64,000 bases of DNA from an uncultured Coriobacteriaceae bacterium (lineage in GTDB: Bacteria > Actinomycetota > Coriobacteriia > Coriobacteriales > Atopobiaceae), in NCBI GenBank assembly GCA_902793465.1, contig CADBDT010000007.1, positions 14,322 through 78,321 on the forward strand. Reading direction: 5' to 3'. The position numbers were made by a program, and so were the translations under genes. This document shows positions 1 through 64,000 of the stretch, in pieces; positions within the stretch are counted from its first letter, which is position 1; every line of letters begins with the position of its first letter. The notes beneath the pieces were generated by a model, which did no database searches, was not told where the DNA came from, and saw nothing but the letters and a program-made list of their open reading frames with translations.

Positions 1-89
1 TGCGTTATTGCAGAAGCGACCAGCTCCTTGTTGGAAAAGGAGTGGTCACAAATCTTCTCTATTTGTTTAATACGTGCATGAAGCTTCAA
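1..89 (-). CDS. rnc: Ribonuclease III, N-terminal fragment (gene runs off the window start)
   Basis: Own minus-strand translation gives (TTG)KLHARIKQIEKICDHSFSNKELVASAITH, which fits the RNase III N-terminal signature ending in ALTH. AAGGA lies 9 nt upstream of the TTG at 87-89. acpP-rnc is the usual neighbourhood. Too short for the ORF track. Confidence 0.55.
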   Translation of the reverse strand, partial: MKLHARIKQIEKICDHSFSNKELVASAIT

Positions 90-105
90 AACAGGGGTCC
101 TTATG

Positions 106-345
106 TTACTCCTCAGCGTTGAGGATTGCGTCTACGGCATCGCCAACGGTTGCTATGTTGGCAAGGGAGTCGTCATCCATGGTAAGGCCAAACTCGTCTT
201 CCATAGCGGTAACGAGCTCGAGCAGATCGAAGGAATCGGCTCCCAGGTCCTCAAAGCGAAGCGATTCGGTAACCTTGCTCTCCTCAACCTCAAGAGTTTC
301 GGATACGAGAGCTTTTACCTTAGAAAACACGTCTGCGCGGTTCAT
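106..345 (-). CDS. acpP: Acyl carrier protein
   Basis: 79 aa and acidic. Carries the phosphopantetheine-attachment motif LGADSFDLLELV and lies downstream of plsX. Confidence 0.9.
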   Translation of the reverse strand: MNRADVFSKVKALVSETLEVEESKVTESLRFEDLGADSFDLLELVTAMEDEFGLTMDDDSLANIATVGDAVDAILNAEE

Positions 346-403
346 TCTGTTCTCCTTTGTCCGCTATGCCCACACAAAATGGGCGTCGTCCGTAAAGATT
401 GTA

Positions 404-1396
404 CTATTGCTCGCTCTGCGCAAGCGTGTTGGCAACTTTGTCCACAAGGCCACCGCGAACCATAGAGGCACATGCCCTTGTTCCTGCGGCAACCGCCTGT
501 GCGCTTGTGGCACCGTGTCCAATGAGCACCGGCGCCTTGAGTCCAAGAAGTATTGCTCCACCGTGGTCGTCGCCAGACAGCATCGCCTGGATGTCCTTAA
601 GCGCGGGCTTAAGCAGGAGCGCGCCAATCTTTCCGCGAAGCGAGTGCTCTATTGATGCCTTGAGGCTCTTGAGTATGAACTTGGCCGTACCCTCCAGCGT
701 TTTGAGTGCCACGTTGCCGGTAAAGCCGTCGGAAACAATTACGTCAAAGTTGCCAAGCAAAAGGTCGGTTCCCTCCGCGTTGCCCGCAAAGCCACACGAC
801 GCACCCGCAAGCGCCTCGTGGAACGCAAGAGCCATCTCCGAGCCCTTTGTTTCCTCTTCGCCGTTGGACAAAAGTCCCACACGCGGATTCTTTATGCCCA
901 GCTCCACCTGCGCGTATGCGGCGCCCATTTGCGCAAACTGCACGATCATCTCTGGGCGTACGTCCGCATTGGCACCAAGGTCGCAAAATACGGTCTGATG
1001 TCCATCCAAACCCGGAAGAAACGACGCAAGGCAGGGTCGTTTGATTCCCTTGGTACGTCCCACACCCATGGTAGCCGCTGCAAATATGGCGCCCGTGGAA
1101 CCTGCGGAGAAGAAACCCTCTGCTTCGCCCGCCCTCACGGCAGCGCATCCCCTTACAATGCTGGAATCCTTCTTCTTCCTTACCGCTTCGGCGGGATGTT
1201 CGGCCATGCCTATTACCTCGGTGGTAACCAGCGGTATTGCTCGCTCCGTCTGCTGGCAAAAGGGCGTAACAATCTCGTCGTTGCCAGCAACCAGCACAGT
1301 TAGGTCCTCATCGGCGGCAAGTGCCATTGCTATACCCTCGCACACGACCTCGGGGCTTTCGTCGCCACCCATCGCATCTACGCAAATTGTGGTCAT
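404..1396 (-). CDS. plsX: Phosphate acyltransferase PlsX
   Basis: 330 aa. N-terminus ICVDAMGGDESP and overall PlsX-like sequence. rpmF-plsX-acpP synteny. Confidence 0.93.
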   Translation of the reverse strand: MTTICVDAMGGDESPEVVCEGIAMALAADEDLTVLVAGNDEIVTPFCQQTERAIPLVTTEVIGMAEHPAEAVRKKKDSSIVRGCAAVRAGEAEGFFSAGSTGAIFAAATMGVGRTKGIKRPCLASFLPGLDGHQTVFCDLGANADVRPEMIVQFAQMGAAYAQVELGIKNPRVGLLSNGEEETKGSEMALAFHEALAGASCGFAGNAEGTDLLLGNFDVIVSDGFTGNVALKTLEGTAKFILKSLKASIEHSLRGKIGALLLKPALKDIQAMLSGDDHGGAILLGLKAPVLIGHGATSAQAVAAGTRACASMVRGGLVDKVANTLAQSEQ

Positions 1397-1427
1397 GGCT
1401 TCTCCTCTCTAGGTGTTCAACTAACCT

Positions 1428-1459
1428 AAAGAAGGCCGACCCCTCTAAAGGGATCGGCC
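1428..1459 (-). terminator. Hairpin plus T-rich tail downstream of rpmF
   Basis: Minus strand reads GGCCGATCCCTTTAGAGGGGTCGGCC followed by TTCTTTAGG. It starts about 25 nt after the rpmF stop. Confidence 0.45.
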
Positions 1460-1483
1460 CCCCAGCTTTATAATTGCACGGGA

Positions 1484-1663
1484 CTACTCGGTAACAACAA
1501 TCTCGCGATCCTTGTAGTAGCCGCAGCTTGGGCACACATGATGCGGAAGCTTTGGTGCACCACAGCGCGGGCACTCGGAGCGTGCCGGTGTGGCGAGCTT
1601 ACTATTGGCGGAACGGCGTGTGTGCGTAGCGCCGCGGCCTTTTTTCTGCTTGGGTACTGCCAT
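1484..1663 (-). CDS. rpmF: 50S ribosomal protein L32
   Basis: Own translation (59 aa, below the ORF-track cutoff): MAVPKQKKGRGATHTRRSANSKLATPARSECPRCGAPKLPHHVCPSCGYYKDREIVVTE. This shows the MAVPK start and the CxxC...CxxC zinc knuckle typical of L32. Confidence 0.9.
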   Translation of the reverse strand: MAVPKQKKGRGATHTRRSANSKLATPARSECPRCGAPKLPHHVCPSCGYYKDREIVVTE

Positions 1664-1809
1664 CGTGAACCTCTCTTATCCATTGAGCAACGCCCGACGC
1701 GAGTCGGACGGTCTTGCTGTGTACAAGCAGTATGTAATGTTAGCACAAGGTATTGTACGTGCAACATACAAACACAATGATTCACGTGTGCATGTTGCCC
1801 GCAACGTTC

Positions 1810-2370
1810 CTAAACGTCCAGATCCTTGAGTATTGCAAACGGGCTAGAGGCCATACGCTCCTCTTCTGCCTTGGCATTCATCTGCTCCGCATGTCCGCAG
1901 TCAACGTGGTTTAGGTTTTCGCCACACACCGGACAGAGTCCTTTGCAGTCCTCGGAACAAAGGATAACGTATGGAACCTCCATCACGAACGCTGTGTTGA
2001 GCGCCTCGGCAAGATCGATGGTCGCATTTGGGCCAACCAACGAATAGTCGGGACCCTCTTCCTCGTCTTCCTCGAGAACACCTTCGTCGGGCTCGGAAAA
2101 GAGGTAGTATTCCTCAACGCCTCCAGCCAAGTCCAAAACGGTCTCGTCCAGGCACCGATCGCATTCTGCCTCCACACGAGCACGCAGGATGCCGGTTGCA
2201 AGTATTCCCTCACCTGCATTTGTAAGCATGAGGTCGTAGTCCATACCGGCAGGTATGGTAAGGCTTCTGTCCGAAAGCTCAAAAGACGTTACGTCAATAT
2301 GCCCACTTATGGGTAACGTATCGCCAACGTCGGCAAGCCGATCGTCAAGCGTAACGATTATTGGATCCAT
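1810..2370 (-). CDS. yceD: DUF177 / YceD-family protein (large-subunit rRNA accumulation protein)
   Basis: 186 aa. Internal CDRC and C-terminal CSEDCKGLCPVCGENLN cysteine cluster. Sits in the canonical position directly upstream of rpmF. Confidence 0.85.
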   Translation of the reverse strand: MDPIIVTLDDRLADVGDTLPISGHIDVTSFELSDRSLTIPAGMDYDLMLTNAGEGILATGILRARVEAECDRCLDETVLDLAGGVEEYYLFSEPDEGVLEEDEEEGPDYSLVGPNATIDLAEALNTAFVMEVPYVILCSEDCKGLCPVCGENLNHVDCGHAEQMNAKAEEERMASSPFAILKDLDV

Positions 2371-2383
2371 ATGGCCCTCAAAC

Positions 2384-2887
2384 CTACCAGTTTACAGAGT
2401 TGCCAGACTGGTTGTTTGCACCAGAGTTCTCGTTAAGCGTCTGACGCACGCGCGTTACGGTTCCCGTAAGCGAGCGCAGGTTGTCCTCAAGATGTGCGAG
2501 CACAGTGTCTGCATACTCTTCCGCGTTGTAGCGAGTGTCACGCTCGTATTGCTGCGCAGCGTCGCGTATGGTCTCGGACTGCTGCTGCGCAAGACGTACG
2601 ATTTCTTGGTCGCCAGCAATTACCATAGCCTGCTGCTGCGCGTCGGCAATAATCGCATCGGCTTGCTTTTGCGCACGGTCGAGCATCTCGCCTTCTTCGC
2701 GCAAAATACGACGTGCATCCATGAACTCCTGCGGAAACACCCGACGAATCTCGTCGAGTATCTCGTATATGTCTTGTGCCTCAACGATCTTGCGCTGCCC
2801 ACCGCCGCCACCGAAAGGCGACTTCGCATCGGCAACTATCTGCTCGAGCTCGTCGACTAGGGCCTCAATTTCCTCTCCCGGCTCCAT
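2384..2887 (-). CDS. Hypothetical coiled-coil protein (ATP-synthase-b / DivIVA-like heptad composition)
   Basis: 167 aa, rich in E/Q/A/R, with long predicted helices. High GC3, and a good ORF between yceD and the coaD terminator. Function not recognisable. Confidence 0.6.
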   Translation of the reverse strand: MEPGEEIEALVDELEQIVADAKSPFGGGGGQRKIVEAQDIYEILDEIRRVFPQEFMDARRILREEGEMLDRAQKQADAIIADAQQQAMVIAGDQEIVRLAQQQSETIRDAAQQYERDTRYNAEEYADTVLAHLEDNLRSLTGTVTRVRQTLNENSGANNQSGNSVNW

Positions 2888-2940
2888 ACCAGGACTCCTC
2901 TCACGATGGCAAACTATGCATTGCTATGTTAGCAGATAAC

Positions 2941-2976
2941 AAATAAAAAGAAACACGAGGAGGCTAAACGCGTTTC
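2941..2976 (-). terminator. Rho-independent terminator after coaD
   Basis: Minus strand reads GAAACGCG-TTTAGCCTCCT-CGTGTTTC followed by TTTTTATTT. It begins 19 nt after the coaD stop. Confidence 0.55.
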
Positions 2977-2994
2977 ATTTGTTACTCGAATACG

Positions 2995-3504
2995 CTATTT
3001 GCACGAGTATTGTTCTTTTAAACGGCGTGCGACACACGTAGTTACCAGTCCTTCAACAGACGATTCCAGAGATGCGAGCTCGCGCACTATGGATGACGAA
3101 ACGTAGCCGTATTGTGGGCTTGCCATAACGAACACCGACTCCAAATCCGGTGCAAGATGTGCATTTAGATCGGCTTGCTGAAGCTCAACCTCAAAGTCCG
3201 TCATGGCCCTAAGACCCTTTACCACTCCCCCGGCACCTATGCTGTGGCAAAAGTCAACCAGCAACCCATCAAAGGGAAGCACGCTAACGCCTGCAATTTG
3301 CAGCTCCTCCAACGATTGCCGTATGAGGTCCACTCGCTCATCCTGCGAAAAGACCGTTCCCACACCACGCTTTGACCTAGAAGCCGCAACGCCCACGGTA
3401 ACCTTTGGGAACAACCGCACCGAACGTCGTATTACGTCCAGGTGCCCGAGCGTAACGGGGTCGTATGTGCCAGGCAAAACCACATGCGTAACTTCGCTTT
3501 TCAT
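2995..3504 (-). CDS. coaD: Phosphopantetheine adenylyltransferase
   Basis: 169 aa. Nucleotidyltransferase motif PGTYDPVTLGHLDVIRRS. Confidence 0.95.
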   Translation of the reverse strand: MKSEVTHVVLPGTYDPVTLGHLDVIRRSVRLFPKVTVGVAASRSKRGVGTVFSQDERVDLIRQSLEELQIAGVSVLPFDGLLVDFCHSIGAGGVVKGLRAMTDFEVELQQADLNAHLAPDLESVFVMASPQYGYVSSSIVRELASLESSVEGLVTTCVARRLKEQYSCK

Positions 3505-4079
3505 TCTGTGTCTCCCCTTCTAAACAAATCCACGCTCGTGCCGCCGTGGTCTTTGCTCCGCACCTTTACAAAGCCATTAACATTGAGCGAGTCTGAACCC
3601 GATGCTCGCTCATATACCACAATGCATTCCGGCGCGAGCATACCCAAAGCATCAAGATCGGACACCAGCTTGGACACGTCCTCTGCAAGCATTGCATAAG
3701 GCGGATCCAAGAACACAAGCGAAAACGGACTTCCATCCAAATGGCTTCGCTTGGACAGTCGCAGAGCGTCCCCAACCACAACGTTCCACGTATCTGGATT
3801 GGCACCCAGTGACTTGCAGTTTTGGCGTACGATTCCCGCAGTACGTCGGTTGCTCTCACAAAACGTGCAATGCGACGCCCCTCGGGAGAGCAGCTCAAGG
3901 CCAACGGCACCAGATCCCGCAAAGGCATCCAGTATCGAGCAATCCATGAGGTCCAAATCGAATGCCGACAATACCATGGAGGCTAGCGACTCACGCATGC
4001 GATCGGTCGTTGGCCTGGTAGCACGGCCCTCGGGTGTGCTTATGGGACGACCCCGCCACTTGCCGCCTACGATTCTCAT
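3501..4079 (-). CDS. rsmD: 16S rRNA (guanine966-N2)-methyltransferase RsmD
   Basis: 192 aa. N-terminus MRIVGGKWRGRPI...RPTTDRMRESL, SAM motif DAFAGSGAVGLE, and DPPY. Overlaps coaD by 4 nt. Confidence 0.9.
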   Translation of the reverse strand: MRIVGGKWRGRPISTPEGRATRPTTDRMRESLASMVLSAFDLDLMDCSILDAFAGSGAVGLELLSRGASHCTFCESNRRTAGIVRQNCKSLGANPDTWNVVVGDALRLSKRSHLDGSPFSLVFLDPPYAMLAEDVSKLVSDLDALGMLAPECIVVYERASGSDSLNVNGFVKVRSKDHGGTSVDLFRRGDTE

Positions 4080-6250
4080 GCGCGATCCATCTCCTCGAAG
4101 TACGCCCCGTACCTATCCCTGCACTCAATGGCCAAGCTCGCATACATTGCGCTGGAAAGCGTGGGATCATCTTTTTCGATAATCCGTGCGTCTGTATGGG
4201 CGGCCTCAACGAGGTCTTTGTCTGAGTCTAAGTCACATACTTGCAGCGTAATGCCACCATGCTGCCTGTATCCAAGTACCTCGCCCTCTCGACGCAGCTT
4301 TAGGTCGAGCTCAGCAAGCTCAAAACCGTCGGAGGTTGCCTCGAGTGCAGCAAGTCGTTCGCGAGCTGGCGACCCCTTACGTGCGGCACATTCAAGATAC
4401 ACGCTACCGGAAACATCCCCTCTGCCCACGCGACCCCTCAGCTGGTGCAGCGTCGCAAGACCAAAGCGGTCGGCGTCGTATACCATCATTGCCGTGGCGT
4501 TGGGAACGTCCACTCCCACCTCAACAACCGTGGTTGCCACCAAGACATCCGTGTTTCCGGAACTAAACCTGCTCATTACATCGTCTTTGTCCTCCGCGCT
4601 CATTCTTCCCGTTAGCAGGTCGAGGTGCAGGTTGGACAGAGGTCCTCTCTTAAGCTCCTCGAGCGTGGTCGTTGCCGCATGCAACTTGCGAGCGCCGGAT
4701 TGCGAGCGCTCCGGCACATCGTCGAGCTCGCTCCCATCGTCCCGCTCGTCTACCAGCGGGCATATTACATATGCCTGATGCCCGTTTGCCACAGCATCCC
4801 TTATGGCACCGAATGCAAGGTCCGAGTTCTCGGGCGGTATTACCTTGGTGTTTATGCCCGCACCCGGTCGAGGCCTGTTTTTTATGCGCGAGCACTCAAG
4901 GTCCCCATACAGCGACAGCGCAAGCGTACGTGGAATGGGGGTTGCAGTCATTGTGAGCAGGTCAGCCGCCGAACCCTTTTTGCGGAGCGCCGACCGCTGG
5001 TTTACGCCAAACCGGTGCTGCTCGTCTATTACAACAAGCGACAGGTTTGCAAACTCCATGTTGTCAGACAAGAGCGCGGTTGTACCAAATACGCAGCAGA
5101 GCTTTCCTTGGGCAACCTCCGTTGCAATGGCAGTTCGCTGCGCGCTTGGAGTCGAACCGGTAACCAGTGCCCAGCTTATGCCCGCAGACTCCAGCAACCC
5201 GCCGAGCTTCTCTGCATACTGTCGCGCGAGGACGGATGTGGGAGCCATAACTGCCGCCTGAGTATGCGTGTCGGCAACAGCGGCAATGGCAACCAACGCA
5301 ACCGCCGTCTTGCCCGTGCCCACGTCGCCCAAGAGCAGTCGGTTCATTATGCGCTCTGCCGCCATGTCGCGCAAGATCTCGCGCGCCGCCTGCTTCTGTT
5401 CGTCGGTAAGCTCAAATGGCAGAGCCTTTAGAAGGGCATGCATGTGGGGTCCGTTGACCTTATGGACGTAAGGCGTCGTCTCCAAGAGCTGCAAGTGCTG
5501 ACGGGTTAGCAAGGCTAGCTGCAACGTTAGGAGCTCGTCGTATGCAAGTCGCCGCCGCGCTTCCTCCGCCGCATCGAGCGATGAGGGAAAGTGAACCTCG
5601 CGTATGGCCCTAGCAAACGACATAAGGCCTCGTCGCGCTACGAGTTCCGACGGCAGGTGGTCGCACACATCGGCTGCGTCGGCAATTGCGGCAGATATGA
5701 TTCGCCTCATCCACGAGGCGCTTATGCCCTCGCCAACCGGGTGAACCGGCAGAATGCGTGCATATGAGCCGCTGGACCCCTCTTGTTCCACCACCTCGTA
5801 GAACGGTGCCTTTAGCTGCTTAAAGCCATATGCAAAGCTGATCTTTCCCGAAAGCGCCACCAGGTCGCCCTCGTGAACCTGTTCTGCAATCCACGGTTGG
5901 CGGAAGAACGATGCTATAACCACTCCCGTGTCGTCCATTACGCTGAGCTCTACGATCTGCATGCGTGGCTTGGGCCGTTTGAGTACCATGCGATCCACCC
6001 TACCAACAACCGTGGCATCGCTTCCCACGTCGGCGTAGGCGATGCTTACCACATTGGTAAAGTCCAGATAGCGATTGGGCAGCCGCAGCAAAACGTCTCT
6101 TACGCGATGTATTCCAAGTCTCTCCATTGCCTGGCGGCGTTTACCACTTACGTATCGCAAGCAGCCCGCATCGCTAGAAAGCGAGGCGGTGCGCATAACA
6201 CGCGCGCTCGCCTCGCTCGCACTCACTTTTGTTTGCGTTTTGTGCAACAC
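4076..6250 (-). CDS. recG: ATP-dependent DNA helicase RecG
   Basis: 724 aa. Walker A GDVGTGKT, DEQH box VVIDEQHRFG, and an N-terminal wedge/OB region. Confidence 0.95.
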   Translation of the reverse strand: MLHKTQTKVSASEASARVMRTASLSSDAGCLRYVSGKRRQAMERLGIHRVRDVLLRLPNRYLDFTNVVSIAYADVGSDATVVGRVDRMVLKRPKPRMQIVELSVMDDTGVVIASFFRQPWIAEQVHEGDLVALSGKISFAYGFKQLKAPFYEVVEQEGSSGSYARILPVHPVGEGISASWMRRIISAAIADAADVCDHLPSELVARRGLMSFARAIREVHFPSSLDAAEEARRRLAYDELLTLQLALLTRQHLQLLETTPYVHKVNGPHMHALLKALPFELTDEQKQAAREILRDMAAERIMNRLLLGDVGTGKTAVALVAIAAVADTHTQAAVMAPTSVLARQYAEKLGGLLESAGISWALVTGSTPSAQRTAIATEVAQGKLCCVFGTTALLSDNMEFANLSLVVIDEQHRFGVNQRSALRKKGSAADLLTMTATPIPRTLALSLYGDLECSRIKNRPRPGAGINTKVIPPENSDLAFGAIRDAVANGHQAYVICPLVDERDDGSELDDVPERSQSGARKLHAATTTLEELKRGPLSNLHLDLLTGRMSAEDKDDVMSRFSSGNTDVLVATTVVEVGVDVPNATAMMVYDADRFGLATLHQLRGRVGRGDVSGSVYLECAARKGSPARERLAALEATSDGFELAELDLKLRREGEVLGYRQHGGITLQVCDLDSDKDLVEAAHTDARIIEKDDPTLSSAMYASLAIECRDRYGAYFEEMDRA

Positions 6251-6251
6251 G

Positions 6252-7916
6252 TTACTCTATGGAGAAGATAACCGGATACAGCGGCTGATCCCCGCGATGG
6301 GCATCGATTTCCAAGTCTGGCTGACGCTCGGCAATCCGCTTTTGCAAGTCCTCAAACCCCTCGTCCGAAAGATCGCTACCAGCCAGTATGGTAAGGGTGT
6401 CGCCCTCTTCGTCCTCCTGCATGCGGTCTATGAGCTCGAGCGTTACCGCATCGACCGCAGACCCCACAACGGTTATCGCATCGCCCTCTATGCCCATTAC
6501 GTCGCCGGCGTGTATGGGAGAGCCGTCGGCAGCCTGCGAATCGCGTACGGCAGTGGTAACCTCGCCGTCACGCACGTCCTCTATGGCCTCTGTCATGGAC
6601 TCCACGTTTTGCTGGGCGTCCGACTCTTCGTCTACAACAAACATTGCCGCAAAACCCTGCAGCACGGTGCGCGTGGGAACCACGAAAACCTTGCAGGACT
6701 CACATGCGCTAGCAGCCGCTTCCGCCGCCATACGTATGTTTCCGTTGTTGGGCAATACAACGACCTCGTTTGCATTGCAGGACTCAACGGCGCTCAGTAT
6801 GTCTGCGGTGGATGGGTTCATGGTCTGGCCACCGGACACAACAACGTCTACGCCAAGCGACGTAAGGATCTCGGCCTCACCAGGACCGGCTGCAACAGCG
6901 ACGAACCCCAGCTCCTTGCGAGCCGCCTCCTCCTGCTTGTCGGCACGAATGCCCTCGGTGCGCTCCTGGGCTTCGAGGTCCATGTTGTGAACAAACACAT
7001 TGAACACCTGGCCGCGATGGAGCATGTGCCTAAGGATGCGATCTGGCCTGTTTGTGTGAACATGGCACTTAAAGTCGGGGTTGGACCCAACAAGCAGCTC
7101 GCAGTCGCCCATGCTCGAGAAGTAGCGAAGGCATGCGTCCTCGTCGAAGTGAGGGGAATCCGCGTGGAAGAGGAACTCCGTGCAGTAGCGGAACTCCGAG
7201 CCCTCCCAGTCGTCGTTTATCTCGATGTCAACAACGTTTGCAACGTCACCCTTGGCGGTACCGACGCCAATCGTCGTCTGGAAGTCGGTGAGCGCGTCGG
7301 TGCGCCCCCTGTAGGCATTTACGAATCCTTCTATGAAGGTTGCAAGGCCATAGGCGCCGGAGTCCACCACTCCGTTTTCCTTAAGAACAGGAAGCAGGTC
7401 GGGCGTACGCGAAACGGACTCGTATGCCTCCACCACAAGCTGGTCCAGCATGTCGTCCACGGTTATGTCGCGAACCTTAACAAGCTGGTCGGCCTTTACG
7501 GATATGTCGCGCAAAACCGTGAGTATTGTTCCCTCAACGGGCTTGCGCACTGCCTTGAACGCAACCACAACACCGTTGCGAAGCGCAGCAGCAATCTCGT
7601 ACGGTGTCGCATGCTCCTCCCTCACGGGAACAAGACCCTCTGCAACACCACGCAGAATCTGGCTTGTAATAACACCAGAGTTACCACGTGCGCCCATAAG
7701 GGAACCATGCGTAATGGCCTGGGCTATGTTGTCCATAGACGCGCTGTCGGGCAGCGACTCGATCTCGTGGACCACTGTCGCAAGGGTGAGCGACATGTTT
7801 GTTCCCGTATCTCCGTCGGGCACGGGAAACACGTTGAGCTTGTTGATCTCTTCTGCCTTATCGGACACGACTTGCGCCGCAGCAGGGAAACAGGTTCGGA
7901 TTACACTGGAAATCAT
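6252..7916 (-). CDS. DAK2 domain-containing protein (YloV-like)
   Basis: 554 aa. Dak2 motif PDGDTGTNM near the N-terminus. Canonical pairing with the Asp23 gene upstream. Confidence 0.9.
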   Translation of the reverse strand: MISSVIRTCFPAAAQVVSDKAEEINKLNVFPVPDGDTGTNMSLTLATVVHEIESLPDSASMDNIAQAITHGSLMGARGNSGVITSQILRGVAEGLVPVREEHATPYEIAAALRNGVVVAFKAVRKPVEGTILTVLRDISVKADQLVKVRDITVDDMLDQLVVEAYESVSRTPDLLPVLKENGVVDSGAYGLATFIEGFVNAYRGRTDALTDFQTTIGVGTAKGDVANVVDIEINDDWEGSEFRYCTEFLFHADSPHFDEDACLRYFSSMGDCELLVGSNPDFKCHVHTNRPDRILRHMLHRGQVFNVFVHNMDLEAQERTEGIRADKQEEAARKELGFVAVAAGPGEAEILTSLGVDVVVSGGQTMNPSTADILSAVESCNANEVVVLPNNGNIRMAAEAAASACESCKVFVVPTRTVLQGFAAMFVVDEESDAQQNVESMTEAIEDVRDGEVTTAVRDSQAADGSPIHAGDVMGIEGDAITVVGSAVDAVTLELIDRMQEDEEGDTLTILAGSDLSDEGFEDLQKRIAERQPDLEIDAHRGDQPLYPVIFSIE

Positions 7917-7970
7917 GAAGATTGAGACCTCTCGGCTTCTTGTTGACCTACAGAAAAGTAAAGAGCGGTG

Positions 7971-8315
7971 CTAGTTCTTGCGCATCCCCTCTACATGAAC
8001 GCGAACCTCCGCCTCGGAGATCTCCGCGATTTGGTTGAGGATGAACTTAACCGTGCTCACGAGGTTTTGCGCAACGGACGACATGTTTACACCCTGCTCC
8101 AAAACAACGTGCAAGTCCACAAGAATAACTCCGTCCTCAAGCGCAACCTCTATGCCCTTGCGTAGACGATACATTGGAAGCAGTCGCGCAACGCCCTGCT
8201 CCTCGTCGGTTACGGCCATCCCTACGACTCCGTAGCACTCGAGCGCTGCATAGCCCGCCAAGTCTGCAATAACGTCGTTGGATACTCTGAGGGAACCGGG
8301 AACCTTTGTTGCCAT
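7971..8315 (-). CDS. Asp23/Gls24 family envelope stress protein
   Basis: 114 aa. N-terminal VSNDVIADLAGYAALECYGVVGM is typical of Asp23. Confidence 0.9.
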   Translation of the reverse strand: MATKVPGSLRVSNDVIADLAGYAALECYGVVGMAVTDEEQGVARLLPMYRLRKGIEVALEDGVILVDLHVVLEQGVNMSSVAQNLVSTVKFILNQIAEISEAEVRVHVEGMRKN

Positions 8316-8389
8316 GGTAGTCTCCTCTGTGACGATAAATTAAACGCTGTGATTATATCAAATGCCCAGCGCAGATTTGTATACCCCAT

Positions 8390-8414
8390 AAAAAAGGACC
8401 GCCTTCGACGGTCC
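8390..8414 (-). terminator. Rho-independent terminator after rpmB
   Basis: Minus strand reads GGACCG-TCGAAGG-CGGTCC followed by TTTTTT. It lies 41 nt after the rpmB stop. Confidence 0.6.
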
Positions 8415-8454
8415 TACATATAATTTGGCTATATGTGAGCTGCGTTTGTTCCAA

Positions 8455-8643
8455 CTAGCTACGAGCGAGATTGCCCTTTTTGAGGCAGCGCGTGCATACG
8501 TTCATCTTGCGCTTATGGCCATCCTTAACAATGGTAACGCGCTGGATGTTGGGACGGAACTTACGGTTAACCGTACGGAACGAGTGGGAAATGGAACGAC
8601 CGGCAACAGGATGCTTGCCGCAGATCTCACATACCTTGGACAT
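8455..8643 (-). CDS. rpmB: 50S ribosomal protein L28
   Basis: Internal Met of the 8455..8802 ORF. MSKVCEICGKHPVAGRSISHSFRTVNRKFRPNIQ (62 aa total) is a textbook L28. Confidence 0.9.
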   Translation of the reverse strand: MSKVCEICGKHPVAGRSISHSFRTVNRKFRPNIQRVTIVKDGHKRKMNVCTRCLKKGNLARS

Positions 8644-8713
8644 GACAAAACCTCCAATGGCGGCGCCTCGGCAAAGATGTGGCCGCTGGCGCGCAGACTC
8701 ACAAAACATCGGT

Positions 8714-8741
8714 ACTATACCACAAGCTTGATTGCGTGCAA
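8714..8741 (-). promoter_or_regulatory. Candidate sigma-70 promoter of rpmB
   Basis: Minus strand reads TTGCAC, 16 nt, TATAGT. It lies about 70 nt upstream of the rpmB ATG. Confidence 0.3.
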
Positions 8742-8918
8742 GCATAAAACGGGTGCTACCCGCATTTATACATGCGCGCGGAGCAGACAAGCACGATTGC
8801 AAAGTCTAATGCCCCTTTGTTTGCAGGTCAAGCATTATGTTGTGGATATGAATCTAGCACTCATATCCCCTCTAGCCGTCCGGAGTCGCCATGTCTCCGC
8901 CATTTGTTATGTGAGGCA

Positions 8919-10244
8919 CTACCCTCTGTGCAAAAACACCGCAGCCGTACCGGAGTCGCAGCGAACGAGCGCGCGGTCGTCTTCCACGACGTTAGAGACG
9001 CCTCTTGGCGCAAGCACACCCATTGCCTCATGGTCCAGATTCCAGACCATTCCCATCTCGGTCACGCTTGTGTTTGCATCAATGGGTATTACCGAAAGCG
9101 TTGCGCCGGCACGCCCTTCGATGCTCCAGGTGTCTTGTCCAAGTGGCGAAAGCACCTTGCACTCGAAGGAGTCCTCGCTAAGGGTTGGGCACACGTCTGC
9201 ATTTGCCGCCAGCGTGCCATAGACGCCCAGAGCATGATCCGCTCGTCCCCCAGAGGCACACGTAAGCGTGAGTCGCAATGCGGCGCCGCGATTGTCCGCC
9301 TCGTCGCGTGCCAACAGTATGGCGAGCTCCAAGTCGGGGCAGTCCTTTGCCGTGGGATAAACGTCCATCGGGACGCCGTGCTGTAGCGCCCAGGCTATTG
9401 CCTCTGCGCTCCCGGAGTCCTTGTCACCACAGTATGCATTTACAGTTGCATTTGCCCGTTGCAGTACGTCTAGTCCTCCGTCTGCCGCGACCACGAAGTC
9501 TGCCTGCTTTGCGATGGCAGATACGTGTGCGGACGAACTCGGCTCTGGAGAGCCGGCAACCACGAGCGCATCCATAACGCGCGGGCTCAAGGCTTCGAGG
9601 TCCCTTGCGCTAAGGCCAACGTATGTTTTGCAAACAAGCGTGGCCCACTTGTGCATAAAGCCCTCGTCGCGTCCGTCGTGGTCGTTAAGAATGGCGACCG
9701 TGGGCATCCCTGCCCTCACGGCAGACCGAACGCCAAACGGAGCGTCCTCGAACACCCATGTATCCTCTTTAGCAAACCCCAGTTTTCTGCATGCGGCTAA
9801 GTAGCAGTCACTGTATTCCTTGCCTCGGCCCACGTCGCCCACGAACAGAAGGTCGTCAAAGTACTCCAGCAGATCATGGTCCTCAAGCGCCTCACGCAGC
9901 AGGCTGGTTGGTGTGGAGCTTAGCGTAATGCAGGGAACACCGCACGATCTAAGCTCCTCCAGGAACTCCCGCGCTCCCTCGTAGGGTCTCACGTCCCTGC
10001 GATACGCTGCCCTCACGCTTTCCCAAAGCTCATCCAAAAGAGCCTCGCCGCTCTTGCCTATTCCAAGGTTCTCGTGGTACCAAAAGCACTTTTTGTCCAT
10101 ATCCAACGACTCGTGCTCTTCGAACACCTTTTGTGCATCGTGTACGCCGTAGCGTTCCAAAAGCCCCACGCACTGCTCTGTCCACATGGGCATCGAGTCC
10201 AATAGCGTTCCGTCGCAATCGAATATCGCTCCTCGCAAAGCCAT
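8919..10244 (-). CDS. Fusion protein: HAD-family phosphatase (N-terminal) plus thiamine diphosphokinase (C-terminal)
   Basis: HAD motif I AIFDCDGTLLDS at the N-terminus. The C-terminal half has a TPK-like VAADGG...YCGDKDSGS. Start set at ATG 10244 (AGGAG 7 nt upstream), because the ORF-track extension to 10451 overlaps the divergent fmdB-like gene. Confidence 0.8.
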   Translation of the reverse strand: MALRGAIFDCDGTLLDSMPMWTEQCVGLLERYGVHDAQKVFEEHESLDMDKKCFWYHENLGIGKSGEALLDELWESVRAAYRRDVRPYEGAREFLEELRSCGVPCITLSSTPTSLLREALEDHDLLEYFDDLLFVGDVGRGKEYSDCYLAACRKLGFAKEDTWVFEDAPFGVRSAVRAGMPTVAILNDHDGRDEGFMHKWATLVCKTYVGLSARDLEALSPRVMDALVVAGSPEPSSSAHVSAIAKQADFVVAADGGLDVLQRANATVNAYCGDKDSGSAEAIAWALQHGVPMDVYPTAKDCPDLELAILLARDEADNRGAALRLTLTCASGGRADHALGVYGTLAANADVCPTLSEDSFECKVLSPLGQDTWSIEGRAGATLSVIPIDANTSVTEMGMVWNLDHEAMGVLAPRGVSNVVEDDRALVRCDSGTAAVFLHRG

Positions 10245-10340
10245 GTTTGCAGCTCCTAACCTCGGATGGTTGGCCACCTCTTTCCGCTTCGTATGGTAAG
10301 CTATTGCATCGGAATTTTGAACATTGCCGAAGGGAACCAC

Positions 10341-10622
10341 ATGGCTCGTTACGATTATCGCTGCCCCGCTTGCGGAATTCAATTTGAGGTGGAACATCCC
10401 ATGGCCGAACATCCCACGATTACCTGTCCCGAATGTGGGAACGAGGCCCAACAGGTGTTTGGTGCGTCGGGCATCGTGTTTAAGGGCTCGGGCTTCTATA
10501 ACACCGACCAGCGTGGCAAGTCTGGCGCGACCAGTGCCACAAGCTCGTCTTCCACGTCGTCGTCAGATTCCAAGAGCACCAACTCAAAGGCAACCTCTTC
10601 CGCCAAGTCCTCTGATAAATAA
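10341..10622 (+). CDS. FmdB-family zinc-ribbon protein
   Basis: MARYDYRCPACGIQFEVEHPMAEHPTITCPECG is the FmdB/CxxC_CxxC_SSSS signature, followed by a Ser-rich tail. Start refined to the internal ATG. Confidence 0.85.
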   Translation: MARYDYRCPACGIQFEVEHPMAEHPTITCPECGNEAQQVFGASGIVFKGSGFYNTDQRGKSGATSATSSSSTSSSDSKSTNSKATSSAKSSDK

Positions 10623-10623
10623 T

Positions 10624-10813
10624 GCGCCCGCGACGCGCTCCCGACGGCGTCATGGCTCTCGTGCATGCTCAGCGCTCGCTGCGCTCGTGATTCGCGCCCG
10701 CGGTGCGCTCGCGCTTGAGCCCGGGCTCTCTTGCATGCTCAGCGCTCGCTGCGCTCGCTCACTCGCTTCGCTCGTGATTCGCTGCAAGAGAGTCCGGGCT
10801 CAAGCGCGAGCGC
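10624..10813. repeat. Composite intergenic repeat: 69-bp tandem duplication plus a 31-bp inverted repeat
   Basis: GCGCCCGCGRYGCGCTC and GGCTCTCKTGCATGCTCAGCGCTCGCTGCGCTCG each recur with period 69. The arms 10705-10735 and 10783-10813 are complementary at 30 of 31 positions. Confidence 0.85.
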
Positions 10814-10830
10814 GTGGAATTCGCCAGCTG

Positions 10831-10868
10831 GGGACCACGGGTTAGGGACAGTCCCTTAGTTGTGGTCC
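10831..10868. repeat. Hairpin spanning the rsmB stop codon, related to the outer arms of the 52.5-kb repeat
   Basis: GGACCACGGGTTAGGGAC-A-GTCCCTTAGTTGTGGTCC. It shares GACCAC..GGGACAGYCCC..TAAG with 52510-52535, and GTTTGTGGTC with 50391-50400. Confidence 0.7.
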
Positions 10869-12211
10869 TCTGTCTTGTTTCTTAATGCGGCGCAGAAGTG
10901 GCCGTCGGGGCCGTTTACCGTTGGTATGGATACAAACGGCTCCCCTGTCAGCTCGAACTCCGAACCCTCTTTGCTGTTGAGAAAAGCCCTCACAACCTGC
11001 TCGTCCTCCTGTTTGAGCACAGAGCACGTCGCATAGTAGAGCAGTCCATGCGGCGCCACTCTTGCCGACGCGGCCTTTAGCATCCTGAGCTGCAGTGACG
11101 AGAGGTTATCTATGCTTGTGCGACCGAGCTTCCAGGGTATTTCGGGATGGCGTCGCATGGTTCCGGTGCCAGAGCATGGTGCGTCCACAAACACGATATC
11201 GAACGAGCCCGATAGGGACGCAGGAATGTTGTTGCTCGCAAGCGCGAGCGCGTCAAACACATGGCATTGTACGCAGTTTTGCACACCCGCACGAACCATA
11301 CGCTCTTGCGCCACGCGAACCTTGAATTCCTCGACGTCCACGCCGGTTATAGAAAGCTTTGCGCCTGCGCGTAGTGAGGCATTTTGCATAAGGATCGACT
11401 TTGTTCCCCGACCCTGGCCCACTTCCAACATGCGTGCATCGCACTCAGGTGCCACCATACGTGCTATGCGCTGGGCCGAAAGATCGCTTACCACTACCGT
11501 GGCGTCTTCCACCATGCCTGAGGTCGCAAGGCCAGAGGGGGCGTTTAGCCTAATTGCGCAAGCATCTTCTGGATGGGGCTCGAGGCCTGCCTCCTCTAGC
11601 ATGCGCATAACGTCCTGGACGGTATTTAATGCCTCGTTTGGCGCTACGTATATTGGAGCAGGCTCCAACGCGGATAGCGCAAGCCCATGCACCGCCGATG
11701 CACCACGATCTTGCGCGACTTGTTCGAGCAGCCATCCTGGATAGCCGCTTGTAAGAGCGAGCTCATCTGTGTTTGCGTTGCCGCCACGAACGTGCGCCAG
11801 GGATTCGTTGCGTTCTTGCACGCCGTTCGTTGCCACCTTTCGCAACACGGCGTTTGTAAGTCCTGTGGCCCTCGGAGCTGTTGTTCGCACGAGCTCGACC
11901 GCCTGGCTTACCGCAGCAGACTGAGGCGTATCCAAAAACATGAGCTCGTATGTTCCCAAACGCAGCGCATCGCGCACCTTTGGCTCAAGGCGTCCACGAT
12001 GTATATACGCGTTAACGCAAGCATCCAGCATTCCCACGCTCGCCTGAACACCCAGCACGAGCTTCGTTGCGAGAGCCTTGTCGCGAGCCTCCAGCGATAT
12101 GAACTCCTTTGAGGAACGTAGCACCTCACGCGCACGGGCATCCCTGCGCCTTATCTCGCCCAGTACCTTGAACGCTGCCATGCGAGAGCGAGACACGCGC
12201 GCATTGGCCAC
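10856..12211 (-). CDS. rsmB: 16S rRNA (cytosine967-C5)-methyltransferase RsmB (NusB-like N-terminus)
   Basis: DAPCSGTGTMRRHPE and YATCS catalytic motifs. Start placed at GTG 12211, directly after the fmt stop (alternative ATG at 12181). The ORF-track start at 12331 overlaps fmt. Confidence 0.88.
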   Translation of the reverse strand: MANARVSRSRMAAFKVLGEIRRRDARAREVLRSSKEFISLEARDKALATKLVLGVQASVGMLDACVNAYIHRGRLEPKVRDALRLGTYELMFLDTPQSAAVSQAVELVRTTAPRATGLTNAVLRKVATNGVQERNESLAHVRGGNANTDELALTSGYPGWLLEQVAQDRGASAVHGLALSALEPAPIYVAPNEALNTVQDVMRMLEEAGLEPHPEDACAIRLNAPSGLATSGMVEDATVVVSDLSAQRIARMVAPECDARMLEVGQGRGTKSILMQNASLRAGAKLSITGVDVEEFKVRVAQERMVRAGVQNCVQCHVFDALALASNNIPASLSGSFDIVFVDAPCSGTGTMRRHPEIPWKLGRTSIDNLSSLQLRMLKAASARVAPHGLLYYATCSVLKQEDEQVVRAFLNSKEGSEFELTGEPFVSIPTVNGPDGHFCAALRNKTEDHN

Positions 12212-12213
12212 AG

Positions 12214-13128
12214 CTACGCCCTCTCCCAGGTAATGTTTACACCACGAAGGCCGCTGGCCCAAGACGAGGCGTCCATCTCTCGTTTGCCGTCGGGCTTTAT
12301 GCGAAGCAGCTCCAGCGCACCCTCGCCGCATCCCAAAACGACCTCGCCCTTGCGAACATAAACGGCGCCCTTGTCAACGTCTTTTGCATATACGCGCGCG
12401 TCGAGCACGCGCAATCCTCTTCCTGCAACCATCGCACGTGCCGGAGCCGCGTCGAGCGACGCCTTTACTCTGCGAAGATTGACCATGGCGGGGTCTTTGG
12501 GATCAAGCAGCATCTCGTGCTTCTCGACCTTTGCCGCATACGTTGCCAAGGCCGCGTCCTGCTCTGTCCACACCGCCGTACCCTGCTCAATTTGTTCCAG
12601 CGCATCAATAAGCTCGCTCGCGCCCAAATTTGCCAGTTCGTCCATAACCTGGACACACGGCTTGTTTTCTATGGCCAAACTCGCCTGGCTGCAATACGGG
12701 CCGGCATCCAAATCGTGCACAATGCGCATAATGGAAACGCCGGCAAACTCGTCTCCCTCAAGCACCGCACGCTGTATGGGCGCGGCGCCACGACCACGAG
12801 GCAGCAGCGAGGCGTGTACATTTACGGTTCCCAGCGTCGGTATTTCCAGTAGCTCGTCCGGAAGAATCGCGCCGTACGCCGCCACGCAGATTATCTGCGG
12901 CTGCACGCCTGAAATGTGCTCAATCTCCTCGTTGCCAATCCGCCTTGTTTCCAATACGGACAGCCCAAGCTCCTGGGCTGCAGCCTTTACCGGCGACGGC
13001 TGCAGGCGCCTTCCGCGCCCGCGCACGGCATCAGGCCGCGTAACCACAAGCTCGACGTCATGTTCCTTTGCAAGGGCACGAAGTGACGGAACGGCAAACG
13101 AGGGAGTTCCCATAAAGACAACACGCAT
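12214..13128 (-). CDS. fmt: Methionyl-tRNA formyltransferase
   Basis: MRVVFMGTPSFAVPSL and HASLLPRGRGAAPIQRAV motifs. Confidence 0.95.
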   Translation of the reverse strand: MRVVFMGTPSFAVPSLRALAKEHDVELVVTRPDAVRGRGRRLQPSPVKAAAQELGLSVLETRRIGNEEIEHISGVQPQIICVAAYGAILPDELLEIPTLGTVNVHASLLPRGRGAAPIQRAVLEGDEFAGVSIMRIVHDLDAGPYCSQASLAIENKPCVQVMDELANLGASELIDALEQIEQGTAVWTEQDAALATYAAKVEKHEMLLDPKDPAMVNLRRVKASLDAAPARAMVAGRGLRVLDARVYAKDVDKGAVYVRKGEVVLGCGEGALELLRIKPDGKREMDASSWASGLRGVNITWERA

Positions 13129-13142
13129 GCGATGCCCCTTTC

Positions 13143-13688
13143 CTATTCGTCTGCCTCCACGTCGCCAGGACGCGCGCCCGCCGCGAGCGCCTCCTCGAAC
13201 TCATGCATCTTGCGCATGCGGGCGAGCGGCTTGAGGTGATCCACCATGGTGATGCCGTGCAGGTGATCTATCTCGTGTTGCAGGCATATTGCCATAAGGT
13301 TGTCCGACGCCTCGTAGCGCATAAGGTCGCCATCGAGGTTGCGTGCCTCCACCACCACGTGGCTGGGGCGCGATACGCGCACCGTAATGCCGGGGAACGA
13401 GAGGCAGCCCTCGCCGGTCTCGCGCTCCTCTCCGTCCGCAACGATTATGCGTGGGTTAACGAGCACGTAGGGGTTCTTCTTGGTCTTGGTGTAATCCACA
13501 TCGATAACCACCAGCTGCACGAGCTCTCCGACCTGCGGAGCAGCCAGTCCGCAGCCCTCGGTCGCATACATGTCTTCGAGCATTCTTTCCGCCAGGCTTC
13601 GAATGTCGTCGGTTATCTCCTCGATGGGGGCGCACTCCGTCTTGAGCCTGTCGTCGGGCGCCAATACGATGTCGTCAATAGATGCCAT
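13143..13688 (-). CDS. def: Peptide deformylase
   Basis: GLAAPQVG, EGCLSFPG and HEIDHLHG motifs. Confidence 0.95.
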   Translation of the reverse strand: MASIDDIVLAPDDRLKTECAPIEEITDDIRSLAERMLEDMYATEGCGLAAPQVGELVQLVVIDVDYTKTKKNPYVLVNPRIIVADGEERETGEGCLSFPGITVRVSRPSHVVVEARNLDGDLMRYEASDNLMAICLQHEIDHLHGITMVDHLKPLARMRKMHEFEEALAAGARPGDVEADE

Positions 13689-13799
13689 GGGCCAACCTCC
13701 TGTTGGTCTTTCGTTCAGTCGTGGTAATTGTAACCGTCACAGGCTGGTTTTTACCAACGTATCGAACCTCCACATACAATGCGGTGTGTACCGTACGGC

Positions 13800-13921
13800 G
13801 CCGGGGGCCGGGACGGGGACGGCCCAGAAGTGGCCCGTGCTCAAACAGTCCTCGCATCGCTTCGCTCGCTGCGGAACTGCGCGCGGGCTCACTTCCGGAC
13901 CGCCCCCGTCCCGGTCCCCGC
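13800..13921. repeat. Family-1 structured repeat, copy A (forward orientation)
   Basis: Cores CCGTGCTCAAACAGTCCTC and TGCGGAACTGCGCGCGG, flanked by G/C-rich complementary arms (GGGGGCCGGGACGGGGACGG / CCGCCCCCGTCCCGGTCCCC). It ends 24 nt after the priA stop. Confidence 0.85.
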
Positions 13922-13945
13922 TTTATCCCTTTATGCTTGCTCCAC

Positions 13946-16264
13946 TTACATAAGGTCATGGGCATCCACGTCTACCGCAACGCTTATGCCATGGGGGATG
14001 GACGCTTCGCGCATGCACGTGCCCAGCAGCTCGCCCACGTTCGACGCTACGGGAGACCTAACTACAAAGTGCTTGCGTACCCTGTCCTTAATGCGGGACT
14101 TTATGCAGTCTGCCGGACCAACGACCTCCCAGCCGCACTCCGATCCCACGCACTCTCTTACCCGTTGGGCAAGACTTTGGCAGGTGGACTCCACCTGTTT
14201 GATGTTGCGTCCCCATACCGTAACGTTGGAAAGTCGCGTATAGGGCGGATATCCGGCCGCAGACCGCTCGGAAAGCTCCGCCTCCAAAAAGAGAGACCTG
14301 TTGTGCTGGACTGCCGCTTGTATGGCAGGGTGAGCCGCCCAATATGACTGCACGATTACCTTGCCACGGCGGCTACCGCGACCGGCGCGACCCGCAACCT
14401 GCTCCAGCAGGTCGTATGTTCTCTCCCCCGCCCTAAAGTCGGGAAGCTTAAGGGTGGTGTCGGCATTTATTACACCCACAAGCGTTACGTCGGGAAAATC
14501 GAGTCCCTTGGCTATCATTTGCGTGCCAACGAGTATTGCGCACTCGGACACGTCGAAACTTTCCAGTATACGCTGGTGAGCGCCCTTGGCCTGCGTTGTG
14601 TCCGCGTCCATTCGGAGCACGTCTACGGCAAGGCCTCCGCACTCGCGCGCTATGAGCGCATTGAGCTCGTCTTCGACTCGCTGCGTTCCCACACCAAAGG
14701 CGCCCATGTACCTGCTTCCACAGTTGGGGCACTGCGTTGCCGGATCCGGCCAGGCACGTATGGGCCACCCTCGTCCGCAGGTATGGCACGCTAGCATGTG
14801 ATTGCGTTCGTGATAGGTAAGCGAGGTGGAGCAGTGCGGACATTCCGGCACACATCCGCACTCGCGGCACATAAGAAAGCTGGCAAAGCCACGTCGGTTG
14901 AGCATGAGCACGGCCTTTTCGCGCCGCGCGACCACGTCTTTAATTGCCTCCACAAGAGGCGCAGAGAACACCGAGCGTCCTCCCCTGCTAAACTGCTCGG
15001 CCATGTTTACGGCCTGCACCTCGGGCATCATAGCCTCACCAGGCCGTTCGGGCATGCTCACGCGCGTCCAATGCACGCCTCGCCATGTAGCGCCATCGCA
15101 CCTGTAAAGACTCTCGAGCGAAGGTGTGGCCGATCCGAGCACCAGCGCGCACCCGCGCATGCGCGCAAGCTCTGCCGCAACCTCGCGCGCATGGTAGCGC
15201 GGCGCATTGTCCTGCTTGTACGAGCCCTCGTGTTCCTCGTCGATTATTATGAGCCCCACGTTGGAAAGGGGCGCAAAGAGCGCCGACCGCGCGCCAACGA
15301 CCACACGCGCCTCGCCGCGTCGCACCATATCCCATTGATCGTAACGCTCCCCCACCGAAAGCCTTGAATGAAGCACCGACACGCTTTGGCCAAACCGTGC
15401 CCTAAAGCGCCCTACGGTCTGTGCGGTAAGCGAGATCTCGGGCACGAGCACAATGGCGCCCTTGCCATCTAGAAGCGACTCCTCGATTGCCTGCAGGTAC
15501 ACCTCGGTCTTTCCGGAGCCCGTAACTCCGTCCACGAGCACGACGTCACCCAACGCCCTACGACGGGCGTCGCGTATGGCATCGAGTGCGCAGACCTGCC
15601 CATCCGTAAGCGACTGCGGCCTTGGCGATCGTGCAGACGAAAGCGTGGTGTGTTCCTGACCCCTAACGTGGCGTCTTTCCACAACCTCCACGATACCCTT
15701 TTTCTGCAGTCCGCGCACCGTGGCAGACGCACCCGCAATAATGGCATTGAGCTCGACCATGCGCACCGGCCCGGCTTGCAGCGCATCTATAAGCGCTCTT
15801 TGCCGCGACGCATTTGCACGCGGAACGTATTCTGCCGCGGCGTCGGACAGCATTACCCATCTGTCGTCTATGGGCTTCGCGCCCCTGTCCTCCAGCTCCC
15901 ACTTTCCCGATTCGTCGTTTCGACGTACGCGCACCTTCTGCCCGGGAGCAAGAAAAAGTCGCAGTGCGTCGCATGGATTGCATGCGTACTCGCGAGCTAT
16001 CCAGTCTGCGAGCTTAGAGCCAACGGAGTCGAAAGCAGACTCTGCCAAAAGCTGTTGTACGGGAAGTATGCTCGTAGTTGTCATCTGTGCTGGAACAGTG
16101 TCGCACAGAGAAACCACATAGCCGACAACCGGCCTCTTTCCAAACGTTATCAATACCGTCGCACCTACGTCCACACGGCCTTCGAGCTCTGCGGGTACCG
16201 CATACACGTAGGAATCATGCAGCGCTCTGGTTGATATGTCGGGAATAATGGACGCATATTGCAT
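13946..16264 (-). CDS. priA: Primosomal protein N' (replication restart helicase PriA)
   Basis: Walker A DGVTGSGKTEVY, DEEH box IIIDEEHE, and zinc cluster CRECGCVPECPHC...CHTCG. Start set at ATG 16264 (GGTGG 6 nt upstream); a TTG at 16276 is an alternative. Confidence 0.93.
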   Translation of the reverse strand: MQYASIIPDISTRALHDSYVYAVPAELEGRVDVGATVLITFGKRPVVGYVVSLCDTVPAQMTTTSILPVQQLLAESAFDSVGSKLADWIAREYACNPCDALRLFLAPGQKVRVRRNDESGKWELEDRGAKPIDDRWVMLSDAAAEYVPRANASRQRALIDALQAGPVRMVELNAIIAGASATVRGLQKKGIVEVVERRHVRGQEHTTLSSARSPRPQSLTDGQVCALDAIRDARRRALGDVVLVDGVTGSGKTEVYLQAIEESLLDGKGAIVLVPEISLTAQTVGRFRARFGQSVSVLHSRLSVGERYDQWDMVRRGEARVVVGARSALFAPLSNVGLIIIDEEHEGSYKQDNAPRYHAREVAAELARMRGCALVLGSATPSLESLYRCDGATWRGVHWTRVSMPERPGEAMMPEVQAVNMAEQFSRGGRSVFSAPLVEAIKDVVARREKAVLMLNRRGFASFLMCRECGCVPECPHCSTSLTYHERNHMLACHTCGRGWPIRAWPDPATQCPNCGSRYMGAFGVGTQRVEDELNALIARECGGLAVDVLRMDADTTQAKGAHQRILESFDVSECAILVGTQMIAKGLDFPDVTLVGVINADTTLKLPDFRAGERTYDLLEQVAGRAGRGSRRGKVIVQSYWAAHPAIQAAVQHNRSLFLEAELSERSAAGYPPYTRLSNVTVWGRNIKQVESTCQSLAQRVRECVGSECGWEVVGPADCIKSRIKDRVRKHFVVRSPVASNVGELLGTCMREASIPHGISVAVDVDAHDLM

Positions 16265-16284
16265 ATAAACCACCAATGCAACAA

Positions 16285-16340
16285 CGAGAGGGAGCGCCCG
16301 CGATACCTGCTCGCAAACAGGCTCGCGGCACTCCCCCTCG
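16285..16340 (-). terminator. Long imperfect hairpin between the lipoprotein gene and priA
   Basis: Minus strand reads CGAGGGGGAGTGCCGCGAGCCTG-TTTGCGAG-CAGGTATCGCGGGCGCTCCCTCTCG followed by TTGTTG. It starts 19 nt after the lipoprotein stop. Confidence 0.35.
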
Positions 16341-16358
16341 CATACCTTCGTTTAGCTG

Positions 16359-16979
16359 CTACTCAGATTCCTCCGTCTGCTCGGCCTTTGCCGTGGAGGC
16401 GCTGGACTCGTTTGCTGCCTCCTCGTTTGTGCTCGAGCTGGATTCCTGCGCTGAGTTCTGCGCCGTTGCGGATTGGCTGCTGCTCGCCGAGGCACTCGAG
16501 CTGGCACTGTTGGCACTGCTCGTGCTTGCGGCGGCAGGCTGCTGCGGCGGCACGCCATCGGACTTCTTCATTGTTATGGAAGAGTTGGCGGCCTCCATTA
16601 CCAGCTTGTCTCCCTCGAGCTTCATGCTCTGCTCAGAGGCCATGCCATTACCTCCGGTGCCTTGGGCGGCATTGTCGAGCGTCAGCTTCGCATTCGTGGC
16701 ATCCTTTGCGGTCCACTTTGCCGTTACCGGCGTGCCATACATGCTTAGCTGGGCGTTGCCGTCTTCGCCGAGCGTAAGGTATATGCTCAGGCCGGCCTCC
16801 TTGAGCTTGGCAATGTCCTCGGCCGAGAACGTCTGGCCATTGCTATTCATGCTCTCCAGTTCCCAGGTTCCCGCAAAGTTCTTCTTGCCCTGCTCTGCGG
16901 CATTGGCGCAGCCGAACAACGCCACCGCCGCCGCCACTACGCAAGCGATCCCCACGAGAAACATCTTTGCCTTACGCAT
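16359..16979 (-). CDS. Lipoprotein (lipocalin-like body, Ser/Ala-rich acidic tail)
   Basis: Signal peptide MRKAKMFLVGIACVVAAAVALFGC with lipobox LFGC. Start refined to ATG 16979, preceded by GGAGG/AAGGA. Confidence 0.75.
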   Translation of the reverse strand: MRKAKMFLVGIACVVAAAVALFGCANAAEQGKKNFAGTWELESMNSNGQTFSAEDIAKLKEAGLSIYLTLGEDGNAQLSMYGTPVTAKWTAKDATNAKLTLDNAAQGTGGNGMASEQSMKLEGDKLVMEAANSSITMKKSDGVPPQQPAAASTSSANSASSSASASSSQSATAQNSAQESSSSTNEEAANESSASTAKAEQTEESE

Positions 16980-17028
16980 ATTCCTTATAACCTCCGTCAA
17001 TCAACTTGGCGCAATACGTCTTTTTTCG

Positions 17029-18348
17029 CTACGCGCGTGGCTTGCCGCAGTTCATGCAGAACTTGCCCGTATTCTGCGTGCCGCACTCGCACGTCCAGGG
17101 ACCGTTATCCGCAACGGGTTTGGGCGTACCGCACTCCATGCAGAACTTTCCGGTGTTCTGAGCGCCGCACTTGGGGCATGCCCAACCACCAGCAGGCTGC
17201 GGGGCGGGCTGTGGCTTGCCGCAGTTCATGCAGAACTTGCCTTGGTTCTGCGTGCCGCACTCGCACGTCCAGCCTCCCTGTGCCTGCGGCCTTCCAAAGC
17301 CGCCGTTGGGAGACACGCCGTAGGCGTTCTGGTACTGATACGGCTGGCCAACGCCGTCGTACATTCCAGGTTGGTTCATGCCCATGCCAGCTTGCTGCGC
17401 CATGTTCATACCCATGAAGCCCATCATGGCACCGTTCTCGTTTGCCGCGGCGGTACGCATGGCGTCGCCCGTTGCCATGCTCTGGTTGGCCGCACGCATG
17501 TTGGGATCGCGCATGACTGCCGTCATCTGCAGCGTCTTAATGCGCTCTTCGTCCTCGGGATTGGCAGCGATGGAGTTAATGCCAATGGCTGCGATCTTAA
17601 TGCCGCGAAGCTCGGTCCAGCTTGCAGAGAGGACCTCGTTGAGTGCAGCCGCGAGCTCCATGGTATGGCCGGGAACGGCACTGTAGCGCACGCCCTGCTC
17701 GGAAATCCTTGCGAAGGCCGGCTGCAGAGCGGTAAGGAACTCACTCTTAAGCTGGCTGTCTATGCGATCGCGCGTAAAGTCGCCCTCTACATTTGCGGCA
17801 ACGCTCTTATAGAAGAGCAGCGGGTCCACGATCTTGTAGGAGTACTCGCCGTTGCAGCGTACAGAAATGTCTGTGTCCAGACCAATGTTCATGTCTACGA
17901 CGCGGAAGGGAACAGGCGTGGGCGTTCCAAACTTGTTGCCCATAATCTCCTTGGTATTAAAGAAGTAGACACGCTGGTCGTTGGCCTCGTTGCCGCCAAA
18001 GGTAAAGCGGTAACCAATGCGCTCGAAGGTCTTCTTTATGCCCTCGCCCAGGCCACCATAGAGTACCGTGGGCTCGGTGCCAGAGTCAAACACGAACTCG
18101 CCAGCCTCGGCGCACACTTCCAGAATCTCGCCCTGCTGGACGATTATCATGCACTGGCCCTCGTTAACGGCAATAATTGAGCCGTTGGTAATAACGTTTT
18201 CGCTACCCTTGTTCGTGCCCTTCTTGGCGCGACGCTTTCCCTTGGTCATGAGCACGTCCGCGTTTAGGGAATCGCAGTAGAAGTAGTCCCTCCACTGATC
18301 CGAAAGCGCGCTCGATGCGGCGCCTATGCCTGCCTTAAGAAGTCCCAT
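17029..18348 (-). CDS. SPFH/band-7 superfamily protein, YdjI-like ('virion core protein' COG4260 type), with three C-terminal zinc ribbons
   Basis: N-terminus MGLLKAGIGAASSALSDQWRDYFYCDSLNADVLMTKG is typical of this family. The C-terminus has three W(T/A)C(E/P)(C/K)CG(T/A)QN.GKFC(M)(N/E)CG units. Confidence 0.8.
   Translation of the reverse strand: MGLLKAGIGAASSALSDQWRDYFYCDSLNADVLMTKGKRRAKKGTNKGSENVITNGSIIAVNEGQCMIIVQQGEILEVCAEAGEFVFDSGTEPTVLYGGLGEGIKKTFERIGYRFTFGGNEANDQRVYFFNTKEIMGNKFGTPTPVPFRVVDMNIGLDTDISVRCNGEYSYKIVDPLLFYKSVAANVEGDFTRDRIDSQLKSEFLTALQPAFARISEQGVRYSAVPGHTMELAAALNEVLSASWTELRGIKIAAIGINSIAANPEDEERIKTLQMTAVMRDPNMRAANQSMATGDAMRTAAANENGAMMGFMGMNMAQQAGMGMNQPGMYDGVGQPYQYQNAYGVSPNGGFGRPQAQGGWTCECGTQNQGKFCMNCGKPQPAPQPAGGWACPKCGAQNTGKFCMECGTPKPVADNGPWTCECGTQNTGKFCMNCGKPRA
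17038..17272. repeat. In-frame triplicated zinc-ribbon module (units 1 and 3 nearly identical at DNA level)
   Basis: 17038-17098 and 17212-17272 are 61-nt copies that differ only in a short patch (cccgtatt vs ccttggtt). The period is 174 nt, i.e. 58 codons. A diverged middle unit lies at about 17119-17190. Confidence 0.85.
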
Positions 18349-18432
18349 TCTATCCTCCGTTCCCCTGCCATACCGCAGGGATTGCTCGGCTCAACAATTT
18401 GCTACATATAATAGCGCTTTTGCAAAACTTGG

Positions 18433-19152
18433 TTACGTCAGAGCGCCACCGCAGTACTCGCACCGCCCGCTTGCGTCGGGCACGGTGGTTGCCAGGCAGT
18501 GCGGGCACTGTATGGCGGCGCGGGGTTGCTTGGCCGCTCGTACGCCCTCCTGAACTTGCGTTAGTGCTTCGGATATCTCCTTGCATGCGTTTTCGGCGCT
18601 CATGTATTCCGCAGATCCCTTGCGCTCGATGGTGTTGCGATTGTACTTGAAGCGAATGCTGTTCACGTAGGGGTGGTTGACAAGGATGTTTATGTAGAAG
18701 TCATACTCGTAGTCAAACCGTGGCGGGTTGTACGATTGCTCTACGCCGTCCGCGTCCTTGTACTTCTGTTCCGTACTGGTCTCGTCTACCTCGTAGCTGC
18801 AGCCCGTAATCTGATCGTATTCAAAGACGTCGGGGTTTGACGACCTCCAGTCCGACGCACGCGTGATTATTACCCGTTGCTCGTCCTCGTCTATGTAAAT
18901 CTTTGTGGTTGTCCCCAAGGTTCGGGTGGGGTTGAACTTCTCCACCTCTTTTTTGTTCTGCTCGCGATACGACAGCTGCTCGCGAATCTTGTCTACGGTC
19001 GTCTGACGCGCACCGGTAAAGTATGGTGAAAGCTTGCCCGCGCACTCCTTGCACAGCAGCCCGTCAGAGAGCTTCGTCTTGCCAAAAACTCCCAGCTCCG
19101 CATTGCACACGGAGCAATACTTCTTCTCGAACAGCTTTCCAAACAGAGCCAT
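18433..19152 (-). CDS. DUF4428-type zinc-ribbon protein (N- and C-terminal CxxC pairs)
   Basis: MALFGKLFEKKYCSVCNAELGVFGKTKLSDGLLCKECAGKLSPYF is the DUF4428 signature. The C-terminus has CPHC...CEYCG. Start refined to ATG 19152 (AAGGAGG 7 nt upstream). Confidence 0.75.
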   Translation of the reverse strand: MALFGKLFEKKYCSVCNAELGVFGKTKLSDGLLCKECAGKLSPYFTGARQTTVDKIREQLSYREQNKKEVEKFNPTRTLGTTTKIYIDEDEQRVIITRASDWRSSNPDVFEYDQITGCSYEVDETSTEQKYKDADGVEQSYNPPRFDYEYDFYINILVNHPYVNSIRFKYNRNTIERKGSAEYMSAENACKEISEALTQVQEGVRAAKQPRAAIQCPHCLATTVPDASGRCEYCGGALT

Positions 19153-19410
19153 TTGATCCTCCTTAGCAAAACGTATGCTATACAAAGTTGCTTCCATTAT
19201 GCGTGGTTGGATCTTGCCGAGCCGATGCGCGGTGCGGTTAATCGGCGAATGCCACTACGGCGCGTTGGCAGAGCTCGACCCGTTCGCTATTGGAGGCAAA
19301 GGCCGTGACACACCCCTTCACAAGCCGATCGCGCAGCGCGTCGACGTCGGGCCCGTCACAGCGCGCGTCTGTTACTCCCCTCCACGGCCTCGTGCAAGTG
19401 CCAGCTTCAC

Positions 19411-19737
19411 CTACCTGCCGTCCTTAACGAATATCGTCATCCTCACCTGGGCCTCGGGGTGCTGCGTCCAGTCCGTAGAAGACACGCGCGCCTCGAACAG
19501 TTTCCCATACCCGAAGTACAGGAGCTTCGACAGCTCGGCGTTCTTTGCCATGGGAACGAAACCGATCTTGGTCTTGCCGCAGTACACGGCAATGGCGTTG
19601 GGGTCGTAGGGGTTGTCTGGCTCGCCCTGCAGCTTGAGCTTCTTGCCCGGGCGCAGCTTGTTCATTACCTGCACGCCATACCAGTGGCTGAAGCCTGCGA
19701 CGTGGCAGGACAGGTACTCTCGTGACATCTCGTACAT
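19411..19737 (-). CDS. Stand-alone HIRAN domain protein
   Basis: 108 aa. HVAGFSHW...GKKLKLQGEPDNPYDPNAIAVY..KIGFVP matches the HIRAN core (L.REP.NP.D.NAI.V...G.VP). Confidence 0.75.
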   Translation of the reverse strand: MYEMSREYLSCHVAGFSHWYGVQVMNKLRPGKKLKLQGEPDNPYDPNAIAVYCGKTKIGFVPMAKNAELSKLLYFGYGKLFEARVSSTDWTQHPEAQVRMTIFVKDGR

Positions 19738-19920
19738 GGTTGCCTCCTTGCAATCGTGCGGGTCCTCCCCGTGTTTGTCGACATCATACGAGGCGTACTG
19801 GACAACAATTGCACCGCGGGCGTCGGTACGCAGAGGGTGGGGAGATTGGTCCTTGCAAGCATGCTTTTACCTCCATGGCAAAGGTGAAAACGGAATCGCC
19901 AAAACCTTTGTTAGTATGTT

Positions 19921-19948
19921 AGAATATTCACGGTATCGTGAATATTCT
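19921..19948. promoter_or_regulatory. Perfect 12-4-12 palindrome (candidate operator) upstream of the DUF4160/DUF2442 pair
   Basis: AGAATATTCACG-GTAT-CGTGAATATTCT. It ends 13 nt before the ATG at 19962 and overlaps a TAGAAT -10-like hexamer. Confidence 0.5.
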
Positions 19949-19961
19949 TTGGGGGTAACGA

Positions 19962-20216
19962 ATGCCAGTACTTGCAAGACTGGACGGCATTATCATAAGG
20001 ATGTACTTCCAGCAGGAAGAACATAATCCCCCGCACGTGCATGCCATTTACGGCGATTACATAATAGCTGTGGACATACGGACGGGAGAAGTCCTGGACG
20101 GGTCCTTCCCTCCCAAGAGGAAGGCCATCGTTTCGCAATGGGTGCTCGAACATCAGTCGGATTTACTGCACATTTGGGAGACGCAAGACTTCACGCGATT
20201 TGACCCCAAGGCATAG
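19962..20216 (+). CDS. DUF4160 domain protein
   Basis: 84 aa. IRMYFQQEEHNPPHVHAIYGDY is the characteristic DUF4160 motif. Confidence 0.85.
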   Translation: MPVLARLDGIIIRMYFQQEEHNPPHVHAIYGDYIIAVDIRTGEVLDGSFPPKRKAIVSQWVLEHQSDLLHIWETQDFTRFDPKA

Positions 20217-20229
20217 GGAGCTAAACAAT

Positions 20230-20676
20230 ATGGTCGCTTTTCACAAAGTCAACTCCGTAACGGCACTCAAGCCGTATATGCTCATAGTCCAGTTTGCCGA
20301 GGGAGTATCCAAGACGTATGACGTAAGCATGCTGTTCGACAAGTGGCCCGCGTTTCAGGCGCTCCAGTCGAATGATGCCCTGTTTGCACGAGTGCATGTG
20401 GACGTGGGAGGACACGGCATCGTGTGGGACGACAATCTAGACCTCTCGTGCAACGAGCTCTTTCGCAATGGACAGGTTGTTGACACCGAATTCGATGGTC
20501 TTATGGCGTGCTCGGATGCAACAGCCATCTGGGGGCTACACGAGAGCACGCTTCGAAAAGCAATTGCATACGGTCGGCTTAGGAGCGGCGTGGACGTCTG
20601 CAAGTTCGGCAAGCAGTGGGTGGTAAGCAGGGATGCCATGATACGCGAGTTCGGACCACTGGACTCGCATTTGTAG
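20230..20676 (+). CDS. DUF2442 domain protein with C-terminal helix-turn-helix extension
   Basis: DUF2442-like N-terminal half (VTALKPYMLIVQFAEGVSKTYDV...VWDDNLDLS). The C-terminal AIWGLHESTLRKAIAYGRL looks like an HTH. Start refined to ATG 20230 (GGGAG upstream). Confidence 0.8.
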   Translation: MVAFHKVNSVTALKPYMLIVQFAEGVSKTYDVSMLFDKWPAFQALQSNDALFARVHVDVGGHGIVWDDNLDLSCNELFRNGQVVDTEFDGLMACSDATAIWGLHESTLRKAIAYGRLRSGVDVCKFGKQWVVSRDAMIREFGPLDSHL

Positions 20677-20776
20677 CGTTAAGCAGGCCTGCTCGCAGCT
20701 ATCCCTTGCCCAAGCGTTCCCGTCCATTGCGTCACGTATACTCTTATTTAGATGGAAGCAGCAGAAGGGGCGCAAC

Positions 20777-20977
20777 ATGGACAACGGGAGCGAGCTCTTA
20801 CGAGAAGAGTTGCTCGACTATTACGGGACCGCCGCTTTCAACGGCAATGCGGCAGCGATGGATCTGCTGGGCAACATTGAGTTCGCGGACGACGACGAGC
20901 TAAGGGCGTTTGCCGATGACGCGGGAATAGAGGCCGGCTCGTATCTCGACGAAGAAGACGACTGGTTCGGATGGTAG
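20777..20977 (+). CDS. Small acidic hypothetical protein (66 aa)
   Basis: AGAAGGGG lies 6 nt before the ATG and GC3 is high. LLDYYGTAAFNGNAAAMDLL...DDWFGW resembles small proteins I have seen on gut-bacterial mobile elements, but I cannot name a family. Confidence 0.55.
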   Translation: MDNGSELLREELLDYYGTAAFNGNAAAMDLLGNIEFADDDELRAFADDAGIEAGSYLDEEDDWFGW

Positions 20978-21191
20978 GCGCCTGCGATCCTCTTGTACCG
21001 GAACCCGAGCTGCCCAGTCGTTAACAAACGCGCGTGCGCTCGATTGCGCAATGTCCTCCGGCACGCTCAGGGCACACCAGGCCACCCCCGTGTCAATTTT
21101 AGGATTCATCTTTACCTACACAGCCAAATGCCGCAGCTAGCGACATCACGGTCCCGCCGCCCCATCGAAGCCCTCCGAGAGCCTTCGGACT

Positions 21192-21353
21192 CTAGCTGAT
21201 CGTGTAAGAATTGCAGTATGCCTTGTCGCAGTCCTTGCTCGTGCAATCCAACCATCTTCCCCAAGATCCGCCGGCAATCCCCTCCAGCTCATCTTCGGAA
21301 AGCTCGTAGCCCTCCTCCTTTGCAAGGGCTATACACGTGCAAACAACACATAT
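21192..21353 (-). CDS. Double-glycine-leader peptide (bacteriocin/RiPP-precursor-like); no canonical in-frame start, possibly frameshifted
   Basis: Own translation: ICVVCTCIALAKEEGYELSEDELEGIAGG/SWGRWLDCTSKDCDKAYCNSYTIS*. LSEDELEGIAGG fits the LSxxELxxIxGG leader consensus exactly. GGAG-N5-ATG at 21349-21351 is one nucleotide out of frame. Confidence 0.35.
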   Translation of the reverse strand: MCVVCTCIALAKEEGYELSEDELEGIAGGSWGRWLDCTSKDCDKAYCNSYTIS

Positions 21354-21396
21354 TTACTCCGATTAATCCTGTAATATGGTACTAGGAGGTGCAAAT

Positions 21397-21984
21397 ATGC
21401 TCTTGACTACTCGTATGCTCGAAGACCGGCTTTCCGAGTATGGGAATCCACGCAATAGAATAGGCCGTATGGTCGACGCCGGTGAACTCATACAAGTTCG
21501 CCGGGGGCTCTACGAGACGGACCGCACGGTGGCAGGTTGCGGTTTGGCGCCAAGCATTTATGGTCCCTCGTACCTTTCGTTCGAGTACGCAATGGCGCGT
21601 CATGGCCTCATTCCCGAAGCCGTGCACGTCTTTACATCTGCCACCTGCGCAAAGCGCAAGTCGCGTAGCTACGAGAACGCATACGGCCGGTACGACTACC
21701 AAGACGTTCCCGTCTCCGTGTTCTCCCTTTGTGTGGAGTTGGTACGCGAGCCAGGCTACCCGTACTGGATTGCGACCCCCGAGAAGTCGCTCTGCGACAA
21801 GCTGTACAAGTTGCCACCCGTTGCAAACAAGGTGGAGTTCGAGACGCTTCTTCTCGACGACCTTCGGATTGGCGAGGATTCCCTAGGGTCGCTCGACTTG
21901 AATGCAGTCGCAATGTTGGCGCGGCGCTATCGCTGCCGCAACGTAATGCGCCTCGCCAGCTACCTCAGGGGGATGCGCCGATGA
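21397..21984 (+). CDS. abiEi: AbiEi-family type IV antitoxin (transcriptional regulator)
   Basis: GELIQVRRGLYET...PSYLSFEYAMARHGLIPE...ATPEKSLCDKLY matches the AbiEi pattern. Start at ATG 21397 (AGGAGG upstream). ATGA overlap with the next gene. Confidence 0.85.
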   Translation: MLLTTRMLEDRLSEYGNPRNRIGRMVDAGELIQVRRGLYETDRTVAGCGLAPSIYGPSYLSFEYAMARHGLIPEAVHVFTSATCAKRKSRSYENAYGRYDYQDVPVSVFSLCVELVREPGYPYWIATPEKSLCDKLYKLPPVANKVEFETLLLDDLRIGEDSLGSLDLNAVAMLARRYRCRNVMRLASYLRGMRR

Positions 21985-22862
21985 AAACCATGCTCGACGC
22001 CATGCTTGAACCCTACGAGTCATCTACAGCCGAGCAGCGCAAGCTGGCGCTCAGGCAGGTCGCCCAAGAGGTTATTCTCTGCGGCCTGAGCCGTGCGGGG
22101 TTCTTCGGTCCCGCCGCGTTCTACGGAGGAACAGCCCTACGTATCTTTTACGGCCTCGACCGCTTTTCGGAGGACATGGACTTTTCGCTGCGGCAGCCAG
22201 ATGCGAATTTTGACCTTGGTCCATATCTCGCTTCGGCCGAACGAGAGTGCGAGGCTTGGAGCCTTCATTTCCATGCTGAGGAAAAGCGCAAGACGGGCAG
22301 GTCTGCCATCAAGTCCGCGTTCCTCAAGAGCAATACGCGCGAATGCCTGATCACGCTGTTCTCCGACGACGGAGTGGCGAATGCAATAGCCCCTGGCGAG
22401 CTCTTGCGCATAAAACTTGAGCTCGACACCGACCCCGCACCACATGCGACATTCGAGAGACAATACCGTCTTTTGCCGTCGCCCTACGAGGTCGGCCTCT
22501 ACGATACACCGTCGCTCCTTGCGGGCAAGGCACATGCTGTCATAGCACGCGCATGGAGGTCACGCGTCAAGGGGCGCGACCTCTATGACTACGTGTTCTA
22601 CCGCTCGAGAAACATCCCCGTTAACGTGGCGCATCTAGGGGCAAAGCTGCAGCAGACCGGCCAGGTTGCGTCGGGCCAGGATTTTGGTTTGGATGACGCG
22701 ACCCGGCTCCTGTGCGAGCGCTTCGAAAGCATAGACTATGTCCAAGCCAAGGCAGATGTCCTGCCGTTTATCCGTGATCCACATTCCCTTGACGTCTGGA
22801 GCGCGGACTTCTTCTGCTCCATTACCGAGGAGCTTTCCGAAGCGATTGCGGATGCTAACTAG
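21981..22862 (+). CDS. abiEii: AbiEii/AbiGii-family nucleotidyltransferase toxin
   Basis: FYGGTALRIFYGLDRFSEDMDFSL is the family signature (GGTAL...R.SEDLDF). Start refined to ATG 21981. Confidence 0.9.
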   Translation: MKTMLDAMLEPYESSTAEQRKLALRQVAQEVILCGLSRAGFFGPAAFYGGTALRIFYGLDRFSEDMDFSLRQPDANFDLGPYLASAERECEAWSLHFHAEEKRKTGRSAIKSAFLKSNTRECLITLFSDDGVANAIAPGELLRIKLELDTDPAPHATFERQYRLLPSPYEVGLYDTPSLLAGKAHAVIARAWRSRVKGRDLYDYVFYRSRNIPVNVAHLGAKLQQTGQVASGQDFGLDDATRLLCERFESIDYVQAKADVLPFIRDPHSLDVWSADFFCSITEELSEAIADAN

Positions 22863-22904
22863 ACGAGGCTGGCCTAGCAAGGGGGAGTAACCCTCTTGAT
22901 AGGT

Positions 22905-25274
22905 TCAGATCTGGTCGAGCATGCCCACGCCCCACTCTGCCACGCGCTCGCGCATGCCGTCCACGTCCAGGACGCCGTAGGCAAAGCCCTTGCGTACGAG
23001 CTCGGACGGCACGTACTCGTCGTACTTGTCGAACACCGGCACCTCGGCGGGATACAGGAGCTCCAAGGGGTCGAAGTCCTGCAACGCAGCGTTTTGCAGT
23101 GCGTCCAAAAACTCCTCGGCACCCGCCTTCATCCTAAACTGTATAAAGTACGGCCGCGACACGTCCACGCCCTTAATGCCCAGGCTTGCTGGAAGACGGA
23201 GCTTGATTACCCGCTCCAGCGCCAGGAACGCGTAGGTACCCAGCCAGGGAAAGAGCGCCCACATGTCCCCTCCCAGGTTGATGAGCGGGGCGCGCGTAAT
23301 CCCCGCGTTCATAGCCACGGTCCGTGCATGCGCCAGCCTCGCGCGGGCGTTCTTGCGCAAATAGGCATAGTCCTTGTGCTCGCGCAATACCTCGCGCATG
23401 CGTTCGAGCACGCGCGTGTTAATGTCACCAGGGCATTCTCCGAAATATGCCGGCACCTTTCCGCGAACCTGCGTGCAGTACACAAGCCTGCGCTTGTGGT
23501 CTATCTCCTCCACAATCCACACGTGCCCCGCTATGGCGAGCTTCTCGCCAACCGGCGGCGGCTGCACCACGGTTCCGAGCTCCTGGGAATCCGAGCGGAC
23601 AGTATACTCCTCGCTTTCCACAAACACACCGTAGAACCTAAAGTTGTTGGTCACGCGCTCGCCTGCCAGACCCACAATGAGCCCACCCGTCTCCGTGCGC
23701 TCTATGTGGTCCATATCCAGCATGTGTTGCAGAAGAACGCGATAGTCGTCCTGGCTCACGTTTGAGAAATACGCCAGACTCAGAACGCGGCTGGCCAACC
23801 CAGCGGGACTCAGCTCCCCGCTCGAGGCAAGCGTTGCCATGGTCTGATGATACAAAAGGCTATACGGCAGGCGGTCCGGGCGCGGTGGCTCCACCCAACG
23901 CTCCTCCACGTAGAGCTGAACCAACGCTATGCCCTGCAAGAGCTTCCAAGGTATGGTCTCGCTTACCATCGCGCGCGGCTCTGGCGGGTCTTCGCGCATT
24001 ACAAACCACATCTCGGGCGGCTCGCCGCGCCTTCCGGTCCTGCCCATGCGCTGCAAAAACGCGCTAACCGTAAAGGGCGCATCTATTTGGAAGGCCCTCT
24101 CCAGCCTCCCGATGTCTATGCCAAGCTCGAGCGTTGCCGTCGTGCAGGTGGTAAGGGCAAGCTCCTCGTCGCGCATGAGGTCCTCCGCCGTCTCCCTAAA
24201 GCTGGACGAAAGATTGCCGTGATGGATTAGAAAGCGGTCAGGTTCCCCGTTTGCCTCGCAGTAGCTTCGCAAGGAGGTCGTAACGGCCTCGCAGTCCTCG
24301 CGCGAATTGGAGAAGACGAGGCACTTGTGTCCCTGCGAGTGCTCGTAGATGTATGCGATGCCAGGATCGGCGTTCGCAGGAGCGGGGTTAGCGTCGGATT
24401 CGAGGGCATCGGCTTGCAAAGTTGCCGCTTCGACGACAGAGGCATCGCCTCGTTCTGGCGTTGGCGTATCGCCAGGCAGTCCAACCGGTTCGACCTTCTC
24501 CACGATGGCGTCCACATGCAAAGAGCCCCCGGCAGAACGCACCGCCCCCACTTGCTCCGTGGCCTGGGGGCCGTAGGTGTAAAAGTGCTCCATGGACAGG
24601 CGCCAGACCTGCCCCGCCTCCTCCACCCGAGGAACGATGGTGTACCTCCCCGTTCCCTTGGACAAGATCCTGCCGCATGCCTCAGGGTCGCCAATCGTCG
24701 CAGAGAGCCCTATTCGCCTTGGATTGCAGCGTGCCATGCGTTGCAATCTTTCCAGCAGGCACAACGTCTGCCCACCGCGATCTCCCCTTAGCAGCGAATG
24801 CACCTCGTCGATTACCACAAACCTCAGGTCACAGAACAGCTTTGGCACAACCGCATGCCTGTGCATGAGCATTGCCTCTAGCGACTCCGGCGTTATTTGC
24901 AGCACACCCCTGGGCTTCTTTACCATGCGTGCCTTATGCGATGCGCTCACGTCGCCGTGCCAGTGCCACACCGGTATTCCCGCATCGCGACAAAGGTCTT
25001 CGAGCCTGTAGAACTGGTCGTTTATGAGTGCCTTAAGGGGCCCGATGTAGAGCGCGCCAATGGAGGCTGGCGGGTCTTCGTCAAAGAGCGTGAGTATGGG
25101 AAAGAATGCCGCCTCGGTCTTGCCCGATGCGGTGGAGGATGTAAGCAGGACGTTTTCGTCCGTGTTAAAGATGGCATCTCCTGCAGCCACCTGAATACCC
25201 CTGAGCGACTCCCAGTCGTGGGCATAAATGAAGTCCTGCACAAACGGCGCATAGCGATCAAATACGTTAGACAT
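22905..25274 (-). CDS. sngC: DEVH-box superfamily-2 helicase (Lhr-like); putative Shango SngC
   Basis: Walker A TASGKTEAAF, DEVH box VVIDEVHSL, SAT motif LSATIG, and helicase-C motifs (MGRTGRRG). Third gene of the TerB-N / ATPase / helicase triad. Confidence 0.8.
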   Translation of the reverse strand: MSNVFDRYAPFVQDFIYAHDWESLRGIQVAAGDAIFNTDENVLLTSSTASGKTEAAFFPILTLFDEDPPASIGALYIGPLKALINDQFYRLEDLCRDAGIPVWHWHGDVSASHKARMVKKPRGVLQITPESLEAMLMHRHAVVPKLFCDLRFVVIDEVHSLLRGDRGGQTLCLLERLQRMARCNPRRIGLSATIGDPEACGRILSKGTGRYTIVPRVEEAGQVWRLSMEHFYTYGPQATEQVGAVRSAGGSLHVDAIVEKVEPVGLPGDTPTPERGDASVVEAATLQADALESDANPAPANADPGIAYIYEHSQGHKCLVFSNSREDCEAVTTSLRSYCEANGEPDRFLIHHGNLSSSFRETAEDLMRDEELALTTCTTATLELGIDIGRLERAFQIDAPFTVSAFLQRMGRTGRRGEPPEMWFVMREDPPEPRAMVSETIPWKLLQGIALVQLYVEERWVEPPRPDRLPYSLLYHQTMATLASSGELSPAGLASRVLSLAYFSNVSQDDYRVLLQHMLDMDHIERTETGGLIVGLAGERVTNNFRFYGVFVESEEYTVRSDSQELGTVVQPPPVGEKLAIAGHVWIVEEIDHKRRLVYCTQVRGKVPAYFGECPGDINTRVLERMREVLREHKDYAYLRKNARARLAHARTVAMNAGITRAPLINLGGDMWALFPWLGTYAFLALERVIKLRLPASLGIKGVDVSRPYFIQFRMKAGAEEFLDALQNAALQDFDPLELLYPAEVPVFDKYDEYVPSELVRKGFAYGVLDVDGMRERVAEWGVGMLDQI

Positions 25275-25342
25275 GGCCCACCCTCAACCTCAACTTATAA
25301 GTTAGCGCTTGGAGTCAAGCTCCCCTCATAGCGGCGTTGCCC

Positions 25343-26680
25343 CTAGATGGTGAACTCGGCATATTCGGAGCTCGCGGCCTCGCCCTCCTCGCCCTCGGGA
25401 CGCGCGTGCACAAAGTCGCCCGACCCAAGAAGCCCCGCAACGGTAATGCTTGGATCCTGCCACATTATGTCGAGCATCTCAATAAAGTCGCGAATGACCT
25501 CGCGTGGCGTTATGTGCGACTCCGCCCCCACGCGCCCGAACTCAAGCTGCAGGAACACGATAAGGTCGTCTTCCGTAAGGGTGCGAGTGTAGCCAAACAG
25601 GTCGGCGTGGATGTTGGCCAGCTTTTCTACCAGCACCAGAAGCTCCTCGTGCGTGAGGGGCTGAAGGCGAATTACGGGAGCCAGGAGGTCCACCATGCCC
25701 TCGCGCCCGAACCTGCCCTGCGTGAGCCTGGAGCGCAGCGCCTCGTAGGAATACAGCCCGCGACGCCGGTCCTCCACGCACTGCGGCGTTCCGCTCATAA
25801 TTACACCCAAGTGTTCCGCCCTGCCCTGCAGGGCGTCATTGTACATGGTAAGGATCTTTTCGTAGTTGTATTGGCGCGAAATGGCATGTGGGATCTTGTA
25901 CAGATTTACCAGCTCGTCCACGAGCACCACGAGCCCTTCGTACCCTGCGCCCACCAAGAACCGCGCAAGCAGCTTTATGTAGTCGTACCAATCGTCATCC
26001 GAGATTATGCAGCCTACCCCAAGCTCGTTCTTTGCCTCGGTCTTGTTGCGATACTCCCCACGGAACCACTTTGAGACGTAAGACTTGGTCTCGTCGTCTG
26101 CCTCCACATGCGCGCGGTAGTACATGGAGAGCACGCGCGCGAAGTCGAACCCGTGTACCATCTGCTGCAGGTCGTCTATAACCACGTAGATGCGACGTTC
26201 CACCTCGGCGTTGAAGCCGGGGTCGTCCGGAGAGATTCCGTCCTGCGCGACGGCACTCTGTATGCCAGCGATCCAGCGATCGAGCACAAGCGTAAGCGCA
26301 CCGCCCTCCGGCCGGGTCCTGGTGGAAAGGTTGCGAACGAGCTCTCGGTACGTGGCAAGCCCCTGTCCCTTTGTTCCCTGCAGCCGGCGCTCCGGGGAAA
26401 GGTCTGCATCTGCGACCACGAAGTTCTTGCCCATGGCATGGTTTCGAATCGTCTGAAGTAGGAAGCTCTTTCCGCTGCCGTAGCGTCCCACTACGAACCT
26501 AAACGAAGCTCCACCCTCGGACACTATGCTCAAGTCCCGCAGCAAGGCTCCTATCTCTGCCTCGCGCCCAACCGTAATGTAGGGCAGTCCCACACGGGGC
26601 ACCACACCGCCCTTGAGGGAGTTTATGAGAACTGTTGCTATGCGCTTTGGTACGCGCTGACCCTGCTTGGTATCCGCCAT
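25343..26680 (-). CDS. sngB: DUF2791-like P-loop ATPase; putative Shango SngB
   Basis: LINSLKGGVVPRVGLPYITVGREAE...VVGRYGSGKSFLL (Walker A) and LVVLVDELVNL (Walker B). Start refined to ATG 26680 (GAGGTGG upstream). Confidence 0.78.
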   Translation of the reverse strand: MADTKQGQRVPKRIATVLINSLKGGVVPRVGLPYITVGREAEIGALLRDLSIVSEGGASFRFVVGRYGSGKSFLLQTIRNHAMGKNFVVADADLSPERRLQGTKGQGLATYRELVRNLSTRTRPEGGALTLVLDRWIAGIQSAVAQDGISPDDPGFNAEVERRIYVVIDDLQQMVHGFDFARVLSMYYRAHVEADDETKSYVSKWFRGEYRNKTEAKNELGVGCIISDDDWYDYIKLLARFLVGAGYEGLVVLVDELVNLYKIPHAISRQYNYEKILTMYNDALQGRAEHLGVIMSGTPQCVEDRRRGLYSYEALRSRLTQGRFGREGMVDLLAPVIRLQPLTHEELLVLVEKLANIHADLFGYTRTLTEDDLIVFLQLEFGRVGAESHITPREVIRDFIEMLDIMWQDPSITVAGLLGSGDFVHARPEGEEGEAASSEYAEFTI

Positions 26681-26802
26681 AATCCACCTCGCTCGTTCGA
26701 ATACACAAGTATACACTGCGTACACGTGTTCGTAAAGTACGTAAACGAGACGGTTTGAGTGAGGACTCACGGCACCCTGCAACGTGCCCGAATGGAAGTA
26801 GC

Positions 26803-28470
26803 TTATCCCAGCATATCCTTTACGTCCTGTATGTAGTCCTCCACGAGCACGGGGCTTCCCCCGTCGAACTCCACCACGGTGTCGCCTATCTCGTCTAGCA
26901 GCGCCTCGTTAATGGAGTCTGCGGCAAGCGTAAGGAACATGTCGTCATACTGCTCTAGAGGGCTTCCGTCCAAGAGCGCCAGCAACAGCTGCAGATGCTC
27001 CTCGCTGAGGCCTAGCGTGTTGGCTGGCGCCCTCTGTGCCTGAACCTCAACCACTACTTGAGGTGCAGCTTTAGGCTTTTCCGCCGGCTCGATGTCCATA
27101 TCGTCCTCGGTGAGTAGCGCTTCTTGCGTACGAATGGACGCGTTGCGTATTCCGGCAAGAGAATTGCGATCTATTCGTATGTGAGCGGCCTCCGCTGCCT
27201 TCTTGCGCGCCAAATACGCTTCGATTTCCTCGTCCACGAACTTTGCCTGATACTTGGGAAGCGGCTTCTCCTTAAGCGGGTGCGCATCACCAAAGGCGAG
27301 TCTGGTACGTGCGTCTATGGCGTGCAACAGGGCTCCGAGCTCTTTGCTCTTATCCGTACGTCGGCATGGGTACTCGCGCGTCCAAAAACCACGACTGCAT
27401 ATATAGACCTCGCCAGCTGACGCCTCGTACCTTACGTCCTCATGCCGCTTTCCGGTCCAGAAAACGGCCGAAGGGAACATAAAGTAGCTTCTGCCAGTGG
27501 CTGGCCCAAAGAGGCCGTCGATGTAGTTGGTCTTGCGACGCTTGTTGCAATGCGCCACCATGCGGGCAAACACGTTGCAGGTAATCTGTGCAACAGCCTC
27601 TTTGTTCTCGCGTACAAAGCGAGATCGGTCTGCACGATAGCGCGATAACGCCACAAGAGCATCCAGCAACTCTTCCTGCGTAGGCATCCCGTCCAAGTGC
27701 TTAACGGGCCATTCGGAAAGGCGGTTGTCCAGCAGCACCCGCTCGGCTGCCCTGAGCACTACGACATTCTTTGATCCAAAGTCGTTGGGCAGAGGGGCGA
27801 GCAACTGGGCGTCCAGGCCATGGAACACAATATAGTCGTGCCTCCATCGCCGCATGTAGGAATCAAACGCCTGGCTTATACCCTTATATTGCTCTGCAAA
27901 TTCGTCTAGCTCGGCAAGCCCCGGCATGCCTTCTGGGGCTCCGATGCCGCATAGCAGCTCGTAGGCGTGCACGAACAAGAAGGGAAGCGTCGCGTATGTT
28001 ACCTCTCCGTGCCTGAGTCGCGTTCTCCAACCAAAATAGCACCTAAGCTGAAAGTCGCTCATTGCCTCGTACGTTGGAAAATAACAGTCGAAGGAGCACT
28101 CCCCGTCAAAGTCGTCCTCGAAGTCCTCCATCAGTTTGCCCTGCTCGTAAAAGAGCCTCCAGCTAGAAGTTCCACCACGCCTTGGGGAACCTGCCATGCG
28201 ACGCATTTTGCGGTACTCTGGCGGCAGCGCACGCCTTGCGCGGGCCTGTTGGAGCCTGGCGTGCAAATCGGGATGTACGCCCACTCCCCTATCGACGTCT
28301 TTAATAGCCTCGTCTTCGGAAAAGAGCGCTTCCTGATGCGGACACGCCGTCTTGCGCGCCCCAGCACGCAAGATGGGCTCGTCCGTATACGTTCGCTCGG
28401 AAAAAATGCGCGAGTTTACGTACCGCTCATCAGACAAGATCTGGTCTACGATGTCTTGCGCGCGCGTCAT
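26803..28470 (-). CDS. sngA: TerB-N / TerB-C domain protein; putative Shango SngA
   Basis: YFPTYEAMSDFQLRCYFGWRTRLRHGEVTYATLPFLFVHAYELLCGIG fits TerB-N. The C-terminal LLALLDG...ADSINEALLDEIGDTVVEFD fits TerB-C. ATG 28470 is used as the start; a TTG at 28476 is an alternative. Confidence 0.78.
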   Translation of the reverse strand: MTRAQDIVDQILSDERYVNSRIFSERTYTDEPILRAGARKTACPHQEALFSEDEAIKDVDRGVGVHPDLHARLQQARARRALPPEYRKMRRMAGSPRRGGTSSWRLFYEQGKLMEDFEDDFDGECSFDCYFPTYEAMSDFQLRCYFGWRTRLRHGEVTYATLPFLFVHAYELLCGIGAPEGMPGLAELDEFAEQYKGISQAFDSYMRRWRHDYIVFHGLDAQLLAPLPNDFGSKNVVVLRAAERVLLDNRLSEWPVKHLDGMPTQEELLDALVALSRYRADRSRFVRENKEAVAQITCNVFARMVAHCNKRRKTNYIDGLFGPATGRSYFMFPSAVFWTGKRHEDVRYEASAGEVYICSRGFWTREYPCRRTDKSKELGALLHAIDARTRLAFGDAHPLKEKPLPKYQAKFVDEEIEAYLARKKAAEAAHIRIDRNSLAGIRNASIRTQEALLTEDDMDIEPAEKPKAAPQVVVEVQAQRAPANTLGLSEEHLQLLLALLDGSPLEQYDDMFLTLAADSINEALLDEIGDTVVEFDGGSPVLVEDYIQDVKDMLG

Positions 28471-28479
28471 AGCCAAGCT

Positions 28480-29721
28480 TTACGCCAAGGCGGCGCGCAA
28501 CTCTTCTACGCGATTGGTCTTTTCCCAGGTAAAGTCTGCATCCTCGCGTCCAAAGTGACCGTAGGCGGCAGTCTTCCTAAATATGGGCCGCCGAAGCTTG
28601 AGGTCGCGGATAATGGCAGCAGGCCTCAGGTCGAACACTTGCGAGACCGCCCTCTCAAGCTTTCTCTCGTTCACCGAGGCTGTGCCAAAGGTGTCCACCA
28701 TAATGGAAAGAGGATGGCTTACGCCAATGGCATACGAAAGCTGGACCTCGCACCTTCGAGCAAGACCTGCCGCCACAACGTTCTTCGCAACCCAGCGAGC
28801 CGCATATGCCGCGGAACGGTCCACCTTAGTGCAGTCCTTTCCGCTAAAAGCACCACCACCATGGCGACCCATGCCTCCGTATGTGTCCACAATAATCTTG
28901 CGACCGGTAAGGCCCGTGTCGCCCATGGGACCGCCCACAACAAACCTTCCCGTCGGGTTGACGTATATCTTGGCATCCTTCCACGCTATACCGACCCCGT
29001 CGAGCACGGGTGCGATAACATGCTCAACCATGTCGCGCTCTATCAACTTCATGTCCTTGACGTTGGGATCGTGCTGCGTGGACACCACGACCGCGGTAAC
29101 CTCCACGGGCGCGTCATCCTCGTAGCGCACCGTAACCTGCGTCTTGCCGTCCGGCCGCAGGTAATCCAGGACACCGTCCTTGCGCACGGCGGCAAGCCGC
29201 TGCGCCATGCTCTGTGCCAGAAACGCTGGCATTGGCATAAGCACCTCGGTCTCGTCCGTTGCGTAGCCAAACATCATTCCCTGGTCGCCGGCGCCAATCC
29301 TATCCAGATCGTCCACGTCGCCCCTTGCATACGTTCCGTCCACACCTTGCGCGATGTCGGGACTCTGCTCGTGAATCATGTTTATAACGCCGCAGGTCTC
29401 GTAGTCAAAGCCATACTTGGCCCTGTCGTAGCCAATGCTCCTTACGACCTCGCGCACTATCTTTTGCACGTCCACATACGCCTGTGTGCGAATCTCGCCT
29501 GCCACGATAACGGTGCCGGTGGTTAGGAACGTCTCGCACGCGCAGCGAGCATCGGCCAAGGAAGCGGCAATGCCATTGGGCGCCACGTATCCCTGCTCCT
29601 CCAGACGGGCCTCCTTCGCGAGTATGGCGTCTAGGATGGCGTCGGATATCTGGTCCGCCATCTTGTCGGGATGCCCTTCGGTAACGCTTTCCGAAGTAAA
29701 CAGGTAGCTCCTGCCTTCCAT
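28480..29721 (-). CDS. metK: S-adenosylmethionine synthase
   Basis: [29 protein letters not shown] and GGGAFSGKD motifs. Confidence 0.97.
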
Positions 29722-29768
29722 TAAGGCTCCTTTCGTGAACCTGTGGAATCATTTGACGAATGTTACCA

Positions 29769-29797
29769 AGTATAGCCAAACTGCAAAACGTTGAGAA
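29769..29797 (-). promoter_or_regulatory. Candidate sigma-70 promoter of metK
   Basis: Minus strand reads TTCTCA, 17 nt, TATACT. The -10 ends about 48 nt upstream of the metK ATG. Confidence 0.35.
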
Positions 29798-29830
29798 GCA
29801 CGGCGGGGACAGCTCGGGTGCGTCGTGGAT

Positions 29831-29910
29831 GGGGTGCCGCTTGGGGATACTCCCCCTGCGGTACATTGTCCACAATGTACCGCAGGGGGAGTATCCCCAA
29901 GCGGCACCCC
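29831..29910. repeat. Family-2 structured repeat, copy 1: perfect 39-2-39 palindrome
   Basis: GGGGTGCCGCTTGGGGATACTCCCCCTGCGGTACATTGT-CC-ACAATGTACCGCAGGGGGAGTATCCCCAAGCGGCACCCC. I verified the arms as exact reverse complements. It ends 23 nt after the helicase stop. Confidence 0.92.
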
Positions 29911-29933
29911 ACCTTACGGGAGACCACACCCCT

Positions 29934-32495
29934 CTATCTTATGTCCTCGTAGAAGCCCACGCGGTAGTTGTCGAAGATGGCCTCGCCTGCTTCCTGGGTG
30001 GCATCCAGATCCACGTCTGCCATGATGCCAAAGTCCCTGTCGCCGTCTGAGTCGTTAAACATCTGACGCACATGCCAAACGTGGTCGGACTGCTCGTCGG
30101 ACTCGTCCACCTCAAAGAACGCCGTGGAACGGGCATCGGCATCCAGTAGAACCTCCTCGTGCTCCTCAAAGAAGGAGTCGAGCACCGTCTTCCACCTTGG
30201 CATACGCCAGCCCCAGTCGCCGTCCAGGTCCCCGAGCGCGCGGTAGTCGTCGTGCGCCGCAAGGCGAACGCGTGCAAAGAGCGCGTTGCGCACCAGCAGC
30301 GTGACCGCTCGCCTGTCCTTAACCACTTGGTCGGCCGCGCTGGGCGGCGCCATGGCCTCGCTCGACAGCTCGCCGGAACGCGCCCATTCGTCCACCAGGC
30401 TCGAGTCCACGGAGCGGACCACCAGACCCAGCCAAGCTATGATGTCCTGCAGGCGTTCGTCGCGCGCCTCCAGGGGAAGCGTGCGATCAAGCGCCCTAAA
30501 GGCCTCTGACAAATACCTCAGCAGTATTCCCTCCGCTCGGGCAATGCCGCAGCGCTGTATGTAGCTCTTAAAGTCCGACGCCGTCTCCAGCATGTCGCGC
30601 AAAACGGACTTGGGTTTGGGTTCGTAGTCGTTTGCCCAGGGAACCTTCTCGCAGTATTGGGCAAACGCGGCTTCTATGAGCTCTTCGAGCGGCTTGGGGT
30701 ACGTTACGTCCTGAAGCCGCTCCATGCGATCCTCGTATTCCACGCCGTCCGCCTTCATGCGGGCCAGCGCCTCTCCGCGCGCTGACTTCTCTTGCGCCCG
30801 GAGTATTTGGTACGGGTCTTCCAACGTGGACTCGATTAGAGAAATTGCGTCGTACGCGTAGTTGGCGTCGTTTTGATCCAAAAGCTCAATGGCGGCAAGC
30901 AAGAAGGGCGATAGTGGCTGGTCCAGCGCAAAGTCGTCCGGAACGTCCACCGTCGTGTAGTAGTCCGCCGTCCCGTCCTCAAGCTCCTCGCACACCACGA
31001 CGCCGGCATCCATAAGCGTGGCAAAAATCTCGTCCGCACGCGTGCGCAAATCCTCCTTTTGTTCCTCGGTCTGCGCGGATGCATCTATGAGCCCCCGTAC
31101 CCGCTCACGGGCGTCGCCACCCTGCGACACTTCCGCAAGGACCATGGAATGGGTTATTTTCATGCGCGGGCGCAATGGTTCGGGCTCAGCCTCCACCAGC
31201 CTGTCGAACGTGGCCTTTCCCCAGCCGACAAACCCCTCGGGAGGCTTGCTCACACGAACCTTTCGAGCACGACGCGGGTCTCCCCCGGCCTTTTGCAGGG
31301 CCTTTGCCCTTTCTATGTCGTACACAGTTGCCTGAGCAATAACTACGCCCTCGTCGTCGTAGCCTGCACGCCCGGCACGGCCGGCAATCTGGTGGAACTC
31401 TCGCGCGTTGAGCCGCCGTTGCCTTCGCCCGTCGTACTTTGCGAGCGCCGTGAGCAACACCGTGTGAATGGGCACGTTTATTCCCACGCCCAAGGTGTCG
31501 GTGCCGCAGATAACGGGCAAGAGGCCCTGCTGCGCCAGCTTTTCTACCAGCAGCCTATAGCGCGGCAGCATACCCGCATGATGTACCCCCACGCCCGTTT
31601 GCAGCAACCGACGCAGGATCTTTCCAAACGCCGTGGTAAAGCGCGTGCCCTTGCACGCCTCCTTTATAGCATCACGCTGCTCGCGCGTGGACACGCCATA
31701 GCTCGAAAGCCCCTGCGCACTCTTGAGCGCGGCATCCTGAGCAAAATGCACGATGTAGATAGGCGCCCTGCCCTCCCGTATGGCAAGCTCCACGGTTGCT
31801 TCCAGCGACGTTTCCACGAACTCATAGCTCAGCGGAACAGGCCGAGGCGCGTCGAGCACCAAGTCCACCGACGTACCTGTGCGCTCTTCCAGCGACCCCG
31901 CAATCTCGGAAACGTCTCCCAGCGTCGCACTCATAAGCAGGAACTTGGTACTCGGCATGGCTAACAGCGGTACCTGCCACGCCCAACCGCGGTCGGGATC
32001 GCCATAGTAATGGAACTCGTCCATAACCACCCAGGCGATGGACGTCTCCTCCCCCTCGCGAAGCGCCTGGTTTGCCAGAATCTCCGCAGTGCAGCAAACG
32101 ACGGGCGCCCCTGGGTTAATGGACACGTCACCTGTAATCATTCCCACGTTGTCTCGGCCAAGGACATCAACCAAGTCGAAGAACTTCTCGCTTACCAGCG
32201 CCTTTATGGGGGCGGTGTAGTAGGAGGTAAAGTCGGCACAAAGCGCCATAAAGCACATGCCCAGCGCCACGAGTGACTTGCCGGAACCAGTGGGAGTGCC
32301 CAGGATAACGTGGTTTTGCATGGCAATGGAGAGTAGCGCCTCCTCCTGATGGTCCCAAAGGCTCAGTCCTCGGGCTTCCACCCACTCCATAAAGAGTTCC
32401 AGGGACTGCTCCCCTTCCAGGGGTTGCGCCCCGGCGTCGAAGTCTGGCGCAAGCATGCCCAGCGAGCCTTGTGCGTATGCGTCAATTTGTGACAC
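29934..32495 (-). CDS. Ski2/HelY-like DEAD/DEAH-box helicase (DUF3516-type C-terminal region)
   Basis: GTPTGSGKSLVA, DEFH box VVMDEFHYYGD, and SATLG. Start placed at GTG 32495, because the ORF-track extension to 32723 overlaps the upstream gene. The exact start is uncertain. Confidence 0.82.
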   Translation of the reverse strand: MSQIDAYAQGSLGMLAPDFDAGAQPLEGEQSLELFMEWVEARGLSLWDHQEEALLSIAMQNHVILGTPTGSGKSLVALGMCFMALCADFTSYYTAPIKALVSEKFFDLVDVLGRDNVGMITGDVSINPGAPVVCCTAEILANQALREGEETSIAWVVMDEFHYYGDPDRGWAWQVPLLAMPSTKFLLMSATLGDVSEIAGSLEERTGTSVDLVLDAPRPVPLSYEFVETSLEATVELAIREGRAPIYIVHFAQDAALKSAQGLSSYGVSTREQRDAIKEACKGTRFTTAFGKILRRLLQTGVGVHHAGMLPRYRLLVEKLAQQGLLPVICGTDTLGVGINVPIHTVLLTALAKYDGRRQRRLNAREFHQIAGRAGRAGYDDEGVVIAQATVYDIERAKALQKAGGDPRRARKVRVSKPPEGFVGWGKATFDRLVEAEPEPLRPRMKITHSMVLAEVSQGGDARERVRGLIDASAQTEEQKEDLRTRADEIFATLMDAGVVVCEELEDGTADYYTTVDVPDDFALDQPLSPFLLAAIELLDQNDANYAYDAISLIESTLEDPYQILRAQEKSARGEALARMKADGVEYEDRMERLQDVTYPKPLEELIEAAFAQYCEKVPWANDYEPKPKSVLRDMLETASDFKSYIQRCGIARAEGILLRYLSEAFRALDRTLPLEARDERLQDIIAWLGLVVRSVDSSLVDEWARSGELSSEAMAPPSAADQVVKDRRAVTLLVRNALFARVRLAAHDDYRALGDLDGDWGWRMPRWKTVLDSFFEEHEEVLLDADARSTAFFEVDESDEQSDHVWHVRQMFNDSDGDRDFGIMADVDLDATQEAGEAIFDNYRVGFYEDIR

Positions 32496-32536
32496 GAGGA
32501 CCCCTTCCAGTATGCAATGGCGAATGTCGCCAAACG

Positions 32537-34024
32537 CTATCCAATAAACAGAATGTATTCGGCAAGGAAGTATATAACTGCGACAACCAAGTACGTATAC
32601 AGCACGCCCTTCCATTGGTGAGCCAGGAGGCCGGCAAACTCGCGCAGGAAGGCGTTTGGCCAAAAGTACATCTTGGTCTTGCTGGCCATTCCCTCGACCG
32701 CCATTCCAGCCATATGGGCGCATACATACCCGCGAAGAACGTGATAGTTAGTGGTACTAAACGCCACGCTCAGCTCGTTGGCATCCCTTCCCGCATGCTC
32801 CTGTATAACTTCTCGCGAAAAAGCCATGTTCTCTCGCGTGGTGGTGGACCGGTCCTCAAGAACCATGCGTTCCCGGCCAACCCCTTTGGAAACCAAATAG
32901 TTGCCCATGCTCTGGGCCTCGCTCATTACCTCATCCGGCCCTTGGCCGCCACTGGGCACGAAGACCGCGGACTCGTTGCCAGCCACAGAGTACTGCTTGT
33001 CGTATGCAATGGCTCGGTCCACACGTCCCTCAAGCAGAGGAGACGGGGTGCCATCTGGCCTGATGCCACAGCCGAGCACGACTATGTAGTCTGCGCCATG
33101 CTTGGGAGCATGGATAGAGGCGAGCCATCCGCACACGATCGTGGAAACAAGTAGACATTCTCCGAATGTTATTCCAACGGCAATCACCGAGTCAACGAGC
33201 TTAAAATACACGTAGTCCATGCCAAGCGTAAATTCGCTGTCCCTTAGGAAGAACCAAACAGCATGCGCCACGATCCATAACACGCTGGCCGCGATTCCTA
33301 GAAGGTTTACCGGCCTTCGCCCCTCGTGACGGATGAGCCATATGTTGCTTATGGACACAAGGGCCGCAAGGATGCCCATTGGCACCAACGAGATCAAAAC
33401 GAACCAGCCCGCCATCTCGGTTAGCAGGTATGCCATATCGCTAAATGCCCTGCAACTCCCCCGAACAAGGAGGTAGACAAAGAACGCGAACTGGAAGAGA
33501 CAAAATACCAGGCCACCACCGCAAGCTATCATCTCGTAGCCATACCACGCCCTACGCCACAGACGAATAATGGCCGAAATAAACAGCGCACAGGCAACGG
33601 CAAAGAATATGCACACGCATATGTGTATGGACTCCCATCCTGTAAAGTCCACGCCGCCCTCTATAATCGCACCATCTTTTACCTGTACAAACCAGAATGC
33701 CTGCGTCTCTCCCTTACCCAGGGTCACGTCGGTCTCGCCATCGGAGAGTGCCTTAAAGGTCACGGATGCATCGCCATTGGCAAAGTGACGGATGTCGGCC
33801 ACTTCCACGACTCCAGGGGTGCCGCATACCACATCGGACGCGTTGTAGGCAGAGAAGTCCGCTCCCTGCATCTGCACAGGCGTATATGCCACATAGGTGC
33901 TCGCCACAGAGCGAATGTACGCCCGCGAGGCAAGCACCATTACCAAAACAAGCGGCACAAGCAGCAAGAACCGCTTCCATATGCCCTTTGTTGGAGCAAC
34001 GCCCTTTTCAGAATCGTTGTTCAT
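32537..34024 (-). CDS. Multi-pass membrane protein with C-terminal DUF218 / YdcF (SanA-like) domain
   Basis: DYIVVLGCGIRPDGTPSPLLEGRVDRAI...EDRSTTTRENM is DUF218-like, and several TM helices lie upstream. Start refined to ATG 34024 (AAGGGGGAG upstream). Confidence 0.8.
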   Translation of the reverse strand: MNNDSEKGVAPTKGIWKRFLLLVPLVLVMVLASRAYIRSVASTYVAYTPVQMQGADFSAYNASDVVCGTPGVVEVADIRHFANGDASVTFKALSDGETDVTLGKGETQAFWFVQVKDGAIIEGGVDFTGWESIHICVCIFFAVACALFISAIIRLWRRAWYGYEMIACGGGLVFCLFQFAFFVYLLVRGSCRAFSDMAYLLTEMAGWFVLISLVPMGILAALVSISNIWLIRHEGRRPVNLLGIAASVLWIVAHAVWFFLRDSEFTLGMDYVYFKLVDSVIAVGITFGECLLVSTIVCGWLASIHAPKHGADYIVVLGCGIRPDGTPSPLLEGRVDRAIAYDKQYSVAGNESAVFVPSGGQGPDEVMSEAQSMGNYLVSKGVGRERMVLEDRSTTTRENMAFSREVIQEHAGRDANELSVAFSTTNYHVLRGYVCAHMAGMAVEGMASKTKMYFWPNAFLREFAGLLAHQWKGVLYTYLVVAVIYFLAEYILFIG

Positions 34025-34060
34025 TCTCCCCCTTAGACAGTCCAAAACTCGTAGTGGCAA

Positions 34061-34172
34061 GCCGTGCCGTAAGGGGATACTCCCCTACCGGGTACATCGC
34101 GGATAGCCTTCCTCATGCATAGATGCCCTGCTCGCGATGCATCCGATGGGGAGTATCCCCTTACGGCACGGC
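34061..34172. repeat. Family-2 structured repeat, copy 2
   Basis: 25-bp perfect outer stem GCCGTGCCGTAAGGGGATACTCCCC / GGGGAGTATCCCCTTACGGCACGGC. Inner GGGTACATCGCG box and a 28-nt centre. It ends 16 nt after the isochorismatase-family stop. Confidence 0.9.
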
Positions 34173-34188
34173 TCGGGTCGGGCGCACG

Positions 34189-34752
34189 CTAAGACACAGC
34201 CTCCACAAACGCCTGCGCACTTACGATGGCAGAGCCGTAGCACTTCCTAAAGTGCTCGATGCCCGCCTCCTGCGTCCCACATAGGAACGTACGCGTGGCG
34301 TCTTCGACCACAACGGACTCGTACCCGCGATAATATGCATCTGCCAGCGTGTGGAGCACGCAGATGTTGGTGTCTTCCCCCACGGCAATTACGGTCTTTA
34401 TGCCCAGCTCGCGCAGGAGCAGGTCCAGGCTCGTTCCAAAGAAGGCCGAGTAGCGGCGCTTCTCTATTATGAAGTCACGGCTACCCGAGCCCGCCTTGAG
34501 CGCCGGATTGGGTACGGCCTTCCCGGCTACCCCATGCTCGCCCCACAGCTCGAGTTCCTTGTCGACTCCCAGAATGTGCGCGTCGTCGCAAAAGACCACG
34601 GGCATACCCGCGGCACGCGCCGCATCCACTACCCGGACGGAGTTACGCACCACACGCTCCTCGTCGGGGCTCGGGTTGTAAAGGGTGTCGTCGCCTTCCG
34701 TAACCAGCACGTCTATTACAAGCACTGCTGTGTTCTTTACATCAATGTTCAT
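34189..34752 (-). CDS. Isochorismatase-family cysteine hydrolase (nicotinamidase-like)
   Basis: 187 aa. VLVIDV near the N-terminus and catalytic-Cys region GEDTNICVLHT. Confidence 0.85.
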   Translation of the reverse strand: MNIDVKNTAVLVIDVLVTEGDDTLYNPSPDEERVVRNSVRVVDAARAAGMPVVFCDDAHILGVDKELELWGEHGVAGKAVPNPALKAGSGSRDFIIEKRRYSAFFGTSLDLLLRELGIKTVIAVGEDTNICVLHTLADAYYRGYESVVVEDATRTFLCGTQEAGIEHFRKCYGSAIVSAQAFVEAVS

Positions 34753-34804
34753 AGCGCTCCTATCTTATGCGGTGTTTAGAGGCCGTCATCCGATTACGGT
34801 ACCA

Positions 34805-35170
34805 TCAAGCGCTCTTTGTTGCCACCACGTCCACGCCAGTATCACACACGTTGGCAAGTACCACGTCGCCTATTTGCACGGGAGCCTGTGCGCGTACATT
34901 TGCAAGCGCCTCCATAACGGCAAATATGCTCTCCTTGGGAACGTCGGACGCGGTCTTTACCGAAAGCATGCGCTCGCGGTCGCTCCCGTCCACGGGAACC
35001 GTGGTGGTAACTATGCGCGTGGGATTGGTTACCTCCTTGCGACCGTAGACTTCTCCCCTCTTGCAGGTGTTTCCCGTTACGGACACCACCTTGCCGTCTT
35101 CCAGCGTAACCACGAGGGGACAACCCAGCGGACAGTTTATGCATGTGAGCTCGCATGTTTCCCTAGCCAT
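34805..35170 (-). CDS. DUF1667 domain protein (third subunit of the GlpA-like flavoprotein trio)
   Basis: CINCPLGCPLVVTLEDGKVVSVTGNTCKRG signature. Conserved position after two FAD oxidoreductases. Confidence 0.85.
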   Translation of the reverse strand: MARETCELTCINCPLGCPLVVTLEDGKVVSVTGNTCKRGEVYGRKEVTNPTRIVTTTVPVDGSDRERMLSVKTASDVPKESIFAVMEALANVRAQAPVQIGDVVLANVCDTGVDVVATKSA

Positions 35171-35172
35171 GT

Positions 35173-36441
35173 TTAGCCCTCCTCAAGCGTAACAACAATT
35201 CGTTCGACTCCGTCGCGCTCGGCAAAGTGCTCTTGCTTTAGCACGACCTCTTCCATCTCGCCAGGCGCAAGAACCTGGCGCTTCTTGCGCATGATCCTCT
35301 GGTCGTCCAGGTATACGCAAACGAACTTGTTTTTGTACACGTTGTCTACCCTAAAGCGAACGGTCGTCTTTTGGTCCATACGTTCGGGAGCAATAAACGC
35401 AGGTACCGTGTAGCGTACCCCTCCCTGTGCCACGAGGGGTATCCCACGTGCCGCCGAGCCTTCACCCGAATCGCCTTGGGCATACTGCGCAGACATGCGT
35501 CCCGCCATTGCCGCTTCCTGGCTCACGTAGTCAACAAGGTCGTGCACATGAAGAACGTTGCCGCAGGCAAACACGCCTTCCACGCTGGTCTGAAGCCGCT
35601 CGTCCACCACGGGACCGCGCGTAATTGGCGAAAGCTCGATACCAGCCGCACGCGAAAGCTCGTTTTCGGGCAAAAGACCAACAGACAAGAGCAGCGTGTC
35701 GCATGGATAGCGCTTCTCGGTGCCCGCAATAGGCCTGAGCTTCTCGTCGACCTGGGCAATCCACACGGCCTCCACGCGGCGCTTTCCCTCCACGCGCGTA
35801 ACGGTATGGCTCAGCAGCAGGGGGATTCCATAGTCGTCCAAGCACTGCACTATGTTGCGCTTGAGGCCGCCCGAATATGGCATGAGCTCGGCCACACAGG
35901 CAACGTGAGCGCCTTCCAGCGTCATGCGCCTTGCCATAATGAGTCCAATGTCGCCAGAGCCCAGTATTACTACCTCTTTGCCAGGCATCTGACCCTCTAT
36001 GTTAACCAGACGCTGCGCCGTGCCTGCCGTAAACACGCCCGCCGGACGAAAACCGGGTATGTTGAGCGCGCCACGCGGCCTCTCGCGACAACCCATTGCC
36101 AAAACCACCGACTTTGCCTGTATAGAGAACACCCCGCGATCCGTGTTGACCGCGGTAACCACGCGCTCGGGCGAAACATCCAGCACCATAGTGTCCATAA
36201 GACAGCAAATTCCAAGCTCTTTGAGGCGGTCCTCATATCGGGCGGCATACTCCGGCCCGGTTAGCTCCTCCTTAAACGTATGGAGTCCAAAGCCGTTGTG
36301 TATGCACTGGTTAAGGATGCCGCCCAGCTGCACGTCTCGCTCCAGCACGACCACATCCGTGCTTCCGGCCTCGTAGGCAGATATCGCAGCGGCAAGACCT
36401 GCGGGTCCTCCGCCCACAACCACGACGTCATGCTGCTCCAT
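35173..36441 (-). CDS. NAD(P)/FAD-dependent pyridine nucleotide-disulfide oxidoreductase
   Basis: Two Rossmann dinucleotide motifs, VVVVGGGPAGLAAA and VVILGSGDIGL. Confidence 0.85.
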   Translation of the reverse strand: MEQHDVVVVGGGPAGLAAAISAYEAGSTDVVVLERDVQLGGILNQCIHNGFGLHTFKEELTGPEYAARYEDRLKELGICCLMDTMVLDVSPERVVTAVNTDRGVFSIQAKSVVLAMGCRERPRGALNIPGFRPAGVFTAGTAQRLVNIEGQMPGKEVVILGSGDIGLIMARRMTLEGAHVACVAELMPYSGGLKRNIVQCLDDYGIPLLLSHTVTRVEGKRRVEAVWIAQVDEKLRPIAGTEKRYPCDTLLLSVGLLPENELSRAAGIELSPITRGPVVDERLQTSVEGVFACGNVLHVHDLVDYVSQEAAMAGRMSAQYAQGDSGEGSAARGIPLVAQGGVRYTVPAFIAPERMDQKTTVRFRVDNVYKNKFVCVYLDDQRIMRKKRQVLAPGEMEEVVLKQEHFAERDGVERIVVTLEEG

Positions 36442-36442
36442 G

Positions 36443-37894
36443 CTACTCGCCTCCCTTCTGGACCAGGATCTCTGACCCCGGACCGGCCTTCGTTATGGAC
36501 TCTGGCTCCATGCCAAGCTCGCGCTCCAGGATCTCCATTATCTTGGGCGAGCAGAACCCACCTTGGCACCGCCCCATGGTCGCGCCCGTGCGACGCTTTA
36601 TGGCATCGAGCGAGCGTACAGGAATCGGTCGATGGAGCATCGTAATTATTTGCGCCTCAGACACGCGGCAGCACCTGCATATTACACGCCCGTACGCAGG
36701 ATCTTCCTCGCAGAGCTTTGCCCAGTCCTCAAAGCTTATAATGTTGAGGTTGGGTATGGACTTGCGCGTGGCAATCCATTCGCCCTCGGGCCGTTCCTTA
36801 AGACCCAGGATTGCGCACACTTCGTTGCACACCATCTTGCCCACGGCGGGACTGGCCGTAAGTCCAGGAGACTCTATTGCCGCACAGTCCACAAACCGCG
36901 GGGCATCCGCCACCTCACCAATAATAAACTCGTGATCTGGCTGGTGCGCCCGCAGGCCGGCAAAGCTCGTAATTACCTCGCGCAAAGGAACGTTTGCCAC
37001 CGTTAGCGCACACTTTTGCGCCACCTCTGCGAGGCCTTCGGCAGTGGTGTCCGTCGATTCGGGGTCATCAACGTCGAGCGCAGTCGGACCAACCAGGAGG
37101 TTTCCGTGAACCGTGGGGCTCACAAGCACGCCCTTGCCCATCTTTGTGGGCAGCATGAACACGGTATGCCTCACATGCTGACCGGCTGTTGTGTCCAGCA
37201 GCAGGTATTCTCCCTTGCGAGGAATAATGCTTATCTTCTGGCTGCTTACCATGTTGTGAATCGCATCGGAATAGACGCCGGCCGCATTTACCACGCACCG
37301 CGCGCGCACATCGCCTGCGGTCGTGCCTACCAGCCACGTGCCATCCTGCTCTGCCCGCACGCTTGTAACCTCGCGGCAGAACTCGAACTCCACACCGTTT
37401 TGGGCCGCGTTTTCGGCAAGTGCGATGGTAAGGCCAAAGGGATCAACTATGCCTGCGCTCGGTGCCCACAAGGCAGCAACGGCCTGGTCGGAGATGTTGG
37501 GCTCCATTTCCTTGAGCTCCTCGCGCTCCACAATGCGCAGGTCTGGCACGCCGTTTGCCTTGCCGCGTGCCAGCAGCTCGTCAAGTCCGTCGCGCGCGGA
37601 CTCGTCGGTGCAAACAACGAGCGATCCGCATTGGATGGCGCCTATGTCCAGGTCCTTGGCCAGCTGCCACATAAGGGCGTTTCCCTCTACGTTGAGCTTT
37701 GCCATAAGCGTGCCGGTCTGGGCGTCAAAACCCGCGTGCACGATGGCGGAGTTCGCCTTGGACGTTCCACAGCAGACGTCCTCCTCGCGTTCCAATACGC
37801 AGACCTTCGCGTCGTACCTAGACAGCTCTCGTGCCACCGCGCATCCAGAAACACCAGCGCCGATAATTACGACATCATAAGAACCAACATCCAT
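36443..37894 (-). CDS. FAD-dependent oxidoreductase (anaerobic glycerol-3-phosphate dehydrogenase GlpA-like, BFD-type Cys motif)
   Basis: YDVVIIGAGVSGCAVAREL, plus C-terminal CRCCRVSE...RCQGGFC. Start refined to ATG 37894 (AGGAGAGGAG upstream). Confidence 0.85.
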   Translation of the reverse strand: MDVGSYDVVIIGAGVSGCAVARELSRYDAKVCVLEREEDVCCGTSKANSAIVHAGFDAQTGTLMAKLNVEGNALMWQLAKDLDIGAIQCGSLVVCTDESARDGLDELLARGKANGVPDLRIVEREELKEMEPNISDQAVAALWAPSAGIVDPFGLTIALAENAAQNGVEFEFCREVTSVRAEQDGTWLVGTTAGDVRARCVVNAAGVYSDAIHNMVSSQKISIIPRKGEYLLLDTTAGQHVRHTVFMLPTKMGKGVLVSPTVHGNLLVGPTALDVDDPESTDTTAEGLAEVAQKCALTVANVPLREVITSFAGLRAHQPDHEFIIGEVADAPRFVDCAAIESPGLTASPAVGKMVCNEVCAILGLKERPEGEWIATRKSIPNLNIISFEDWAKLCEEDPAYGRVICRCCRVSEAQIITMLHRPIPVRSLDAIKRRTGATMGRCQGGFCSPKIMEILERELGMEPESITKAGPGSEILVQKGGE

Positions 37895-37927
37895 ATGGTC
37901 TCCTCTCCTATGCGTACGACAAAAAGG

Positions 37928-37972
37928 TACCGCATGCGGACCGTCCATCAACATTCAAATCCGCATGCGGTA
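37928..37972. promoter_or_regulatory. Paired palindromic boxes (candidate operator) upstream of the GlpA-like operon
   Basis: TACCGCATGCGGA at 37928-37940 and its exact reverse complement TCCGCATGCGGTA at 37960-37972. Each contains the self-palindrome CCGCATGCGG. Spacing is 32 bp centre to centre, 34-78 nt upstream of the ATG. Confidence 0.45.
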
Positions 37973-38030
37973 GTGGCCCGCAAATTGGGGATAATCCCAC
38001 AGACTGTCCGAAAACTCGTGATGGAGTGGC

Positions 38031-38300
38031 GTGCCGTGTGGGGATACTCCCCTATGGGTACATCGCGGATAGGCCAGCCCGCAAAGGAATCGCTACTTGC
38101 GATGTACCCGACGGAGAGTATCCCACCGCCATTTAGTTAGCGCTGTGCACATTGGGGATACTCCCCTGCGGGTACATCGCGGATGAGCCGTACTCCAACG
38201 AAAGCCCTACTCGCGATGTACCCGATGGGGAGTATCCCCTATGTGCACAGCTCCCCCGGACCCTTAACTAAATAGCGGTGGGAGTGCCCCCTCACGGCAC
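38031..38300. repeat. Family-2 structured repeats, copies 3 (38031-38126) and 4 (38142-38251), in a nested composite
   Basis: Two units, each GGGGATACTCCCC...GGGTACATCGCGGAT...CGCGATGTACCCGA.GG.GAGTATCCC. There is an extra inverted pair, CCCACCGCCATTTAGTTA (38122) / TAACTAAATAGCGGTGGG (38265), and a degenerate third right arm ending in CACGGCAC at 38300. Confidence 0.88.
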
Positions 38301-38319
38301 AGGTTCGCCGCCCTCTCGT

Positions 38320-39345
38320 CTAATACGACTCGCCGTAGTATGTGTAGCCCGTATCGGTGCCGTAGCTGTTGTCGTAGCCGGTGTAGTCGTAACCGTTCTG
38401 CGCTCCGGTCCCGCCGGTGTTGTCGTAACCGTTCTGCGCTCCGGTCCCGCCGGTGTTGTCGTAACCGGTGGATGTGTCGTAGCCAGTACCATAGTCGTTC
38501 GTTCCGCCCGCATTGCCAGTGTAACTCTGTTGCGAGCTCGACGAGGACTCCTGCGAGACACTCGCATCGGAAGAGGTGTCCAGGTACTCTTCCAGGGAAA
38601 TGCCCCTGTCCATAATCTCTGCGGCAGAATCCTTTCCAACGTACCTAAAGTGCCAAGGGATATAGGAATACCCCGTGTAGTACTCCTTGTCGTTGGGATA
38701 GCGGAGGATAAACCCGTGCTTGGCTAGATAAGCGTGAACCGTCTTCCAGGTGCTCACCTTCTCCAAGAGCTCTTCCTTCTTGGTTACGGGTACGCCATTT
38801 TCCAGCAATATGGCATCAAACGAGAGCCCTGTGTTGTAGTCCGAATGTCCTGGCTTTGCCACGTACTCCGTTACGTAGTCCTCGCCATATTCCTTCTTGT
38901 AGTCGTCCCACAGCTTTTGCTGATCGGAAGCGCTACGGTATCCCGAACCCACTTCCAGCACAATGCCCTCGTTGTTCTTGAGGTCGTCCTTAAGCTCCGC
39001 AAACGCGTCATTTGCCACCTTGTCCAGACGTACCGTGTCCCCCTTTGTGTTCTTGGACTCCACGAGCTCGAGCTTTTGCTCCCAGTCCTCTGGCAAACTT
39101 GTACTCTTGTTTGCCAACACAAGCAGGTTAAGTCGGCCGTCTTCACTTGTGGCAGTCTTCTTGCCCGCATCGGACAGCTGCACAGCATTCTGCCCCGCCT
39201 GAGAGACATCTATTGTCTCCAACTGGTTGGACGCAGCAGCGGAACCACTCTTAAGGCCCTTGCAGCCAAAGAGCGCGCATAGCAGAGCTAAGCACGGTAC
39301 CAGGACGATCAGCGAGAACCGCCCTCCAAGCAAAGATCTCGTCAC
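38320..39345 (-). CDS. VanY/M15B-family D-alanyl-D-alanine carboxypeptidase-like lipoprotein with low-complexity G/Y/N/T tail
   Basis: Lipobox LFGC. SGYRSASDQQ, PGHSDYNTGLSFD and IPWHFRYVG metallopeptidase motifs. Confidence 0.85.
   Translation of the reverse strand: MTRSLLGGRFSLIVLVPCLALLCALFGCKGLKSGSAAASNQLETIDVSQAGQNAVQLSDAGKKTATSEDGRLNLLVLANKSTSLPEDWEQKLELVESKNTKGDTVRLDKVANDAFAELKDDLKNNEGIVLEVGSGYRSASDQQKLWDDYKKEYGEDYVTEYVAKPGHSDYNTGLSFDAILLENGVPVTKKEELLEKVSTWKTVHAYLAKHGFILRYPNDKEYYTGYSYIPWHFRYVGKDSAAEIMDRGISLEEYLDTSSDASVSQESSSSSQQSYTGNAGGTNDYGTGYDTSTGYDNTGGTGAQNGYDNTGGTGAQNGYDYTGYDNSYGTDTGYTYYGESY
38386..38457. repeat. Exact 36-bp tandem duplication inside the VanY-like tail (plus a partial third unit)
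   Basis: GTCGTAACCGTTCTGCGCTCCGGTCCCGCCGGTGTT occurs twice in a row. It encodes NTGGTGAQNGYD twice. Confidence 0.92.
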
Positions 39346-39354
39346 GAGATCCTC

Positions 39355-39867
39355 CTATTCTTTGCCAAGCGCGTCGCGCATTTTGTTGTTGGCGCGCCAC
39401 AGATGAGTAGAGACGGTCGAGGGGTTGAGGTCGAGTCGTTCTGCAATCTCTTTGTTCGAGAGCTCCTCCCAGTATTTGAGGTAAACGAGCTCTCGCTCCT
39501 CTTCGGTAAGAATCTTTAGAAGGTCGCGAACCGTCTCGCCGGTCTCGTCGAGCTGGTCGTCTTCGGTATACGAAAGAACCGCAGGATTTACGGCATCCAA
39601 GTCCACGTTGTTGCGACTTGAGCGAAAGTAACTAAACAGCGTGTTTCGCGCAATCCTAAACATCCACGCATCCAGGTTCCCCCGGGTGCCGTCAAACGTC
39701 TTGTAGCTCTGAACGACCTTAACCATTACGTCGCTCGTCAGCTCGTCGGCAAGACTGCTGTTGAGCGTCTTATAGTAAATAAAGTTGAAGATACGAGAAT
39801 AGTACTCGTTAAACAGACCATCGAGGTCCCTACGCCTAATTCTGTTTCCCCTAATGGAAAATCCCAT
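39355..39867 (-). CDS. ECF-type sigma-70 family RNA polymerase sigma factor
   Basis: 170 aa. Region-2-like FNFIYYKTLNSSLADELTSDVMVKV and region-4 HTH LSNKEIAERLDLNPSTVSTHLWRA. It ends 9 nt before the VanY-like gene. Confidence 0.85.
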   Translation of the reverse strand: MGFSIRGNRIRRRDLDGLFNEYYSRIFNFIYYKTLNSSLADELTSDVMVKVVQSYKTFDGTRGNLDAWMFRIARNTLFSYFRSSRNNVDLDAVNPAVLSYTEDDQLDETGETVRDLLKILTEEERELVYLKYWEELSNKEIAERLDLNPSTVSTHLWRANNKMRDALGKE

Positions 39868-40074
39868 GACGAATCCCCTTGTCCGCTTGTTTGCGTGGAT
39901 ATTTTACCAAAGACTCGTCATTACGCCGTTTTTTGGGTCGTATCTACTAAATAATAATAATCTCGCATTCATCTTTGCCTGGCAGATTTTTTCAAAAAAG
40001 TTTGGGACGCATTCGGGATAGATGCGTAGTAGATTGTAAGAGATTGAAACCTAGAAGACACAAGGAGTCTTAAC

Positions 40075-40278
40075 ATGAAAACGAATACCAACAACCTGCC
40101 CGATATGCGCTATGACTTTTCGTTTTTGAGCAAGGGTCGCCTGCGCGCCTACAACCGCATGCTCGAGGAGCTTAACAAGGAATCGAACGACGCCCGCGAG
40201 CTCAACGAGGACGAGCTTGACCTTCTGGCAGCTGCCGGCAGCGTCGAAAACGCAACTGGCAACCAGCCAACCGAGTGA
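40075..40278 (+). CDS. Small hydrophilic peptide with a leader-like ELNEDELDLLAAAG motif
   Basis: AAGGAG lies 8 nt before the ATG. 67 aa. Ends 10 nt before the CmpB-like gene start. No family recognised. Confidence 0.5.
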   Translation: MKTNTNNLPDMRYDFSFLSKGRLRAYNRMLEELNKESNDARELNEDELDLLAAAGSVENATGNQPTE

Positions 40279-40288
40279 TAGGAGAACC

Positions 40289-41332
40289 ATGATAGAGGGA
40301 CGTAAGCCCCTTGGAGTAGGCCTGCGATGTGTGCAGGCCTACTATTTGTTAATACTTGCCGTGGGGTTTGGGTATGCCGCCCTTCTTAACCCCAAGGGAA
40401 GCCTAGACCACGTGTACGACTTTTCCATGCTGCGAGCAATAGTGCAAATGGCAACATCGGCCCAGGCCGTGTGGATGCTGCAGCGCAGAATGGTTGGCGC
40501 ACGGTATTTTTGCATGGTTACCACGGCCATTTGCATGGTGTTTTCCATTATCGATATATTCTTTTTGCACGCCAATGCGCCAGTGTTCGCAGCCATGGGG
40601 CCATACGCAAGTACCGCACTCGTTGTGGTGGAATACGTTCTTGCCATAGCGGTTATCGCATACCTCGCGTTTGCAAAAAAGCCGCGCGAGGTGCTGTGCA
40701 TGGAATACAAGCACGAAGCGCCACGTGAGGGTAATAGCTGGGACATAAAGCGTTTTAGGTTTCGCATACGCACCTGGGAGTTCTGGCGGGACCTTATTAT
40801 CTACTTCATAGTGTTCTCGTTCTTGGGACACTGGGCCGAGATGCTCTTTTGCCGCCTCATAGTTGCCGGGGTATTTATGGGCGGATACGATCCCACCAAC
40901 GCCATGTTGTGGGACCAGTGGCTCTTCCCGTTTTCGGCAGAGGGCACGGCGCTTGCCATGGTCGCACTCTTCCTGTTTCCGCTCAAGCACCTCATACAGT
41001 ATCGCATGGGAGGTCGCGTGCTTCCCGCCTTAACAATCTCGTTTTTTGTCAACGCGTTCGTATGCACATCAATCGACTTTCTTACCGGCATAACCTGCAA
41101 CCAAAATTACGAGCTGTGGGACTATCGCGACATGCCCTTTAACTTTATGGGCCAGATATGCCTGCAGAACTCTCTCGTCTACTCCATTGCGGCCACGCTC
41201 ATAGTATGGGTCGTTTATCCTCTTATGGACCGTGGGCTACGAATGATGAAGGAAAGCTGGGTAGACGCGCTCTTCTTTGGGCTGGTTGGCTTCTACGCCT
41301 TCGAGGCAGCGCTGCACTTTATTGTTATCTAG
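40289..41332 (+). CDS. Polytopic membrane protein with C-terminal CmpB-like ('putative ABC-transporter type IV', PF06541-like) domain
   Basis: FWRDLIIYFIVFSFLGHWAEMLF...ELWDYRDMPFNFMGQICLQNSLVYS resembles the CmpB family. Start refined to ATG 40289 (GGAG upstream). Confidence 0.7.
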   Translation: MIEGRKPLGVGLRCVQAYYLLILAVGFGYAALLNPKGSLDHVYDFSMLRAIVQMATSAQAVWMLQRRMVGARYFCMVTTAICMVFSIIDIFFLHANAPVFAAMGPYASTALVVVEYVLAIAVIAYLAFAKKPREVLCMEYKHEAPREGNSWDIKRFRFRIRTWEFWRDLIIYFIVFSFLGHWAEMLFCRLIVAGVFMGGYDPTNAMLWDQWLFPFSAEGTALAMVALFLFPLKHLIQYRMGGRVLPALTISFFVNAFVCTSIDFLTGITCNQNYELWDYRDMPFNFMGQICLQNSLVYSIAATLIVWVVYPLMDRGLRMMKESWVDALFFGLVGFYAFEAALHFIVI

Positions 41333-41387
41333 TAGCCGTGTATTAGGAATGATACAATTTTGCCGTTTCCGACATGAGGAGTAAGAG

Positions 41388-41588
41388 ATGAAGCTGAATA
41401 AGGTAAGACTGGTTGCCGAGGACGGCGATGAAATGCAGGAAGAGTCGCTTGCAACGGATGTAAAAAACATAGTTGGCGGCGTAGCCACCATCGTCCTTAT
41501 TGTTGTTCCCATAATTATTATTCGCAAGCTCGTGCGTCGCATAGAGAACAGCGAAACATACAAGACCGTAGAGAACACGATTGGCTAG
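41388..41588 (+). CDS. Small single-TM peptide (66 aa) with an internal NIVGG motif
   Basis: GAGGAG lies 7 nt before the ATG. Acidic N-terminus, then GGVATIVLIVVPIIIIRKLVRR. Confidence 0.5.
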   Translation: MKLNKVRLVAEDGDEMQEESLATDVKNIVGGVATIVLIVVPIIIIRKLVRRIENSETYKTVENTIG

Positions 41589-41705
41589 GAACAGACAGTA
41601 GCTTCTGCAGGTAGGTACACTGCTGGGTAGCATCCTGCCCCCCGGACGAAGGCCGAGGCGCGAGGCAGGATGACTCGATGTCGGAGCCCTCATATTATGT
41701 CTTTG

Positions 41706-41745
41706 CAAAAAAGGGTGCGCGAGCCGGTTGGGGACCAGCTCGCGC
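41706..41745 (-). terminator. Rho-independent terminator after the ABC-F gene
   Basis: Minus strand reads GCGCGAGC-TGGTCCCCAACCG-GCTCGCGC, then ACCC, then TTTTTT. Confidence 0.55.
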
Positions 41746-41881
41746 CAAGGAAGGGATGGAACTTATTTATATGTACCTCATTCCGCGCTCGTTCGCGCGT
41801 ACCCTACGAACTTTTTCATAAAGCTATCATATTAACCTGCGTGTCTATACGAACACGGCAGCATATTAATAACAATATGCG

Positions 41882-43705
41882 TTACTCGATTCCAAGTCGC
41901 TCACAGAGTTCGAGCCACTCGGTCTCCAGCTCGTCGAGCGCACCTATTGCGGCATCAAGCTCCTCCTGCTTGGCCACCAACGCCGCAAAGTCCGTTGGAT
42001 CCACGAGCGCAAGCTCGGCACGCAACTTGTTGGGAAGGTCTTCGTTCTTTTTCATGCGGCGTTCCACCGCATCAAACCTCTTTTTGAGCTCTCGACGCTC
42101 GGCGTTTGAGAGCTGACCGGCTTGAGTCGTACGAGACTCCTTAGCGTCCTTATCGCCACCTTCCGTGCGCTTGTCCGTAGCCCGAGCAGCATCGAGCCTC
42201 TTTAGGTATTCGTCCACGCCGCCAGGGCAATGCAAGAGCTTTCCGTCTATGAGCGAGTACTGGTCGTCGGTAACGCGCTCCAGAAGCGAGCGATCGTGAC
42301 TAACCATAACGAGTGTTCCCGGCCAGGTGTCTAGCAAGTCTTCCACCACGGTTAGCATGTCGGTATCGAGGTCGTTTCCCGGCTCGTCCAAAATGAGTAC
42401 GTTTGGCTCCTCCATAAGGACGCAGAGTATGGCAAGACGTCGTCTCTGGCCGCCGGAAAGATCGGCCACATAACTCATGAGCTCCTTGCGCTGCAACCCC
42501 AGTCGCTCGGCCATCTGCTCTGGACTCAGGGTCTTTCCGTTTACGACATAGTAGCGCTTAAAGGTTCCCAAAAGCTCGCTTACGCGCCAATCGTCGTATT
42601 CCGCAAGTTGCTCCAGCCTTTGTCCCAACCACCCAAAATGCACCGTTTTGCCGATCTTTACCCATCCGGCAGTTGGTTTTTGCTTGCCGCCAATAACGCG
42701 TAGCAGTGTGGACTTGCCGGCGCCGTTCTCTCCAAGTATTCCCACGCGATCGCCAGGCCCTATGATCCACGACACGTTATCGAGGACCTTGGGTCCGTGG
42801 GTTCCATCGTCCAGCTTGTAGCTCAGGCTCACTTGTCGCAGTTCGACAACCTGCTTTCCCAACCGGCTCATGGCCATACGATGCAACTCCACCGGGTTTC
42901 TGAGCGGCGGGTCATTTTCTATGAGCGCCATTGCGGCATCTATGCGAAACTTTGGTTTGCTCGTGCGCGCCTTTGCCCCATGTGCGAGCCAATTGAGCTC
43001 CTTGCGCAACATGTTTTGTCTGCGGTCCTCTATGACCTTTGCCTGCCGCTCGCGCTCCAACCTCTGCTGTATGTATGCGGAGTAGCCGCCCTCAAAGGGA
43101 TCCACCTTGCCATCGTGGACCTCCCACATGGTGTTGCACACCTCGTCCAAAAACCACCTATCGTGCGTTACCACCAGCAGCGCTCCCCTGTCGCGCTGCC
43201 ATCTTCCCTGCAGGTGTTGCGCGAGCCACCGTATGGCATGAAGGTCAAGGTGGTTTGTGGGCTCGTCGAGCAGCAGGACGTCCCAGCGGCCAATAAGCAG
43301 GCGGGCTAAGTCGGCACGTCTCCGTTGTCCGCCAGAAAGGCTCCCCACACGCCCTTCCCAGTCCAGGTCACCCACGAGCTCGTCCAAAATCTGGCGTATG
43401 ACTGGATCCGATGCCCACTCGTAGGTGGGAACATCCCCCACAATTGCCTCACGTACCGTTGCGGTATCGCTCAGGTGGTCCCCCTGGCCAAGCATGCCAA
43501 CGGATATTCCGCCTCTATACACAACAGAGCCACTGTCGGGCTCTATCTCTTGTCCTAAAAGCGAGAGGAGCGTGGACTTACCATCGCCATTTTGCCCTAC
43601 GATCCCTATGCGATCGCCCTCGTACACGCCGAGCGTCTGGTTGGCAAGCACGCGCTTTCCCGGCCATTCGTGGCAGAGGTTTTCTGCGCCAATGAGTATG
43701 CCCAA
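41882..43705 (-). CDS. ABC-F family ATPase (tandem ABC domains, no TM; Uup/EttA-like)
   Basis: Two Walker A motifs (GQNGDGKST, GENGAGKST), two LSGGQRRR signatures, and a C-terminal coiled coil. TTG 43705 chosen as the start (AGAGGGGG upstream, directly after the nfo stop). Confidence 0.88.
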   Translation of the reverse strand: MGILIGAENLCHEWPGKRVLANQTLGVYEGDRIGIVGQNGDGKSTLLSLLGQEIEPDSGSVVYRGGISVGMLGQGDHLSDTATVREAIVGDVPTYEWASDPVIRQILDELVGDLDWEGRVGSLSGGQRRRADLARLLIGRWDVLLLDEPTNHLDLHAIRWLAQHLQGRWQRDRGALLVVTHDRWFLDEVCNTMWEVHDGKVDPFEGGYSAYIQQRLERERQAKVIEDRRQNMLRKELNWLAHGAKARTSKPKFRIDAAMALIENDPPLRNPVELHRMAMSRLGKQVVELRQVSLSYKLDDGTHGPKVLDNVSWIIGPGDRVGILGENGAGKSTLLRVIGGKQKPTAGWVKIGKTVHFGWLGQRLEQLAEYDDWRVSELLGTFKRYYVVNGKTLSPEQMAERLGLQRKELMSYVADLSGGQRRRLAILCVLMEEPNVLILDEPGNDLDTDMLTVVEDLLDTWPGTLVMVSHDRSLLERVTDDQYSLIDGKLLHCPGGVDEYLKRLDAARATDKRTEGGDKDAKESRTTQAGQLSNAERRELKKRFDAVERRMKKNEDLPNKLRAELALVDPTDFAALVAKQEELDAAIGALDELETEWLELCERLGIE

Positions 43706-43706
43706 A

Positions 43707-44564
43707 CTAGCGCACCCCCTCTTGGTGCAACCTGCGCAACAGGTCAATCTCGGCCGCATAGCCGTCCAGCTCGTTGGGCGTCTCTAGAATCATGGGAAGG
43801 TCGCACAGCTTGGGATTGCATACCACCTGCTCAAACGCCTGTATTCCAAGGTGGCCCTTGCCAATCTTTTCGTGACGGTCCTTGTGAGACCCACGAGGAT
43901 TCTTGGAGTCGTTTAGATGCAATGCCTTGAGCCTTTCGAGCCCTATTATCCTATCGAACTCGCTCAGAACCTCTTCCAGGTTCTCCCGTATATCGTATCC
44001 GCCATCCCACACATGGCATGTATCCAGGCACACACCCAGCATGTTGCCGCATCTGCAGCGCTCCATAATGCGAGCGAGCTCCTCGAAGGTCCTCCCCACC
44101 TCGGAGCCTTTTCCCGCCATCGTCTCTAGCAGCACGGTCGTCTTCATACCCGGCTCATATGCCTGGTCGAGGCCAGCACATATTAGGTCTATGCCAGCGT
44201 CTGCCCCTTGCCCCACGTGGCTTCCGGGATGGAAGTTGTAGTAGTTGTGTGGCAGCAGCTCCATGCGTTGTAGGTCCTCGGCCATGGCACGACGGGCAAA
44301 ATCCACGACGTCAGGCTTAGCGGAGCAGAGGTTGAGCGTGTACGGAGCGTGGGCCACAAGCTTGCCAAAGCCATTTGCGTCCATATGGGCTTGCAGCTTT
44401 GCCACGTCCTCTTTGTCTATGGCCTTTGCGTTGCCACCACGTGGGTTACGTGTAAAGAACGCAAAGGTGTTTGCACCTATTGACGTGGCAGTACGACCCA
44501 TGGCCGCAAAGCCTTTTGCGGCCGAAAGATGGCATCCCAGAACGATACCTGGATTGTTAGACAT
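43707..44564 (-). CDS. nfo: Deoxyribonuclease IV (endonuclease IV)
   Basis: HAPYTLNL, LETMAGKGSE, CLDTCH and HLNDS motifs. Confidence 0.93.
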   Translation of the reverse strand: MSNNPGIVLGCHLSAAKGFAAMGRTATSIGANTFAFFTRNPRGGNAKAIDKEDVAKLQAHMDANGFGKLVAHAPYTLNLCSAKPDVVDFARRAMAEDLQRMELLPHNYYNFHPGSHVGQGADAGIDLICAGLDQAYEPGMKTTVLLETMAGKGSEVGRTFEELARIMERCRCGNMLGVCLDTCHVWDGGYDIRENLEEVLSEFDRIIGLERLKALHLNDSKNPRGSHKDRHEKIGKGHLGIQAFEQVVCNPKLCDLPMILETPNELDGYAAEIDLLRRLHQEGVR

Positions 44565-44594
44565 TGCATTACCACCAAACAGAAGAGATAAGAA

Positions 44595-45845
44595 TCAGAG
44601 CATTGAGGACACGGTGTCCAGTATACGTACAGCCACATCCTGCTTCGAGAGCGTGGGCAGTTTGTCTACGCCGTCCTTAAACACCAACGTAACGCGATTC
44701 GTGTCCGAGCCAAACCCGGAGTCCTTGCGACTCACGTCGTTTGCCACCACAAGGTCGCAGCCCTTCTTGCAAAGCTTTGCCTGGGCATTGCTTACGAGGT
44801 CGTTTGTTTCGGCCGCAAATCCCACCACCACGCGGTGACGTCCCTCATCCTTGCAGCCTGACAGCTTTGCAAGGATGTCCTTGGTCTTTACCAGCGCAAT
44901 GGATTCGAGGTCTTCCTTGTTCTTCTTAAGCTTGTGGTCGGCAGGACATGCTGGGGTGTAGTCGGCAACAGCCGCCGCACATATGGCAACGTCCGCACGC
45001 TCGAACGCACTCACCGCAGCGTCATACATCTGCGCTGCCGAAACCACATCCACGACTTCCGCCCCATCTGGCGGCTCTATTGACACAGGGCCAGAAACCA
45101 GAATCACATGTGCGTCGCGCTGCAGAGCCTCCCGCGCAATTGCGTAGCCCATCTTTCCGCTCGACGCGTTTGCTATGTAGCGCACCGGATCTATGGCCTC
45201 ATGAGTGGGACCCGCCGTTATGAGGACGGTTTTTCCAGAAAGTGACAAGTTCGACTGCTCGGGCTCGTTGTTGGTCATACTATCGTTTTGATGGCCAAGA
45301 ACGGCCAGAACAGCTGCGGCAATGTCTTCTACCTGTGCAAGCTTGCCTTCGCCCACTGCGTCGCACGCAAGATGGCCAACCTCGGGCGTTACCAAATGCA
45401 CCCCGCGCTCGGACAGAACACGCACGTTGTTCCTTGTGGCCTGCGAAAGCCACATGTTTGTGTTCATGGCGGGTGCTACGACCACAGGCGTTTGTCCAGG
45501 CACCGCAAGAAGCGTTGCGGACACCATGTTGTCGGCAAGGCCGCACGCCATCTTTGCCATTATGTTCGCCGTTGCCGGGGCCACGAGCACGACGTCTGCC
45601 CATGTAGCCATCTCTATGTGCGCGATGGTGGAATCGGGCGCGTCGTACAGGGTATGGGCCAAACGCCTATGCGTAAGTCCCTCCCACGTTGCGGCACCCA
45701 CGAACTGCAGGCTGTCCTCGGTGCATGCCACGCGCACGTCGCAGCCGCTCTTTTGCAGCAGCCTGAGTACCTCCACTGCCTTGTACGCCGCAATGCCGCC
45801 GCTCACGCAGAGCAGCACGCGAGGCGCGTTCTCGTTTTTTGTCAC
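44595..45845 (-). CDS. coaBC: Bifunctional phosphopantothenoylcysteine decarboxylase / phosphopantothenate-cysteine ligase
   Basis: LCVSGGIAAYK flavoprotein N-terminus, and ITAGPTHEAIDPVRYIANASSGKMG in the C-terminal ligase. Confidence 0.95.
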   Translation of the reverse strand: MTKNENAPRVLLCVSGGIAAYKAVEVLRLLQKSGCDVRVACTEDSLQFVGAATWEGLTHRRLAHTLYDAPDSTIAHIEMATWADVVLVAPATANIMAKMACGLADNMVSATLLAVPGQTPVVVAPAMNTNMWLSQATRNNVRVLSERGVHLVTPEVGHLACDAVGEGKLAQVEDIAAAVLAVLGHQNDSMTNNEPEQSNLSLSGKTVLITAGPTHEAIDPVRYIANASSGKMGYAIAREALQRDAHVILVSGPVSIEPPDGAEVVDVVSAAQMYDAAVSAFERADVAICAAAVADYTPACPADHKLKKNKEDLESIALVKTKDILAKLSGCKDEGRHRVVVGFAAETNDLVSNAQAKLCKKGCDLVVANDVSRKDSGFGSDTNRVTLVFKDGVDKLPTLSKQDVAVRILDTVSSML

Positions 45846-45857
45846 GCTGCCCCCTCT

Positions 45858-46586
45858 TTATGCGTTGAGGTCAAACATGCCGTCGGTGACCAGCAGCCTA
45901 TGGCAGTACGGGCATTCGGTAATGCTAGGCCCTCGGCGTATGTCGCCAAACGAGCTTGCGGGAATGGTTACGCGGCAGATGGAAGGCTGGCTGGCACGCA
46001 GCGTCTCCACCGCAAGGCCGTCAAACCTACGTGCGGCCGCCTCGTAGCGGGCCATCACGTCGTCGGACAGGTATTGGCACACTTCCTTGCGCTCCGCCAA
46101 AAGCTCGCGAATGCCCTGTCGCACCTGAGCCGTGCTCTGGTTAAGGGACTCCAGCAACGCCTCGTCCTCCATCTGGAGCTTCTTGTCGAGCGCAAGGGCA
46201 TCGCTTTCGCGCTTGTGGGCCACCTCGGCCTTCGCAACAAGGTCGCCATGCTTGAACTCGAGCTTTTCCATGCGCTTGGCCAGCGTGGAAAGACGCGACT
46301 CGAGATCGGCCAGCTCGCGATAGCCCGCCTCGCCGGAGGCGTACTTCTCCTGAATCTCCTCGACCTGTTCCTCCGCACGCCTGTGGGAGGCTTCGTTTTC
46401 CTCCAAGTCCATGTCCGCATCCTTGCGTATGCCCACGATCTTGGATATCTCCCCTGCAAGCTTCTTGCGGGCGGTAGCAACGGCCAGCCTTTTCTTTGCC
46501 TGCGGCATGTTGTCGAGCTTGCTCTTGCTTCGCATGAGCGCAAGGTCGATCTCCTGGATGCGCACCAAAGCTTCCGTCTCTTTCAT
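45858..46586 (-). CDS. COG1579/DUF164-type coiled-coil protein with C-terminal C4 zinc ribbon
   Basis: Long heptad region and C-terminal CRV...CPYCHRLL. Start set at ATG 46586 (GGAGG 5 nt upstream). Confidence 0.8.
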   Translation of the reverse strand: MKETEALVRIQEIDLALMRSKSKLDNMPQAKKRLAVATARKKLAGEISKIVGIRKDADMDLEENEASHRRAEEQVEEIQEKYASGEAGYRELADLESRLSTLAKRMEKLEFKHGDLVAKAEVAHKRESDALALDKKLQMEDEALLESLNQSTAQVRQGIRELLAERKEVCQYLSDDVMARYEAAARRFDGLAVETLRASQPSICRVTIPASSFGDIRRGPSITECPYCHRLLVTDGMFDLNA

Positions 46587-46697
46587 GGCCACCTCCACAC
46601 TTTAGATGCTTGGGTTACATGTTACACGTTGCACGCACCAACGGAGCGCATCAGCACGAAAATATGTAGCACGGCCCTGCTGCGTTCGTGCACAGAC

Positions 46698-46891
46698 GGT
46701 AGGCCCAGGGGGAGCCGAGACGGGCGGCGGTATGGCGAGGCGGCGTGGAAGAGGCCGTGCTCAGGCAGTCCTCGCGCGATTAGCGAACACGAAACCTTAA
46801 TGGTTTTCCCGCGCTGCGGAACTGCGCGCGGCCTCGGTCCATGCCGCCTCGCTTCATACCGCCGCCCGTCTCGGCTCCCCCTGGGCCTACC
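46698..46891. repeat. Family-1 structured repeat, copy B (forward; full length with apical module)
   Basis: The outer 37 nt of each arm are exact reverse complements (GGTAGGCCCAGGGGGAGCCGAGACGGGCGGCGGTATG). The cores are present, with a 42-nt apical insert. It ends 18 nt after the MFS stop. Confidence 0.92.
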
Positions 46892-46909
46892 GCCTGACTG
46901 GACTCTCTA

Positions 46910-48109
46910 TTACTGGCCTTTTGCGCCTGCAGTCAGACGCCGAATGCCGTAGACCATGAGCAGCGTACCGCACGTAGATACGACAACGCCAACCACCAGC
47001 ACCGGGCGCACCTCCAGAAACTGGAACAACCATCCTCCCAGAAAGCTCGAAAGGAGCATGCCGACGGCGCCCGACGCTGCAAACACCGCCTGGCCCTTGT
47101 TGCGGTCTGCCTCGCCCACGTAGTCGTTGGCAAGATACACCGTGCCAGTAAATATTGCGGCAAAGCTTACCATCTGCAGGGCCATGGCCCCGTAGAGCAT
47201 AAAAGCGTTGCTAGTAAACAGGACAATCGCATGCTTTACGGTAAAGAACACGGAGGCGGCTACGATGATCTTTGGAACGCCAAACTTCCGCATGAGCAAC
47301 GAGAACCCAAACATCGAGGGCAGCTCGGACATGGCCTGTATGAAGAGGGCTGTTCCCTGAATTCCCTCCACGTCGCTTGTTGCAAAGGTGCCGATGATCT
47401 TTGCCATATAGGTCTGGATCAGATAGTGGCAGAAGTACATGAGGACCAACGCCAGCACCACCAGCGTAACGTCCTTGTATCGAGAGAAGAACTGGAATAT
47501 GGATATCGGCTTTTCCACATTCTCGTGCTTGTTGTTGCCCGCCATGTCTTTTGGGGCATCGGGCATGAGCATGACCGCCACAAGCGTGAACACGGCACTC
47601 ACAATGCACCATACGGGCAATGACGTACGACCCATTGCTGCCCACAGCCTACCCAGAACCGCGGACCCAACGGCAAAGGCGGCCGACCCCAACCCACGAC
47701 AAAGGCCATAGTTTATTACTCCGCCGGCCTTCTCGTATATGAACGCCATGCCGTTGAGCAGCGGAACTCCCACGCTTGCGCTCATGAATGCGATTACGAC
47801 GACAGGCAGGATCAAAAAAGCGCCTGCCGGCACCACCAACAGCAGCGCACAGAACGCCGCGCAAACGACCATGGAAGCAGCGATGAACATCTTTTGCGTT
47901 AGCTTGCTCGAGCGATCAACGATGTCCGCAACAAACGGCCCCACGAATACTCCCAGCAGGCTGATGAGCGATATGGTAGTTCCCGTTGTCGCATCGTCGA
48001 AGCCGCTCTGCGAGAGGAAGTTGTAGGCGAACCCAAAGGTGGCGCTAGCCAACAGCATAGATCCTATGGTAACGAGCGAATACCTTACGTTGAGTAGCTT
48101 GTAGCTCAT
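46910..48109 (-). CDS. MFS transporter
   Basis: About 12 hydrophobic segments and MFS-like loop motifs. Start refined to ATG 48109 (MSYKLLNVRYS). Confidence 0.8.
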   Translation of the reverse strand: MSYKLLNVRYSLVTIGSMLLASATFGFAYNFLSQSGFDDATTGTTISLISLLGVFVGPFVADIVDRSSKLTQKMFIAASMVVCAAFCALLLVVPAGAFLILPVVVIAFMSASVGVPLLNGMAFIYEKAGGVINYGLCRGLGSAAFAVGSAVLGRLWAAMGRTSLPVWCIVSAVFTLVAVMLMPDAPKDMAGNNKHENVEKPISIFQFFSRYKDVTLVVLALVLMYFCHYLIQTYMAKIIGTFATSDVEGIQGTALFIQAMSELPSMFGFSLLMRKFGVPKIIVAASVFFTVKHAIVLFTSNAFMLYGAMALQMVSFAAIFTGTVYLANDYVGEADRNKGQAVFAASGAVGMLLSSFLGGWLFQFLEVRPVLVVGVVVSTCGTLLMVYGIRRLTAGAKGQ

Positions 48110-48234
48110 CTCTACCCCTATGCATGCGCTTGCAATTCTCTTTTGAATATGGGGATAGATTATGGGGCATAACCACATGAGAGCTACATGCCATAAGTTA
48201 TAAGGTAGCCGGACCACCGCAAATGGGTAATCGG

Positions 48235-49416
48235 CTAGCGCAACGAAGTCACGACCCCCATAAGGGCGTCTGCAAAAGCATCCAGCTCCTCTTGACCCAC
48301 ACGCTCGTCAAACGATATGCGCAAAGATCCGAGCGCGTCGTTTCTGGAGATGCCCATAGCTGTAAGAACATGGCTCGCATCCAGCGACCCGCTCGCACAT
48401 GCCGACGCGGCGCTCACCTCGAAGCCGAGGTTGTCCATCTGAAGCACGAGCGACTCGGAGTCCAGCCCCGGAACCATAACGCTCACCATGCCGGGCAGAC
48501 GGTCGGCTTCCGCCATGTTGCCCATGGTGGGAACGATTCCCGTACCCGGTGCGCATATGCGATCGTACAGCCCGTCCGTGCGCTTGCGCACTTCCTCGCG
48601 CTCGCGCTCCATACCCACGGAGCAGGCACGGGCTGCGGCAGCCAGGGCCAGCGCCCCACGAACGTCCTGCGTCCCGGGACGTATGCCGCGTTCTTGTCCG
48701 CCGCCGAACGTCTGTGGCCTAAGCGACACGTTGCCCCTTACCACAAGCGCTCCCGTTCCCACCGGTGCGCCAATCTTGTGACCCACGATTCCCACGGCAT
48801 CGCACCCCGAGACGTCGAGGGGAACCTTCGCGAATCCCTGGGCCGCGTCGGTGTAGAACATGGCGCCCGCCTTGTGAGAAAGGCGAGCGAGGTCTGCAAG
48901 GGGTTGGATGGCACCGGTCTCGTTGTTTGCCGCCATAACGCTTACCACGGCCACGTCGCCGCCGTCGCCGAGTGCGGCTCCAAGCGTGCTCGCCTCCACC
49001 ACGCCCTCGCGCGACGGCGCAAGGAGGCCGACCTCGAACCCGAGCGCACGCATGTGCGGCACCACGTCGAGGACGGAGTCGTGCTCGATCGCAGATACCA
49101 GGACGCGCACCCTGCGCCGGTCCTTGGCGCGGGCGCCCTGCGCCATTCCCACGAGCGCAAGGTTGTTGTTCTCGGTGCCGCCGGACGTGAACACCACGTC
49201 GGAAGGACGAAACCTGCCGCCGAGCAGCCGCGCTAAATCGCGGCGCGCCCCGTCCAGCGCACGAGCGGCCTCGCGCCCCGCCGTATGGAGCGAGTTGGGG
49301 TTCGCGCCCGCATAGCCGCTGCTCTCGTATGCCCGCTCCGCATCCAGGGCCTCCTGGCGTATGGGTGCCGACGCGGCATAGTCCAAATATATGCGCCGGA
49401 GCACCTGAGGGCTCAC
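48235..49416 (-). CDS. Cysteine desulfurase (class V aminotransferase, NifS/IscS-like)
   Basis: IYLDYAASAP, SGGTENNNLA, and PLP-lysine region GHKIGAPVGTGALV. Confidence 0.9.
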   Translation of the reverse strand: MSPQVLRRIYLDYAASAPIRQEALDAERAYESSGYAGANPNSLHTAGREAARALDGARRDLARLLGGRFRPSDVVFTSGGTENNNLALVGMAQGARAKDRRRVRVLVSAIEHDSVLDVVPHMRALGFEVGLLAPSREGVVEASTLGAALGDGGDVAVVSVMAANNETGAIQPLADLARLSHKAGAMFYTDAAQGFAKVPLDVSGCDAVGIVGHKIGAPVGTGALVVRGNVSLRPQTFGGGQERGIRPGTQDVRGALALAAAARACSVGMEREREEVRKRTDGLYDRICAPGTGIVPTMGNMAEADRLPGMVSVMVPGLDSESLVLQMDNLGFEVSAASACASGSLDASHVLTAMGISRNDALGSLRISFDERVGQEELDAFADALMGVVTSLR

Positions 49417-50093
49417 AGGTCCCTCATCTCCATGCCGCGCATTCCCTCGTTGCGCATGTTCTCCACGGCCTGCGCATGGTCGGGAGCGTCGAACACGGCA
49501 CTACCGCCCACCAGCACGTTTGCTCCTGCCGCCACAACCCGTGCGGCGTTGGCGGCCGAAATACCGCCGTCGATCTCTACCAACGGGCGTACGGAATGGC
49601 TCTTGCACAAGGCGGTAAGCTTGTAGAGCTGCGTGTAGGTGTGCTCTATGAATTGCTGGCCAGAAAACCCCGGGTTAACCGACATAACAAGCACCATATC
49701 CAGGTAATCTATTATTGCGTCGAGCGAAGACACAGCCGTACCTGGGTTTATGGCAACGGCGGCCTTCCTCCCCTGCTTATGTATCTCGTCGACCATGCGA
49801 TGCGCGTGCTTGCAGGTCTCAAGATGGAAGGTAAGGACGTCTGCGCCGGCGTTAAGGTAGTCGCGAAACACCTCGTCGGGGTTGCTCACCATCATGTGAA
49901 CGTCTACCGGAAGGTCCGTACCGCGCTTAACAGTGCGAAGAATCCCTGGTCCAAATGATATGTTGGGCACAAAGTCGCCGTCCATAACGTCGTAATGAAT
50001 AAAGTCGGCGTTGCTTACGCTCTGCAGCTCTTCGCCCAGTCTAAGAAAGTCCGCGGCCAGGATGGATGGTGCAATTCGCACGTTCTTGGTCAT
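49413..50093 (-). CDS. rpe: Ribulose-phosphate 3-epimerase
   Basis: IAPSILAADF, HYDVMDG and VNPGFSGQ motifs. Confidence 0.95.
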   Translation of the reverse strand: MTKNVRIAPSILAADFLRLGEELQSVSNADFIHYDVMDGDFVPNISFGPGILRTVKRGTDLPVDVHMMVSNPDEVFRDYLNAGADVLTFHLETCKHAHRMVDEIHKQGRKAAVAINPGTAVSSLDAIIDYLDMVLVMSVNPGFSGQQFIEHTYTQLYKLTALCKSHSVRPLVEIDGGISAANAARVVAAGANVLVGGSAVFDAPDHAQAVENMRNEGMRGMEMRDL

Positions 50094-50216
50094 GTGGCAG
50101 CTCCCGTTTGCTCGAACCTTTATGCACCCATTCTAGCATGCACTGCAGCAACTGCCCGCAATGCCTCCCAAACCACAAATAAGGGGTACTACGAAAGCCC
50201 ATGGTGGTAATACATG

Positions 50217-50363
50217 CCTGCAGACCGCCCCACCCATCAGCCCGACCAGCGAGGCGCTGTAGAAAGCAGCCGCGCGCAGTTCCGCAGGAACGAGGACTGT
50301 TTGAGCACGGCGCTTATCCACGGTGCCTTGCTGGTCGGGCTGATGGGTGGCGCGGTCTGCAGG
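50217..50363. repeat. Family-1 structured repeat, copy C (reverse orientation; minimal apical loop)
   Basis: Arms CCTGCAGACCGCCCCACCCATCAGCCCGACCAGCGAGGC / GCCTTGCTGGTCGGGCTGATGGGTGGCGCGGTCTGCAGG. Cores are in reverse complement. It lies in the divergent rpe/glgB intergenic region. Confidence 0.9.
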
Positions 50364-50476
50364 CACGACACGTCGTCGAACCTGTAGCCCGTTTGTGGTC
50401 AGTTATTGCACGGTTTGCCCTCTTGCATGGTTTGGAGTACTATGCTTCGGCTACGTGCAAACAGGCGGGAGGCTTC

Positions 50477-52267
50477 ATGAATTTAGAAGACTTTTATGCT
50501 GGGGCGGATTTCTTTGCCCATACCTGGCTGGGCGCACACCTAAAAGACGGTGGCGTTACGTTTAGAACATACGCACCTGCAGCCGAGCATGTTTACGTTC
50601 GCACCAACTGGGACGACGTGCCCATGCAACGCGTTGCAGACGGGAACATATGGGAAACCCATGTGGACGGCATGGGCCCAGGTGACCCTTATACCTACAT
50701 AATCCATCACAACGAAGAAGCCCACGAGCACTGCGATCCCTATGGCTATGGTATGGACCTGCGGCCGTCGCATCGCTCAATCGTGCGCGACCTTACGTTC
50801 GAATGGCACGACGACGGTTGGATGTCCAACCGTTCTACCTGCTACGACGAGCCCCTCAACATCTACGAGCTTCACCTTGGCAGCTGGCGCAAACGCAGCG
50901 GTGTACACCAGAGCACGTATGTTGGCGACTGGTTTACCTATGCGGAGATTGCCTATCAGCTAATTCCCTATCTCAAAGAGACGGGATACACCCATGTGGA
51001 GTTCCTGCCACTCATGGAACATCCCTACGACGGCTCGTGGGGGTACCAGCCAACGGGATTCTTCTCGCCCACCAGCCGCTATGGCACCGCTCACCAGCTC
51101 ATGGAGCTTGTGGACATGCTCCACTGCGCGGGCATCGGGGTTATTTTGGACTTCGTGCCCGTGCACTTTGCCACGGATGACTACGGCCTGGCGCTCTACG
51201 ACGGCACTCCCCTCTATGAGCCTACCGATCCCAAAGAGGCCAAGAGCGAGTGGGGTAGCTATAACTTTGCGCACGAGCGCGGGGGTGTTCGCTCCTTCTT
51301 GCAGAGTGCGGCCAACTACTGGCTTGGCGCGTATCACTTTGACGGCCTGCGCATGGACGCCATAAGTCGCGTAATCTACAAGCACGGCGACAAGAGCTGC
51401 GGCATAAACGCCCCTGCGGTTGAGTTCGTACGCAACATGAACGGCGGGCTCAAGTACCTTAATCCAAACACCATGCTCATAGCCGAGGACTCGACCGACT
51501 ATCCCGGAGTTACCACACCCGTTGATCGAGGCGGCCTTGGCTTTGACTACAAGTGGGACATGGGATGGATGAACGACACGCTCAACCTCTTTCGCACGCC
51601 ACCCAAGGAGCGCAGCGACCACTACAACAAGCTGTCTTTCTCAATGATGTACTACCCGCACGAGCGCTATTTGCTCTCGCTCTCGCACGACGAGGTCGTG
51701 CACGAGAAGGCCACCATAGTGCAAAAGATGTGGGGCGACTACGACCTCAAGTTTCCGCAGGCACGAACCCTTGCCTTGTACATGTATGCGCATCCGGGAA
51801 AGAAGCTCAACTTTATGGGTTGCGAGTTGGCACAGCTACGCGAATGGGACGAGTGCCGCGAGCAGGACTGGTCGCTTAGGCAATACCCCCTGCATGACTC
51901 GTTCTACCGCTTTTGCGTAGAGCTCAACGACCTGCACGCAAACCACCCGGCGCTCTGGGCAAACGACTACGACAGCCAGGGTTTTGCATGGAGACAGGTA
52001 TCCGACCCCACCAATGTGGTCTATGCCTTCGAACGCCGCAGCGCAAGCGAGCGAATGCTCTGCGTACTCAACCTCTCGGACAAGGAGCTGCCAGGCTATG
52101 TGGTAAGCCTCGACAACGTCCGTCGCGCGCAGATTCTGCTCAACACCGACTGGAAGCGTTTTAGCGGCTCGACGTACGAGGACGACCGTCGTTGGTTCAA
52201 GCTTGCAAACAACCAGCTAACCTGCACGCTGGCGCCTTTCTCTGGTCAGCTCTATCTAATGGAATAA
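50477..52267 (+). CDS. glgB: 1,4-alpha-glucan branching enzyme
   Basis: GH13 conserved regions DFVPVHF, GLRMDAISRV, AEDSTDYPG and SHDEVVH. Start refined to ATG 50477 (GGCGGGAGG upstream). The ORF-track start at 50201 runs through the repeat. Confidence 0.95.
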   Translation: MNLEDFYAGADFFAHTWLGAHLKDGGVTFRTYAPAAEHVYVRTNWDDVPMQRVADGNIWETHVDGMGPGDPYTYIIHHNEEAHEHCDPYGYGMDLRPSHRSIVRDLTFEWHDDGWMSNRSTCYDEPLNIYELHLGSWRKRSGVHQSTYVGDWFTYAEIAYQLIPYLKETGYTHVEFLPLMEHPYDGSWGYQPTGFFSPTSRYGTAHQLMELVDMLHCAGIGVILDFVPVHFATDDYGLALYDGTPLYEPTDPKEAKSEWGSYNFAHERGGVRSFLQSAANYWLGAYHFDGLRMDAISRVIYKHGDKSCGINAPAVEFVRNMNGGLKYLNPNTMLIAEDSTDYPGVTTPVDRGGLGFDYKWDMGWMNDTLNLFRTPPKERSDHYNKLSFSMMYYPHERYLLSLSHDEVVHEKATIVQKMWGDYDLKFPQARTLALYMYAHPGKKLNFMGCELAQLREWDECREQDWSLRQYPLHDSFYRFCVELNDLHANHPALWANDYDSQGFAWRQVSDPTNVVYAFERRSASERMLCVLNLSDKELPGYVVSLDNVRRAQILLNTDWKRFSGSTYEDDRRWFKLANNQLTCTLAPFSGQLYLME

Positions 52268-52434
52268 CTTGGTCAATTGCTAAAGAACAAAGTTGTGCAC
52301 GAAATGTGAAGGAAGGTTGCCACGTGGGACGCTGGCATTCGAGCCACGTAGTAATAGTCAGATGACACAAACAAAGTCATCCTTTCCTTCCTTTCCCACT
52401 CGCGCGGGGCCAGACGCGCGAACAAGGGACTCAA

Positions 52435-52482
52435 AACAAAGCGGGTCGCCAGGAACTCCTTCCCCTGACGGCCCGCTTTGTT
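52435..52482. terminator. Candidate bidirectional terminator hairpin between convergent glgB and gpsA
   Basis: AACAAAGCGGG...CCCGCTTTGTT (11-bp stem, about 26-nt loop). Followed by GCGTTTGG on the plus strand and TTTTGAG on the minus strand. Confidence 0.4.
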
Positions 52483-52509
52483 GCGTTTGGACACTATCCA
52501 GAACGTCTG

Positions 52510-52673
52510 GACCACAACGGGGACAGCCCCTAAGAAATGGTCGAAACCGCGAGGTGCCACGGAAAGCAGCCGCGCGCAGTTCCGCAACGAAGTGAGGACT
52601 GTCTGAGCACGGCGCTTGTCCATGGCGCCGAAAGGTTTCGACCATTTCTTAGGGGCTGTCCCCGTTTGTGGTC
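52510..52673. repeat. Family-1 structured repeat, copy D (reverse orientation)
   Basis: Arms GACCACAACGGGGACAGCCCCTAAGAAATGGTCGAAACC / GGTTTCGACCATTTCTTAGGGGCTGTCCCCGTTTGTGGTC (one-nt indel). Cores are in reverse complement. It ends 4 nt after the gpsA stop. Confidence 0.92.
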
Positions 52674-52677
52674 TCCC

Positions 52678-53715
52678 CTACTTAGCTACGCCGTAGAACT
52701 CCTCGTTGGGGTTCCTGCCAAGCAGGGCATCGATTGCTTCCGCGAGCGGCATGTTGTTGTACAGCAAGTCGTACACACCCTGCGTTATGGGCACCTGCAC
52801 GTCGTGTGCGCGGGCGAGCTCCAGGATGCTCGCAGCTGCCTCTGCGCCTTCGACAACCATGCCGGTGCGCCGTTGGTAGTCCGCAAGCGACTCCCCGTTT
52901 ACAAACGCCTCGCCAAACGTCCTGTTGCGCGAATGGCGAGAGGTACAGGTAACAACCAGATCGCCCATGCCCGCCAGACCCATGCAGGTAAGGGGGTCTG
53001 CGCCCACGGAGGAGGCAATGCGGCTCACCTCGGCAATACCGCGCGTCATAAGTGCGGCAAGGGTGTTGTCGCCAGCGCCCAGGGCGGCAGCGATGCCACA
53101 GGCTATGGCAATCACGTTTTTCTCGGCAGCGCATATTTCCACGCCCGCAACGTCGTTGGTAACGTAGACCCTAAACGCCGGGCATACCAGCAGTTGCTGG
53201 AAGTATCGTGCAATACGCTCGTCGGATGCGGCAACGACTGCCGCAGATATGGTTCCGCGGCTTATTTCCTCTGCGTGGTTGGGGCCGCTGAGCACGGCTA
53301 TGCGCTCGTCGTTGCCCAACTCCTGTGAGGCCACGGTAGCCATAAGACATCCAGTGCCCCGCTCGACGCCCTTGGTAAGCACAAGAACAGGCACGTCTTG
53401 TCCAACGTATGGGGCAAGCTTGGCGCAGGTTTCGCGCAGGAAGGCAGAAGGGACCACCAGTAGCACAGCATCCGCGCCGGCGGTGGCTTCCTCCATGCTC
53501 GCGGTCGCCTGCACGTTTGCCGGAAGCTCGAAATCCGGCAGCTGTATGGGGTTGTGGCGCGTGGCGTTTATGGCGTCGGCGACCTTCGCCTCGTGGCACC
53601 ACAGGCCAATGGAATCCGCGCGCGCACTCAAGAGCGACGTTACGGCGGTGCCCCACGAGCCCGAGCCTATAACGCAAACGCGCGCTGCCTTAGAAGACGG
53701 CTTTGCCTCGCCCAT
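52678..53715 (-). CDS. gpsA: NAD(P)H-dependent glycerol-3-phosphate dehydrogenase
   Basis: VCVIGSGSWGTAV Rossmann motif and overall GpsA-like sequence. Confidence 0.95.
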   Translation of the reverse strand: MGEAKPSSKAARVCVIGSGSWGTAVTSLLSARADSIGLWCHEAKVADAINATRHNPIQLPDFELPANVQATASMEEATAGADAVLLVVPSAFLRETCAKLAPYVGQDVPVLVLTKGVERGTGCLMATVASQELGNDERIAVLSGPNHAEEISRGTISAAVVAASDERIARYFQQLLVCPAFRVYVTNDVAGVEICAAEKNVIAIACGIAAALGAGDNTLAALMTRGIAEVSRIASSVGADPLTCMGLAGMGDLVVTCTSRHSRNRTFGEAFVNGESLADYQRRTGMVVEGAEAAASILELARAHDVQVPITQGVYDLLYNNMPLAEAIDALLGRNPNEEFYGVAK

Positions 53716-54380
53716 TATTTGTCCTTGTCCTTATGCACGGAAAAGCGGCTTTCCTCGCCACGTACCAAGCGACCGATGTTCTCCCTGTGTGCCCAGATGA
53801 CCACCACCGCAACGAGCACGGTTGGGATGATCGCAGGCAGGTTCATGCCCCAGAGAACGGCGTGTATGGGAAGACTCGCCGCAGCTGCGACGGAGCCAAG
53901 CGAGATGTAGCGCGTGGGAATGGTGAGCAGCAGGAACACGGCAAGCATACCTAGGCCGATGGGCCACCACATGGCAAGACCCGCGCCCAGCCCCACGGAT
54001 ATGCCCTTGCCACCGTGAAAATGGAGGTACAGGCTAAACACATGGCCGAACACGCATGCGGCAAACAGGGTGGAGCCAACCCAACCGAACGCCGCGTTGT
54101 ACGCGATCATGTCCCAGTTGCCCCCAAAGCACACGTTTGCGACTATGAGCTTTCCCAATAGCACGCAGGCCACGCCCTTGCCCACGTCCAAGGCAAAGGT
54201 GATGGCGGCAGCCTTGCCTCCCGCAGAGCGCGCCACGTTTGTCATTCCAATGTTGCCCGAGCCCGTCTTGCGCACGTCTATGCCGTTGAGCGCAGAGGCC
54301 ACCAGAAGGCCAAACGGTATGCCGCATATGAGGTAGGACCCCAATACGACAAGAATCATTACGATGGTTAGCGAATCCAC
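53715..54380 (-). CDS. plsY: Glycerol-3-phosphate acyltransferase PlsY
   Basis: GSGNIGMTNV and HFHGGKG motifs; polytopic membrane protein. Confidence 0.93.
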   Translation of the reverse strand: MDSLTIVMILVVLGSYLICGIPFGLLVASALNGIDVRKTGSGNIGMTNVARSAGGKAAAITFALDVGKGVACVLLGKLIVANVCFGGNWDMIAYNAAFGWVGSTLFAACVFGHVFSLYLHFHGGKGISVGLGAGLAMWWPIGLGMLAVFLLLTIPTRYISLGSVAAAASLPIHAVLWGMNLPAIIPTVLVAVVVIWAHRENIGRLVRGEESRFSVHKDKDK

Positions 54381-54382
54381 AG

Positions 54383-55702
54383 CTAGTCCTTCTTCCTAAA
54401 CTTGAGGCGAATCGGGGTGCCGACGAGGTCGATGCGCTCTCTTAGCCGGTTTTCCATAAACCGCTCGAAGTTGTCGTCCACCAGGTCGGGGGCGTTGCAA
54501 AAGAACGTGAAGGTCGGCGGGCAGGTGTTTGCCTGCGTTGCGTAGTTGAGCTTGAGCCTGCGGTTGCGCTGCGTCACGGTGTGTCCGGACTGGCGTATCT
54601 CGTCCAGAAGGGCATTGAGCTTGGACGTTTGCACGCGGCTCGCACGGGCCTGCGCCGCACGGCTGGCGTGGTCCAGAGCACGTACGCAGGACCTGCCCGT
54701 AAGCGCAGAGATGCGCACCACCGGCGCCCAGGTGGCAAACGGCATGCGACGCGCGAGGGACGTCTCTATGTCCTCTCGCTGCTGGTCGGTGGCCACCAGA
54801 TCCCACTTGTTAAGGCATATTACGAGCCCACATCCGCGCTCGATGGCCATTACCGCCAGCTTTTGGTCCTGTTCGGTAACACCCACCGAGGAGTCGACCA
54901 CCAACAGGCACACCTCAGCCTTGTCCATGGCCATGAGTCCGCGGACCATGCTGTAGTACTCCACGTCCTCGTGCACCTGTGACTTCTTACGCATTCCAGC
55001 GGTGTCGACCAGGCGGAAGCGACTTCCGGAGCGCTCCACCACCACGTCCACGGCATCGCGCGTGGTGCCCGCAACGTCACTTACTATGGATCGGTCGCTT
55101 CCCACGAGCTTGTTCGTAAGCGACGACTTGCCCACGTTGGGCCGCCCGATTATGGCAATGTTTAGGGCGCCGTCGTCCACAACCTCCTCTTGCTCGTGCT
55201 CGGGCGGCAATGCTGCCACCACGTCGTCTAGCAGGTCTCCCGTTCCATGCCCATGCCCGGCAGATATTGGCCGAGGCTCACCGACTCCCAACGAATAGAA
55301 GTCCCAGGTGGCAAGCTCATGGGCAGGGTCGTCGATCTTGTTTACCACAAGGAACGAAGGTTTCTTGGAGCGGCGAACAACCCTCGCCACCTCCTCATCC
55401 TCGTCGGTAAGACCAACCGTGCCATCAACCACAAACACGATTACGTCCGCCTCGTCGCATGCCATAAGCGCCTGCTCGCGAATGCGCGGGGCAAAGGTAT
55501 CCTTGGAGTGAATGGACTCAATACCACCAGTATCCACCAGCACGAACTCGCGTCCGTTCCAGTCCGTCTCGTGATAAGAGCGGTCGCGTGTTACGCCGCG
55601 CGACTCGTGTACTATGGCCTCGCGACGCTCTGCGAGGCGGTTTACTAGCGTGGACTTTCCCACGTTTGGCCGTCCGACGACGGCAACAATAGGCTTGGCC
55701 AT
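54383..55702 (-). CDS. der: Ribosome-associated GTPase Der (EngA)
   Basis: Two tandem G domains (GRPNVGKST twice) plus a KH-like C-terminus. Confidence 0.95.
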   Translation of the reverse strand: MAKPIVAVVGRPNVGKSTLVNRLAERREAIVHESRGVTRDRSYHETDWNGREFVLVDTGGIESIHSKDTFAPRIREQALMACDEADVIVFVVDGTVGLTDEDEEVARVVRRSKKPSFLVVNKIDDPAHELATWDFYSLGVGEPRPISAGHGHGTGDLLDDVVAALPPEHEQEEVVDDGALNIAIIGRPNVGKSSLTNKLVGSDRSIVSDVAGTTRDAVDVVVERSGSRFRLVDTAGMRKKSQVHEDVEYYSMVRGLMAMDKAEVCLLVVDSSVGVTEQDQKLAVMAIERGCGLVICLNKWDLVATDQQREDIETSLARRMPFATWAPVVRISALTGRSCVRALDHASRAAQARASRVQTSKLNALLDEIRQSGHTVTQRNRRLKLNYATQANTCPPTFTFFCNAPDLVDDNFERFMENRLRERIDLVGTPIRLKFRKKD

Positions 55703-55820
55703 GGGGCCACCTTTCCTGCGTGTTACGTTCAGGGGATGATTTTATCACGTTCACCGACGCGCCCTGTATCTGCACAGATAAGCCAAAGAGCTGGCTTTCA
55801 AACAACGAAACAACGACGGA

Positions 55821-55997
55821 GGCCGCCATCGAACCCGGGAACGGACGAGGGGGCGGCAGTGCGGAGGATGCCGTGCTCAAACAGTCCTCGCGCGAAAAGC
55901 TGTTACGAACCTTCATGGGTAACTCGCGCTGCGGAACTGCGCGCGGCACTCCTCCGCACTGCCGCCCCCTCGTCCGTTCCCGGGTTCGATGGCGGCC
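55821..55997. repeat. Family-1 structured repeat, copy E (forward; full length with apical module)
   Basis: Arms of about 50 bp (GGCCGCCATCGAACCCGGGAACGGACGAGGGGGCGGCAGTGCGGAGGA and its complement). Cores plus a 41-nt apical insert similar to copy B. It ends 20 nt after the DUF512 stop. Confidence 0.92.
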
Positions 55998-56017
55998 GCT
56001 GTTATGGTTTTCCCACA

Positions 56018-57403
56018 CTACTCCAACGAGCTCAGCACGGCCGTCAGGACGTCTGGTGGATTGGGGACGCAAACCGCAGTTATCGCTCCCCTATCCTCTA
56101 TTTGGGCCAACAGCTCGTCCCGCCGAACGCCATCGAGCGTAATGCCGTCGAAGTTAAACATCACATCGGGCAGGACTACCAGAACACCCGTGAGATCGGA
56201 TGGCAACTGCGCGAGCAAGTCGCTTGCCACAATGAGGCCCGTAACGTTTACGTCGCCGCCAAAATAGTCGTTGCGCACAGCAAACGGTCGAACCGGCGCC
56301 TCCCACACCTCGCAAAGGCGGGCGAAGACCTGCTCGGCACCCTCACCACACACCAGCATCGCCTGCGTGTTTTGTGCCACGAGAGCGGCACCCGCCGCTT
56401 GCAGGCCATCCGATCTTGTTCGCACAAGCTCGTCCGCCTCGTCCAAAAAGAAGCGCAGCATTCCTATGCCATCGTAGAACTGCGGATATCCATCGTAGGT
56501 ATTGGCCTCGGGAATGGGAAGCTTTGCGTCGATGTAGAACTCGTCCGATAGCTGGAATCGGGTAATGCCCAGCTGAGCACGAGCCCGCATTTGATACGGC
56601 TCGAGCAGCTTGACCACTTTCCTGCTAGCCTCCAAGTCTTCGGAAAACGAGCTCGAGAAGCGCTTCGAGTACTTGGTGTAGCCCAAGGGAACAATGGCCA
56701 ACGACGTTACCTGCGGGTGCGCCTCCACCCACTCCAACGTGCGTCGCAGCTCTTCGCCGTCGTTGATGCCCGCGCACAACACAATTTGGCCGTGTATCTC
56801 TATGTTCGCCTCGCAAAGCCTCTCCAGCACCTCCATGCCTCGCATGGCCCGCCTGCCTATAAGCGGTATGCGCACCTCTGGGCTCACGGCATGGATAGAC
56901 ACGTTCATGGGCTCTAGCCTGCAGCGTATTATGCGCTCGACGTCCTCATCCGTAAGGTTGGTAAGCGTAACAAAGTTGCCCTGCAAAAAAGACAGGCGAT
57001 AGTCGTCGTCGCGAAGCATGAGCGAGGCGCGCGCATCGTTGGGAAGCATGGCCATAAAGCAAAACTGACATGCGTTAACGCAGGTGCGAATGCCGTCGAA
57101 GAGAACGTCGGTAAACTCCACACCCCAGTCTTCGCCCGGTTCGCGCACCAGCGTACAGGCGTATTCCTCGCCATCCTGGGGATCGAAAACCGCCAGCTCC
57201 GCCTCGCTGCCGTCCGCCTCCCAACGCCAGGTAATAATGTCTTCCATGGGCACGCCGTTTACGGTATCCACGCGCATGCCTGGCTCGAGACCCGCCTCCC
57301 AGGCGGGACTGCCGTCCGCAACGCTGGAGACCCAAGCCCCGCCACGGAACTCGCGCGTGCTCGCGTAGTCGGCTCTGCCCTCCCGTATGGGACTGGCTGC
57401 CAT
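56018..57403 (-). CDS. DUF512 protein (PDZ plus radical-SAM-like Cys motif)
   Basis: PDZ-like GSPAWEAGLEPGMRVDTVNG, the CVNACQFCFM cluster, and a DUF512-like C-terminus. Confidence 0.85.
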   Translation of the reverse strand: MAASPIREGRADYASTREFRGGAWVSSVADGSPAWEAGLEPGMRVDTVNGVPMEDIITWRWEADGSEAELAVFDPQDGEEYACTLVREPGEDWGVEFTDVLFDGIRTCVNACQFCFMAMLPNDARASLMLRDDDYRLSFLQGNFVTLTNLTDEDVERIIRCRLEPMNVSIHAVSPEVRIPLIGRRAMRGMEVLERLCEANIEIHGQIVLCAGINDGEELRRTLEWVEAHPQVTSLAIVPLGYTKYSKRFSSSFSEDLEASRKVVKLLEPYQMRARAQLGITRFQLSDEFYIDAKLPIPEANTYDGYPQFYDGIGMLRFFLDEADELVRTRSDGLQAAGAALVAQNTQAMLVCGEGAEQVFARLCEVWEAPVRPFAVRNDYFGGDVNVTGLIVASDLLAQLPSDLTGVLVVLPDVMFNFDGITLDGVRRDELLAQIEDRGAITAVCVPNPPDVLTAVLSSLE

Positions 57404-57448
57404 GCGCTACCTCCCCTCGTACCGTTGCGGCGCCTTTCCTCTTCCAGC

Positions 57449-58297
57449 TTATTCGGATACAAGAAACTCCGATACGCGACTACGCACAGCCTCTATCTGC
57501 GAGGCCGGCGTAGAGGCGCCCGCGGTTATCCCCACGAGGTCCGCACCGGCAAACCACTCAAGCTCCAGCTCGTCGGGAAGCTCCACATGGTGTGTCCTCT
57601 TGCATGCGGTGGAGCATATCTGCGCCAGATGCGTAGTGTTGGCGGAATTACGGCCGCCGATAACAACCATTACGTCTGCCTGGGACGCAAGCTGTGCCGC
57701 AGCCTTCTGCCGTTTTTCCGTAGCATCGCATATCGTGTCTATAAGACGCAGTTCGTCGCAGCGGCCAACTAGTGCTGCCACCACGGACCGCAAGGTGTCC
57801 TGGGCAAGCGTGGTTTGCACCACGAGTCCCACGCGTCGCAGCACCTCTACGTCTTTGAGCTCCCCTGGTGACCCTACGACCACGGCACCTGGTGCATGGC
57901 CAACCGTCCCCTCGACCTCCGGATGTCCCGACTCCCCCACGACGATTACCTGGTAACCTTGCTCGGCAAGTTGTTCGGCGGCACGATGAACCTTCTTTAC
58001 AAAGGGGCAGGTAGCATCCAGTACACGAAGGCCAAGTTGCTTGGCGTGCTCTTCCACCTCGGGTGTAACCCCATGCGTACGCATAAAAATCGTGCTTCCA
58101 GCCTGTGCCTCTTGCGGGTCCTCCACCACGCTTACGCCCCGCCGCCCAAGGTCCTCTACAACCACAGGGTTATGAATCAGGGGGCCAAGCGTGTGAACCG
58201 GACCTTTTGCCTCTTTGGCTTCCGCAAGCACCATGCTTAGCGCACGCTCGACGCCAAAACAGGCGCCGGCCTCGTCTGCCACAACAACCCGCGCCAT
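57449..58297 (-). CDS. ispH: 4-hydroxy-3-methylbut-2-enyl diphosphate reductase
   Basis: ACFGVERAL, ATCPFVKKVH and NSANTTHL motifs. Start refined to ATG 58297, directly after the cmk/plsC stop. Confidence 0.93.
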   Translation of the reverse strand: MARVVVADEAGACFGVERALSMVLAEAKEAKGPVHTLGPLIHNPVVVEDLGRRGVSVVEDPQEAQAGSTIFMRTHGVTPEVEEHAKQLGLRVLDATCPFVKKVHRAAEQLAEQGYQVIVVGESGHPEVEGTVGHAPGAVVVGSPGELKDVEVLRRVGLVVQTTLAQDTLRSVVAALVGRCDELRLIDTICDATEKRQKAAAQLASQADVMVVIGGRNSANTTHLAQICSTACKRTHHVELPDELELEWFAGADLVGITAGASTPASQIEAVRSRVSEFLVSE

Positions 58298-58298
58298 G

Positions 58299-59852
58299 CT
58301 AGGCCTTTCCGGGGTGCTCTTTGCGAAGCGCGTCTCGAAGCTCGTACACACGCTCCATGGCAAGCTTTTCCATGGCAGCGGCCTGCTTCTTCCTGCCTTT
58401 TACGCCCAGTTGGTCAAACGTTATGGGTTCGCCCGCACGCATGAAAATGCGATGGGGACGTAGGGGCTTGTTTCCGCCAGGGGCGCCATCGCGCGCACCC
58501 ACGATGGCTATGGGTAGGACCGGCGCCTTTGCGAGCTGGGCCATAAGGGCAAAGCCACCGTGGATCTTTACCTCTTGCTCGTCGGAGCGAACGCGCGTGC
58601 CCTCGGGGAATACAAGGATGTCCTCGCCACGCTGCAGGGCGCGCTGCGCACGACGCACCGCCTTTATGTCGGCCGTACCGCGCTTTACGGGAATGGCGCC
58701 AATACGTGCAAAGAACCAGTTAACAATCTTGTGCTTGTCAAACTCGCTCTTGTAGATGGGGCGCAGGCGACGTCCATGGGCCCAGTCGCTCACGGCAAGC
58801 ACCACCGGGTCGAGCATGGACACGTGGTTCATAATTATCATCTGCCCGCTCTCTGCGTTCCACATGGCCTCGCCGTTCTCTATCTTCCAAGGCCATAGGA
58901 GCTTTGACAACGCGCCGCACACGCAGATGGAGGCGCCAAGCAAGGCACGACATCCCAGAGGAAACTCGTGCATGTTCCCGTCGTAGTACTTGTCGTTGGG
59001 ATCTTCGGGCTTCTTCTCCTTGGGCTTCTTTGGTGCGTTCTTCTCTTCCTCGGGCTTCTCCACGGGCTTGTCCTCTGCGGAGTCAGCCGCCTGAACGTGC
59101 TCGCCATCCTCGTTTGAGGGCTCTCCGTCTTCGTCCTTTGCACCCGTGGAAGCAGATCCGCTGGCCGCAGCATCCCTTGCCGCGCTTATGAGGGCGGCAA
59201 TTTGGGCAACCTCCTCCTCGATGGTCATGGACGAGGAATCTATGTGAGTTGCGTCCTCGGCAGGCCTAAGCGGAGCGACCTCGCGCGTGGAATCCGCCTC
59301 GTCGCGACGCTTGAGGTCAGCCAGGATTGCCGCCTCCTTGTTGGGGTCGTCTATGTCACGCTGCAGCGCACGCCTGTGCGCGCGTTCCTCGGGGTTTGCG
59401 GTTAAGAACACCTTGACCTCTGCATCGGGAAACACGACCGTGCCAATGTCGCGTCCCTCGGCCACCACGTCACCGGACTCCCCCAGCGCACGCTGTTGGG
59501 CAATCATGGCCTCGCGCACGCCGGGAATCGCGGATACGGCCGATACGTCCGCATCGATCTGAGGGGTGCGGATGGCAGACGTAACGTCCTGCCCGTCGAG
59601 CGATACGGTCTGGGTGCCGTCCTCGGCCTTGCCAAACGCAATGCTCACTTTTTTGGCAAGCTCCGTAACCGCCTCGGCGTCGTTAACGTCTATTTCTCGC
59701 TCGTGGCACGCAAGCGTAACGGAACGATACATTGCGCCCGTATCCAGCATGGTGAGCCCGCATTCCTCCGCCAGGGCGTGAGCGATCGTGGACTTTCCAG
59801 AGCCCGCAGGCCCGTCTATAGCTACCTTCACGTAATACCTCCGTATAGCCAA
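58299..59852 (-). CDS. cmk: Fusion protein: cytidylate kinase (N-terminal) plus 1-acyl-sn-glycerol-3-phosphate acyltransferase (C-terminal)
   Basis: IDGPAGSGKSTIA and LDTGAMYR mark Cmk. An acidic/lysine-rich linker of about 60 aa follows. NHVSMLDP (HxxxxD) and FPEGTR mark the PlsC-type LPLAT. Confidence 0.9.
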   Translation of the reverse strand: MAIRRYYVKVAIDGPAGSGKSTIAHALAEECGLTMLDTGAMYRSVTLACHEREIDVNDAEAVTELAKKVSIAFGKAEDGTQTVSLDGQDVTSAIRTPQIDADVSAVSAIPGVREAMIAQQRALGESGDVVAEGRDIGTVVFPDAEVKVFLTANPEERAHRRALQRDIDDPNKEAAILADLKRRDEADSTREVAPLRPAEDATHIDSSSMTIEEEVAQIAALISAARDAAASGSASTGAKDEDGEPSNEDGEHVQAADSAEDKPVEKPEEEKNAPKKPKEKKPEDPNDKYYDGNMHEFPLGCRALLGASICVCGALSKLLWPWKIENGEAMWNAESGQMIIMNHVSMLDPVVLAVSDWAHGRRLRPIYKSEFDKHKIVNWFFARIGAIPVKRGTADIKAVRRAQRALQRGEDILVFPEGTRVRSDEQEVKIHGGFALMAQLAKAPVLPIAIVGARDGAPGGNKPLRPHRIFMRAGEPITFDQLGVKGRKKQAAAMEKLAMERVYELRDALRKEHPGKA

Positions 59853-59972
59853 ATAGCAACTAACGAGAACAAAAATATCCTTTGCAGACGCATATGCCAG
59901 CCCGTTTGTCCAATCTTCAGTGAAACTGCAGCTTGGCTTTGGGCCGGCTCTGACCTACTACATTATTTTTGC

Positions 59973-60074
59973 AATAAATGGCGCAGCACTTGTCTGTGAA
60001 GAAAAAAATCTTGTACGTCAACTGGGATTATAGTGACAAAAACTCACACACTAGCAAGTGCTGCGCCATTATTT
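59973..60074. repeat. 16-bp perfect inverted repeat flanking a 62-nt AT-rich segment that contains TATAAT
   Basis: AATGGCGCAGCACTTG (ends at 59992) and CAAGTGCTGCGCCATT (starts at 60055). A minus-strand TATAAT at 60027-60032 points toward cmk/plsC. Confidence 0.6.
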
Positions 60075-60162
60075 AAGTTGTTGATAAGCCCATGCCAACA
60101 AGACCGCACGACCACGGATAGCTCCCTCAGGCTGTCCGAAAGGTAGCGCCAACCTGGAACTT

Positions 60163-61218
60163 CTACTCCGTCCAGGGAAGCCGAATGTTCGAAAGCTCCA
60201 GCTCGTTTACGCTTTGCAGGTCGTATTCGATTCCGTTGCGCTCCAGCTCCTCCAAAAACGCGTTTACAAAAATGGGGTTCGAGAACACCTGAATAAAATC
60301 GAGCGTAAACCTTCCGTTGACTGCCGACACTTCGATGGTCATACCGTTTGCCGCGGAGCTTGTCCAGAGGCTGAAGTCCTTAACATAGCGCTCCGCCTCT
60401 TTAAAGTCTGCCTTCCCTACGTAGCTCACACTCACGGTTATAACGTCTTTTGCAACAGCACCAATAGCTTTTGTAAGCTCAACCCTCTCTTGATCGCTGT
60501 TCTTGGAAAGTAGCATTTGTGCAATGCCGCTTTGTGAGGCCACTCCTGCTAAGACCACATCCTCTTTGGTTTGCTCAGAGACCATCTTTCGATAGATTGG
60601 GGCCTGCTCGTCGATGGGCAGGTTGCGCATCTTCTCCCCGTATTCCAAAAACGCCGCTCCAACCAAACAATGATGTGCCAGCGGCACATGTAGTGCCTTT
60701 CGCTGGTCAACGCAAAGAGAAACGTTGATGATGTTCTTCGGATTTGGATAGAGCCTTGCGATAGCGCGACTAAAGAGCAGCGATACCATTGTTGCGGGGC
60801 TACCGTTGTTCTTGGTGGTAAACCTCATAAATTCGTCCTCGCGAATGGCAACGCTGTAGACGGTGTGCGTTTTGTCGTCTTGCAGGCCAGCAGAGTCTAT
60901 GAGACTCAACGCTTTGGGCATCTCGTTGCGCGGGGGAATTGGGAGATCCGTCCTATCCACCACGGGATCTGCCCACTCCGCTGCGGGGATTTGGTCTCCT
61001 GCCAGGCGGATGCCCTCCTCGCTCAAAGCGATTCCGTACCGTTTGGAGCAGTAATAGTACAGCAGCGTTCGAATAACCTCATAGGCTCCAGTACCATCCG
61101 TCATTCCGTGAAAGACGTCCAGCATAATCCAGTTGTCCCACCACGAGAAGGCAATCATATGATAGTTGGAATCCTCTGAGTTAAGCTCAACGCCGTGGGA
61201 CGAATTGGCAACGACCAC
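60163..61218 (-). CDS. HxxxDG acyltransferase (alcohol-acetyltransferase / condensation-domain-like), apparently 5'-truncated
   Basis: LDVFHGMTDGTGAYEVIRTLLYYY is the catalytic HxxxDG box of this fold, but it sits only about 37 aa from the ORF start (normally more than 100 aa). GTG start, and visibly lower GC than the flanks. Confidence 0.5.
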   Translation of the reverse strand: MVVANSSHGVELNSEDSNYHMIAFSWWDNWIMLDVFHGMTDGTGAYEVIRTLLYYYCSKRYGIALSEEGIRLAGDQIPAAEWADPVVDRTDLPIPPRNEMPKALSLIDSAGLQDDKTHTVYSVAIREDEFMRFTTKNNGSPATMVSLLFSRAIARLYPNPKNIINVSLCVDQRKALHVPLAHHCLVGAAFLEYGEKMRNLPIDEQAPIYRKMVSEQTKEDVVLAGVASQSGIAQMLLSKNSDQERVELTKAIGAVAKDVITVSVSYVGKADFKEAERYVKDFSLWTSSAANGMTIEVSAVNGRFTLDFIQVFSNPIFVNAFLEELERNGIEYDLQSVNELELSNIRLPWTE

Positions 61219-61413
61219 AGGCCGATTGAGTACAGCATGCGTAGCTCTGTGTATAGCCTTTGCTCCATAGTGTCCCCCGCAAACAATTGGTTAACGCACC
61301 GGCGCCATCTTGCAGCTTGTAACGTTAATAACCAAGATTGCTGCGCAAACGCCCACCTAACGATAAAAGAGTCTAACAGTTAATGCCTTCTGGCATTTCG
61401 AAAAAAGCGTTCT

Positions 61414-61507
61414 GATTGGGGATACTCCCCTACGGGTACATTGCGGGAATCCCCGCTCGTTATTAGAGGACTATTCGCGATGTGCCCGATGTGGAGTATC
61501 CCCAATC
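61414..61507. repeat. Family-2 structured repeat, copy 5
   Basis: GATTGGGGATACTCCCCTACGGGTACATTGCGG...CGCGATGTGCCCGATGTGGAGTATCCCCAATC. It ends 46 nt after the rluB stop. Confidence 0.88.
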
Positions 61508-61553
61508 GGCACAGTCCACGTCACGTCAAGCAAAAAGCTCACGAAAGCGCATG

Positions 61554-62330
61554 TTACCTCTGCTTGCCAAGTGCCACGATTGCCTCTATGCTCGCGACCT
61601 CGCGCTCGTCGAGCATGCGCCACGCGCCCTCTTTGCAGCCCTTGAGCCCAAGTGGCCCGAAGGTGTCTCTATGCAGTTTTACCACGTTGTGGCCAATTGC
61701 CGCCAGCATGCGCTTTACCTGGTGCTTTCGTCCTTCCTTAAGGGTAATCCCAACCACCGAGGTGTTGTTTTGCGCCTTCGCTTGCACGAGCTCGACCTCG
61801 GCGGGCTGGGCTGGCCCATCGTCGAGCATTATTCCACCTCTTATGCGATCGAGCTCATGCTGTGTGGGAACCCCCTCAACCGTGGCCACATAATGCTTGC
61901 TCACGTGCCTGGAGGGATGAAGCAGCTGTTGGGCGGCATCGCCGTTTGTGGTAAACAGGAGCAGACCGGTGGTGTCGGCATCCAGCCGGCCAACGGGAAA
62001 GAGCCCAGGATATTTGTTACAAGGAACCAGACTCGCAACACATCTTCTGCCATGGGGATCGCTCATGGTCGTTAGGTATCCGGCGGGCTTGTTGAGCACC
62101 AAATACGTCGGGCGCTCCGCCAGTCGCACCTCCTGTCCATCCACCGTCACGGTGTCCGTTAGGGGGTCAACCTTGCTCCCCAGCTCGCTTACCACAACGC
62201 CGTTTACCCGCACGCGCCCGGCAGTCATAAGCTTTTCTGAGCCACGCCGACTAGCCACCCCAGCGCGTGCGAGAAATCGCTGCAGACGCATAGGTACAAT
62301 GCGTTCCTCACTCGCCATCCGCAGATCCAT
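61554..62330 (-). CDS. rluB: rRNA pseudouridine synthase (RluB/RsuA family)
   Basis: S4 domain RLQRFLARAGVASRR and catalytic VGRLDADTTGLLL. The true start may be an internal Met (62318 or 62291), because the listed start overlaps scpB. Confidence 0.88.
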   Translation of the reverse strand: MDLRMASEERIVPMRLQRFLARAGVASRRGSEKLMTAGRVRVNGVVVSELGSKVDPLTDTVTVDGQEVRLAERPTYLVLNKPAGYLTTMSDPHGRRCVASLVPCNKYPGLFPVGRLDADTTGLLLFTTNGDAAQQLLHPSRHVSKHYVATVEGVPTQHELDRIRGGIMLDDGPAQPAEVELVQAKAQNNTSVVGITLKEGRKHQVKRMLAAIGHNVVKLHRDTFGPLGLKGCKEGAWRMLDEREVASIEAIVALGKQR

Positions 62331-63036
62331 CCATGTCTACCGGCGCGCCCTCGCCTGAGGCCAGCATGTCCAGCACTTCTTCGTCCAGCTCGTCCACGCT
62401 GCCAAGGAGCTCCTGCTCCTCGTCCAGGTCCTCGGCGACCTCCTCCAAAGACACCGCCTCGCTTCGACCAGACAGCCTCTCCCTAATAAAGCGCTGCGCC
62501 TCCTCGTCGGGGGCAAAGTCCTCGAGCGGCGGCAGGTCCTTTGTAGAGCGAAGGCCAAAGGTCTCCAAAAACGTGGTGGTTGTCCCAAACAGCGCAGCCT
62601 GTCGGGCGTCCTTGCCCACCTCACGCACGAGGCCCTTCTCGCGCAGGGAGGCAATAACTCCGTCGGAGTTAACGCCTCGAACGGACCGCACGCCCTCGCG
62701 CGAAACCGGCTGGTGGTATGCGATGACCGCAAGCGTTTCCAAGGCCGCCTGCGAAAGGCGACGCTTGTCCCAGGAAAGCACGTATGCCTGCACTTGGTCG
62801 TGGTATGCGGGATGCGTAAACAGCCGCCAGCCGCCTGCGACCTCGCGCAGCTGGATTCCCCTGTTCGCGTCTGCGTAGTTGGCGCTCAGCTCGCGCAATG
62901 CCGACTCCGTCTGCTGTTCGTCCGCCTGCGCCGCCTGAGCGAGCTCGCGCACGGAAACCGCATCGGTGGACACCAGCAGCAGCGACTCCAGAATGCCCTT
63001 GAGCGATCCCTGGTCTATGGTAGAAACCTCACGCAT
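62308..63036 (-). CDS. scpB: Segregation and condensation protein B
   Basis: LKGILESLLLVSTDAVSVRELA winged-helix N-terminus and an acidic tail. TAATG overlap with scpA. Confidence 0.9.
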   Translation of the reverse strand: MREVSTIDQGSLKGILESLLLVSTDAVSVRELAQAAQADEQQTESALRELSANYADANRGIQLREVAGGWRLFTHPAYHDQVQAYVLSWDKRRLSQAALETLAVIAYHQPVSREGVRSVRGVNSDGVIASLREKGLVREVGKDARQAALFGTTTTFLETFGLRSTKDLPPLEDFAPDEEAQRFIRERLSGRSEAVSLEEVAEDLDEEQELLGSVDELDEEVLDMLASGEGAPVDMDGSADGE

Positions 63037-63848
63037 TAGTATTCCTCTCCATCAATGCTGGTAAGGGCCTCCTCGTCCAGCTCAAACGCAGGGGCGCCCT
63101 CCACCCTTGCAATGTCTATCTCGCCAAAGACCTGCGACTGCATTACCGTAATGGAGCCGCGCTTAAAGAGCTCCAGCATCGCAAGAAACGTGGCGACTAT
63201 CGACTCCGGCGACGTGTTGCCCTCCAGCAACTCGGAAAACGTAACCACACCCCGAGTACGCGTTATTCGATCCACTGCTGCAACCGTGAGGACTATGGGC
63301 ATGCGCTTTGGCGCAACGTGTTCCGCATCCAAGAGGAAGCTCTCGCGCCGCGCGGTAAGGTCTGCGGCTATGACCCCCAGACTTCGCAACGTTATGCCTT
63401 CCAGGTAGTCGGGCATGAGTCCCATGAACTCGGGATCGGGACCCGCGGTACGCGGCACCATAAGGGATTCCGCTTCCATGCGGCTTCCCAGTGATGCACC
63501 CGCGTTCCTAAACTGCTTGTATGCCACAAGCCTTGCCACCAGCACCTCGCGCGCCTCGTCGGGCGAGAGGTTTTCCAGCTCATCCTCCTCCAAGTCTTCC
63601 AACGGACGCCGTATGGGCTCCGCCGGAACGAGCGATGCAGCCTTCATGTCTAGGAGCGTGGATGCAACCAGTACGAAGTCGCTCGCAACCTCCAGGTCCA
63701 TCTCGCCCATGCGCCGGACCTCTTCGAGGTACTGGTCGGCCACCTCGGCAATGGATATGGAACCAATGGCAAGCTTCTGGCGGCTCACCAGCGTAAGCAG
63801 GAGGTCAAACGGTCCCGAGAACGCCTGCGTGCGAACCCTATACGACAT
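63036..63848 (-). CDS. scpA: Segregation and condensation protein A
   Basis: FSGPFDLLLTLVSRQKL N-terminal signature. Start refined to ATG 63848. Confidence 0.9.
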   Translation of the reverse strand: MSYRVRTQAFSGPFDLLLTLVSRQKLAIGSISIAEVADQYLEEVRRMGEMDLEVASDFVLVASTLLDMKAASLVPAEPIRRPLEDLEEDELENLSPDEAREVLVARLVAYKQFRNAGASLGSRMEAESLMVPRTAGPDPEFMGLMPDYLEGITLRSLGVIAADLTARRESFLLDAEHVAPKRMPIVLTVAAVDRITRTRGVVTFSELLEGNTSPESIVATFLAMLELFKRGSITVMQSQVFGEIDIARVEGAPAFELDEEALTSIDGEEY

Positions 63849-64000
63849 TCCAGATTCCCAACAGTAGGTTAGACAGATTCCCCGCAGTGGCATTTATATA
63901 CATAGCCACCGGATTTACGTGCAGCACCATGGGCACCAGATACATTATTCCTATGAGCACGGGCAGCGAGTATCGCTGCACCTGGTAGTACCAGCGACGC
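63838..64000 (-). CDS. C-terminal fragment of a hydrophobic (membrane) protein running off the window end
   Basis: Own translation: ...RRWYYQVQRYSLPVLIGIMYLVPMVLHVNPVAMYINATAGNLSNLLLGIWNVV*. It overlaps the scpA start by 11 nt. Function not assignable. Confidence 0.4.
   Translation of the reverse strand, partial: RRWYYQVQRYSLPVLIGIMYLVPMVLHVNPVAMYINATAGNLSNLLLGIWNVV

What the first reader, a model, noticed from the sequence alone, without database searches (positions are those of the whole stretch)
22905..28470. TerB-N/TerB-C protein + DUF2791-like ATPase + DEVH helicase: probable Shango anti-phage system, positioned 10 nt behind metK
Three co-directional genes show the domain triad that comparative genomics linked early on (TerB-N/TerB-C with a P-loop ATPase and an SF2 helicase). 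To my recollection this triad was later shown to be anti-phage and named Shango (SngA/B/C) in the 2022 expansion of defence systems by Millman and colleagues. The evidence is motif-level only: the TerB-N YFGWRTRL...YELLCGIG block, Walker A/B in the ATPase, and DEVH/SAT/helicase-C in the helicase. What is unusual here is the position of sngA. Its ATG is 10 nt after the metK stop (6 nt between stop codon and ATG; a TTG alternative directly abuts the stop), with no hairpin or obvious promoter in between. The system may therefore be co-transcribed with the essential SAM synthetase from the metK promoter. The Shango mechanism is still poorly understood, so a Coriobacteriia-type homologue with this coupling is worth a look.
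Basis: partly seen in the sequence, partly recalled or inferred. Interest (0 to 1): 0.68.

Follow-up and report, generated by a model that had tools for sequence, protein, structure and literature searches.

The report
Core-genome Shango defence locus behind metK
This is a complete three-gene Shango anti-phage system that one clade of gut/rumen Coriobacteriia has inherited vertically at a fixed spot between the housekeeping genes metK and priA; its first gene is fused to the metK transcription unit, while the other two sit behind their own conserved promoter that carries a DNA-damage (LexA-type) operator.

Summary
Three co-directional minus-strand genes are sngA (26803-28470), sngB (25343-26680) and sngC (22905-25274). 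They match the PADLOC Shango models over their full length (E 2.6e-69, 6.6e-189, 1e-270), and sngA starts 9 nt after the metK stop codon.

Comparative data add three points.
1. The metK-to-sngA adjacency is ancient. It occurs in 10 diverged lineages (SngA 44-77% identical), with 1-4 nt stop/start overlaps in three of them. These lineages form one clade in the MetK tree, and the SngA and SngB trees agree with it. In outgroups metK abuts priA directly.
2. SngB and SngC evolve as slowly as MetK (dN/dS 0.03 against 0.04). SngA evolves 3-5 times faster.
3. sngB-sngC have their own promoter, with an invariant TATACT in all lineages. In most lineages it carries a CGAAC-N4-GTACG box that fits the actinobacterial LexA consensus. 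Foreign genes have been inserted between sngA and sngB in three lineages, but never between metK and sngA.

Three sister lineages have a SAM-I riboswitch in front of metK. The window does not.

Verdict: this is a canonical Shango system and so a known kind. Its genomic and regulatory context appears undescribed and is testable. Function and regulation are inferred, not shown.

The parts
28480..29721 (-). metK (S-adenosylmethionine synthetase, 413 aa). It is the upstream housekeeping gene whose stop codon (TAA, 28482-28480) lies 9 nt before the sngA ATG.
   Evidence: Pfam S-AdoMet_synt N, M and C domains, E 4e-40 to 1e-70. It is 95% identical to L086 and 82-87% identical to the other Shango-bearing lineages.
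29769..29797 (-). Promoter-like site for metK (TTCTCA-17-TATACT), followed by the Shine-Dalgarno sequence GAAAGGAG. No SAM riboswitch is present here, unlike in sister lineages.
   Evidence: Consensus scan, sequence and Rfam with no hit even at E<=1. By contrast, RF00162 lies upstream of metK in L099, L091 and L094.
29828..29913 (-). Perfect 41-bp hairpin between the DUF3516 helicase gene and metK. It is probably the end of the upstream transcription unit.
   Evidence: Sequence; RNA fold -93 kcal/mol. L086 carries a shorter version.
28471..28479 (-). The 9-nt metK-sngA spacer, AGCTTGGCT. It has no Shine-Dalgarno sequence, no terminator and no promoter.
   Evidence: Homologous junctions in other lineages: -4 nt (L089, L091), -1 nt (L188), 8 nt (L086), 9 nt (L096), 38 and 53 nt with a Shine-Dalgarno sequence (L095, L099), 194 nt with a long hairpin (L094) and 474 nt with a terminator (L087).
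26803..28470 (-). sngA (555 aa). It has TerB_N (aa 96-227) and TerB_C (aa 419-553) with an unassigned alpha/beta core between them. It is the fast-evolving subunit.
   Evidence: PADLOC SngA 2.6e-69 and Pfam. The identical protein P0001 occurs on 5-6 public metagenome contigs. dN/dS is 0.15, against 0.03-0.04 for the neighbouring genes. The AF2 model has pLDDT 83 and no PDB fold match at E<=0.001.
26681..26802 (-). The sngA-sngB spacer (122 nt), which holds the sngB-sngC promoter.
   Evidence: A spacer of at least 97 nt is present in every lineage of the clade. In ordinary Shango loci (L097, L098, L180, L181, L185-L187) sngA and sngB overlap or are 1-6 nt apart, while P. peoriae L182 has a 322-nt gap.
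26708..26736 (-). Promoter of sngB-sngC: TTTACG-17-TATACT. The TATACT is invariant in the nine aligned lineages and is also kept in L188.
   Evidence: Consensus scan, alignment A1 (invariant columns T93-T98) and L188.
26719..26732 (-). LexA-type (SOS) box, CGAACACGTGTACG, lying between the -35 and -10 elements of the sngB promoter.
   Evidence: It is the only CGWAC-N4-GTWCG match in the 64-kb window. Boxes recur at Shango promoters of L086, L087, L089, L091, L094, A. fossor L097 and L098 and of Paenibacillus L183. It fits the ChIP-seq consensus tCGAAC-N4-GNNCGa. Similar boxes lie upstream of the DNA-repair radical-SAM operon in two Atopobiaceae.
25343..26680 (-). sngB (445 aa), a BrxC/BrxD-family P-loop ATPase. 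Walker A is GRYGSGKS and Walker B is VVLVDELV. Its Shine-Dalgarno sequence is GAGGTGG.
   Evidence: PADLOC SngB 6.6e-189, against BrxD 2.5e-48. Pfam PF10923 5e-165. It is 87-97% identical across the clade, with dN/dS 0.031.
22905..25274 (-). sngC (789 aa), an SF2 helicase related to Lhr, MrfA and BrxHI, with a DEVH motif. It has a variable low-complexity insert at aa 241-300.
   Evidence: PADLOC SngC 1e-270, against BrxHI 1.4e-120. Nearest solved structures by sequence are Lhr (5v9x, 7lhl) and MrfA/YprA (6znp). It is 83-84% identical across the clade. Conservation profile.
21376..22862 (+). AbiEi/AbiEii type IV toxin-antitoxin (abortive-infection) pair, convergent with sngC. It is a lineage-specific addition to the locus.
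   Evidence: PADLOC AbiEi 1e-58 and AbiEii 9.7e-95; Pfam. It is absent at this position in L087, L089, L091, L094 and L099.
19411..20676 (.). Further lineage-specific cargo: a HIRAN protein (19411-19737, minus strand), DUF4160 (19962-20216, plus strand) and DUF2442-HTH (20200-20676, plus strand).
   Evidence: Pfam and the gene calls on the identical contig L081. HIRAN hits PADLOC candidate PDC-M03B at 3e-11.
16359..19197 (-). Conserved companions between Shango and priA: DUF4428 (18433-19197), an SPFH/Band_7_1 protein with three C-terminal zinc ribbons (17029-18348) and a lipoprotein-like ORF (16359-17000).
   Evidence: Pfam and ORFs. SPFH follows sngC in L087, L089, L091, L094 and L099 at 77-91% identity. 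There are no PADLOC hits. It was not found in any of the outgroup metK loci, including those where metK abuts priA.
13946..16276 (-). priA, the housekeeping gene that directly follows metK in outgroup genomes. It marks the far edge of the inserted block.
   Evidence: Pfam PriA domains. metK-priA adjacency with gaps of 23-162 nt in L003, L011, L013, L014, L015 and L105.

Best explanation
The locus is a canonical, intact Shango (SngA-SngB-SngC) anti-phage system. It is not on a mobile island. An ancestor of one Coriobacteriia clade (Atopobiaceae-like gut/rumen bacteria) acquired it, together with an SPFH gene, inside the conserved metK-priA-def-fmt-rsmB gene string, and it has been inherited vertically since.

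The locus is organised as two expression units.
- Unit 1 is metK-sngA. sngA has no promoter, terminator or ribosome-binding site of its own in the 9-nt spacer. It is therefore most likely transcribed from the metK promoter and translated by termination-reinitiation coupling. This ties SngA supply to metK expression. In sister lineages metK expression is SAM-riboswitch controlled.
- Unit 2 is sngB-sngC. It is driven by a conserved promoter (invariant TATACT) that overlaps a LexA-type operator. The ATPase and the Lhr-like helicase are therefore probably kept low and induced by DNA damage or RecA activation, as happens during phage DNA replication.

Inferred mechanism: SngA, the fast-evolving TerB-N/TerB-C subunit, acts as the sensor or adaptor. 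It recruits or licenses the slowly evolving SngB ATPase and SngC 3'-5' helicase motor, which acts on phage DNA or replication intermediates.

What is shown: gene identity, intact catalytic motifs, synteny, vertical inheritance, selection regimes, and conservation of the promoter and box. What is inferred: co-transcription, LexA binding, anti-phage activity in this host and the division of labour among the subunits.
For: Identity:
- PADLOC SngA, SngB and SngC are the top, near full-length hits. The Pfam domains agree.
- The literature confirms the triad as Shango, with anti-phage activity in E. coli and P. aeruginosa.

Vertical inheritance:
- All 10 lineages whose MetK is at least 82% identical to the window's have sngA directly after metK.
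- They are monophyletic in the MetK tree, and the SngA and SngB trees share the same subclades.
- dS of sngB (0.52) is about equal to dS of metK (0.55) for the window against L086.
- GC content of the locus equals that of its surroundings.
- Outgroups have metK-priA adjacent with no Shango.

Unit 1 (metK-sngA):
- The spacer is 9 nt, with no terminator and no Shine-Dalgarno sequence.
- L089 and L091 have an ATGA overlap. L188 has a TGATG overlap with a Shine-Dalgarno sequence inside metK.
- Lineages with 38- and 53-nt spacers have a Shine-Dalgarno sequence.
- Foreign genes were inserted between sngA and sngB in L089, L096 and L188, but never between metK and sngA.

Unit 2 (sngB-sngC):
- TATACT is invariant and a box is conserved in an otherwise 40%-identical spacer.
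- The box is unique in the window.
- 8 of the 21 boxes with at most one mismatch, found in 560 kb, sit at Shango promoters.
- Independent recurrences occur in A. fossor, L098 and Paenibacillus.
- The box fits tCGAAC-N4-GNNCGa.
- The same box types lie upstream of a DNA-repair operon in two Atopobiaceae.

SAM link: RF00162 lies upstream of metK in L091, L094 and L099.

Selection: dN/dS is 0.031 for SngB, 0.044 for MetK and 0.15 for SngA.
Against: - There is no transcript data. A promoter for sngA could lie inside the 3' end of metK, and the consensus scan used is crude.
- Coupling is not universal. L087 has a true intrinsic terminator plus its own Shine-Dalgarno sequence between metK and sngA. 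L094 has a -102 kcal/mol hairpin there.
- The window itself lacks the SAM riboswitch, so SAM-responsive control cannot be claimed for this genome.
- LexA binding is untested. No lexA or recA promoter from these genomes was available as a control.
- One half-site is always GTAC rather than GTTC.
- L096 and L188 lack the box.
- Three Firmicute and two enterobacterial plasmid Shango loci lack an SOS box.
- Read-through from sngA into sngB is not excluded, because the spacer has no strong terminator.
- Anti-phage activity has only been shown for distant proteobacterial homologues.
Confidence: 0.6

Rival explanations
1. Passive relic. Shango was once inserted into the tight metK-priA junction, and the adjacency persists only because a 0-10 nt spacer offers no neutral target for rearrangement. 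On this view sngA has its own unrecognised promoter inside metK. The link to metK has no regulatory meaning, and the conserved box upstream of sngB is just part of an ordinary promoter.
For: - In outgroups metK and priA are 23-162 nt apart, so any insertion there would land next to metK.
- The spacer length varies from -4 to 474 nt. One lineage has a terminator and another a large hairpin, which shows that coupling is dispensable.
- The upstream neighbours of metK vary (DUF3516 helicase, PNP_UDP_1, TetR, HTH).
Against: - The adjacency survived in the lineages where the spacer grew to 194-474 nt, and where 2-8.5 kb of foreign DNA entered between sngA and sngB.
- Short-spacer lineages lack a Shine-Dalgarno sequence, while long-spacer lineages have one. 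This is the pattern expected if translation really is coupled.
- The box is palindromic. It recurs at non-homologous Shango promoters in different positions relative to the -10 element.
Confidence: 0.2
2. Housekeeping DNA-repair module. In this clade the SngB ATPase and the Lhr/MrfA-like SngC helicase, together with SngA, serve an SOS-induced genome-maintenance role rather than, or in addition to, phage defence.
For: - SngB and SngC are as constrained as MetK (dN/dS 0.03-0.09) and more conserved than PriA (66-72% identity).
- Inheritance is strictly vertical, at a core locus flanked by priA and near recG.
- The promoter carries a LexA-type box.
- The closest solved relatives of SngC are Lhr and MrfA. 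To my knowledge both are DNA-damage repair helicases.
- The locus shows no mobility genes.
Against: - All three proteins score far better against the Shango models than against any other model.
- Homologous triads protect E. coli and P. aeruginosa from phages.
- Slow evolution of SngB and SngC holds for Shango generally: identity to the distant L098 is still 68-71%.
- SngA evolves fast, as expected for a component facing phages.
- Other defence genes (AbiE, a HIRAN candidate) have accumulated in the same locus.
- sngC is missing near sngA-sngB in L095, L096 and possibly L188. An essential repair module would be unlikely to lose it.
Confidence: 0.12
3. Chromosomal defence hotspot. The metK-priA interval is a landing pad where different defence systems come and go, like cDHS1/2 of P. 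aeruginosa. Shango is just its current occupant in this genome.
For: - The cargo between sngC and SPFH varies: AbiE, DUF4160/DUF2442 and HIRAN in the window; glyoxalase in L087; HAD and amylase in L089.
- Johnson et al. describe Shango as a frequent resident of a core hotspot flanked by conserved genes.
Against: - Shango itself does not turn over. The same orthologous sngA and sngB occupy the site in all 10 lineages, with phylogeny congruent with MetK and equal dS.
- No integrase, transposase or tRNA flanks the locus in the window.
- Only the segment after sngC behaves like a hotspot.
Confidence: 0.08

Closest known systems
Shango (SngA/SngB/SngC) of E. coli (Millman et al. 2022) and P. aeruginosa PA14 cDHS1 (Johnson et al. 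2023)
   Same: It has the same three genes in the same order: a TerB-N/TerB-C protein, a BrxD-like ATPase and a DEAD/DEAH helicase. Each protein gives a full-length hit to the Shango HMMs. The catalytic motifs are intact.
   Different: - Host: a Gram-positive Coriobacteriia.
- Inheritance: vertical, at one core locus across a whole clade, rather than sporadic.
- Position of sngA: fused to the end of metK.
- Spacing: sngA is separated from sngB by at least 97 nt, which holds a separate promoter. In most other Shango loci examined sngA and sngB overlap or lie within a few nt of each other, although P. peoriae L182 has a 322-nt gap.
- Regulation: a LexA-type box at the sngB-sngC promoter.
BrxD + BrxHI module of BREX (the type 2/Pgl-like accessory ATPase and Lhr-like helicase)
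   Same: SngB hits BrxD (2.5e-48) and belongs to Pfam BrxC_BrxD. SngC hits BrxHI (1.4e-120). A published helicase phylogeny groups SngC with BrxHI, DruE and DpdJ.
   Different: - No PglX/BrxX methyltransferase, PglZ or other BREX core gene was found among the genes annotated across most of the window.
- Scores to the Sng models are much higher.
- A TerB-N/TerB-C protein is present instead.
Core defence hotspots (cDHS1/2) of P. aeruginosa
   Same: A defence locus sits at a fixed chromosomal position bounded by conserved housekeeping genes. Extra defence cargo (AbiE, HIRAN) accumulates beside it.
   Different: The resident system is itself orthologous and vertically inherited in all lineages. 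No MGE scars or flanking tRNA/tmRNA were found.
LexA (SOS) regulon promoters of Gram-positive bacteria and Actinobacteria
   Same: A 14-bp imperfect palindrome, CGAAC-N4-GTACG, overlaps the -35/-10 region. It fits tCGAAC-N4-GNNCGa (S. venezuelae ChIP-seq) and GAAC-N4-GTTC (B. subtilis).
   Different: Binding is untested. One half-site is consistently GTAC. No lexA or recA promoter of these genomes was available for comparison.
Lhr and MrfA/YprA DNA-repair helicases
   Same: They are the nearest solved structures to SngC by sequence (5v9x and 7lhl at about 1e-26; 6znp at 4.5e-21).
   Different: Similarity is confined mostly to the first RecA-like domain (aa 34-214). SngC belongs to the Shango/BrxHI group according to the PADLOC scores.

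Membership tests
Shango defence system | SngA: a protein with TerB_N and TerB_C domains that matches the SngA model | tested here: met
   PADLOC PDLC03958, E 2.6e-69, covering aa 60-556 against model positions 63-527 of 528. Pfam TerB_N 6e-21 and TerB_C 5e-15.
Shango defence system | SngB: a BrxC/BrxD-family (I recall this as the former DUF2791) P-loop ATPase that matches the SngB model | tested here: met
   PADLOC PDLC03959, E 6.6e-189, against model positions 4-423 of 439. PF10923 5e-165. Walker A and B motifs are intact.
Shango defence system | SngC: an SF2 DEAD/DEAH helicase that matches the SngC model | tested here: met
   PADLOC PDLC03960, E 1e-270, against model positions 3-716 of 720. 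Motifs I, II (DEVH), III (SAT) and VI are present.
Shango defence system | The three genes are adjacent and co-directional | tested here: met
   The genes span 22905-28470 on the minus strand, with gaps of 122 and 68 nt.
Shango defence system | Protects cells against phage infection | not testable with these tools
   Shown only for the E. coli and P. aeruginosa systems.
BREX | Core genes pglX/brxX (methyltransferase) and pglZ/brxZ next to the ATPase | tested here: not met
   No such domains were found among the genes annotated between roughly positions 400 and 49400 of the window. The BrxD and BrxHI models score well below SngB and SngC.
LexA/SOS regulon | An operator that matches the lineage's LexA consensus and overlaps the promoter | tested here: met
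   CGAACACGTGTACG lies at 26719-26732, between the -35 and -10 elements. It fits tCGAAC-N4-GNNCGa.
LexA/SOS regulon | The same operator lies upstream of bona fide SOS genes (lexA, recA) in the same genome | tested here: inconclusive
   No lexA or recA was found in the window or the loci. Only surrogate controls were available: boxes upstream of the putative DNA-repair radical-SAM operon in L002 and A. fossor.
LexA/SOS regulon | LexA binding and DNA-damage induction | not testable with these tools
   This needs EMSA or ChIP, and RNA measurements after mitomycin C.
SAM-I (S-box) riboswitch control of metK-sngA | An RF00162 aptamer upstream of metK | tested here: not met
   The window gives no hit at gathering threshold or at E<=1. 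The feature is met in sister lineages L099 (48.2 bits) and L091 (46 bits), and nearly met in L094 (44.1 bits against a gathering score of 44.4).
AbiE toxin-antitoxin (neighbouring system) | An AbiEi antitoxin and an AbiEii nucleotidyltransferase toxin as an overlapping gene pair | tested here: met
   PADLOC AbiEi 1e-58 and AbiEii 9.7e-95. The genes are at 21376-21984 and 21978-22862.

The most novel reading that the evidence does not exclude
In this Coriobacteriia clade, Shango is wired to two host-state signals that phages commonly perturb.
- SngA, the fast-evolving sensor subunit, is produced from the metK message by translational coupling. In several lineages this places it under a SAM-I riboswitch, so SAM depletion would raise its level. 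Phage SAM-degrading enzymes that also inhibit MetK are one possible cause of such depletion.
- The SngB ATPase and SngC helicase are held under a LexA-type operator and released by DNA damage or RecA activation.

The system would then act as a two-input gate. It would also be the first Shango with a defined regulatory logic, giving an experimental handle on a defence system whose mechanism is still unknown.
Probability: 0.2. Interest if true: 0.75.

Novelty: new member of a known kind. Interest (0 to 1): 0.5.

Why it matters
Shango is experimentally validated, but its mechanism was still described as unclear in the most recent preprint I found (Sep 2025). I found no solved structure for SngA or SngB.

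This locus offers several experimental handles:
- A natural case in which the three genes are split into two differently controlled units.
- A clear split in evolutionary rate that points to SngA as the phage-facing subunit.
- A candidate DNA-damage operator, which gives a simple testable prediction: mitomycin C induces sngB-sngC.
- A possible link to SAM metabolism.

It also shows that a defence system can behave like a core gene. It has been vertically inherited and is constrained as tightly as MetK across a family-level clade. This matters for how defence islands are recognised in gut and rumen Actinomycetota.

If the regulatory inferences fail, what remains is an ordinary Shango homologue.

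Tried and rejected
1. Recent mobile-island insertion. My first reading, after 80 GTDB metK loci showed no Shango and L013 showed metK-priA adjacent, was a recent 12-kb island. I rejected it once SngA homologues of 44-54% identity turned out to sit behind metK as well, with congruent trees and equal dS.
2. SAM riboswitch in the window. None was found at gathering threshold or at E<=1. It is present only in sister lineages.
3. tRNA, integrase or transposase flanks. None were found.
4. Structural clue for SngA. The AF2 model is good (pLDDT 83), but Foldseek against the PDB gave nothing at E<=0.001. Sequence searches of the PDB were empty for SngA and SngB.
5. More Shango loci from viral contigs. 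The single-protein scan found none and the alignment scan found one fragment. This was unproductive.
6. Generality of the SOS box. It is absent from C. estertheticum, B. cereus and P. peoriae plasmid Shango. No E. coli-type CTGT-N8-ACAG box lies upstream of sngA on two enterobacterial plasmids. The box is therefore not a universal Shango feature.
7. lexA and recA as positive controls.
8. SPFH, DUF4428 and DUF2442 as known defence genes. None has a PADLOC hit.
9. L001 (MetK 81% identical). The contig is too short and rearranged to tell whether Shango is present.

Full report
**1. Observation**

Four long ORFs lie head to tail on the minus strand:
- a DUF3516 DEAD-box helicase (29934-32723);
- metK (28480-29721);
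- a 555-aa ORF (26803-28470);
- a 445-aa ORF (25343-26680, taking the ATG that has a GAGGTGG Shine-Dalgarno sequence);
- a 789-aa ORF (22905-25274).

The metK stop TAA is at 28482-28480 and the next ATG at 28470, so 9 nt (AGCTTGGCT) separate them. The ATG at 28470 is the real start. The conserved N-terminus M[TSR]RAQDIVD begins there in all homologues, and public gene calls give exactly this 555-aa protein (P0001).

**2. Identity**

Pfam:
- first protein: TerB_N plus TerB_C;
- second protein: BrxC_BrxD (PF10923), E 5e-165;
- third protein: DEAD plus Helicase_C.

PADLOC gives SngA (2.6e-69), SngB (6.6e-189) and SngC (1e-270) as the best, near full-length hits. BrxD and BrxHI are distant seconds. 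The literature confirms that this triad is Shango. Millman et al. named it, and Johnson et al. found it independently in the P. aeruginosa PA14 core defence hotspot 1. In the papers I could search, its mechanism was still described as unclear in September 2025. A helicase phylogeny groups SngC with BrxHI, DruE and DpdJ. By sequence, the nearest solved structures to SngC are Lhr and MrfA/YprA. SngA and SngB have no solved relatives. A confident AlphaFold model of SngA (pLDDT 83) has no PDB fold match. No BREX core genes are nearby.

**3. Genomic setting**

The window is ordinary core chromosome. In order it carries:
- plsX, coaD, rsmD, recG, fakA, rpmB, rsmB, fmt, def, priA;
- then a lipoprotein-like ORF, SPFH, DUF4428, HIRAN, DUF4160/DUF2442, AbiEi/AbiEii, sngC, sngB, sngA;
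- then metK, the DUF3516 helicase, DUF218 and, further on, coaBC.

No tRNA, integrase or Rfam element is present, and GC content is uniform. MetK is closest to Coriobacteriaceae/Atopobiaceae MAGs (at most 81% identity among the GTDB species representatives returned). The exact locus occurs on several metagenome contigs (L081-L085).

**4. The metK link is ancient**

In outgroup Coriobacteriia, metK is followed directly by priA-def-fmt-rsmB (L003, L011, L013, L014, L015, L105). None of the 160 metK-seeded loci outside the clade carries Shango. I first read this as a recent 12-kb island in the window.

Looking up the genomic contexts of SngA homologues overturned that reading. Every lineage examined whose SngA is at least 41% identical to the window's has sngA immediately downstream of metK. 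These are L086, L087/88, L089, L091-93, L094, L095, L096, L099 and L188/189. In most of them the order is sngB, sngC, SPFH and then priA.

More distant Shango loci (A. fossor L097 and L098, 35-37% SngA identity) are not next to metK.

In the MetK tree the Shango-bearing lineages form one clade. The SngA and SngB trees recover the same subclades. For the window against L086, synonymous divergence is the same for sngB (0.52) and metK (0.55). The simplest reading is one acquisition, together with SPFH, into the metK-priA junction of the clade's ancestor, followed by vertical descent. The AbiE, DUF4160/DUF2442 and HIRAN genes are additions specific to the window's lineage.

**5. Selection**

Identity to the window, across the clade:

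| Protein | Identity |
|---|---|
| SngB | 87-97% |
| SngC | 83-84% |
| MetK | 82-95% |
| PriA | 66-72% |
| SngA | 47-77% |

dN/dS for the window against L086:

| Protein | dN/dS |
|---|---|
| SngB | 0.031 |
| MetK | 0.044 |
| SngA | 0.151 |

- The ATPase and the helicase are therefore as constrained as an essential enzyme.
- SngA evolves 3-5 times faster along its whole length, most of all in two disordered linkers.
- The same asymmetry holds against distant Shango loci (SngB 68-78%, SngA 35-39%).
- It is therefore probably a general property of Shango, and it points to SngA as the subunit that faces phage.

**6. Two expression units**

*(a) metK-sngA.* The window's spacer has no promoter, terminator, Shine-Dalgarno sequence or unusual RNA structure. 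Homologous junctions are:
- ATGA overlaps in L089 and L091;
- a TGATG overlap with a Shine-Dalgarno sequence inside metK in L188;
- 8-9 nt without a Shine-Dalgarno sequence in L086 and L096;
- 38 and 53 nt with a Shine-Dalgarno sequence in L095 and L099;
- 194 nt with a long hairpin in L094;
- 474 nt with a textbook intrinsic terminator plus a Shine-Dalgarno sequence in L087.

So a Shine-Dalgarno sequence is missing where the spacer is tight and present where it is long. This is what real translational coupling predicts. The L087 case shows that coupling can be given up.

*(b) sngB-sngC.* In most ordinary Shango loci examined, sngA and sngB overlap or are a few nt apart; P. peoriae L182, with a 322-nt gap, is the exception. 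In this clade they are always at least 97 nt apart. In three lineages foreign genes sit between them:
- an amylase gene in L089;
- an opposite-strand GGDEF gene in L096;
- 8.5 kb of opposite-strand genes in L188.

Alignment of the sngB upstream regions is only 40% identical overall, yet it contains an invariant TATACT 25-45 nt before the ATG and a conserved palindromic motif just upstream. L188 also keeps the TATACT. So sngB-sngC have their own promoter. In the window it is TTTACG-17-TATACT at 26736-26708.

**7. A LexA-type box**

The conserved motif is CGAAC-N4-GTACG or its mirror image, CGTAC-N4-GTTCG. The evidence is as follows.
- It occurs once in the 64-kb window, at 26719-26732.
- Across about 560 kb of Coriobacteriia sequence, 8 of the 21 sites within one mismatch of CGAACNNNNGTTCG are at Shango promoters.
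- It recurs at non-homologous Shango promoters. In A. fossor it lies immediately after a TATACT upstream of sngA. In L098 the box is CGAACATCTGTTTG, 9 nt before TATGAT. In Paenibacillus cellulositrophicus it is CGAACGTGCGTTCT, overlapping TATAAT.
- It fits the ChIP-seq LexA consensus of Streptomyces venezuelae, tCGAAC-N4-GNNCGa, and the Gram-positive core GAAC-N4-GTTC.
- As surrogate positive controls, the putative DNA-repair radical-SAM/DUF4130 operon carries AGAACGTCTGTTCG in L002. In A. fossor it carries AGAACACTTGTACT and TAGAACATTTGTTCTA. A radical-SAM repair gene is also in the S. venezuelae LexA regulon.

Caveats:
- No lexA or recA promoters of these genomes were available.
- L096 and L188 lack the box.
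- Three Firmicute and two enterobacterial plasmid Shango loci have none.

I rate LexA control of sngB-sngC in this clade as about even odds.

**8. SAM**

A SAM-I riboswitch with a terminator precedes metK in L099, L091 and, just under threshold, L094. In L091 sngA overlaps metK, so SngA synthesis there should respond to SAM. The window and L086 have no riboswitch. In its place they have a 41-bp perfect hairpin, a promoter-like site and a Shine-Dalgarno sequence.

Phage T3 SAMase degrades SAM and inhibits MetK to escape BREX. A SAM-sensing input to a BrxD/BrxHI-related system is therefore an attractive hypothesis, but it remains speculative and does not apply directly to this genome.

**9. Verdict**

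The system itself is a canonical Shango, so it is a new member of a known kind. Four things appear new and are testable:
- the clade-wide vertical fixation between metK and priA;
- the split into a metK-sngA unit and an sngB-sngC unit;
- the contrast in evolutionary rate between SngA and SngB/SngC;
- the candidate SOS operator.

All functional and regulatory statements are inferences from sequence.

Noticed in passing
window 29828-29913 (minus strand): A perfect 41-bp inverted repeat (-93 kcal/mol as RNA) lies between the DUF3516 helicase gene and metK, with no U-tract. L086 has a shorter version. L094 carries an unrelated long hairpin (-102 kcal/mol) between metK and sngA. These may be REP-like elements or unconventional terminators.
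   Followed up: partly
L099 4597-4704; L091 6578-6665; L094 6340-6459: SAM-I riboswitches (RF00162) lie upstream of metK in three sister lineages but are absent from the window, L086, L087, L089, L095, L096 and L188. The metK leader has been remodelled repeatedly within one clade.
   Followed up: partly
window 17029-19197 (minus strand): An SPFH/Band_7_1 protein with three tandem C-terminal zinc-ribbon repeats, and a DUF4428 zinc-ribbon protein. SPFH accompanies Shango (77-91% identity) in every lineage that retains sngC, and it was not found in any outgroup metK locus. It has no PADLOC hit. It may be a fourth, unrecognised partner, or it may simply have been acquired together with Shango.
   Followed up: partly
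window 21376-22862 (plus strand): A complete AbiEi/AbiEii toxin-antitoxin (abortive-infection) pair, convergent with sngC and only 42 nt from its stop codon. It is specific to the window's lineage.
   Followed up: yes
window 19411-20676: A small stand-alone HIRAN protein (108 aa) hits PADLOC candidate system PDC-M03B (3e-11). Next to it is a DUF4160/DUF2442-HTH gene pair that looks like a toxin-antitoxin module. GC content here is slightly lower (0.55).
   Followed up: no
L095, L096, L188/L189: In one subclade sngC, SPFH and priA are not found within 8-9 kb downstream of sngB (L095, L096). In L188, 8.5 kb of opposite-strand genes separate sngA from sngB: a two-component system and a 1633-aa protein. 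sngA and sngB nevertheless stay intact and conserved (SngB 87-89%). Either sngC has moved elsewhere or a two-gene remnant is maintained.
   Followed up: partly
L087 5470-5640: The 474-nt metK-sngA spacer of this lineage contains an intrinsic terminator, followed by two direct copies of a roughly 40-nt element. Each copy holds the palindrome TTACGCACAATGN6CATTGTGCGTAA, which looks like an operator or a MITE.
   Followed up: no
L002 7376; L184 2925-2980: The 'putative DNA modification/repair radical SAM' + DUF4130 operon of two Atopobiaceae has GAAC-N4-GT[TA]C boxes in its promoter. This suggests it belongs to the SOS regulon in this family.
   Followed up: partly
window 22905-25274, SngC aa 241-300: A low-complexity Ala/Pro/Asp-rich insert lies between the two RecA-like domains of SngC. 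It is poorly conserved (0.34-0.44, against above 0.8 elsewhere) and makes the protein about 70 aa longer than the PADLOC model.
   Followed up: no
window 29934-32723 (minus strand): A DUF3516 DEAD-box helicase lies immediately upstream of metK and is conserved at this position in L086, L094 and L099 (82-95%). Its PADLOC hits to HamB and PDC-M23B cover only the helicase C-terminal domain, so it looks like a housekeeping gene rather than a defence gene.
   Followed up: partly

Follow-up and report, generated by a model that had tools for sequence, protein, structure and literature searches.

A probable REPIN-like family of hairpin doublets in rumen Atopobiaceae, with a Y1 transposase gene flanked by such repeats in related Coriobacteriia

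REP/RAYT systems reportedly exist in Pseudomonas fluorescens and E. coli, in work credited to Nunvar in 2010 and to Bertels and Rainey in 2011. A REPIN comprises two inverted REPs separated by a less conserved spacer; it forms a hairpin, shows compensatory changes and is associated with RAYTs, and an alternative ‘clover’ fold is available to its two units (PMC3116915). TIRYTs are RAYT-like genes flanked by inverted repeats that share the motif GGGGWSAS (Di Nocera et al. 2013, PMC3733652), and these repeats constitute moderately abundant families found as singles, dimers and clusters. TIRYTs have been equated with the subclass 2.1 TnpA-Y1 proteins, which possess an HTH C-terminus (HTH_23, HTH_28 or DnaA_C-like), and no REP-like sequences were found beside the subclass 2.1 genes in the same study (Quentin et al. 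2018, PMC6006769).

We analysed a palindromic repeat, family 2, in a 64-kb stretch of DNA from an uncultured rumen actinobacterium (hereafter, the window). With a probability of roughly 0.7, family 2 consists of REPIN-like doublets of a class that, in related Coriobacteriia, is tied to a Y1 enzyme of the RAYT/TIRYT type. RAYTs presumably spread repeats of the REP/REPIN type between genes. A copy comprises two REP-type hairpin units in inverted orientation, the unit being tipped by the invariant mini-palindrome GGGGA-TAC-TCCCC. The resemblance to REPIN-RAYT systems extends to the inverted doublets, the spacer, the alternative between a long hairpin and a clover, the compensatory changes, the extragenic placement, and the occurrence of singlets and clusters. 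The box-to-box spacing is 73 nt in family 2 versus 71 nt in the GI REPIN (PMC3116915), and related loci carry a Y1 HUH gene flanked by repeats, for whose product the best fold is TnpA-REP (4ER8). The differences are also clear. The REPIN foot GT[AG]G is absent, positions −9 to −5 reading KWGCY (GTGCC in the window) with no GTAG or GTGG, and the invariant part is the hairpin tip in family 2, whereas it is the foot in REPINs. In addition, the enzyme here, approximately 250 aa long, ends in an HTH domain and falls short of the NCBIfam RAYT cutoff, and the host is an actinobacterium (Coriobacteriia) rather than a proteobacterium.

With TIRYTs, the system shares a RAYT-like transposase that is longer than RAYTs and ends in an HTH_23/HTH_28-like domain, as well as dispersed repeat families present as singles, dimers and clusters; it differs in its repeats, which take the form of self-complementary hairpin units and are placed around the gene in a REPtron-like manner. 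The start of the window box, GGGGATAC, fits GGGGWSAS at 7/8 positions (T in place of S), and GGGGAGAC (L049) and GGGGACAC (L011) fit at 8/8; family 2 was therefore filed as a new family of the known RAYT/TIRYT kind. Judging from domain content, the Y1 enzymes are probably subclass 2.1 TnpA-Y1 proteins. IS200/IS605 elements are similar in having a related fold and subterminal imperfect hairpins, which their Y1 HUH enzymes bind as single strands. However, gene and ends do not recur here together in many copies as one unit, the repeats are scattered with no Y1 gene attached, and the protein of locus L030 scores only 21 bits against the IS200 profile.

According to the initial annotation, the repeat would no longer be novel if it matched a known family. 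No Rfam family matched at the gathering threshold, and at a relaxed E-value only sub-threshold miRNA-hairpin models matched the elements, which merely reflects long hairpins. A match was obtained at the level of the class, namely, REP/REPIN repeats and RAYT/TIRYT-associated TIR repeats, so that family 2 is a new family in rumen Atopobiaceae but not a new kind of element. The box sequence itself was not found in the literature searched, and among the matches listed for RAYT with Coriobacteri*, none concerned REP/RAYT repeats.

The five palindromic copies initially annotated in the window were all recovered where they had been reported, and all are intergenic (Table 1). Common to all five is a 13-nt box, GGGGATACTCCCC/GGGGAGTATCCCC. 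There are 8 exact matches to the box GGGGANNNTCCCC in the window (0.03 expected), 13 to GGGGATACTCCCC with up to two mismatches (0.93 expected), and 7 to GTGCCGNNNGGGG (0.23 expected), the last always located within family 2 elements. An arm profile built from the ten arms retrieved exactly those ten arms from the window, together with two weak remnants. Family 2 alone accounts for about 0.8–0.9% of the window. All window copies are predicted to fold into long hairpins whichever strand is considered (z-scores between −4.5 and −17.8), and the local hairpin of the single unit is weak in the window family, copy 1 excepted.

Table 1. Coordinates and context of family 2 elements in the window and of associated features in related loci.
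Feature	Position	Strand	Description	Genomic context
Copy 1	29830-29911		Perfect 40+2+40 palindrome, 100% complementary, both arms left-type; boxes 29843-29855 and 29886-29898	About 22-23 nt past the stop of the DUF3516-helicase gene (29934); 108 nt before the metK start (29721)
Copy 2	34060-34173		Inverted doublet, 31-nt centre, flanks AGCCGTGCCGTAA / TTACGGCACGGCT; boxes 34073-34085 and 34148-34160	About 15-16 nt past the isochorismatase stop (34189); about 35 nt before the DUF218 start
Copy 3	38031-38126		Doublet, left box 38040-38052; right flank lost	Copies 3/4: VanY-like to DAO; VanY-like stop at 38320
Copy 3, degenerate right box	38113-38125		GGAGAGTATCCCA	
Copy 4	38142-38251		Doublet, boxes 38154-38166 and 38227-38239, flanks GCTGTGCACATT / TATGTGCACAGC	Copies 3/4: as for copy 3
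Inverted 16-mers flanking copy 4	38263-38278, partner 38126-38141			
Degenerate extra arm closing the compound locus	38263-38300		Box-like TGGGAGTGCCCCC at 38279-38291	
TCACGGCAC	38292-38300		Pairs with GTGCCGTGT at 38031	
Copy 5	61409-61512		Doublet, boxes 61418-61430 and 61491-61503 (1 mismatch)	rluB to a gene of unknown function; outer end 41 nt from the rluB stop (61554)
Box-like remnant	37987-37999	+	GGGGATAATCCCA	Adjoins the tail common to copies 2 and 3
Y1 ORF, locus L030	2980-3738	-	252 aa	Between two doublets
Y1 locus L038			Tip AGGGATACTCCCC, close box variant	
Y1 locus L040			Tip AGGGATACTCCCC, close box variant	
Y1 locus L046			Tip GGGGGATACTCCC, close box variant	
Y1 locus L052			Tip GGGGATACTCCCT, close box variant	
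Y1 locus L049			Tip GGGGAGTCTCCCC, close box variant	
Y1 locus L043			Tip GGGGTGGGACCC, different from the other tips	
Congener palindrome, L007	19637-19764		About 120 nt	
Congener palindrome, L008	20913-21032		About 120 nt	
Congener palindrome, L011	19442-19559		About 120 nt	

The structural reading proposed initially, with conserved boxes, a variable centre, a polarity, and variable flanks complementary to each other, proved correct and was reinforced by the wider loci described below. The 3-nt linker that joins GTGCCG to the box indeed varies from copy to copy and is complementary within each copy (CTT/AAG, TAA/TTA, and ATT/AAT). Some details required revision. The internal mismatch, described as 3×3, exists as an internal loop, but its size is effectively 2×2 (TR opposite AT), as the third position pairs. 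In the alignment of the ten window arms, left-type arms read box, TRY, and GGGTACATCGCG-GA, and right-type arms read box, RTC, and GGGTACATCGCG-AG; copy 1, comprising two left-type arms, has neither the mismatch nor the centre. Copies 3 and 4 together form one compound locus (38031-38300), bounded by GTGCCGTGT...TCACGGCAC. Separately, on the gene strand, copies 2 and 3 continue past the hairpin with a common stretch of approximately 27 nt, CCAYYAYCACGAGTTTTSGGACWGTCT (34033-34058 and 37998-38025), which could represent either a tail belonging to the element or a flank duplicated along with it.

A two-box scan of metagenomes (boxes 32–62 nt apart) yielded 20 further loci with the identical 13-nt box. 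Their stems and centres are unrelated, representing at least six stem families, and homology between loci is confined to approximately 100–190 nt with differing neighbouring genes, which indicates several dispersed repeat families. Across 59 units, the motif was KWGCY-N4-GGGGATACTCCCC-N4-RGCWM, and in each of them the box was the tip of a local hairpin. Units stand alone as singlets, pair up as inverted doublets or gather in clusters, and most of them lie downstream of genes. Both candidate folds were evaluated in a gap-free alignment of 26 doublets, in which relatedness inflates the counts and at least six unrelated stem families contribute: in the long-hairpin fold, 87.8% of cells were paired (69.9% when shuffled and at most 50.3% when slid) and 24/37 pairs had changed on both sides, and in the fold of two local hairpins the corresponding values were 74% (63.7% and at most 48.5%, respectively) and 21/34. 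In the local fold, a mostly unpaired 3×3 loop adjoins the box stem. Perfect palindromes were observed in copy 1, in L018 and at 5033-5100 of L011.

Other searches delimited the distribution. The pattern of box plus inner box had no match in JGI metagenomes or viral contigs, and the two-box pattern had none in viral contigs. When genome contigs were scanned for box plus inner box, at least one match was obtained, in L001; it is a single arm without a partner and was treated as a chance hit, since approximately 3 such hits would arise by chance with 20 fixed bases in 596 Gb. Further copies were also sought via spurious ORFs, with concatenated six-frame peptides as the query, and no hit was obtained.

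The link to an enzyme comes from L030, in which an ORF for a Y1 protein lies between two doublets with the identical box, one located 7 nt past its stop codon and the other 34 nt before its ATG. The ORF matched Pfam Y1_Tnp (PF01797) with E = 8e-12, and the best profile for the protein was NCBIfam NF047646 ‘REP-associated tyrosine transposase’ (55.4 bits, below the curated cutoff of 80). E. coli TnpA-REP (4ER8) was the only sequence match in the PDB. It was also the best PDB fold match (E = 6e-7, TM 0.71 on target) of an AlphaFold model of the Y1 protein (pLDDT 91.5), which has a helical C-terminal domain; the transposases of IS608, ISDra2 and IS200 ranked behind it (IS200/IS605 at ranks 2–30). 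We retrieved 403 homologues of the L030 protein at E < 1e-10, approximately 250 aa long and mostly on short contigs, some of which were named Atopobiaceae or Coriobacteriaceae. The HUH motif (N-H-x-H), the Tyr in R-Y-x-H-x-N-P, and W-S-S are invariant among the homologues, and the proteins of approximately 250 aa show a C-terminal HTH_23 domain that scores as high as 26 bits where the cutoff is 24.6.

Hairpin repeats flanked the Y1 gene on both sides in all six further homologue loci examined, five of which carry GGGATACTCCC or GGGGAGWCTCCCC. Including L030, 7/7 Y1 genes are therefore hairpin-flanked, 6/7 by the family 2 box or a close variant of it (Table 1). The Y1 genes of L038, L040 and L043 share the same synteny near rpoBC, with proteins only 68–77% identical, and this conserved synteny fits vertical inheritance of a single-copy gene. 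The hairpins of L043 (9860-9935 and 10755-10835) carry GGGGTGGGACCC, and that of L038 (3780-3870) carries AGGGATACTCCCC; as the Y1 orthologues of these two loci are 77% identical, the link between tip and enzyme is not a simple one. The Y1 gene is absent from the window and from the 9.6 kb beyond its start, no transposase was recognised among the window ORFs tested, and three look-ups for the Y1 gene of this genome produced matches in other species only.

The position of the copies relative to genes bears on their possible function. Among the genes predicted in the window, 47/57 are on the minus strand, and the GC skew is constant. It had been proposed that each locus ends 16–46 nt downstream of a minus-strand stop codon. 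This was true of copies 1, 2 and 5 (23, 16 and 46 nt, respectively, the last value being reached with the initially annotated end at 61507). For copy 4, the distance to the VanY-like stop is 68 nt, or 19 nt when measured from the degenerate arm. All four window loci are situated between co-directional minus-strand genes, always nearer the upstream stop, so that ‘3′ of a stop’ is equally ‘5′ of the next start’. The bias towards gene ends persisted in the wider sample: 11 placements were between co-directional genes, the four window loci among them, 6 between convergent genes, and 1 between divergent genes. Genes in the wider loci were called with a codon log-odds model in place of a simple GC3 caller, which was unreliable; the model matched the strand and stop of every called gene in L007 and L011, and its starts are approximate.

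Such placement is what would be expected if the elements were primarily 3′-end elements of transcripts, that is, terminators or exonuclease blocks held under RNA-structure selection, their similarity having arisen by duplication or conversion. Intrinsic terminators without a U-tract have been proposed for Actinobacteria, and family 2 resembles intrinsic terminators in being a GC-rich hairpin just past stop codons, including between convergent genes. All window copies lie approximately 16–68 nt past a stop, with the next start farther away, convergent placements outnumber the divergent one, the RNA hairpins are very stable, and the pairs covary. A terminator-type role, as suggested in the initial annotation, was neither shown nor needed, and a T-run directly follows copy 5 only, where the hairpin on the gene (minus) strand leads straight into CTTTTTTCG; an adjacent U-tract is missing at the other four of the five copies. 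The stems, at 35–45 bp, and the conservation of sequence across loci and genomes also set family 2 apart from intrinsic terminators, and the mismatches show no G-U preference on the transcribed strand. Terminators have no need of a 13-nt tip that stays identical in many genomes on stems that are unrelated. Furthermore, the same units flank both ends of Y1 genes, the 5′ side included, and one cluster (L019) lies between divergent genes. We consider a primary 3′-end role unlikely.

The copies could also be double-stranded palindromic sites for a DNA-binding protein, for example, the HTH of a domesticated Y1 enzyme, rather than mobile DNA. The motif, a palindrome of 31 bp with fixed spacing, would suit such a site, the associated protein has an HTH domain, and its gene is held in conserved synteny in three species. 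However, the asymmetric TAC/GTA loop is strictly conserved and always inverted in doublets, and the stems covary, as is more in keeping with a folded single strand than with a site in duplex DNA; the copies also differ between congeners. We thus regard the binding-site reading as improbable. A conventional MITE moved by a DDE transposase via terminal inverted repeats would likewise be a short, non-coding, dispersed palindromic repeat, but there are no target-site duplications or flanking direct repeats, the outermost ends vary while the conserved box is internal, and no DDE transposase is nearby, the associated gene encoding a Y1 HUH enzyme; this origin appears highly improbable. Least credible of all are integron-like attC sites at the 3′ ends of gene cassettes, which share the order of paired box, unpaired spacer, paired box and variable terminal structure and might account for the isochorismatase gene and copy 2 being an indel relative to congeners, but whose RYYYAAC/GTTRRRY cores are lacking in the copies, as are an integrase and a cassette array among neighbours that are syntenic housekeeping genes. 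The attC, DDE-MITE and Rfam readings were accordingly rejected on their defining features.

Several observations count against the REPIN-like reading: the Y1 gene of this genome did not turn up, near-identical strains showed no presence/absence difference, only five copies are known from this genome, the local unit hairpin is weak in the window outside copy 1, the GT[AG]G foot is missing, the NCBIfam score lies under its cutoff, and the orthologues of L038 and L043 are flanked by different tips. On this reading, a mechanism can be proposed. By analogy with IS200/IS605 and REP-RAYT systems, we infer that family 2 is mobilised by the Y1 enzyme, which would recognise the folded single-stranded unit during replication. 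The determinant of recognition would likely be the hairpin tip, together with the GCC/GGC stem element of most units, and the enzyme would cut and rejoin DNA at the hairpin foot, thereby multiplying doublets in the genome. Since the stems need only pair, they would drift and then be re-matched, either because selection maintains the hairpin, or because template switching copies one arm onto the other, or both. Template switching at quasipalindromes is an established process, and the perfect palindromes (copy 1, L018 and L011) would favour some arm-to-arm copying. Such re-matching would yield the ‘compensatory’ flanks and, occasionally, a perfect palindrome such as copy 1. Copies would survive mainly just past stop codons and hence be transcribed as strong 3′ hairpins, which may secondarily stabilise or terminate transcripts; such a secondary role is plausible, copy 5 being the one copy whose sequence points to it. 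The full scheme, in which Atopobiaceae would maintain a vertically inherited REPIN-RAYT-like partnership combining a subclass-2.1/TIRYT Y1 enzyme, recognition of an invariant tip in place of a GTAG foot, species-specific stems free to change as long as they pair, and doublets perhaps made by arm-to-arm copying, is offered tentatively, with odds that we place slightly below even.

On the REPIN-like reading, a conspicuous repeat of an uncultured rumen actinobacterium is explained without a new type of RNA or element, and the range of REP/REPIN-like repeats and tyrosine transposases is extended to Coriobacteriia. The poorly understood HTH-bearing TIRYT/subclass 2.1 enzymes would be tied to hairpin doublets in a REPtron-like arrangement, and a testable recognition motif is supplied, consisting of the invariant 13-nt tip and the GCC/GGC stem element of most units.

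Contigs identical to the window are present in several rumen metagenomes, and homologues were named uncultured Atopobiaceae, within Coriobacteriales. Five copies of family 2 are known from this genome, within approximately 74 kb; the 9.6 kb beyond the window start contained no further copies. The initial annotation had raised the possibility that copies are polymorphic between strains, but no presence/absence difference was detected among strains 99.9–100% identical. Isolated SNPs among near-identical strains were located only inside elements, at 38191, 38194 and 38209 in the centre of copy 4 and at 34156 in the right box of copy 2, and could be due to hypermutation of loops, to sequence conversion by other copies, or to noise in the assembly. 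In the same strain, short contigs break off within copy 2, as expected of a multicopy repeat. Repeats of this kind thus break metagenome assemblies, and they are also useful as strain or species markers.

In congeners whose helicase is 82–85% identical at the amino acid level and in which synteny is kept, no family 2 arms were found in the orthologous gaps, and this divergence is too large for their absence to prove insertion. Empty target sites (GTGCCG N0-24 CGGCAC) were looked for and none were found. The orthologous gaps of congeners hold other palindromes, some with the related tips GGGGAGTGTCCCC/GGGGACACTCCCC and GGGGACTGTCCCC. One congener palindrome family, approximately 120 nt long with a 34-nt centre, follows the DEAD helicase gene at an equivalent position in L007, L008 and L011 (Table 1). 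Copy 2 marks the junction of an indel that distinguishes this genome from its congeners and comprises the isochorismatase gene (34189-34752). This gene occurs only in the present species, between DUF1667 and DUF218, a position occupied by a 52-nt gap in the congener L007 and by a different palindrome in L011.

Several features of the window outside family 2 were also recorded. A 36-bp tandem repeat within the VanY-like gene (38377-38484) differs in copy number in the strain contig L003. A defence-like gene cluster at 21376-28476 encodes AbiEi/AbiEii, a DEAD helicase, a BrxC/D-like ATPase, and TerB_N/TerB_C. Where the TerB_C gene ends (26849-26956), 17 SNPs in 108 bp distinguish the window from L002, which is otherwise identical to it over 20.5 kb, and these SNPs look like a recombination patch. 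The palindromes of family 1, with the core GCGCTGCGGAACTGCGCGCGG, are located at 10705-10813, 13802-13920, 46693-46896, 50215-50365, 52516-52666 and 55808-56010, and two of them bracket a glycogen-branching-like gene at 50201-52267.

Follow-up and report, generated by a model that had tools for sequence, protein, structure and literature searches.

Palindromic intergenic repeats with an invariant asymmetric core inside copy-specific, self-complementary arms in Coriobacteriia and Myxococcota

Between the DUF512 gene and der of an uncultured Coriobacteriaceae bacterium, the spacer at positions 55800-56015 folds into a long hairpin (-97.9 kcal/mol, z = -16.6). An earlier note on the 64,000-nucleotide stretch of DNA that contains it (the window) described this hairpin as one of five copies of a repeat with an invariant asymmetric core. 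This raises the question of what kind of element the hairpin is, and whether its structure is maintained at the level of DNA or of RNA.

Searches of the window recovered the five copies at the places and on the strands described. The left core, CCGTGCTCARRCAGTCCTC, has exactly five exact matches in the window, with 0.04 expected by chance. The right core, TGCGGAACTGCGCGCGG, also has exactly five, with 0.96 expected by chance, and five or more matches were found in none of 100 shuffles. Allowing up to three mismatches in both cores produced no additional matches in the window. A covariance model was built from 35 copies, located in other genomes or in the window, and the window was searched with filters off. 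The same five copies are found at 59-74 bits, in a strand-specific manner (Table 1). The remaining matches in the window all score 28.6 bits or less. They have equal scores on both strands, indicating that they are other palindromes. These results, together with the wide distribution described below, establish that the repeats form a genuine family, whose members carry an invariant asymmetric core inside a hairpin.

Table 1. Positions of the five copies and their parts in the window
Feature	Positions	Strand	Description
Copy between priA and def	13802-13920	+	68.1 bits
Cores of this copy	left 13835-13853, right 13870-13886	+	16-nt P2
Arms of this copy	13802-13832 / 13890-13920		31 nt, 87% complementary
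Copy after the MFS gene	46693-46896	+	59 bits
Cores of this copy	left 46755-46773, right 46815-46831	+	41-nt P2
Arms of this copy	46693-46734 / 46855-46896		42 nt, 98% complementary
Copy between rpe and the glgB-like gene	50213-50367	-	66 bits
Cores of this copy	left 50292-50310, right 50270-50286	-	5-nt P2
Arms of this copy	within 50215-50365		64 nt, cores included, 83% complementary
Copy past the gpsA stop codon	52510-52673	-	74.4 bits; 4 nt past the stop codon
Cores of this copy	left 52594-52612, right 52570-52586	-	7-nt P2
Arms of this copy	within 52516-52666		64 nt, cores included, 81% complementary
Copy between DUF512 and der	55808-56010	+	full hairpin between DUF512 stop (56018) and der start (55702); 69 bits
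Arms of this copy	55808-55868 / 55950-56010		61 nt, 92% complementary
Left core CCGTGCTCAAACAGTCCTC of this copy	55871-55889	+	
Apical variable hairpin P2 of this copy	55890-55929	+	40 nt, carries the ACGAACCTTCATGG module
Right core TGCGGAACTGCGCGCGG of this copy	55930-55946	+	

The gene content of the window consists of housekeeping genes and a small defence island. Four copies lie 4-24 nt after stop codons, as had been noted: those of priA (24 nt), the MFS gene (13 nt), DUF512 (7 nt) and gpsA (4 nt). The fifth, at 50217-50363, does not follow this pattern. It is located in the spacer of the divergently oriented glgB-like gene and rpe, and no stop codon precedes it. The measured apical inserts (16, 41, 40, 5 and 7 nt) agree with the range of 5-45 nt given before, and the two copies with long inserts both contain the module ACGAA(A)CCTTMATGG. 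Within each of the five copies, the arms are 81-98% complementary over 31-64 nt. The arms had also been called unrelated between copies, which is only partly correct. The copies at 50217-50363 and 52510-52673 have an inner arm of about 20 nt in common, and homologues of the outer arms of the latter form the arms of a multi-copy family found in another Atopobiaceae genome, RGIG5869.

A single unit is a rod-like hairpin or cruciform of 73-235 nt, composed of inverted-repeat arms, an internal loop and an apical hairpin. The outer stem, P1, measures 8-92 bp (median 24). The internal loop is formed by CCGTGCTCA-R-ACAGTCCTC on the left strand and TGCGGAACTGCGCGCGG on the right strand, and its irregularities, which are U·C mismatches, an ARAC bulge and an A bulge, are constant. 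The conserved asymmetric core amounts to 36 nt. Within it, conservation among 108 model-aligned copies is 97% or more for GCTCA-R-ACAG and GGAACT-S-CGC. The apical hairpin, P2, is 5-77 nt long and free in sequence. One example is GGCC-UUCG-GGCC. Another is a class of 36 nt whose 10-bp stem has a different sequence in almost all copies and is paired in all of them.

The pairing of the arms is actively maintained. In 35 copies with a short P2, 86% of the cells are paired, compared to 70.5% in shuffles. Double changes are found in 181 cells, compared to 68.5 in shuffles and 53-70 in slid controls, so self-pairing is kept despite sequence change, as the earlier note had proposed. The core pairs in these 35 copies do not vary at all. 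A variant core, CAGCTTCG ... CTGCAGAACT, has U-A in place of one C-G pair. As the U·C mismatch and the G·U pair are both kept, the variant supports the model of an extended hairpin.

Comparison with close relatives revealed that the centre of the hairpin flips. Both orientations of the copies at 46693-46896 and 13802-13920 are found among strains 96-99.8% identical to the window in aligned contigs. Over 7.7 kb, one of the contigs compared, L148, shares 99.3% identity with the window. At the 46693-46896 locus, L148, L144 and L111 share the outer arms of the window and have the centre inverted, and L150 has the orientation of the window. The inverted segment, about 120-140 nt long, extends over P2, the two cores and the mismatched inner arms, whose sequences switch sides as exact reverse complements. 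The crossovers are located in the copy-specific arms and spare the conserved core. SNPs in the flanks of this locus separate the window and L148 from L150, L144 and L111. Both orientations occur inside each of these groups, indicating at least two independent inversions. At the 13802-13920 locus, L159 carries the entire hairpin in the opposite orientation. In both L158 and L159, the arms combine the sequences of the two window arms as mosaics. The flips were found by comparing contigs, not reads. The flipped contigs come from different assemblies, and the k-mers of 87-141 are longer than the perfect arm stretches, making an assembly artefact unlikely.

The centre inversions and the mosaic arms indicate that the two arms recombine with each other, and this recombination flips the centre. 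The inversion is most likely independent of a recombinase, since the inverted repeats are copy-specific, the segment is only about 120-140 nt long and no invertase is found nearby. Among the roles suggested before, that of an element that regenerates palindromes fits these observations best.

Orthologous copies have diverged considerably in their arms. Between the window and L111, the arm on the DUF512 side is 69% identical, and an equal score was reached in only 2 of 500 shuffles. P2 is 77.5% identical, and the core is 94% identical, differing at the RR positions only. Despite this divergence, the arms of the window's own DUF512-side copy are 92% complementary to each other. Inter-arm recombination or template switching would explain how arms can be copy-specific and self-complementary at the same time. 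In L111, a rearrangement junction is located within an element, and DUF512 and the MFS gene converge on one hairpin. The MFS side of this junction is 92% identical and the DUF512 side 82%. The junction hairpin folds poorly (z = -3).

Comparison of orthologous spacers also revealed that the element is present in some lineages and absent in others. In L115, a relative whose DUF512 is 79% identical, the genes are ordered as in the window (DUF512-der-plsY-gpsA-rpe-aminotransferase-CT398-coaBC), but no element is present. Its spacers measure 108, 120 and 62 nt and contain no long palindrome at the positions orthologous to the hairpins. A short terminator-like hairpin is present in its gpsA-rpe spacer. 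In L162, Def is identical to that of the window and the def DNA is 99.5% identical, and the 95-nt priA-def spacer contains neither an element nor a palindrome. The priA end of L162 is only 82.7% identical to the window, indicating that L162 is a recombinant allele. The empty site contains the sequence of neither arm, which means that the arms did not come from a palindrome already in the host or from an inverted copy of the flank. The units thus insert together with their arms, and the suggestion that they insert into pre-existing palindromes finds no support in the palindrome-free sites of L162 and L115. Neither a target-site duplication nor the footprint of a precise excision was observed; the only empty allele (L162) is located in a divergent recombinant haplotype. 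In the genomes with recent bursts, RGIG5869, JB083 and U9523, whole arms are common to the copies, with compensatory differences between them. The MFS and glgB-like genes of the window, which are bordered by copies, are extra relative to L115 and L113. A mobile cassette of MFS gene and hairpin was considered and rejected, as the MFS homologue in another relative is located elsewhere and has no element.

Some of the hairpins are paired. In hairpins 30-300 nt apart, the arrangement is → ←, with the left cores outward, in 14-16 cases, ← → in none and tandem in one. The repeated unit in U9523 is an entire doublet, spacer included. Precise nesting of elements in the apical loop of another element is found in L011, L048, L080, L089 and L005. 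In an orthologous doublet of three Olsenella/Atopobiaceae species, the hairpins are better conserved than the spacer between them, suggesting that resident copies are under purifying selection.

The family extends well beyond the window. Scanning one genome per species for the left core produced at least 108 loci. Among the matches listed are 112 exact left cores, of which 76 are followed by the right core at a distance of up to 120 nt, in most cases free of mismatches. The remaining exact left cores are chance matches in coding sequence, or belong to a second element type of about 270 nt. The covariance-model scan, which had been proposed as a check, identified at least 108 copies in at least 90 loci. 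In Coriobacteriia, carriers are Olsenella, Collinsella, Enorma, Adlercreutzia, Ellagibacter, Eggerthellaceae and Atopobiaceae. In Myxococcota, they are Polyangia, Kofleriaceae and others. A few Actinomycetes MAGs, a single Omnitrophota MAG and a single Planctomycetales MAG also carry the element, as do two 'Ruthenibacterium' loci and one 'Acidaminococcaceae' locus, which may be mis-binned contigs.

No described family was found to match. In the window, Rfam gives no match at the gathering score. With gathering and permissive thresholds, searches of the window, two copies and eight loci of the 270-nt element produced only generic miRNA-precursor-like hairpins and one tRNA, in agreement with the earlier note, in which no named Rfam family was recognised; ribozymes were included. 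A tRNA/tmRNA scan found none. The core sequence, as DNA or RNA and on either strand, is absent from the literature searched, and a keyword search for REP, MITE or RAYT in the coriobacterial and myxococcal carriers returned nothing relevant. In viral contigs, 1 left-core and 27 right-core matches were found, mostly in coding sequence. None was confirmed by the model, and all are due to chance. The plasmid database contains partial chance matches only. The repeats thus form an undescribed family of palindromic intergenic repeats.

The closest analogues are REP/BIME/REPIN and ERIC repeats, and the element lacks the defining sequence features of REP, MITEs, attC sites, terminators and Rfam RNAs. 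Like REP/BIME/REPIN, it is non-coding, extragenic, mostly 3' of genes, present in high copy (5 copies in 64 kb) and in either orientation, and arranged in inverted doublets (the 14-16 → ← pairs). Both are imperfect palindromes with conserved bulges or mismatches, and both are recombination substrates. However, the units of 73-235 nt are larger than the 20-40 nt of REP, and the 5' GTAG tetranucleotide of REP/REPIN is absent from the consensus of 108 copies. Unlike REP, the conserved part is central and split while the outer stems are variable, and each member of a doublet has its own hairpin with different arms. The hosts also differ, being Enterobacteria and Pseudomonas for REP-RAYT (Y1 HUH) and Actinomycetota and Myxococcota for the element.

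ERIC/IRU repeats, found in Enterobacteriaceae and Vibrio, are about 127 bp long, and their copies keep the whole sequence. Compared by description only, they resemble the element in being long imperfect palindromes with a conserved central inverted repeat, intergenic and in either orientation, and in spreading by an unknown mechanism. By the same description they are set apart by unrelated sequence and hosts, and only 36 nt are fixed in the element. Minute hairpin-loop inversions in chloroplast spacers and the flip/flop of the terminal palindromes of parvoviruses (AAV ITR) likewise have an asymmetric centre, flanked by inverted-repeat arms, in two inverted configurations that recur among close relatives. 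These are single loci or genome ends, whereas the element is a dispersed chromosomal family with an invariant core, and AAV flip/flop arises by Rep-mediated terminal resolution.

Integron attC sites share with the element a folded single strand that is recognised (presumed for the element), extrahelical bases that give strand identity, and a variable terminal structure of a few to about 100 nt. In attC, the outer R boxes are conserved and cassette arrays lie beside the integrase. In the element, the conserved part is inner and the copies are dispersed. An attC site was rejected because the stem bases are copy-specific, the copies are dispersed among housekeeping genes and the window contains no integrase. 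Invertons of gut bacteria, like the element, are segments flanked by inverted repeats and found in both orientations within species. A regulatory inverton was rejected on the basis of copy-specific inverted repeats, crossovers in the arms, and the lack of promoter-like sites and of a recombinase in the window. A MITE was rejected as well, since the outer ends are the least conserved, the empty allele has no clear target-site duplication and no transposase was found in the window or the element-bearing loci searched.

To our knowledge, no REP-like repeats have been described in gut Coriobacteriia (Eggerthella, Adlercreutzia, Collinsella, Olsenella relatives) or soil Myxococcota. The family gives these groups a REP-like repeat of unusual anatomy, with a conserved centre and free arms. 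It also provides a natural case of palindrome maintenance, in which the arms recombine with each other and the centre flips between strains. The elements break metagenome assemblies and mark rearrangement and gene-insertion junctions, and pipelines that scan for orientation would call them 'invertons'.

The explanation that we favour, with about even confidence, is a REP/ERIC-like family of palindromic repeats that acts at the DNA level and has its bulged core recognised by a putative trans-acting protein. Each copy would be a non-coding palindromic insertion element of the general kind of REP/BIME and ERIC repeats. Inter-arm recombination would copy changes from arm to arm, keeping the arms self-complementary within a copy and letting them drift between copies. 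The invariant asymmetric loop may be the handle for a conserved structure-specific protein acting in trans on the extruded hairpin. Candidates for this protein include a nuclease-transposase of the REP/RAYT kind and other hairpin-binding enzymes. The protein would derive the orientation from the bulges, and this would account for the invariance across phyla and for the fixed → ← order of the doublets. Effects on neighbouring genes, such as 3' hairpins and recombination breakpoints, would be by-products.

Several observations do not favour this explanation. The purifying selection on resident copies is explained by a host function no less well than by a selfish element, and a transposase site would not usually be as strict as this core, with 36 nt identical between phyla. 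The larger RNA-like element in other phyla has the left core, which hints at an RNA module. The searches for a partner were also negative. In REP systems, a cognate RAYT gene is expected in the same genome, typically with REPs on its flanks. No IS200/RAYT-like ORF was found by tblastn with approximate IS200 TnpA and YafM queries in 1.08 Mb of element-bearing loci and the window. Clustering of 541 neighbouring proteins produced only large generic families, with no gene family enriched beside the elements. The 64-kb window contains no transposase, integrase or HUH gene, and no protein candidate specifically common to Coriobacteriia and Myxococcota was found. A related and broader proposal, which we make tentatively, is that the 36-nt bulged loop is the recognition module of a conserved structure-specific system. 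This could be a new class of hairpin-borne mobile DNA with its own nuclease or recombinase, in a second partnership of the REP-RAYT kind, or a new functional nucleic-acid motif that spans phyla and is carried by palindromes able to repair themselves and to flip. The strict invariance across phyla points to a putative protein partner or activity, and a minimal hairpin of 41 nt makes direct tests possible.

An RNA-level cis element is an unlikely alternative, although several features are in keeping with it. In this case, the hairpin would act in a 3' or 5' UTR as a terminator, a 3'-end stabiliser, a small ribozyme or a platform to which a conserved RNA-binding protein binds, and the invariant internal loop would be the active RNA motif. 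Most copies are located 4-60 nt past stop codons, and 10 of the 94 spacers holding copies lie between divergent genes. An invariant internal loop amid freely covarying helices is typical of functional RNAs, and a T-rich run follows the 55808-56010 copy on the gene strand. Against this, the orientation to transcription is not fixed. In co-directional spacers, single copies are forward in 23 cases and reverse in 13, and flips occur among near-identical strains, with the two strands giving different loops. An RNA stem under selection is expected to tolerate G·U only on the transcribed strand. Counted relative to that strand, the outer arms contain 49 G·T and 46 A·C mismatches and hence show no preference. 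Relative to the core orientation, the counts are 83 and 103.

The initial count over all positions gave 144 A·C and 58 G·T mismatches, and an A·C excess corresponds to G·U on the reverse strand. This excess is confined to the semi-conserved positions 3-6 beside the core and is gone in the outer arms, and an RNA from the reverse strand was rejected on this basis. Six or more T among the 12 nt that adjoin the hairpin, on either side, are found in 8% of the 108 copies, compared to 4.5% in the background. This is not the U-tract enrichment of intrinsic (rho-independent) terminators, which were rejected as an explanation. No promoter-like sites were found inside the element. Perfect stems of 40-60 bp are also unlike known regulatory RNAs, and no Rfam family, ribozymes included, was matched. 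In a comparison by hand with the hammerhead and hairpin-ribozyme cores, ACAGUCCU was found in both the element and the hairpin-ribozyme substrate. The resemblance was set aside as unlikely to be meaningful, as the opposing strand does not fit and a loop B domain is missing.

Taken together, the mismatch symmetry, the unfixed orientation, the strain-to-strain flips and the lack of T-tracts and promoters indicate that pairing is maintained at the DNA level. They also argue against a strand-specific RNA function, and the roles of terminator and RNA stabiliser that the earlier note had listed, with structural selection on RNA, find no support in them. What keeps the RNA-module reading alive is mainly the reuse of the left core in the second element. 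This conserved, intergenic element of about 270 nt contains the exact left core in 9 loci (about 41-48% G+C) of Eubacteriales, Aminicenantes and one unclassified MAG. A right-core-like hairpin, TGCGGAACTCCGC, is located about 95 nt upstream of the left core, and a long-range helix shows compensatory changes. Coding sequence was ruled out, since reading frames are not conserved and the hairpin covaries. The eight loci searched gave no Rfam match.

Somewhat less probable again is a domesticated chromosomal site that is no longer mobile, in which the core, folded or as duplex, would be bound by a host architectural or DNA-processing protein and serve the organisation of the chromosome, much as BIMEs are bound by gyrase and IHF. 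The apparent purifying selection on each resident copy would suit such a site, as would the density of 5 copies in 64 kb amid housekeeping genes and the failure to find a transposase, and a function independent of orientation would match the tolerated flips. However, presence and absence among relatives, multi-copy bursts with identical arms and nesting indicate ongoing spread. The fixed → ← order of the doublets is not predicted by domestication, and no candidate protein was found that Coriobacteriia and Myxococcota specifically share.

A site-specific recombination site of the attC or inverton type, at which a dedicated recombinase would use the folded site to move gene cassettes or to switch expression, is very improbable: the bulged stem with variable terminal structure, the inverting centre, the extra MFS and glgB-like genes, the L111 junction, and a truncated and a full copy flanking two ABC-transporter genes in L067 would fit it, but there are no RYYYAAC/GTTRRRY boxes, arrays, nearby integrase or invertase, or internal promoter-like sequence, the crossovers avoid the conserved core, the MFS homologue elsewhere lacks the element, and most copies flank housekeeping genes. 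Two inverted units also enclose genes in L085. The genes are secD, secF and one for a tRNA synthetase; none encodes a transposase, and a composite transposon was rejected for this locus.

In the window, the MFS and glgB-like genes are bordered by family-1 copies (an invariant split core within self-complementary arms, with the apical hairpin P2). Both genes are missing in two relatives, L115 and L113, which are otherwise syntenic with the window. The glgB-like gene is flanked by a pair of like-oriented copies with common inner arms. In a Coriobacteriaceae MAG (L067), two ABC-transporter genes are located between a truncated copy and a degenerate full copy. The breakpoint of the truncated copy falls exactly at the junction of the core and P2.

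Many independent metagenome contigs have an end that falls inside copies 1, 3 or 4, or within about 70 nt of them. Coexistence of both orientations in a sample would produce such ends, as would interference of the hairpins with assembly. A homologous-recombination breakpoint is found in the priA-def spacer when contig L162 is compared with the window. Identity is 99.5% in def and only 82.7% at the priA 3′ end, and the L162 spacer does not contain the family-1 element. The DUF512-der spacer of L113 measures 1.6 kb and contains roughly 6 successive repeats (GTGCTGTAATCGCGAGCWGTGTGGG), some of them inverted, as well as ORF-like sequence that carries no annotation.

The left core is also found outside family 1. 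A conserved intergenic element of ~270 nt is present in MAGs of Eubacteriales and Aminicenantes, and in one MAG that is unclassified. Its features include the exact family-1 left core, a TGCGGAACTCCGC hairpin upstream of this core and a long-range helix that covaries. This element has no match in Rfam and no conserved reading frame, and could therefore represent either a structured RNA not described before or a related repeat.

Additional palindromic repeats are found in the window. The second family is built on GGGGATACTCCCC...GGTACATCGCG, and its outer ends are in part copy-specific. The third has the same design as family 1, with the centre CATGCTCAGCGCTCGCTGCGCTCG...GTGATTCGC, and its start, ATGCTCAG, is similar to the family-1 left core. 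Two short motifs, GACCACAAACGGG and GGGACAGYCCCTWAG, recur beside or within hairpin arms and also at a stop codon, and their counts exceed those in shuffles. A small defence-like island is located amid housekeeping genes.

Locations of the features in the window and in other loci
Feature	Location	Detail
MFS gene	46910-48217	
glgB-like gene	about 50400-52267	
Family-1 copies, L067	1096-1120 (truncated); 2964-3032 (degenerate full)	
Contigs with ends at or near copies 1, 3 or 4	L150, L151, L152, L156, L158-L161	
priA-def breakpoint	L162 1-300; window 13640-14119	
Repeat run, L113	3230-3530	
~270-nt element	L001, L025, L041, L044, L047, L074, L081, L084 (1850-2100), L093	
Second family	29830-29911	perfect palindrome, 40+40 nt, centre 2 nt
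Second family	34060-34173	
Second family	38040-38283	clustered, alternating copies
Second family	61409-61512	
Third family	10664-10813	centre occurs twice, about 10664 and 10736
Third family, second-copy arms	10705-10735 / 10783-10813	31 nt, 97% complementary
Short motifs	50388-50400; 52510-52534; 52648-52673; 10841-10859	
Defence-like island	21729-28476	AbiEii toxin, DEAD-box helicase, BrxC/BrxD-family ATPase, TerB-N/TerB-C protein
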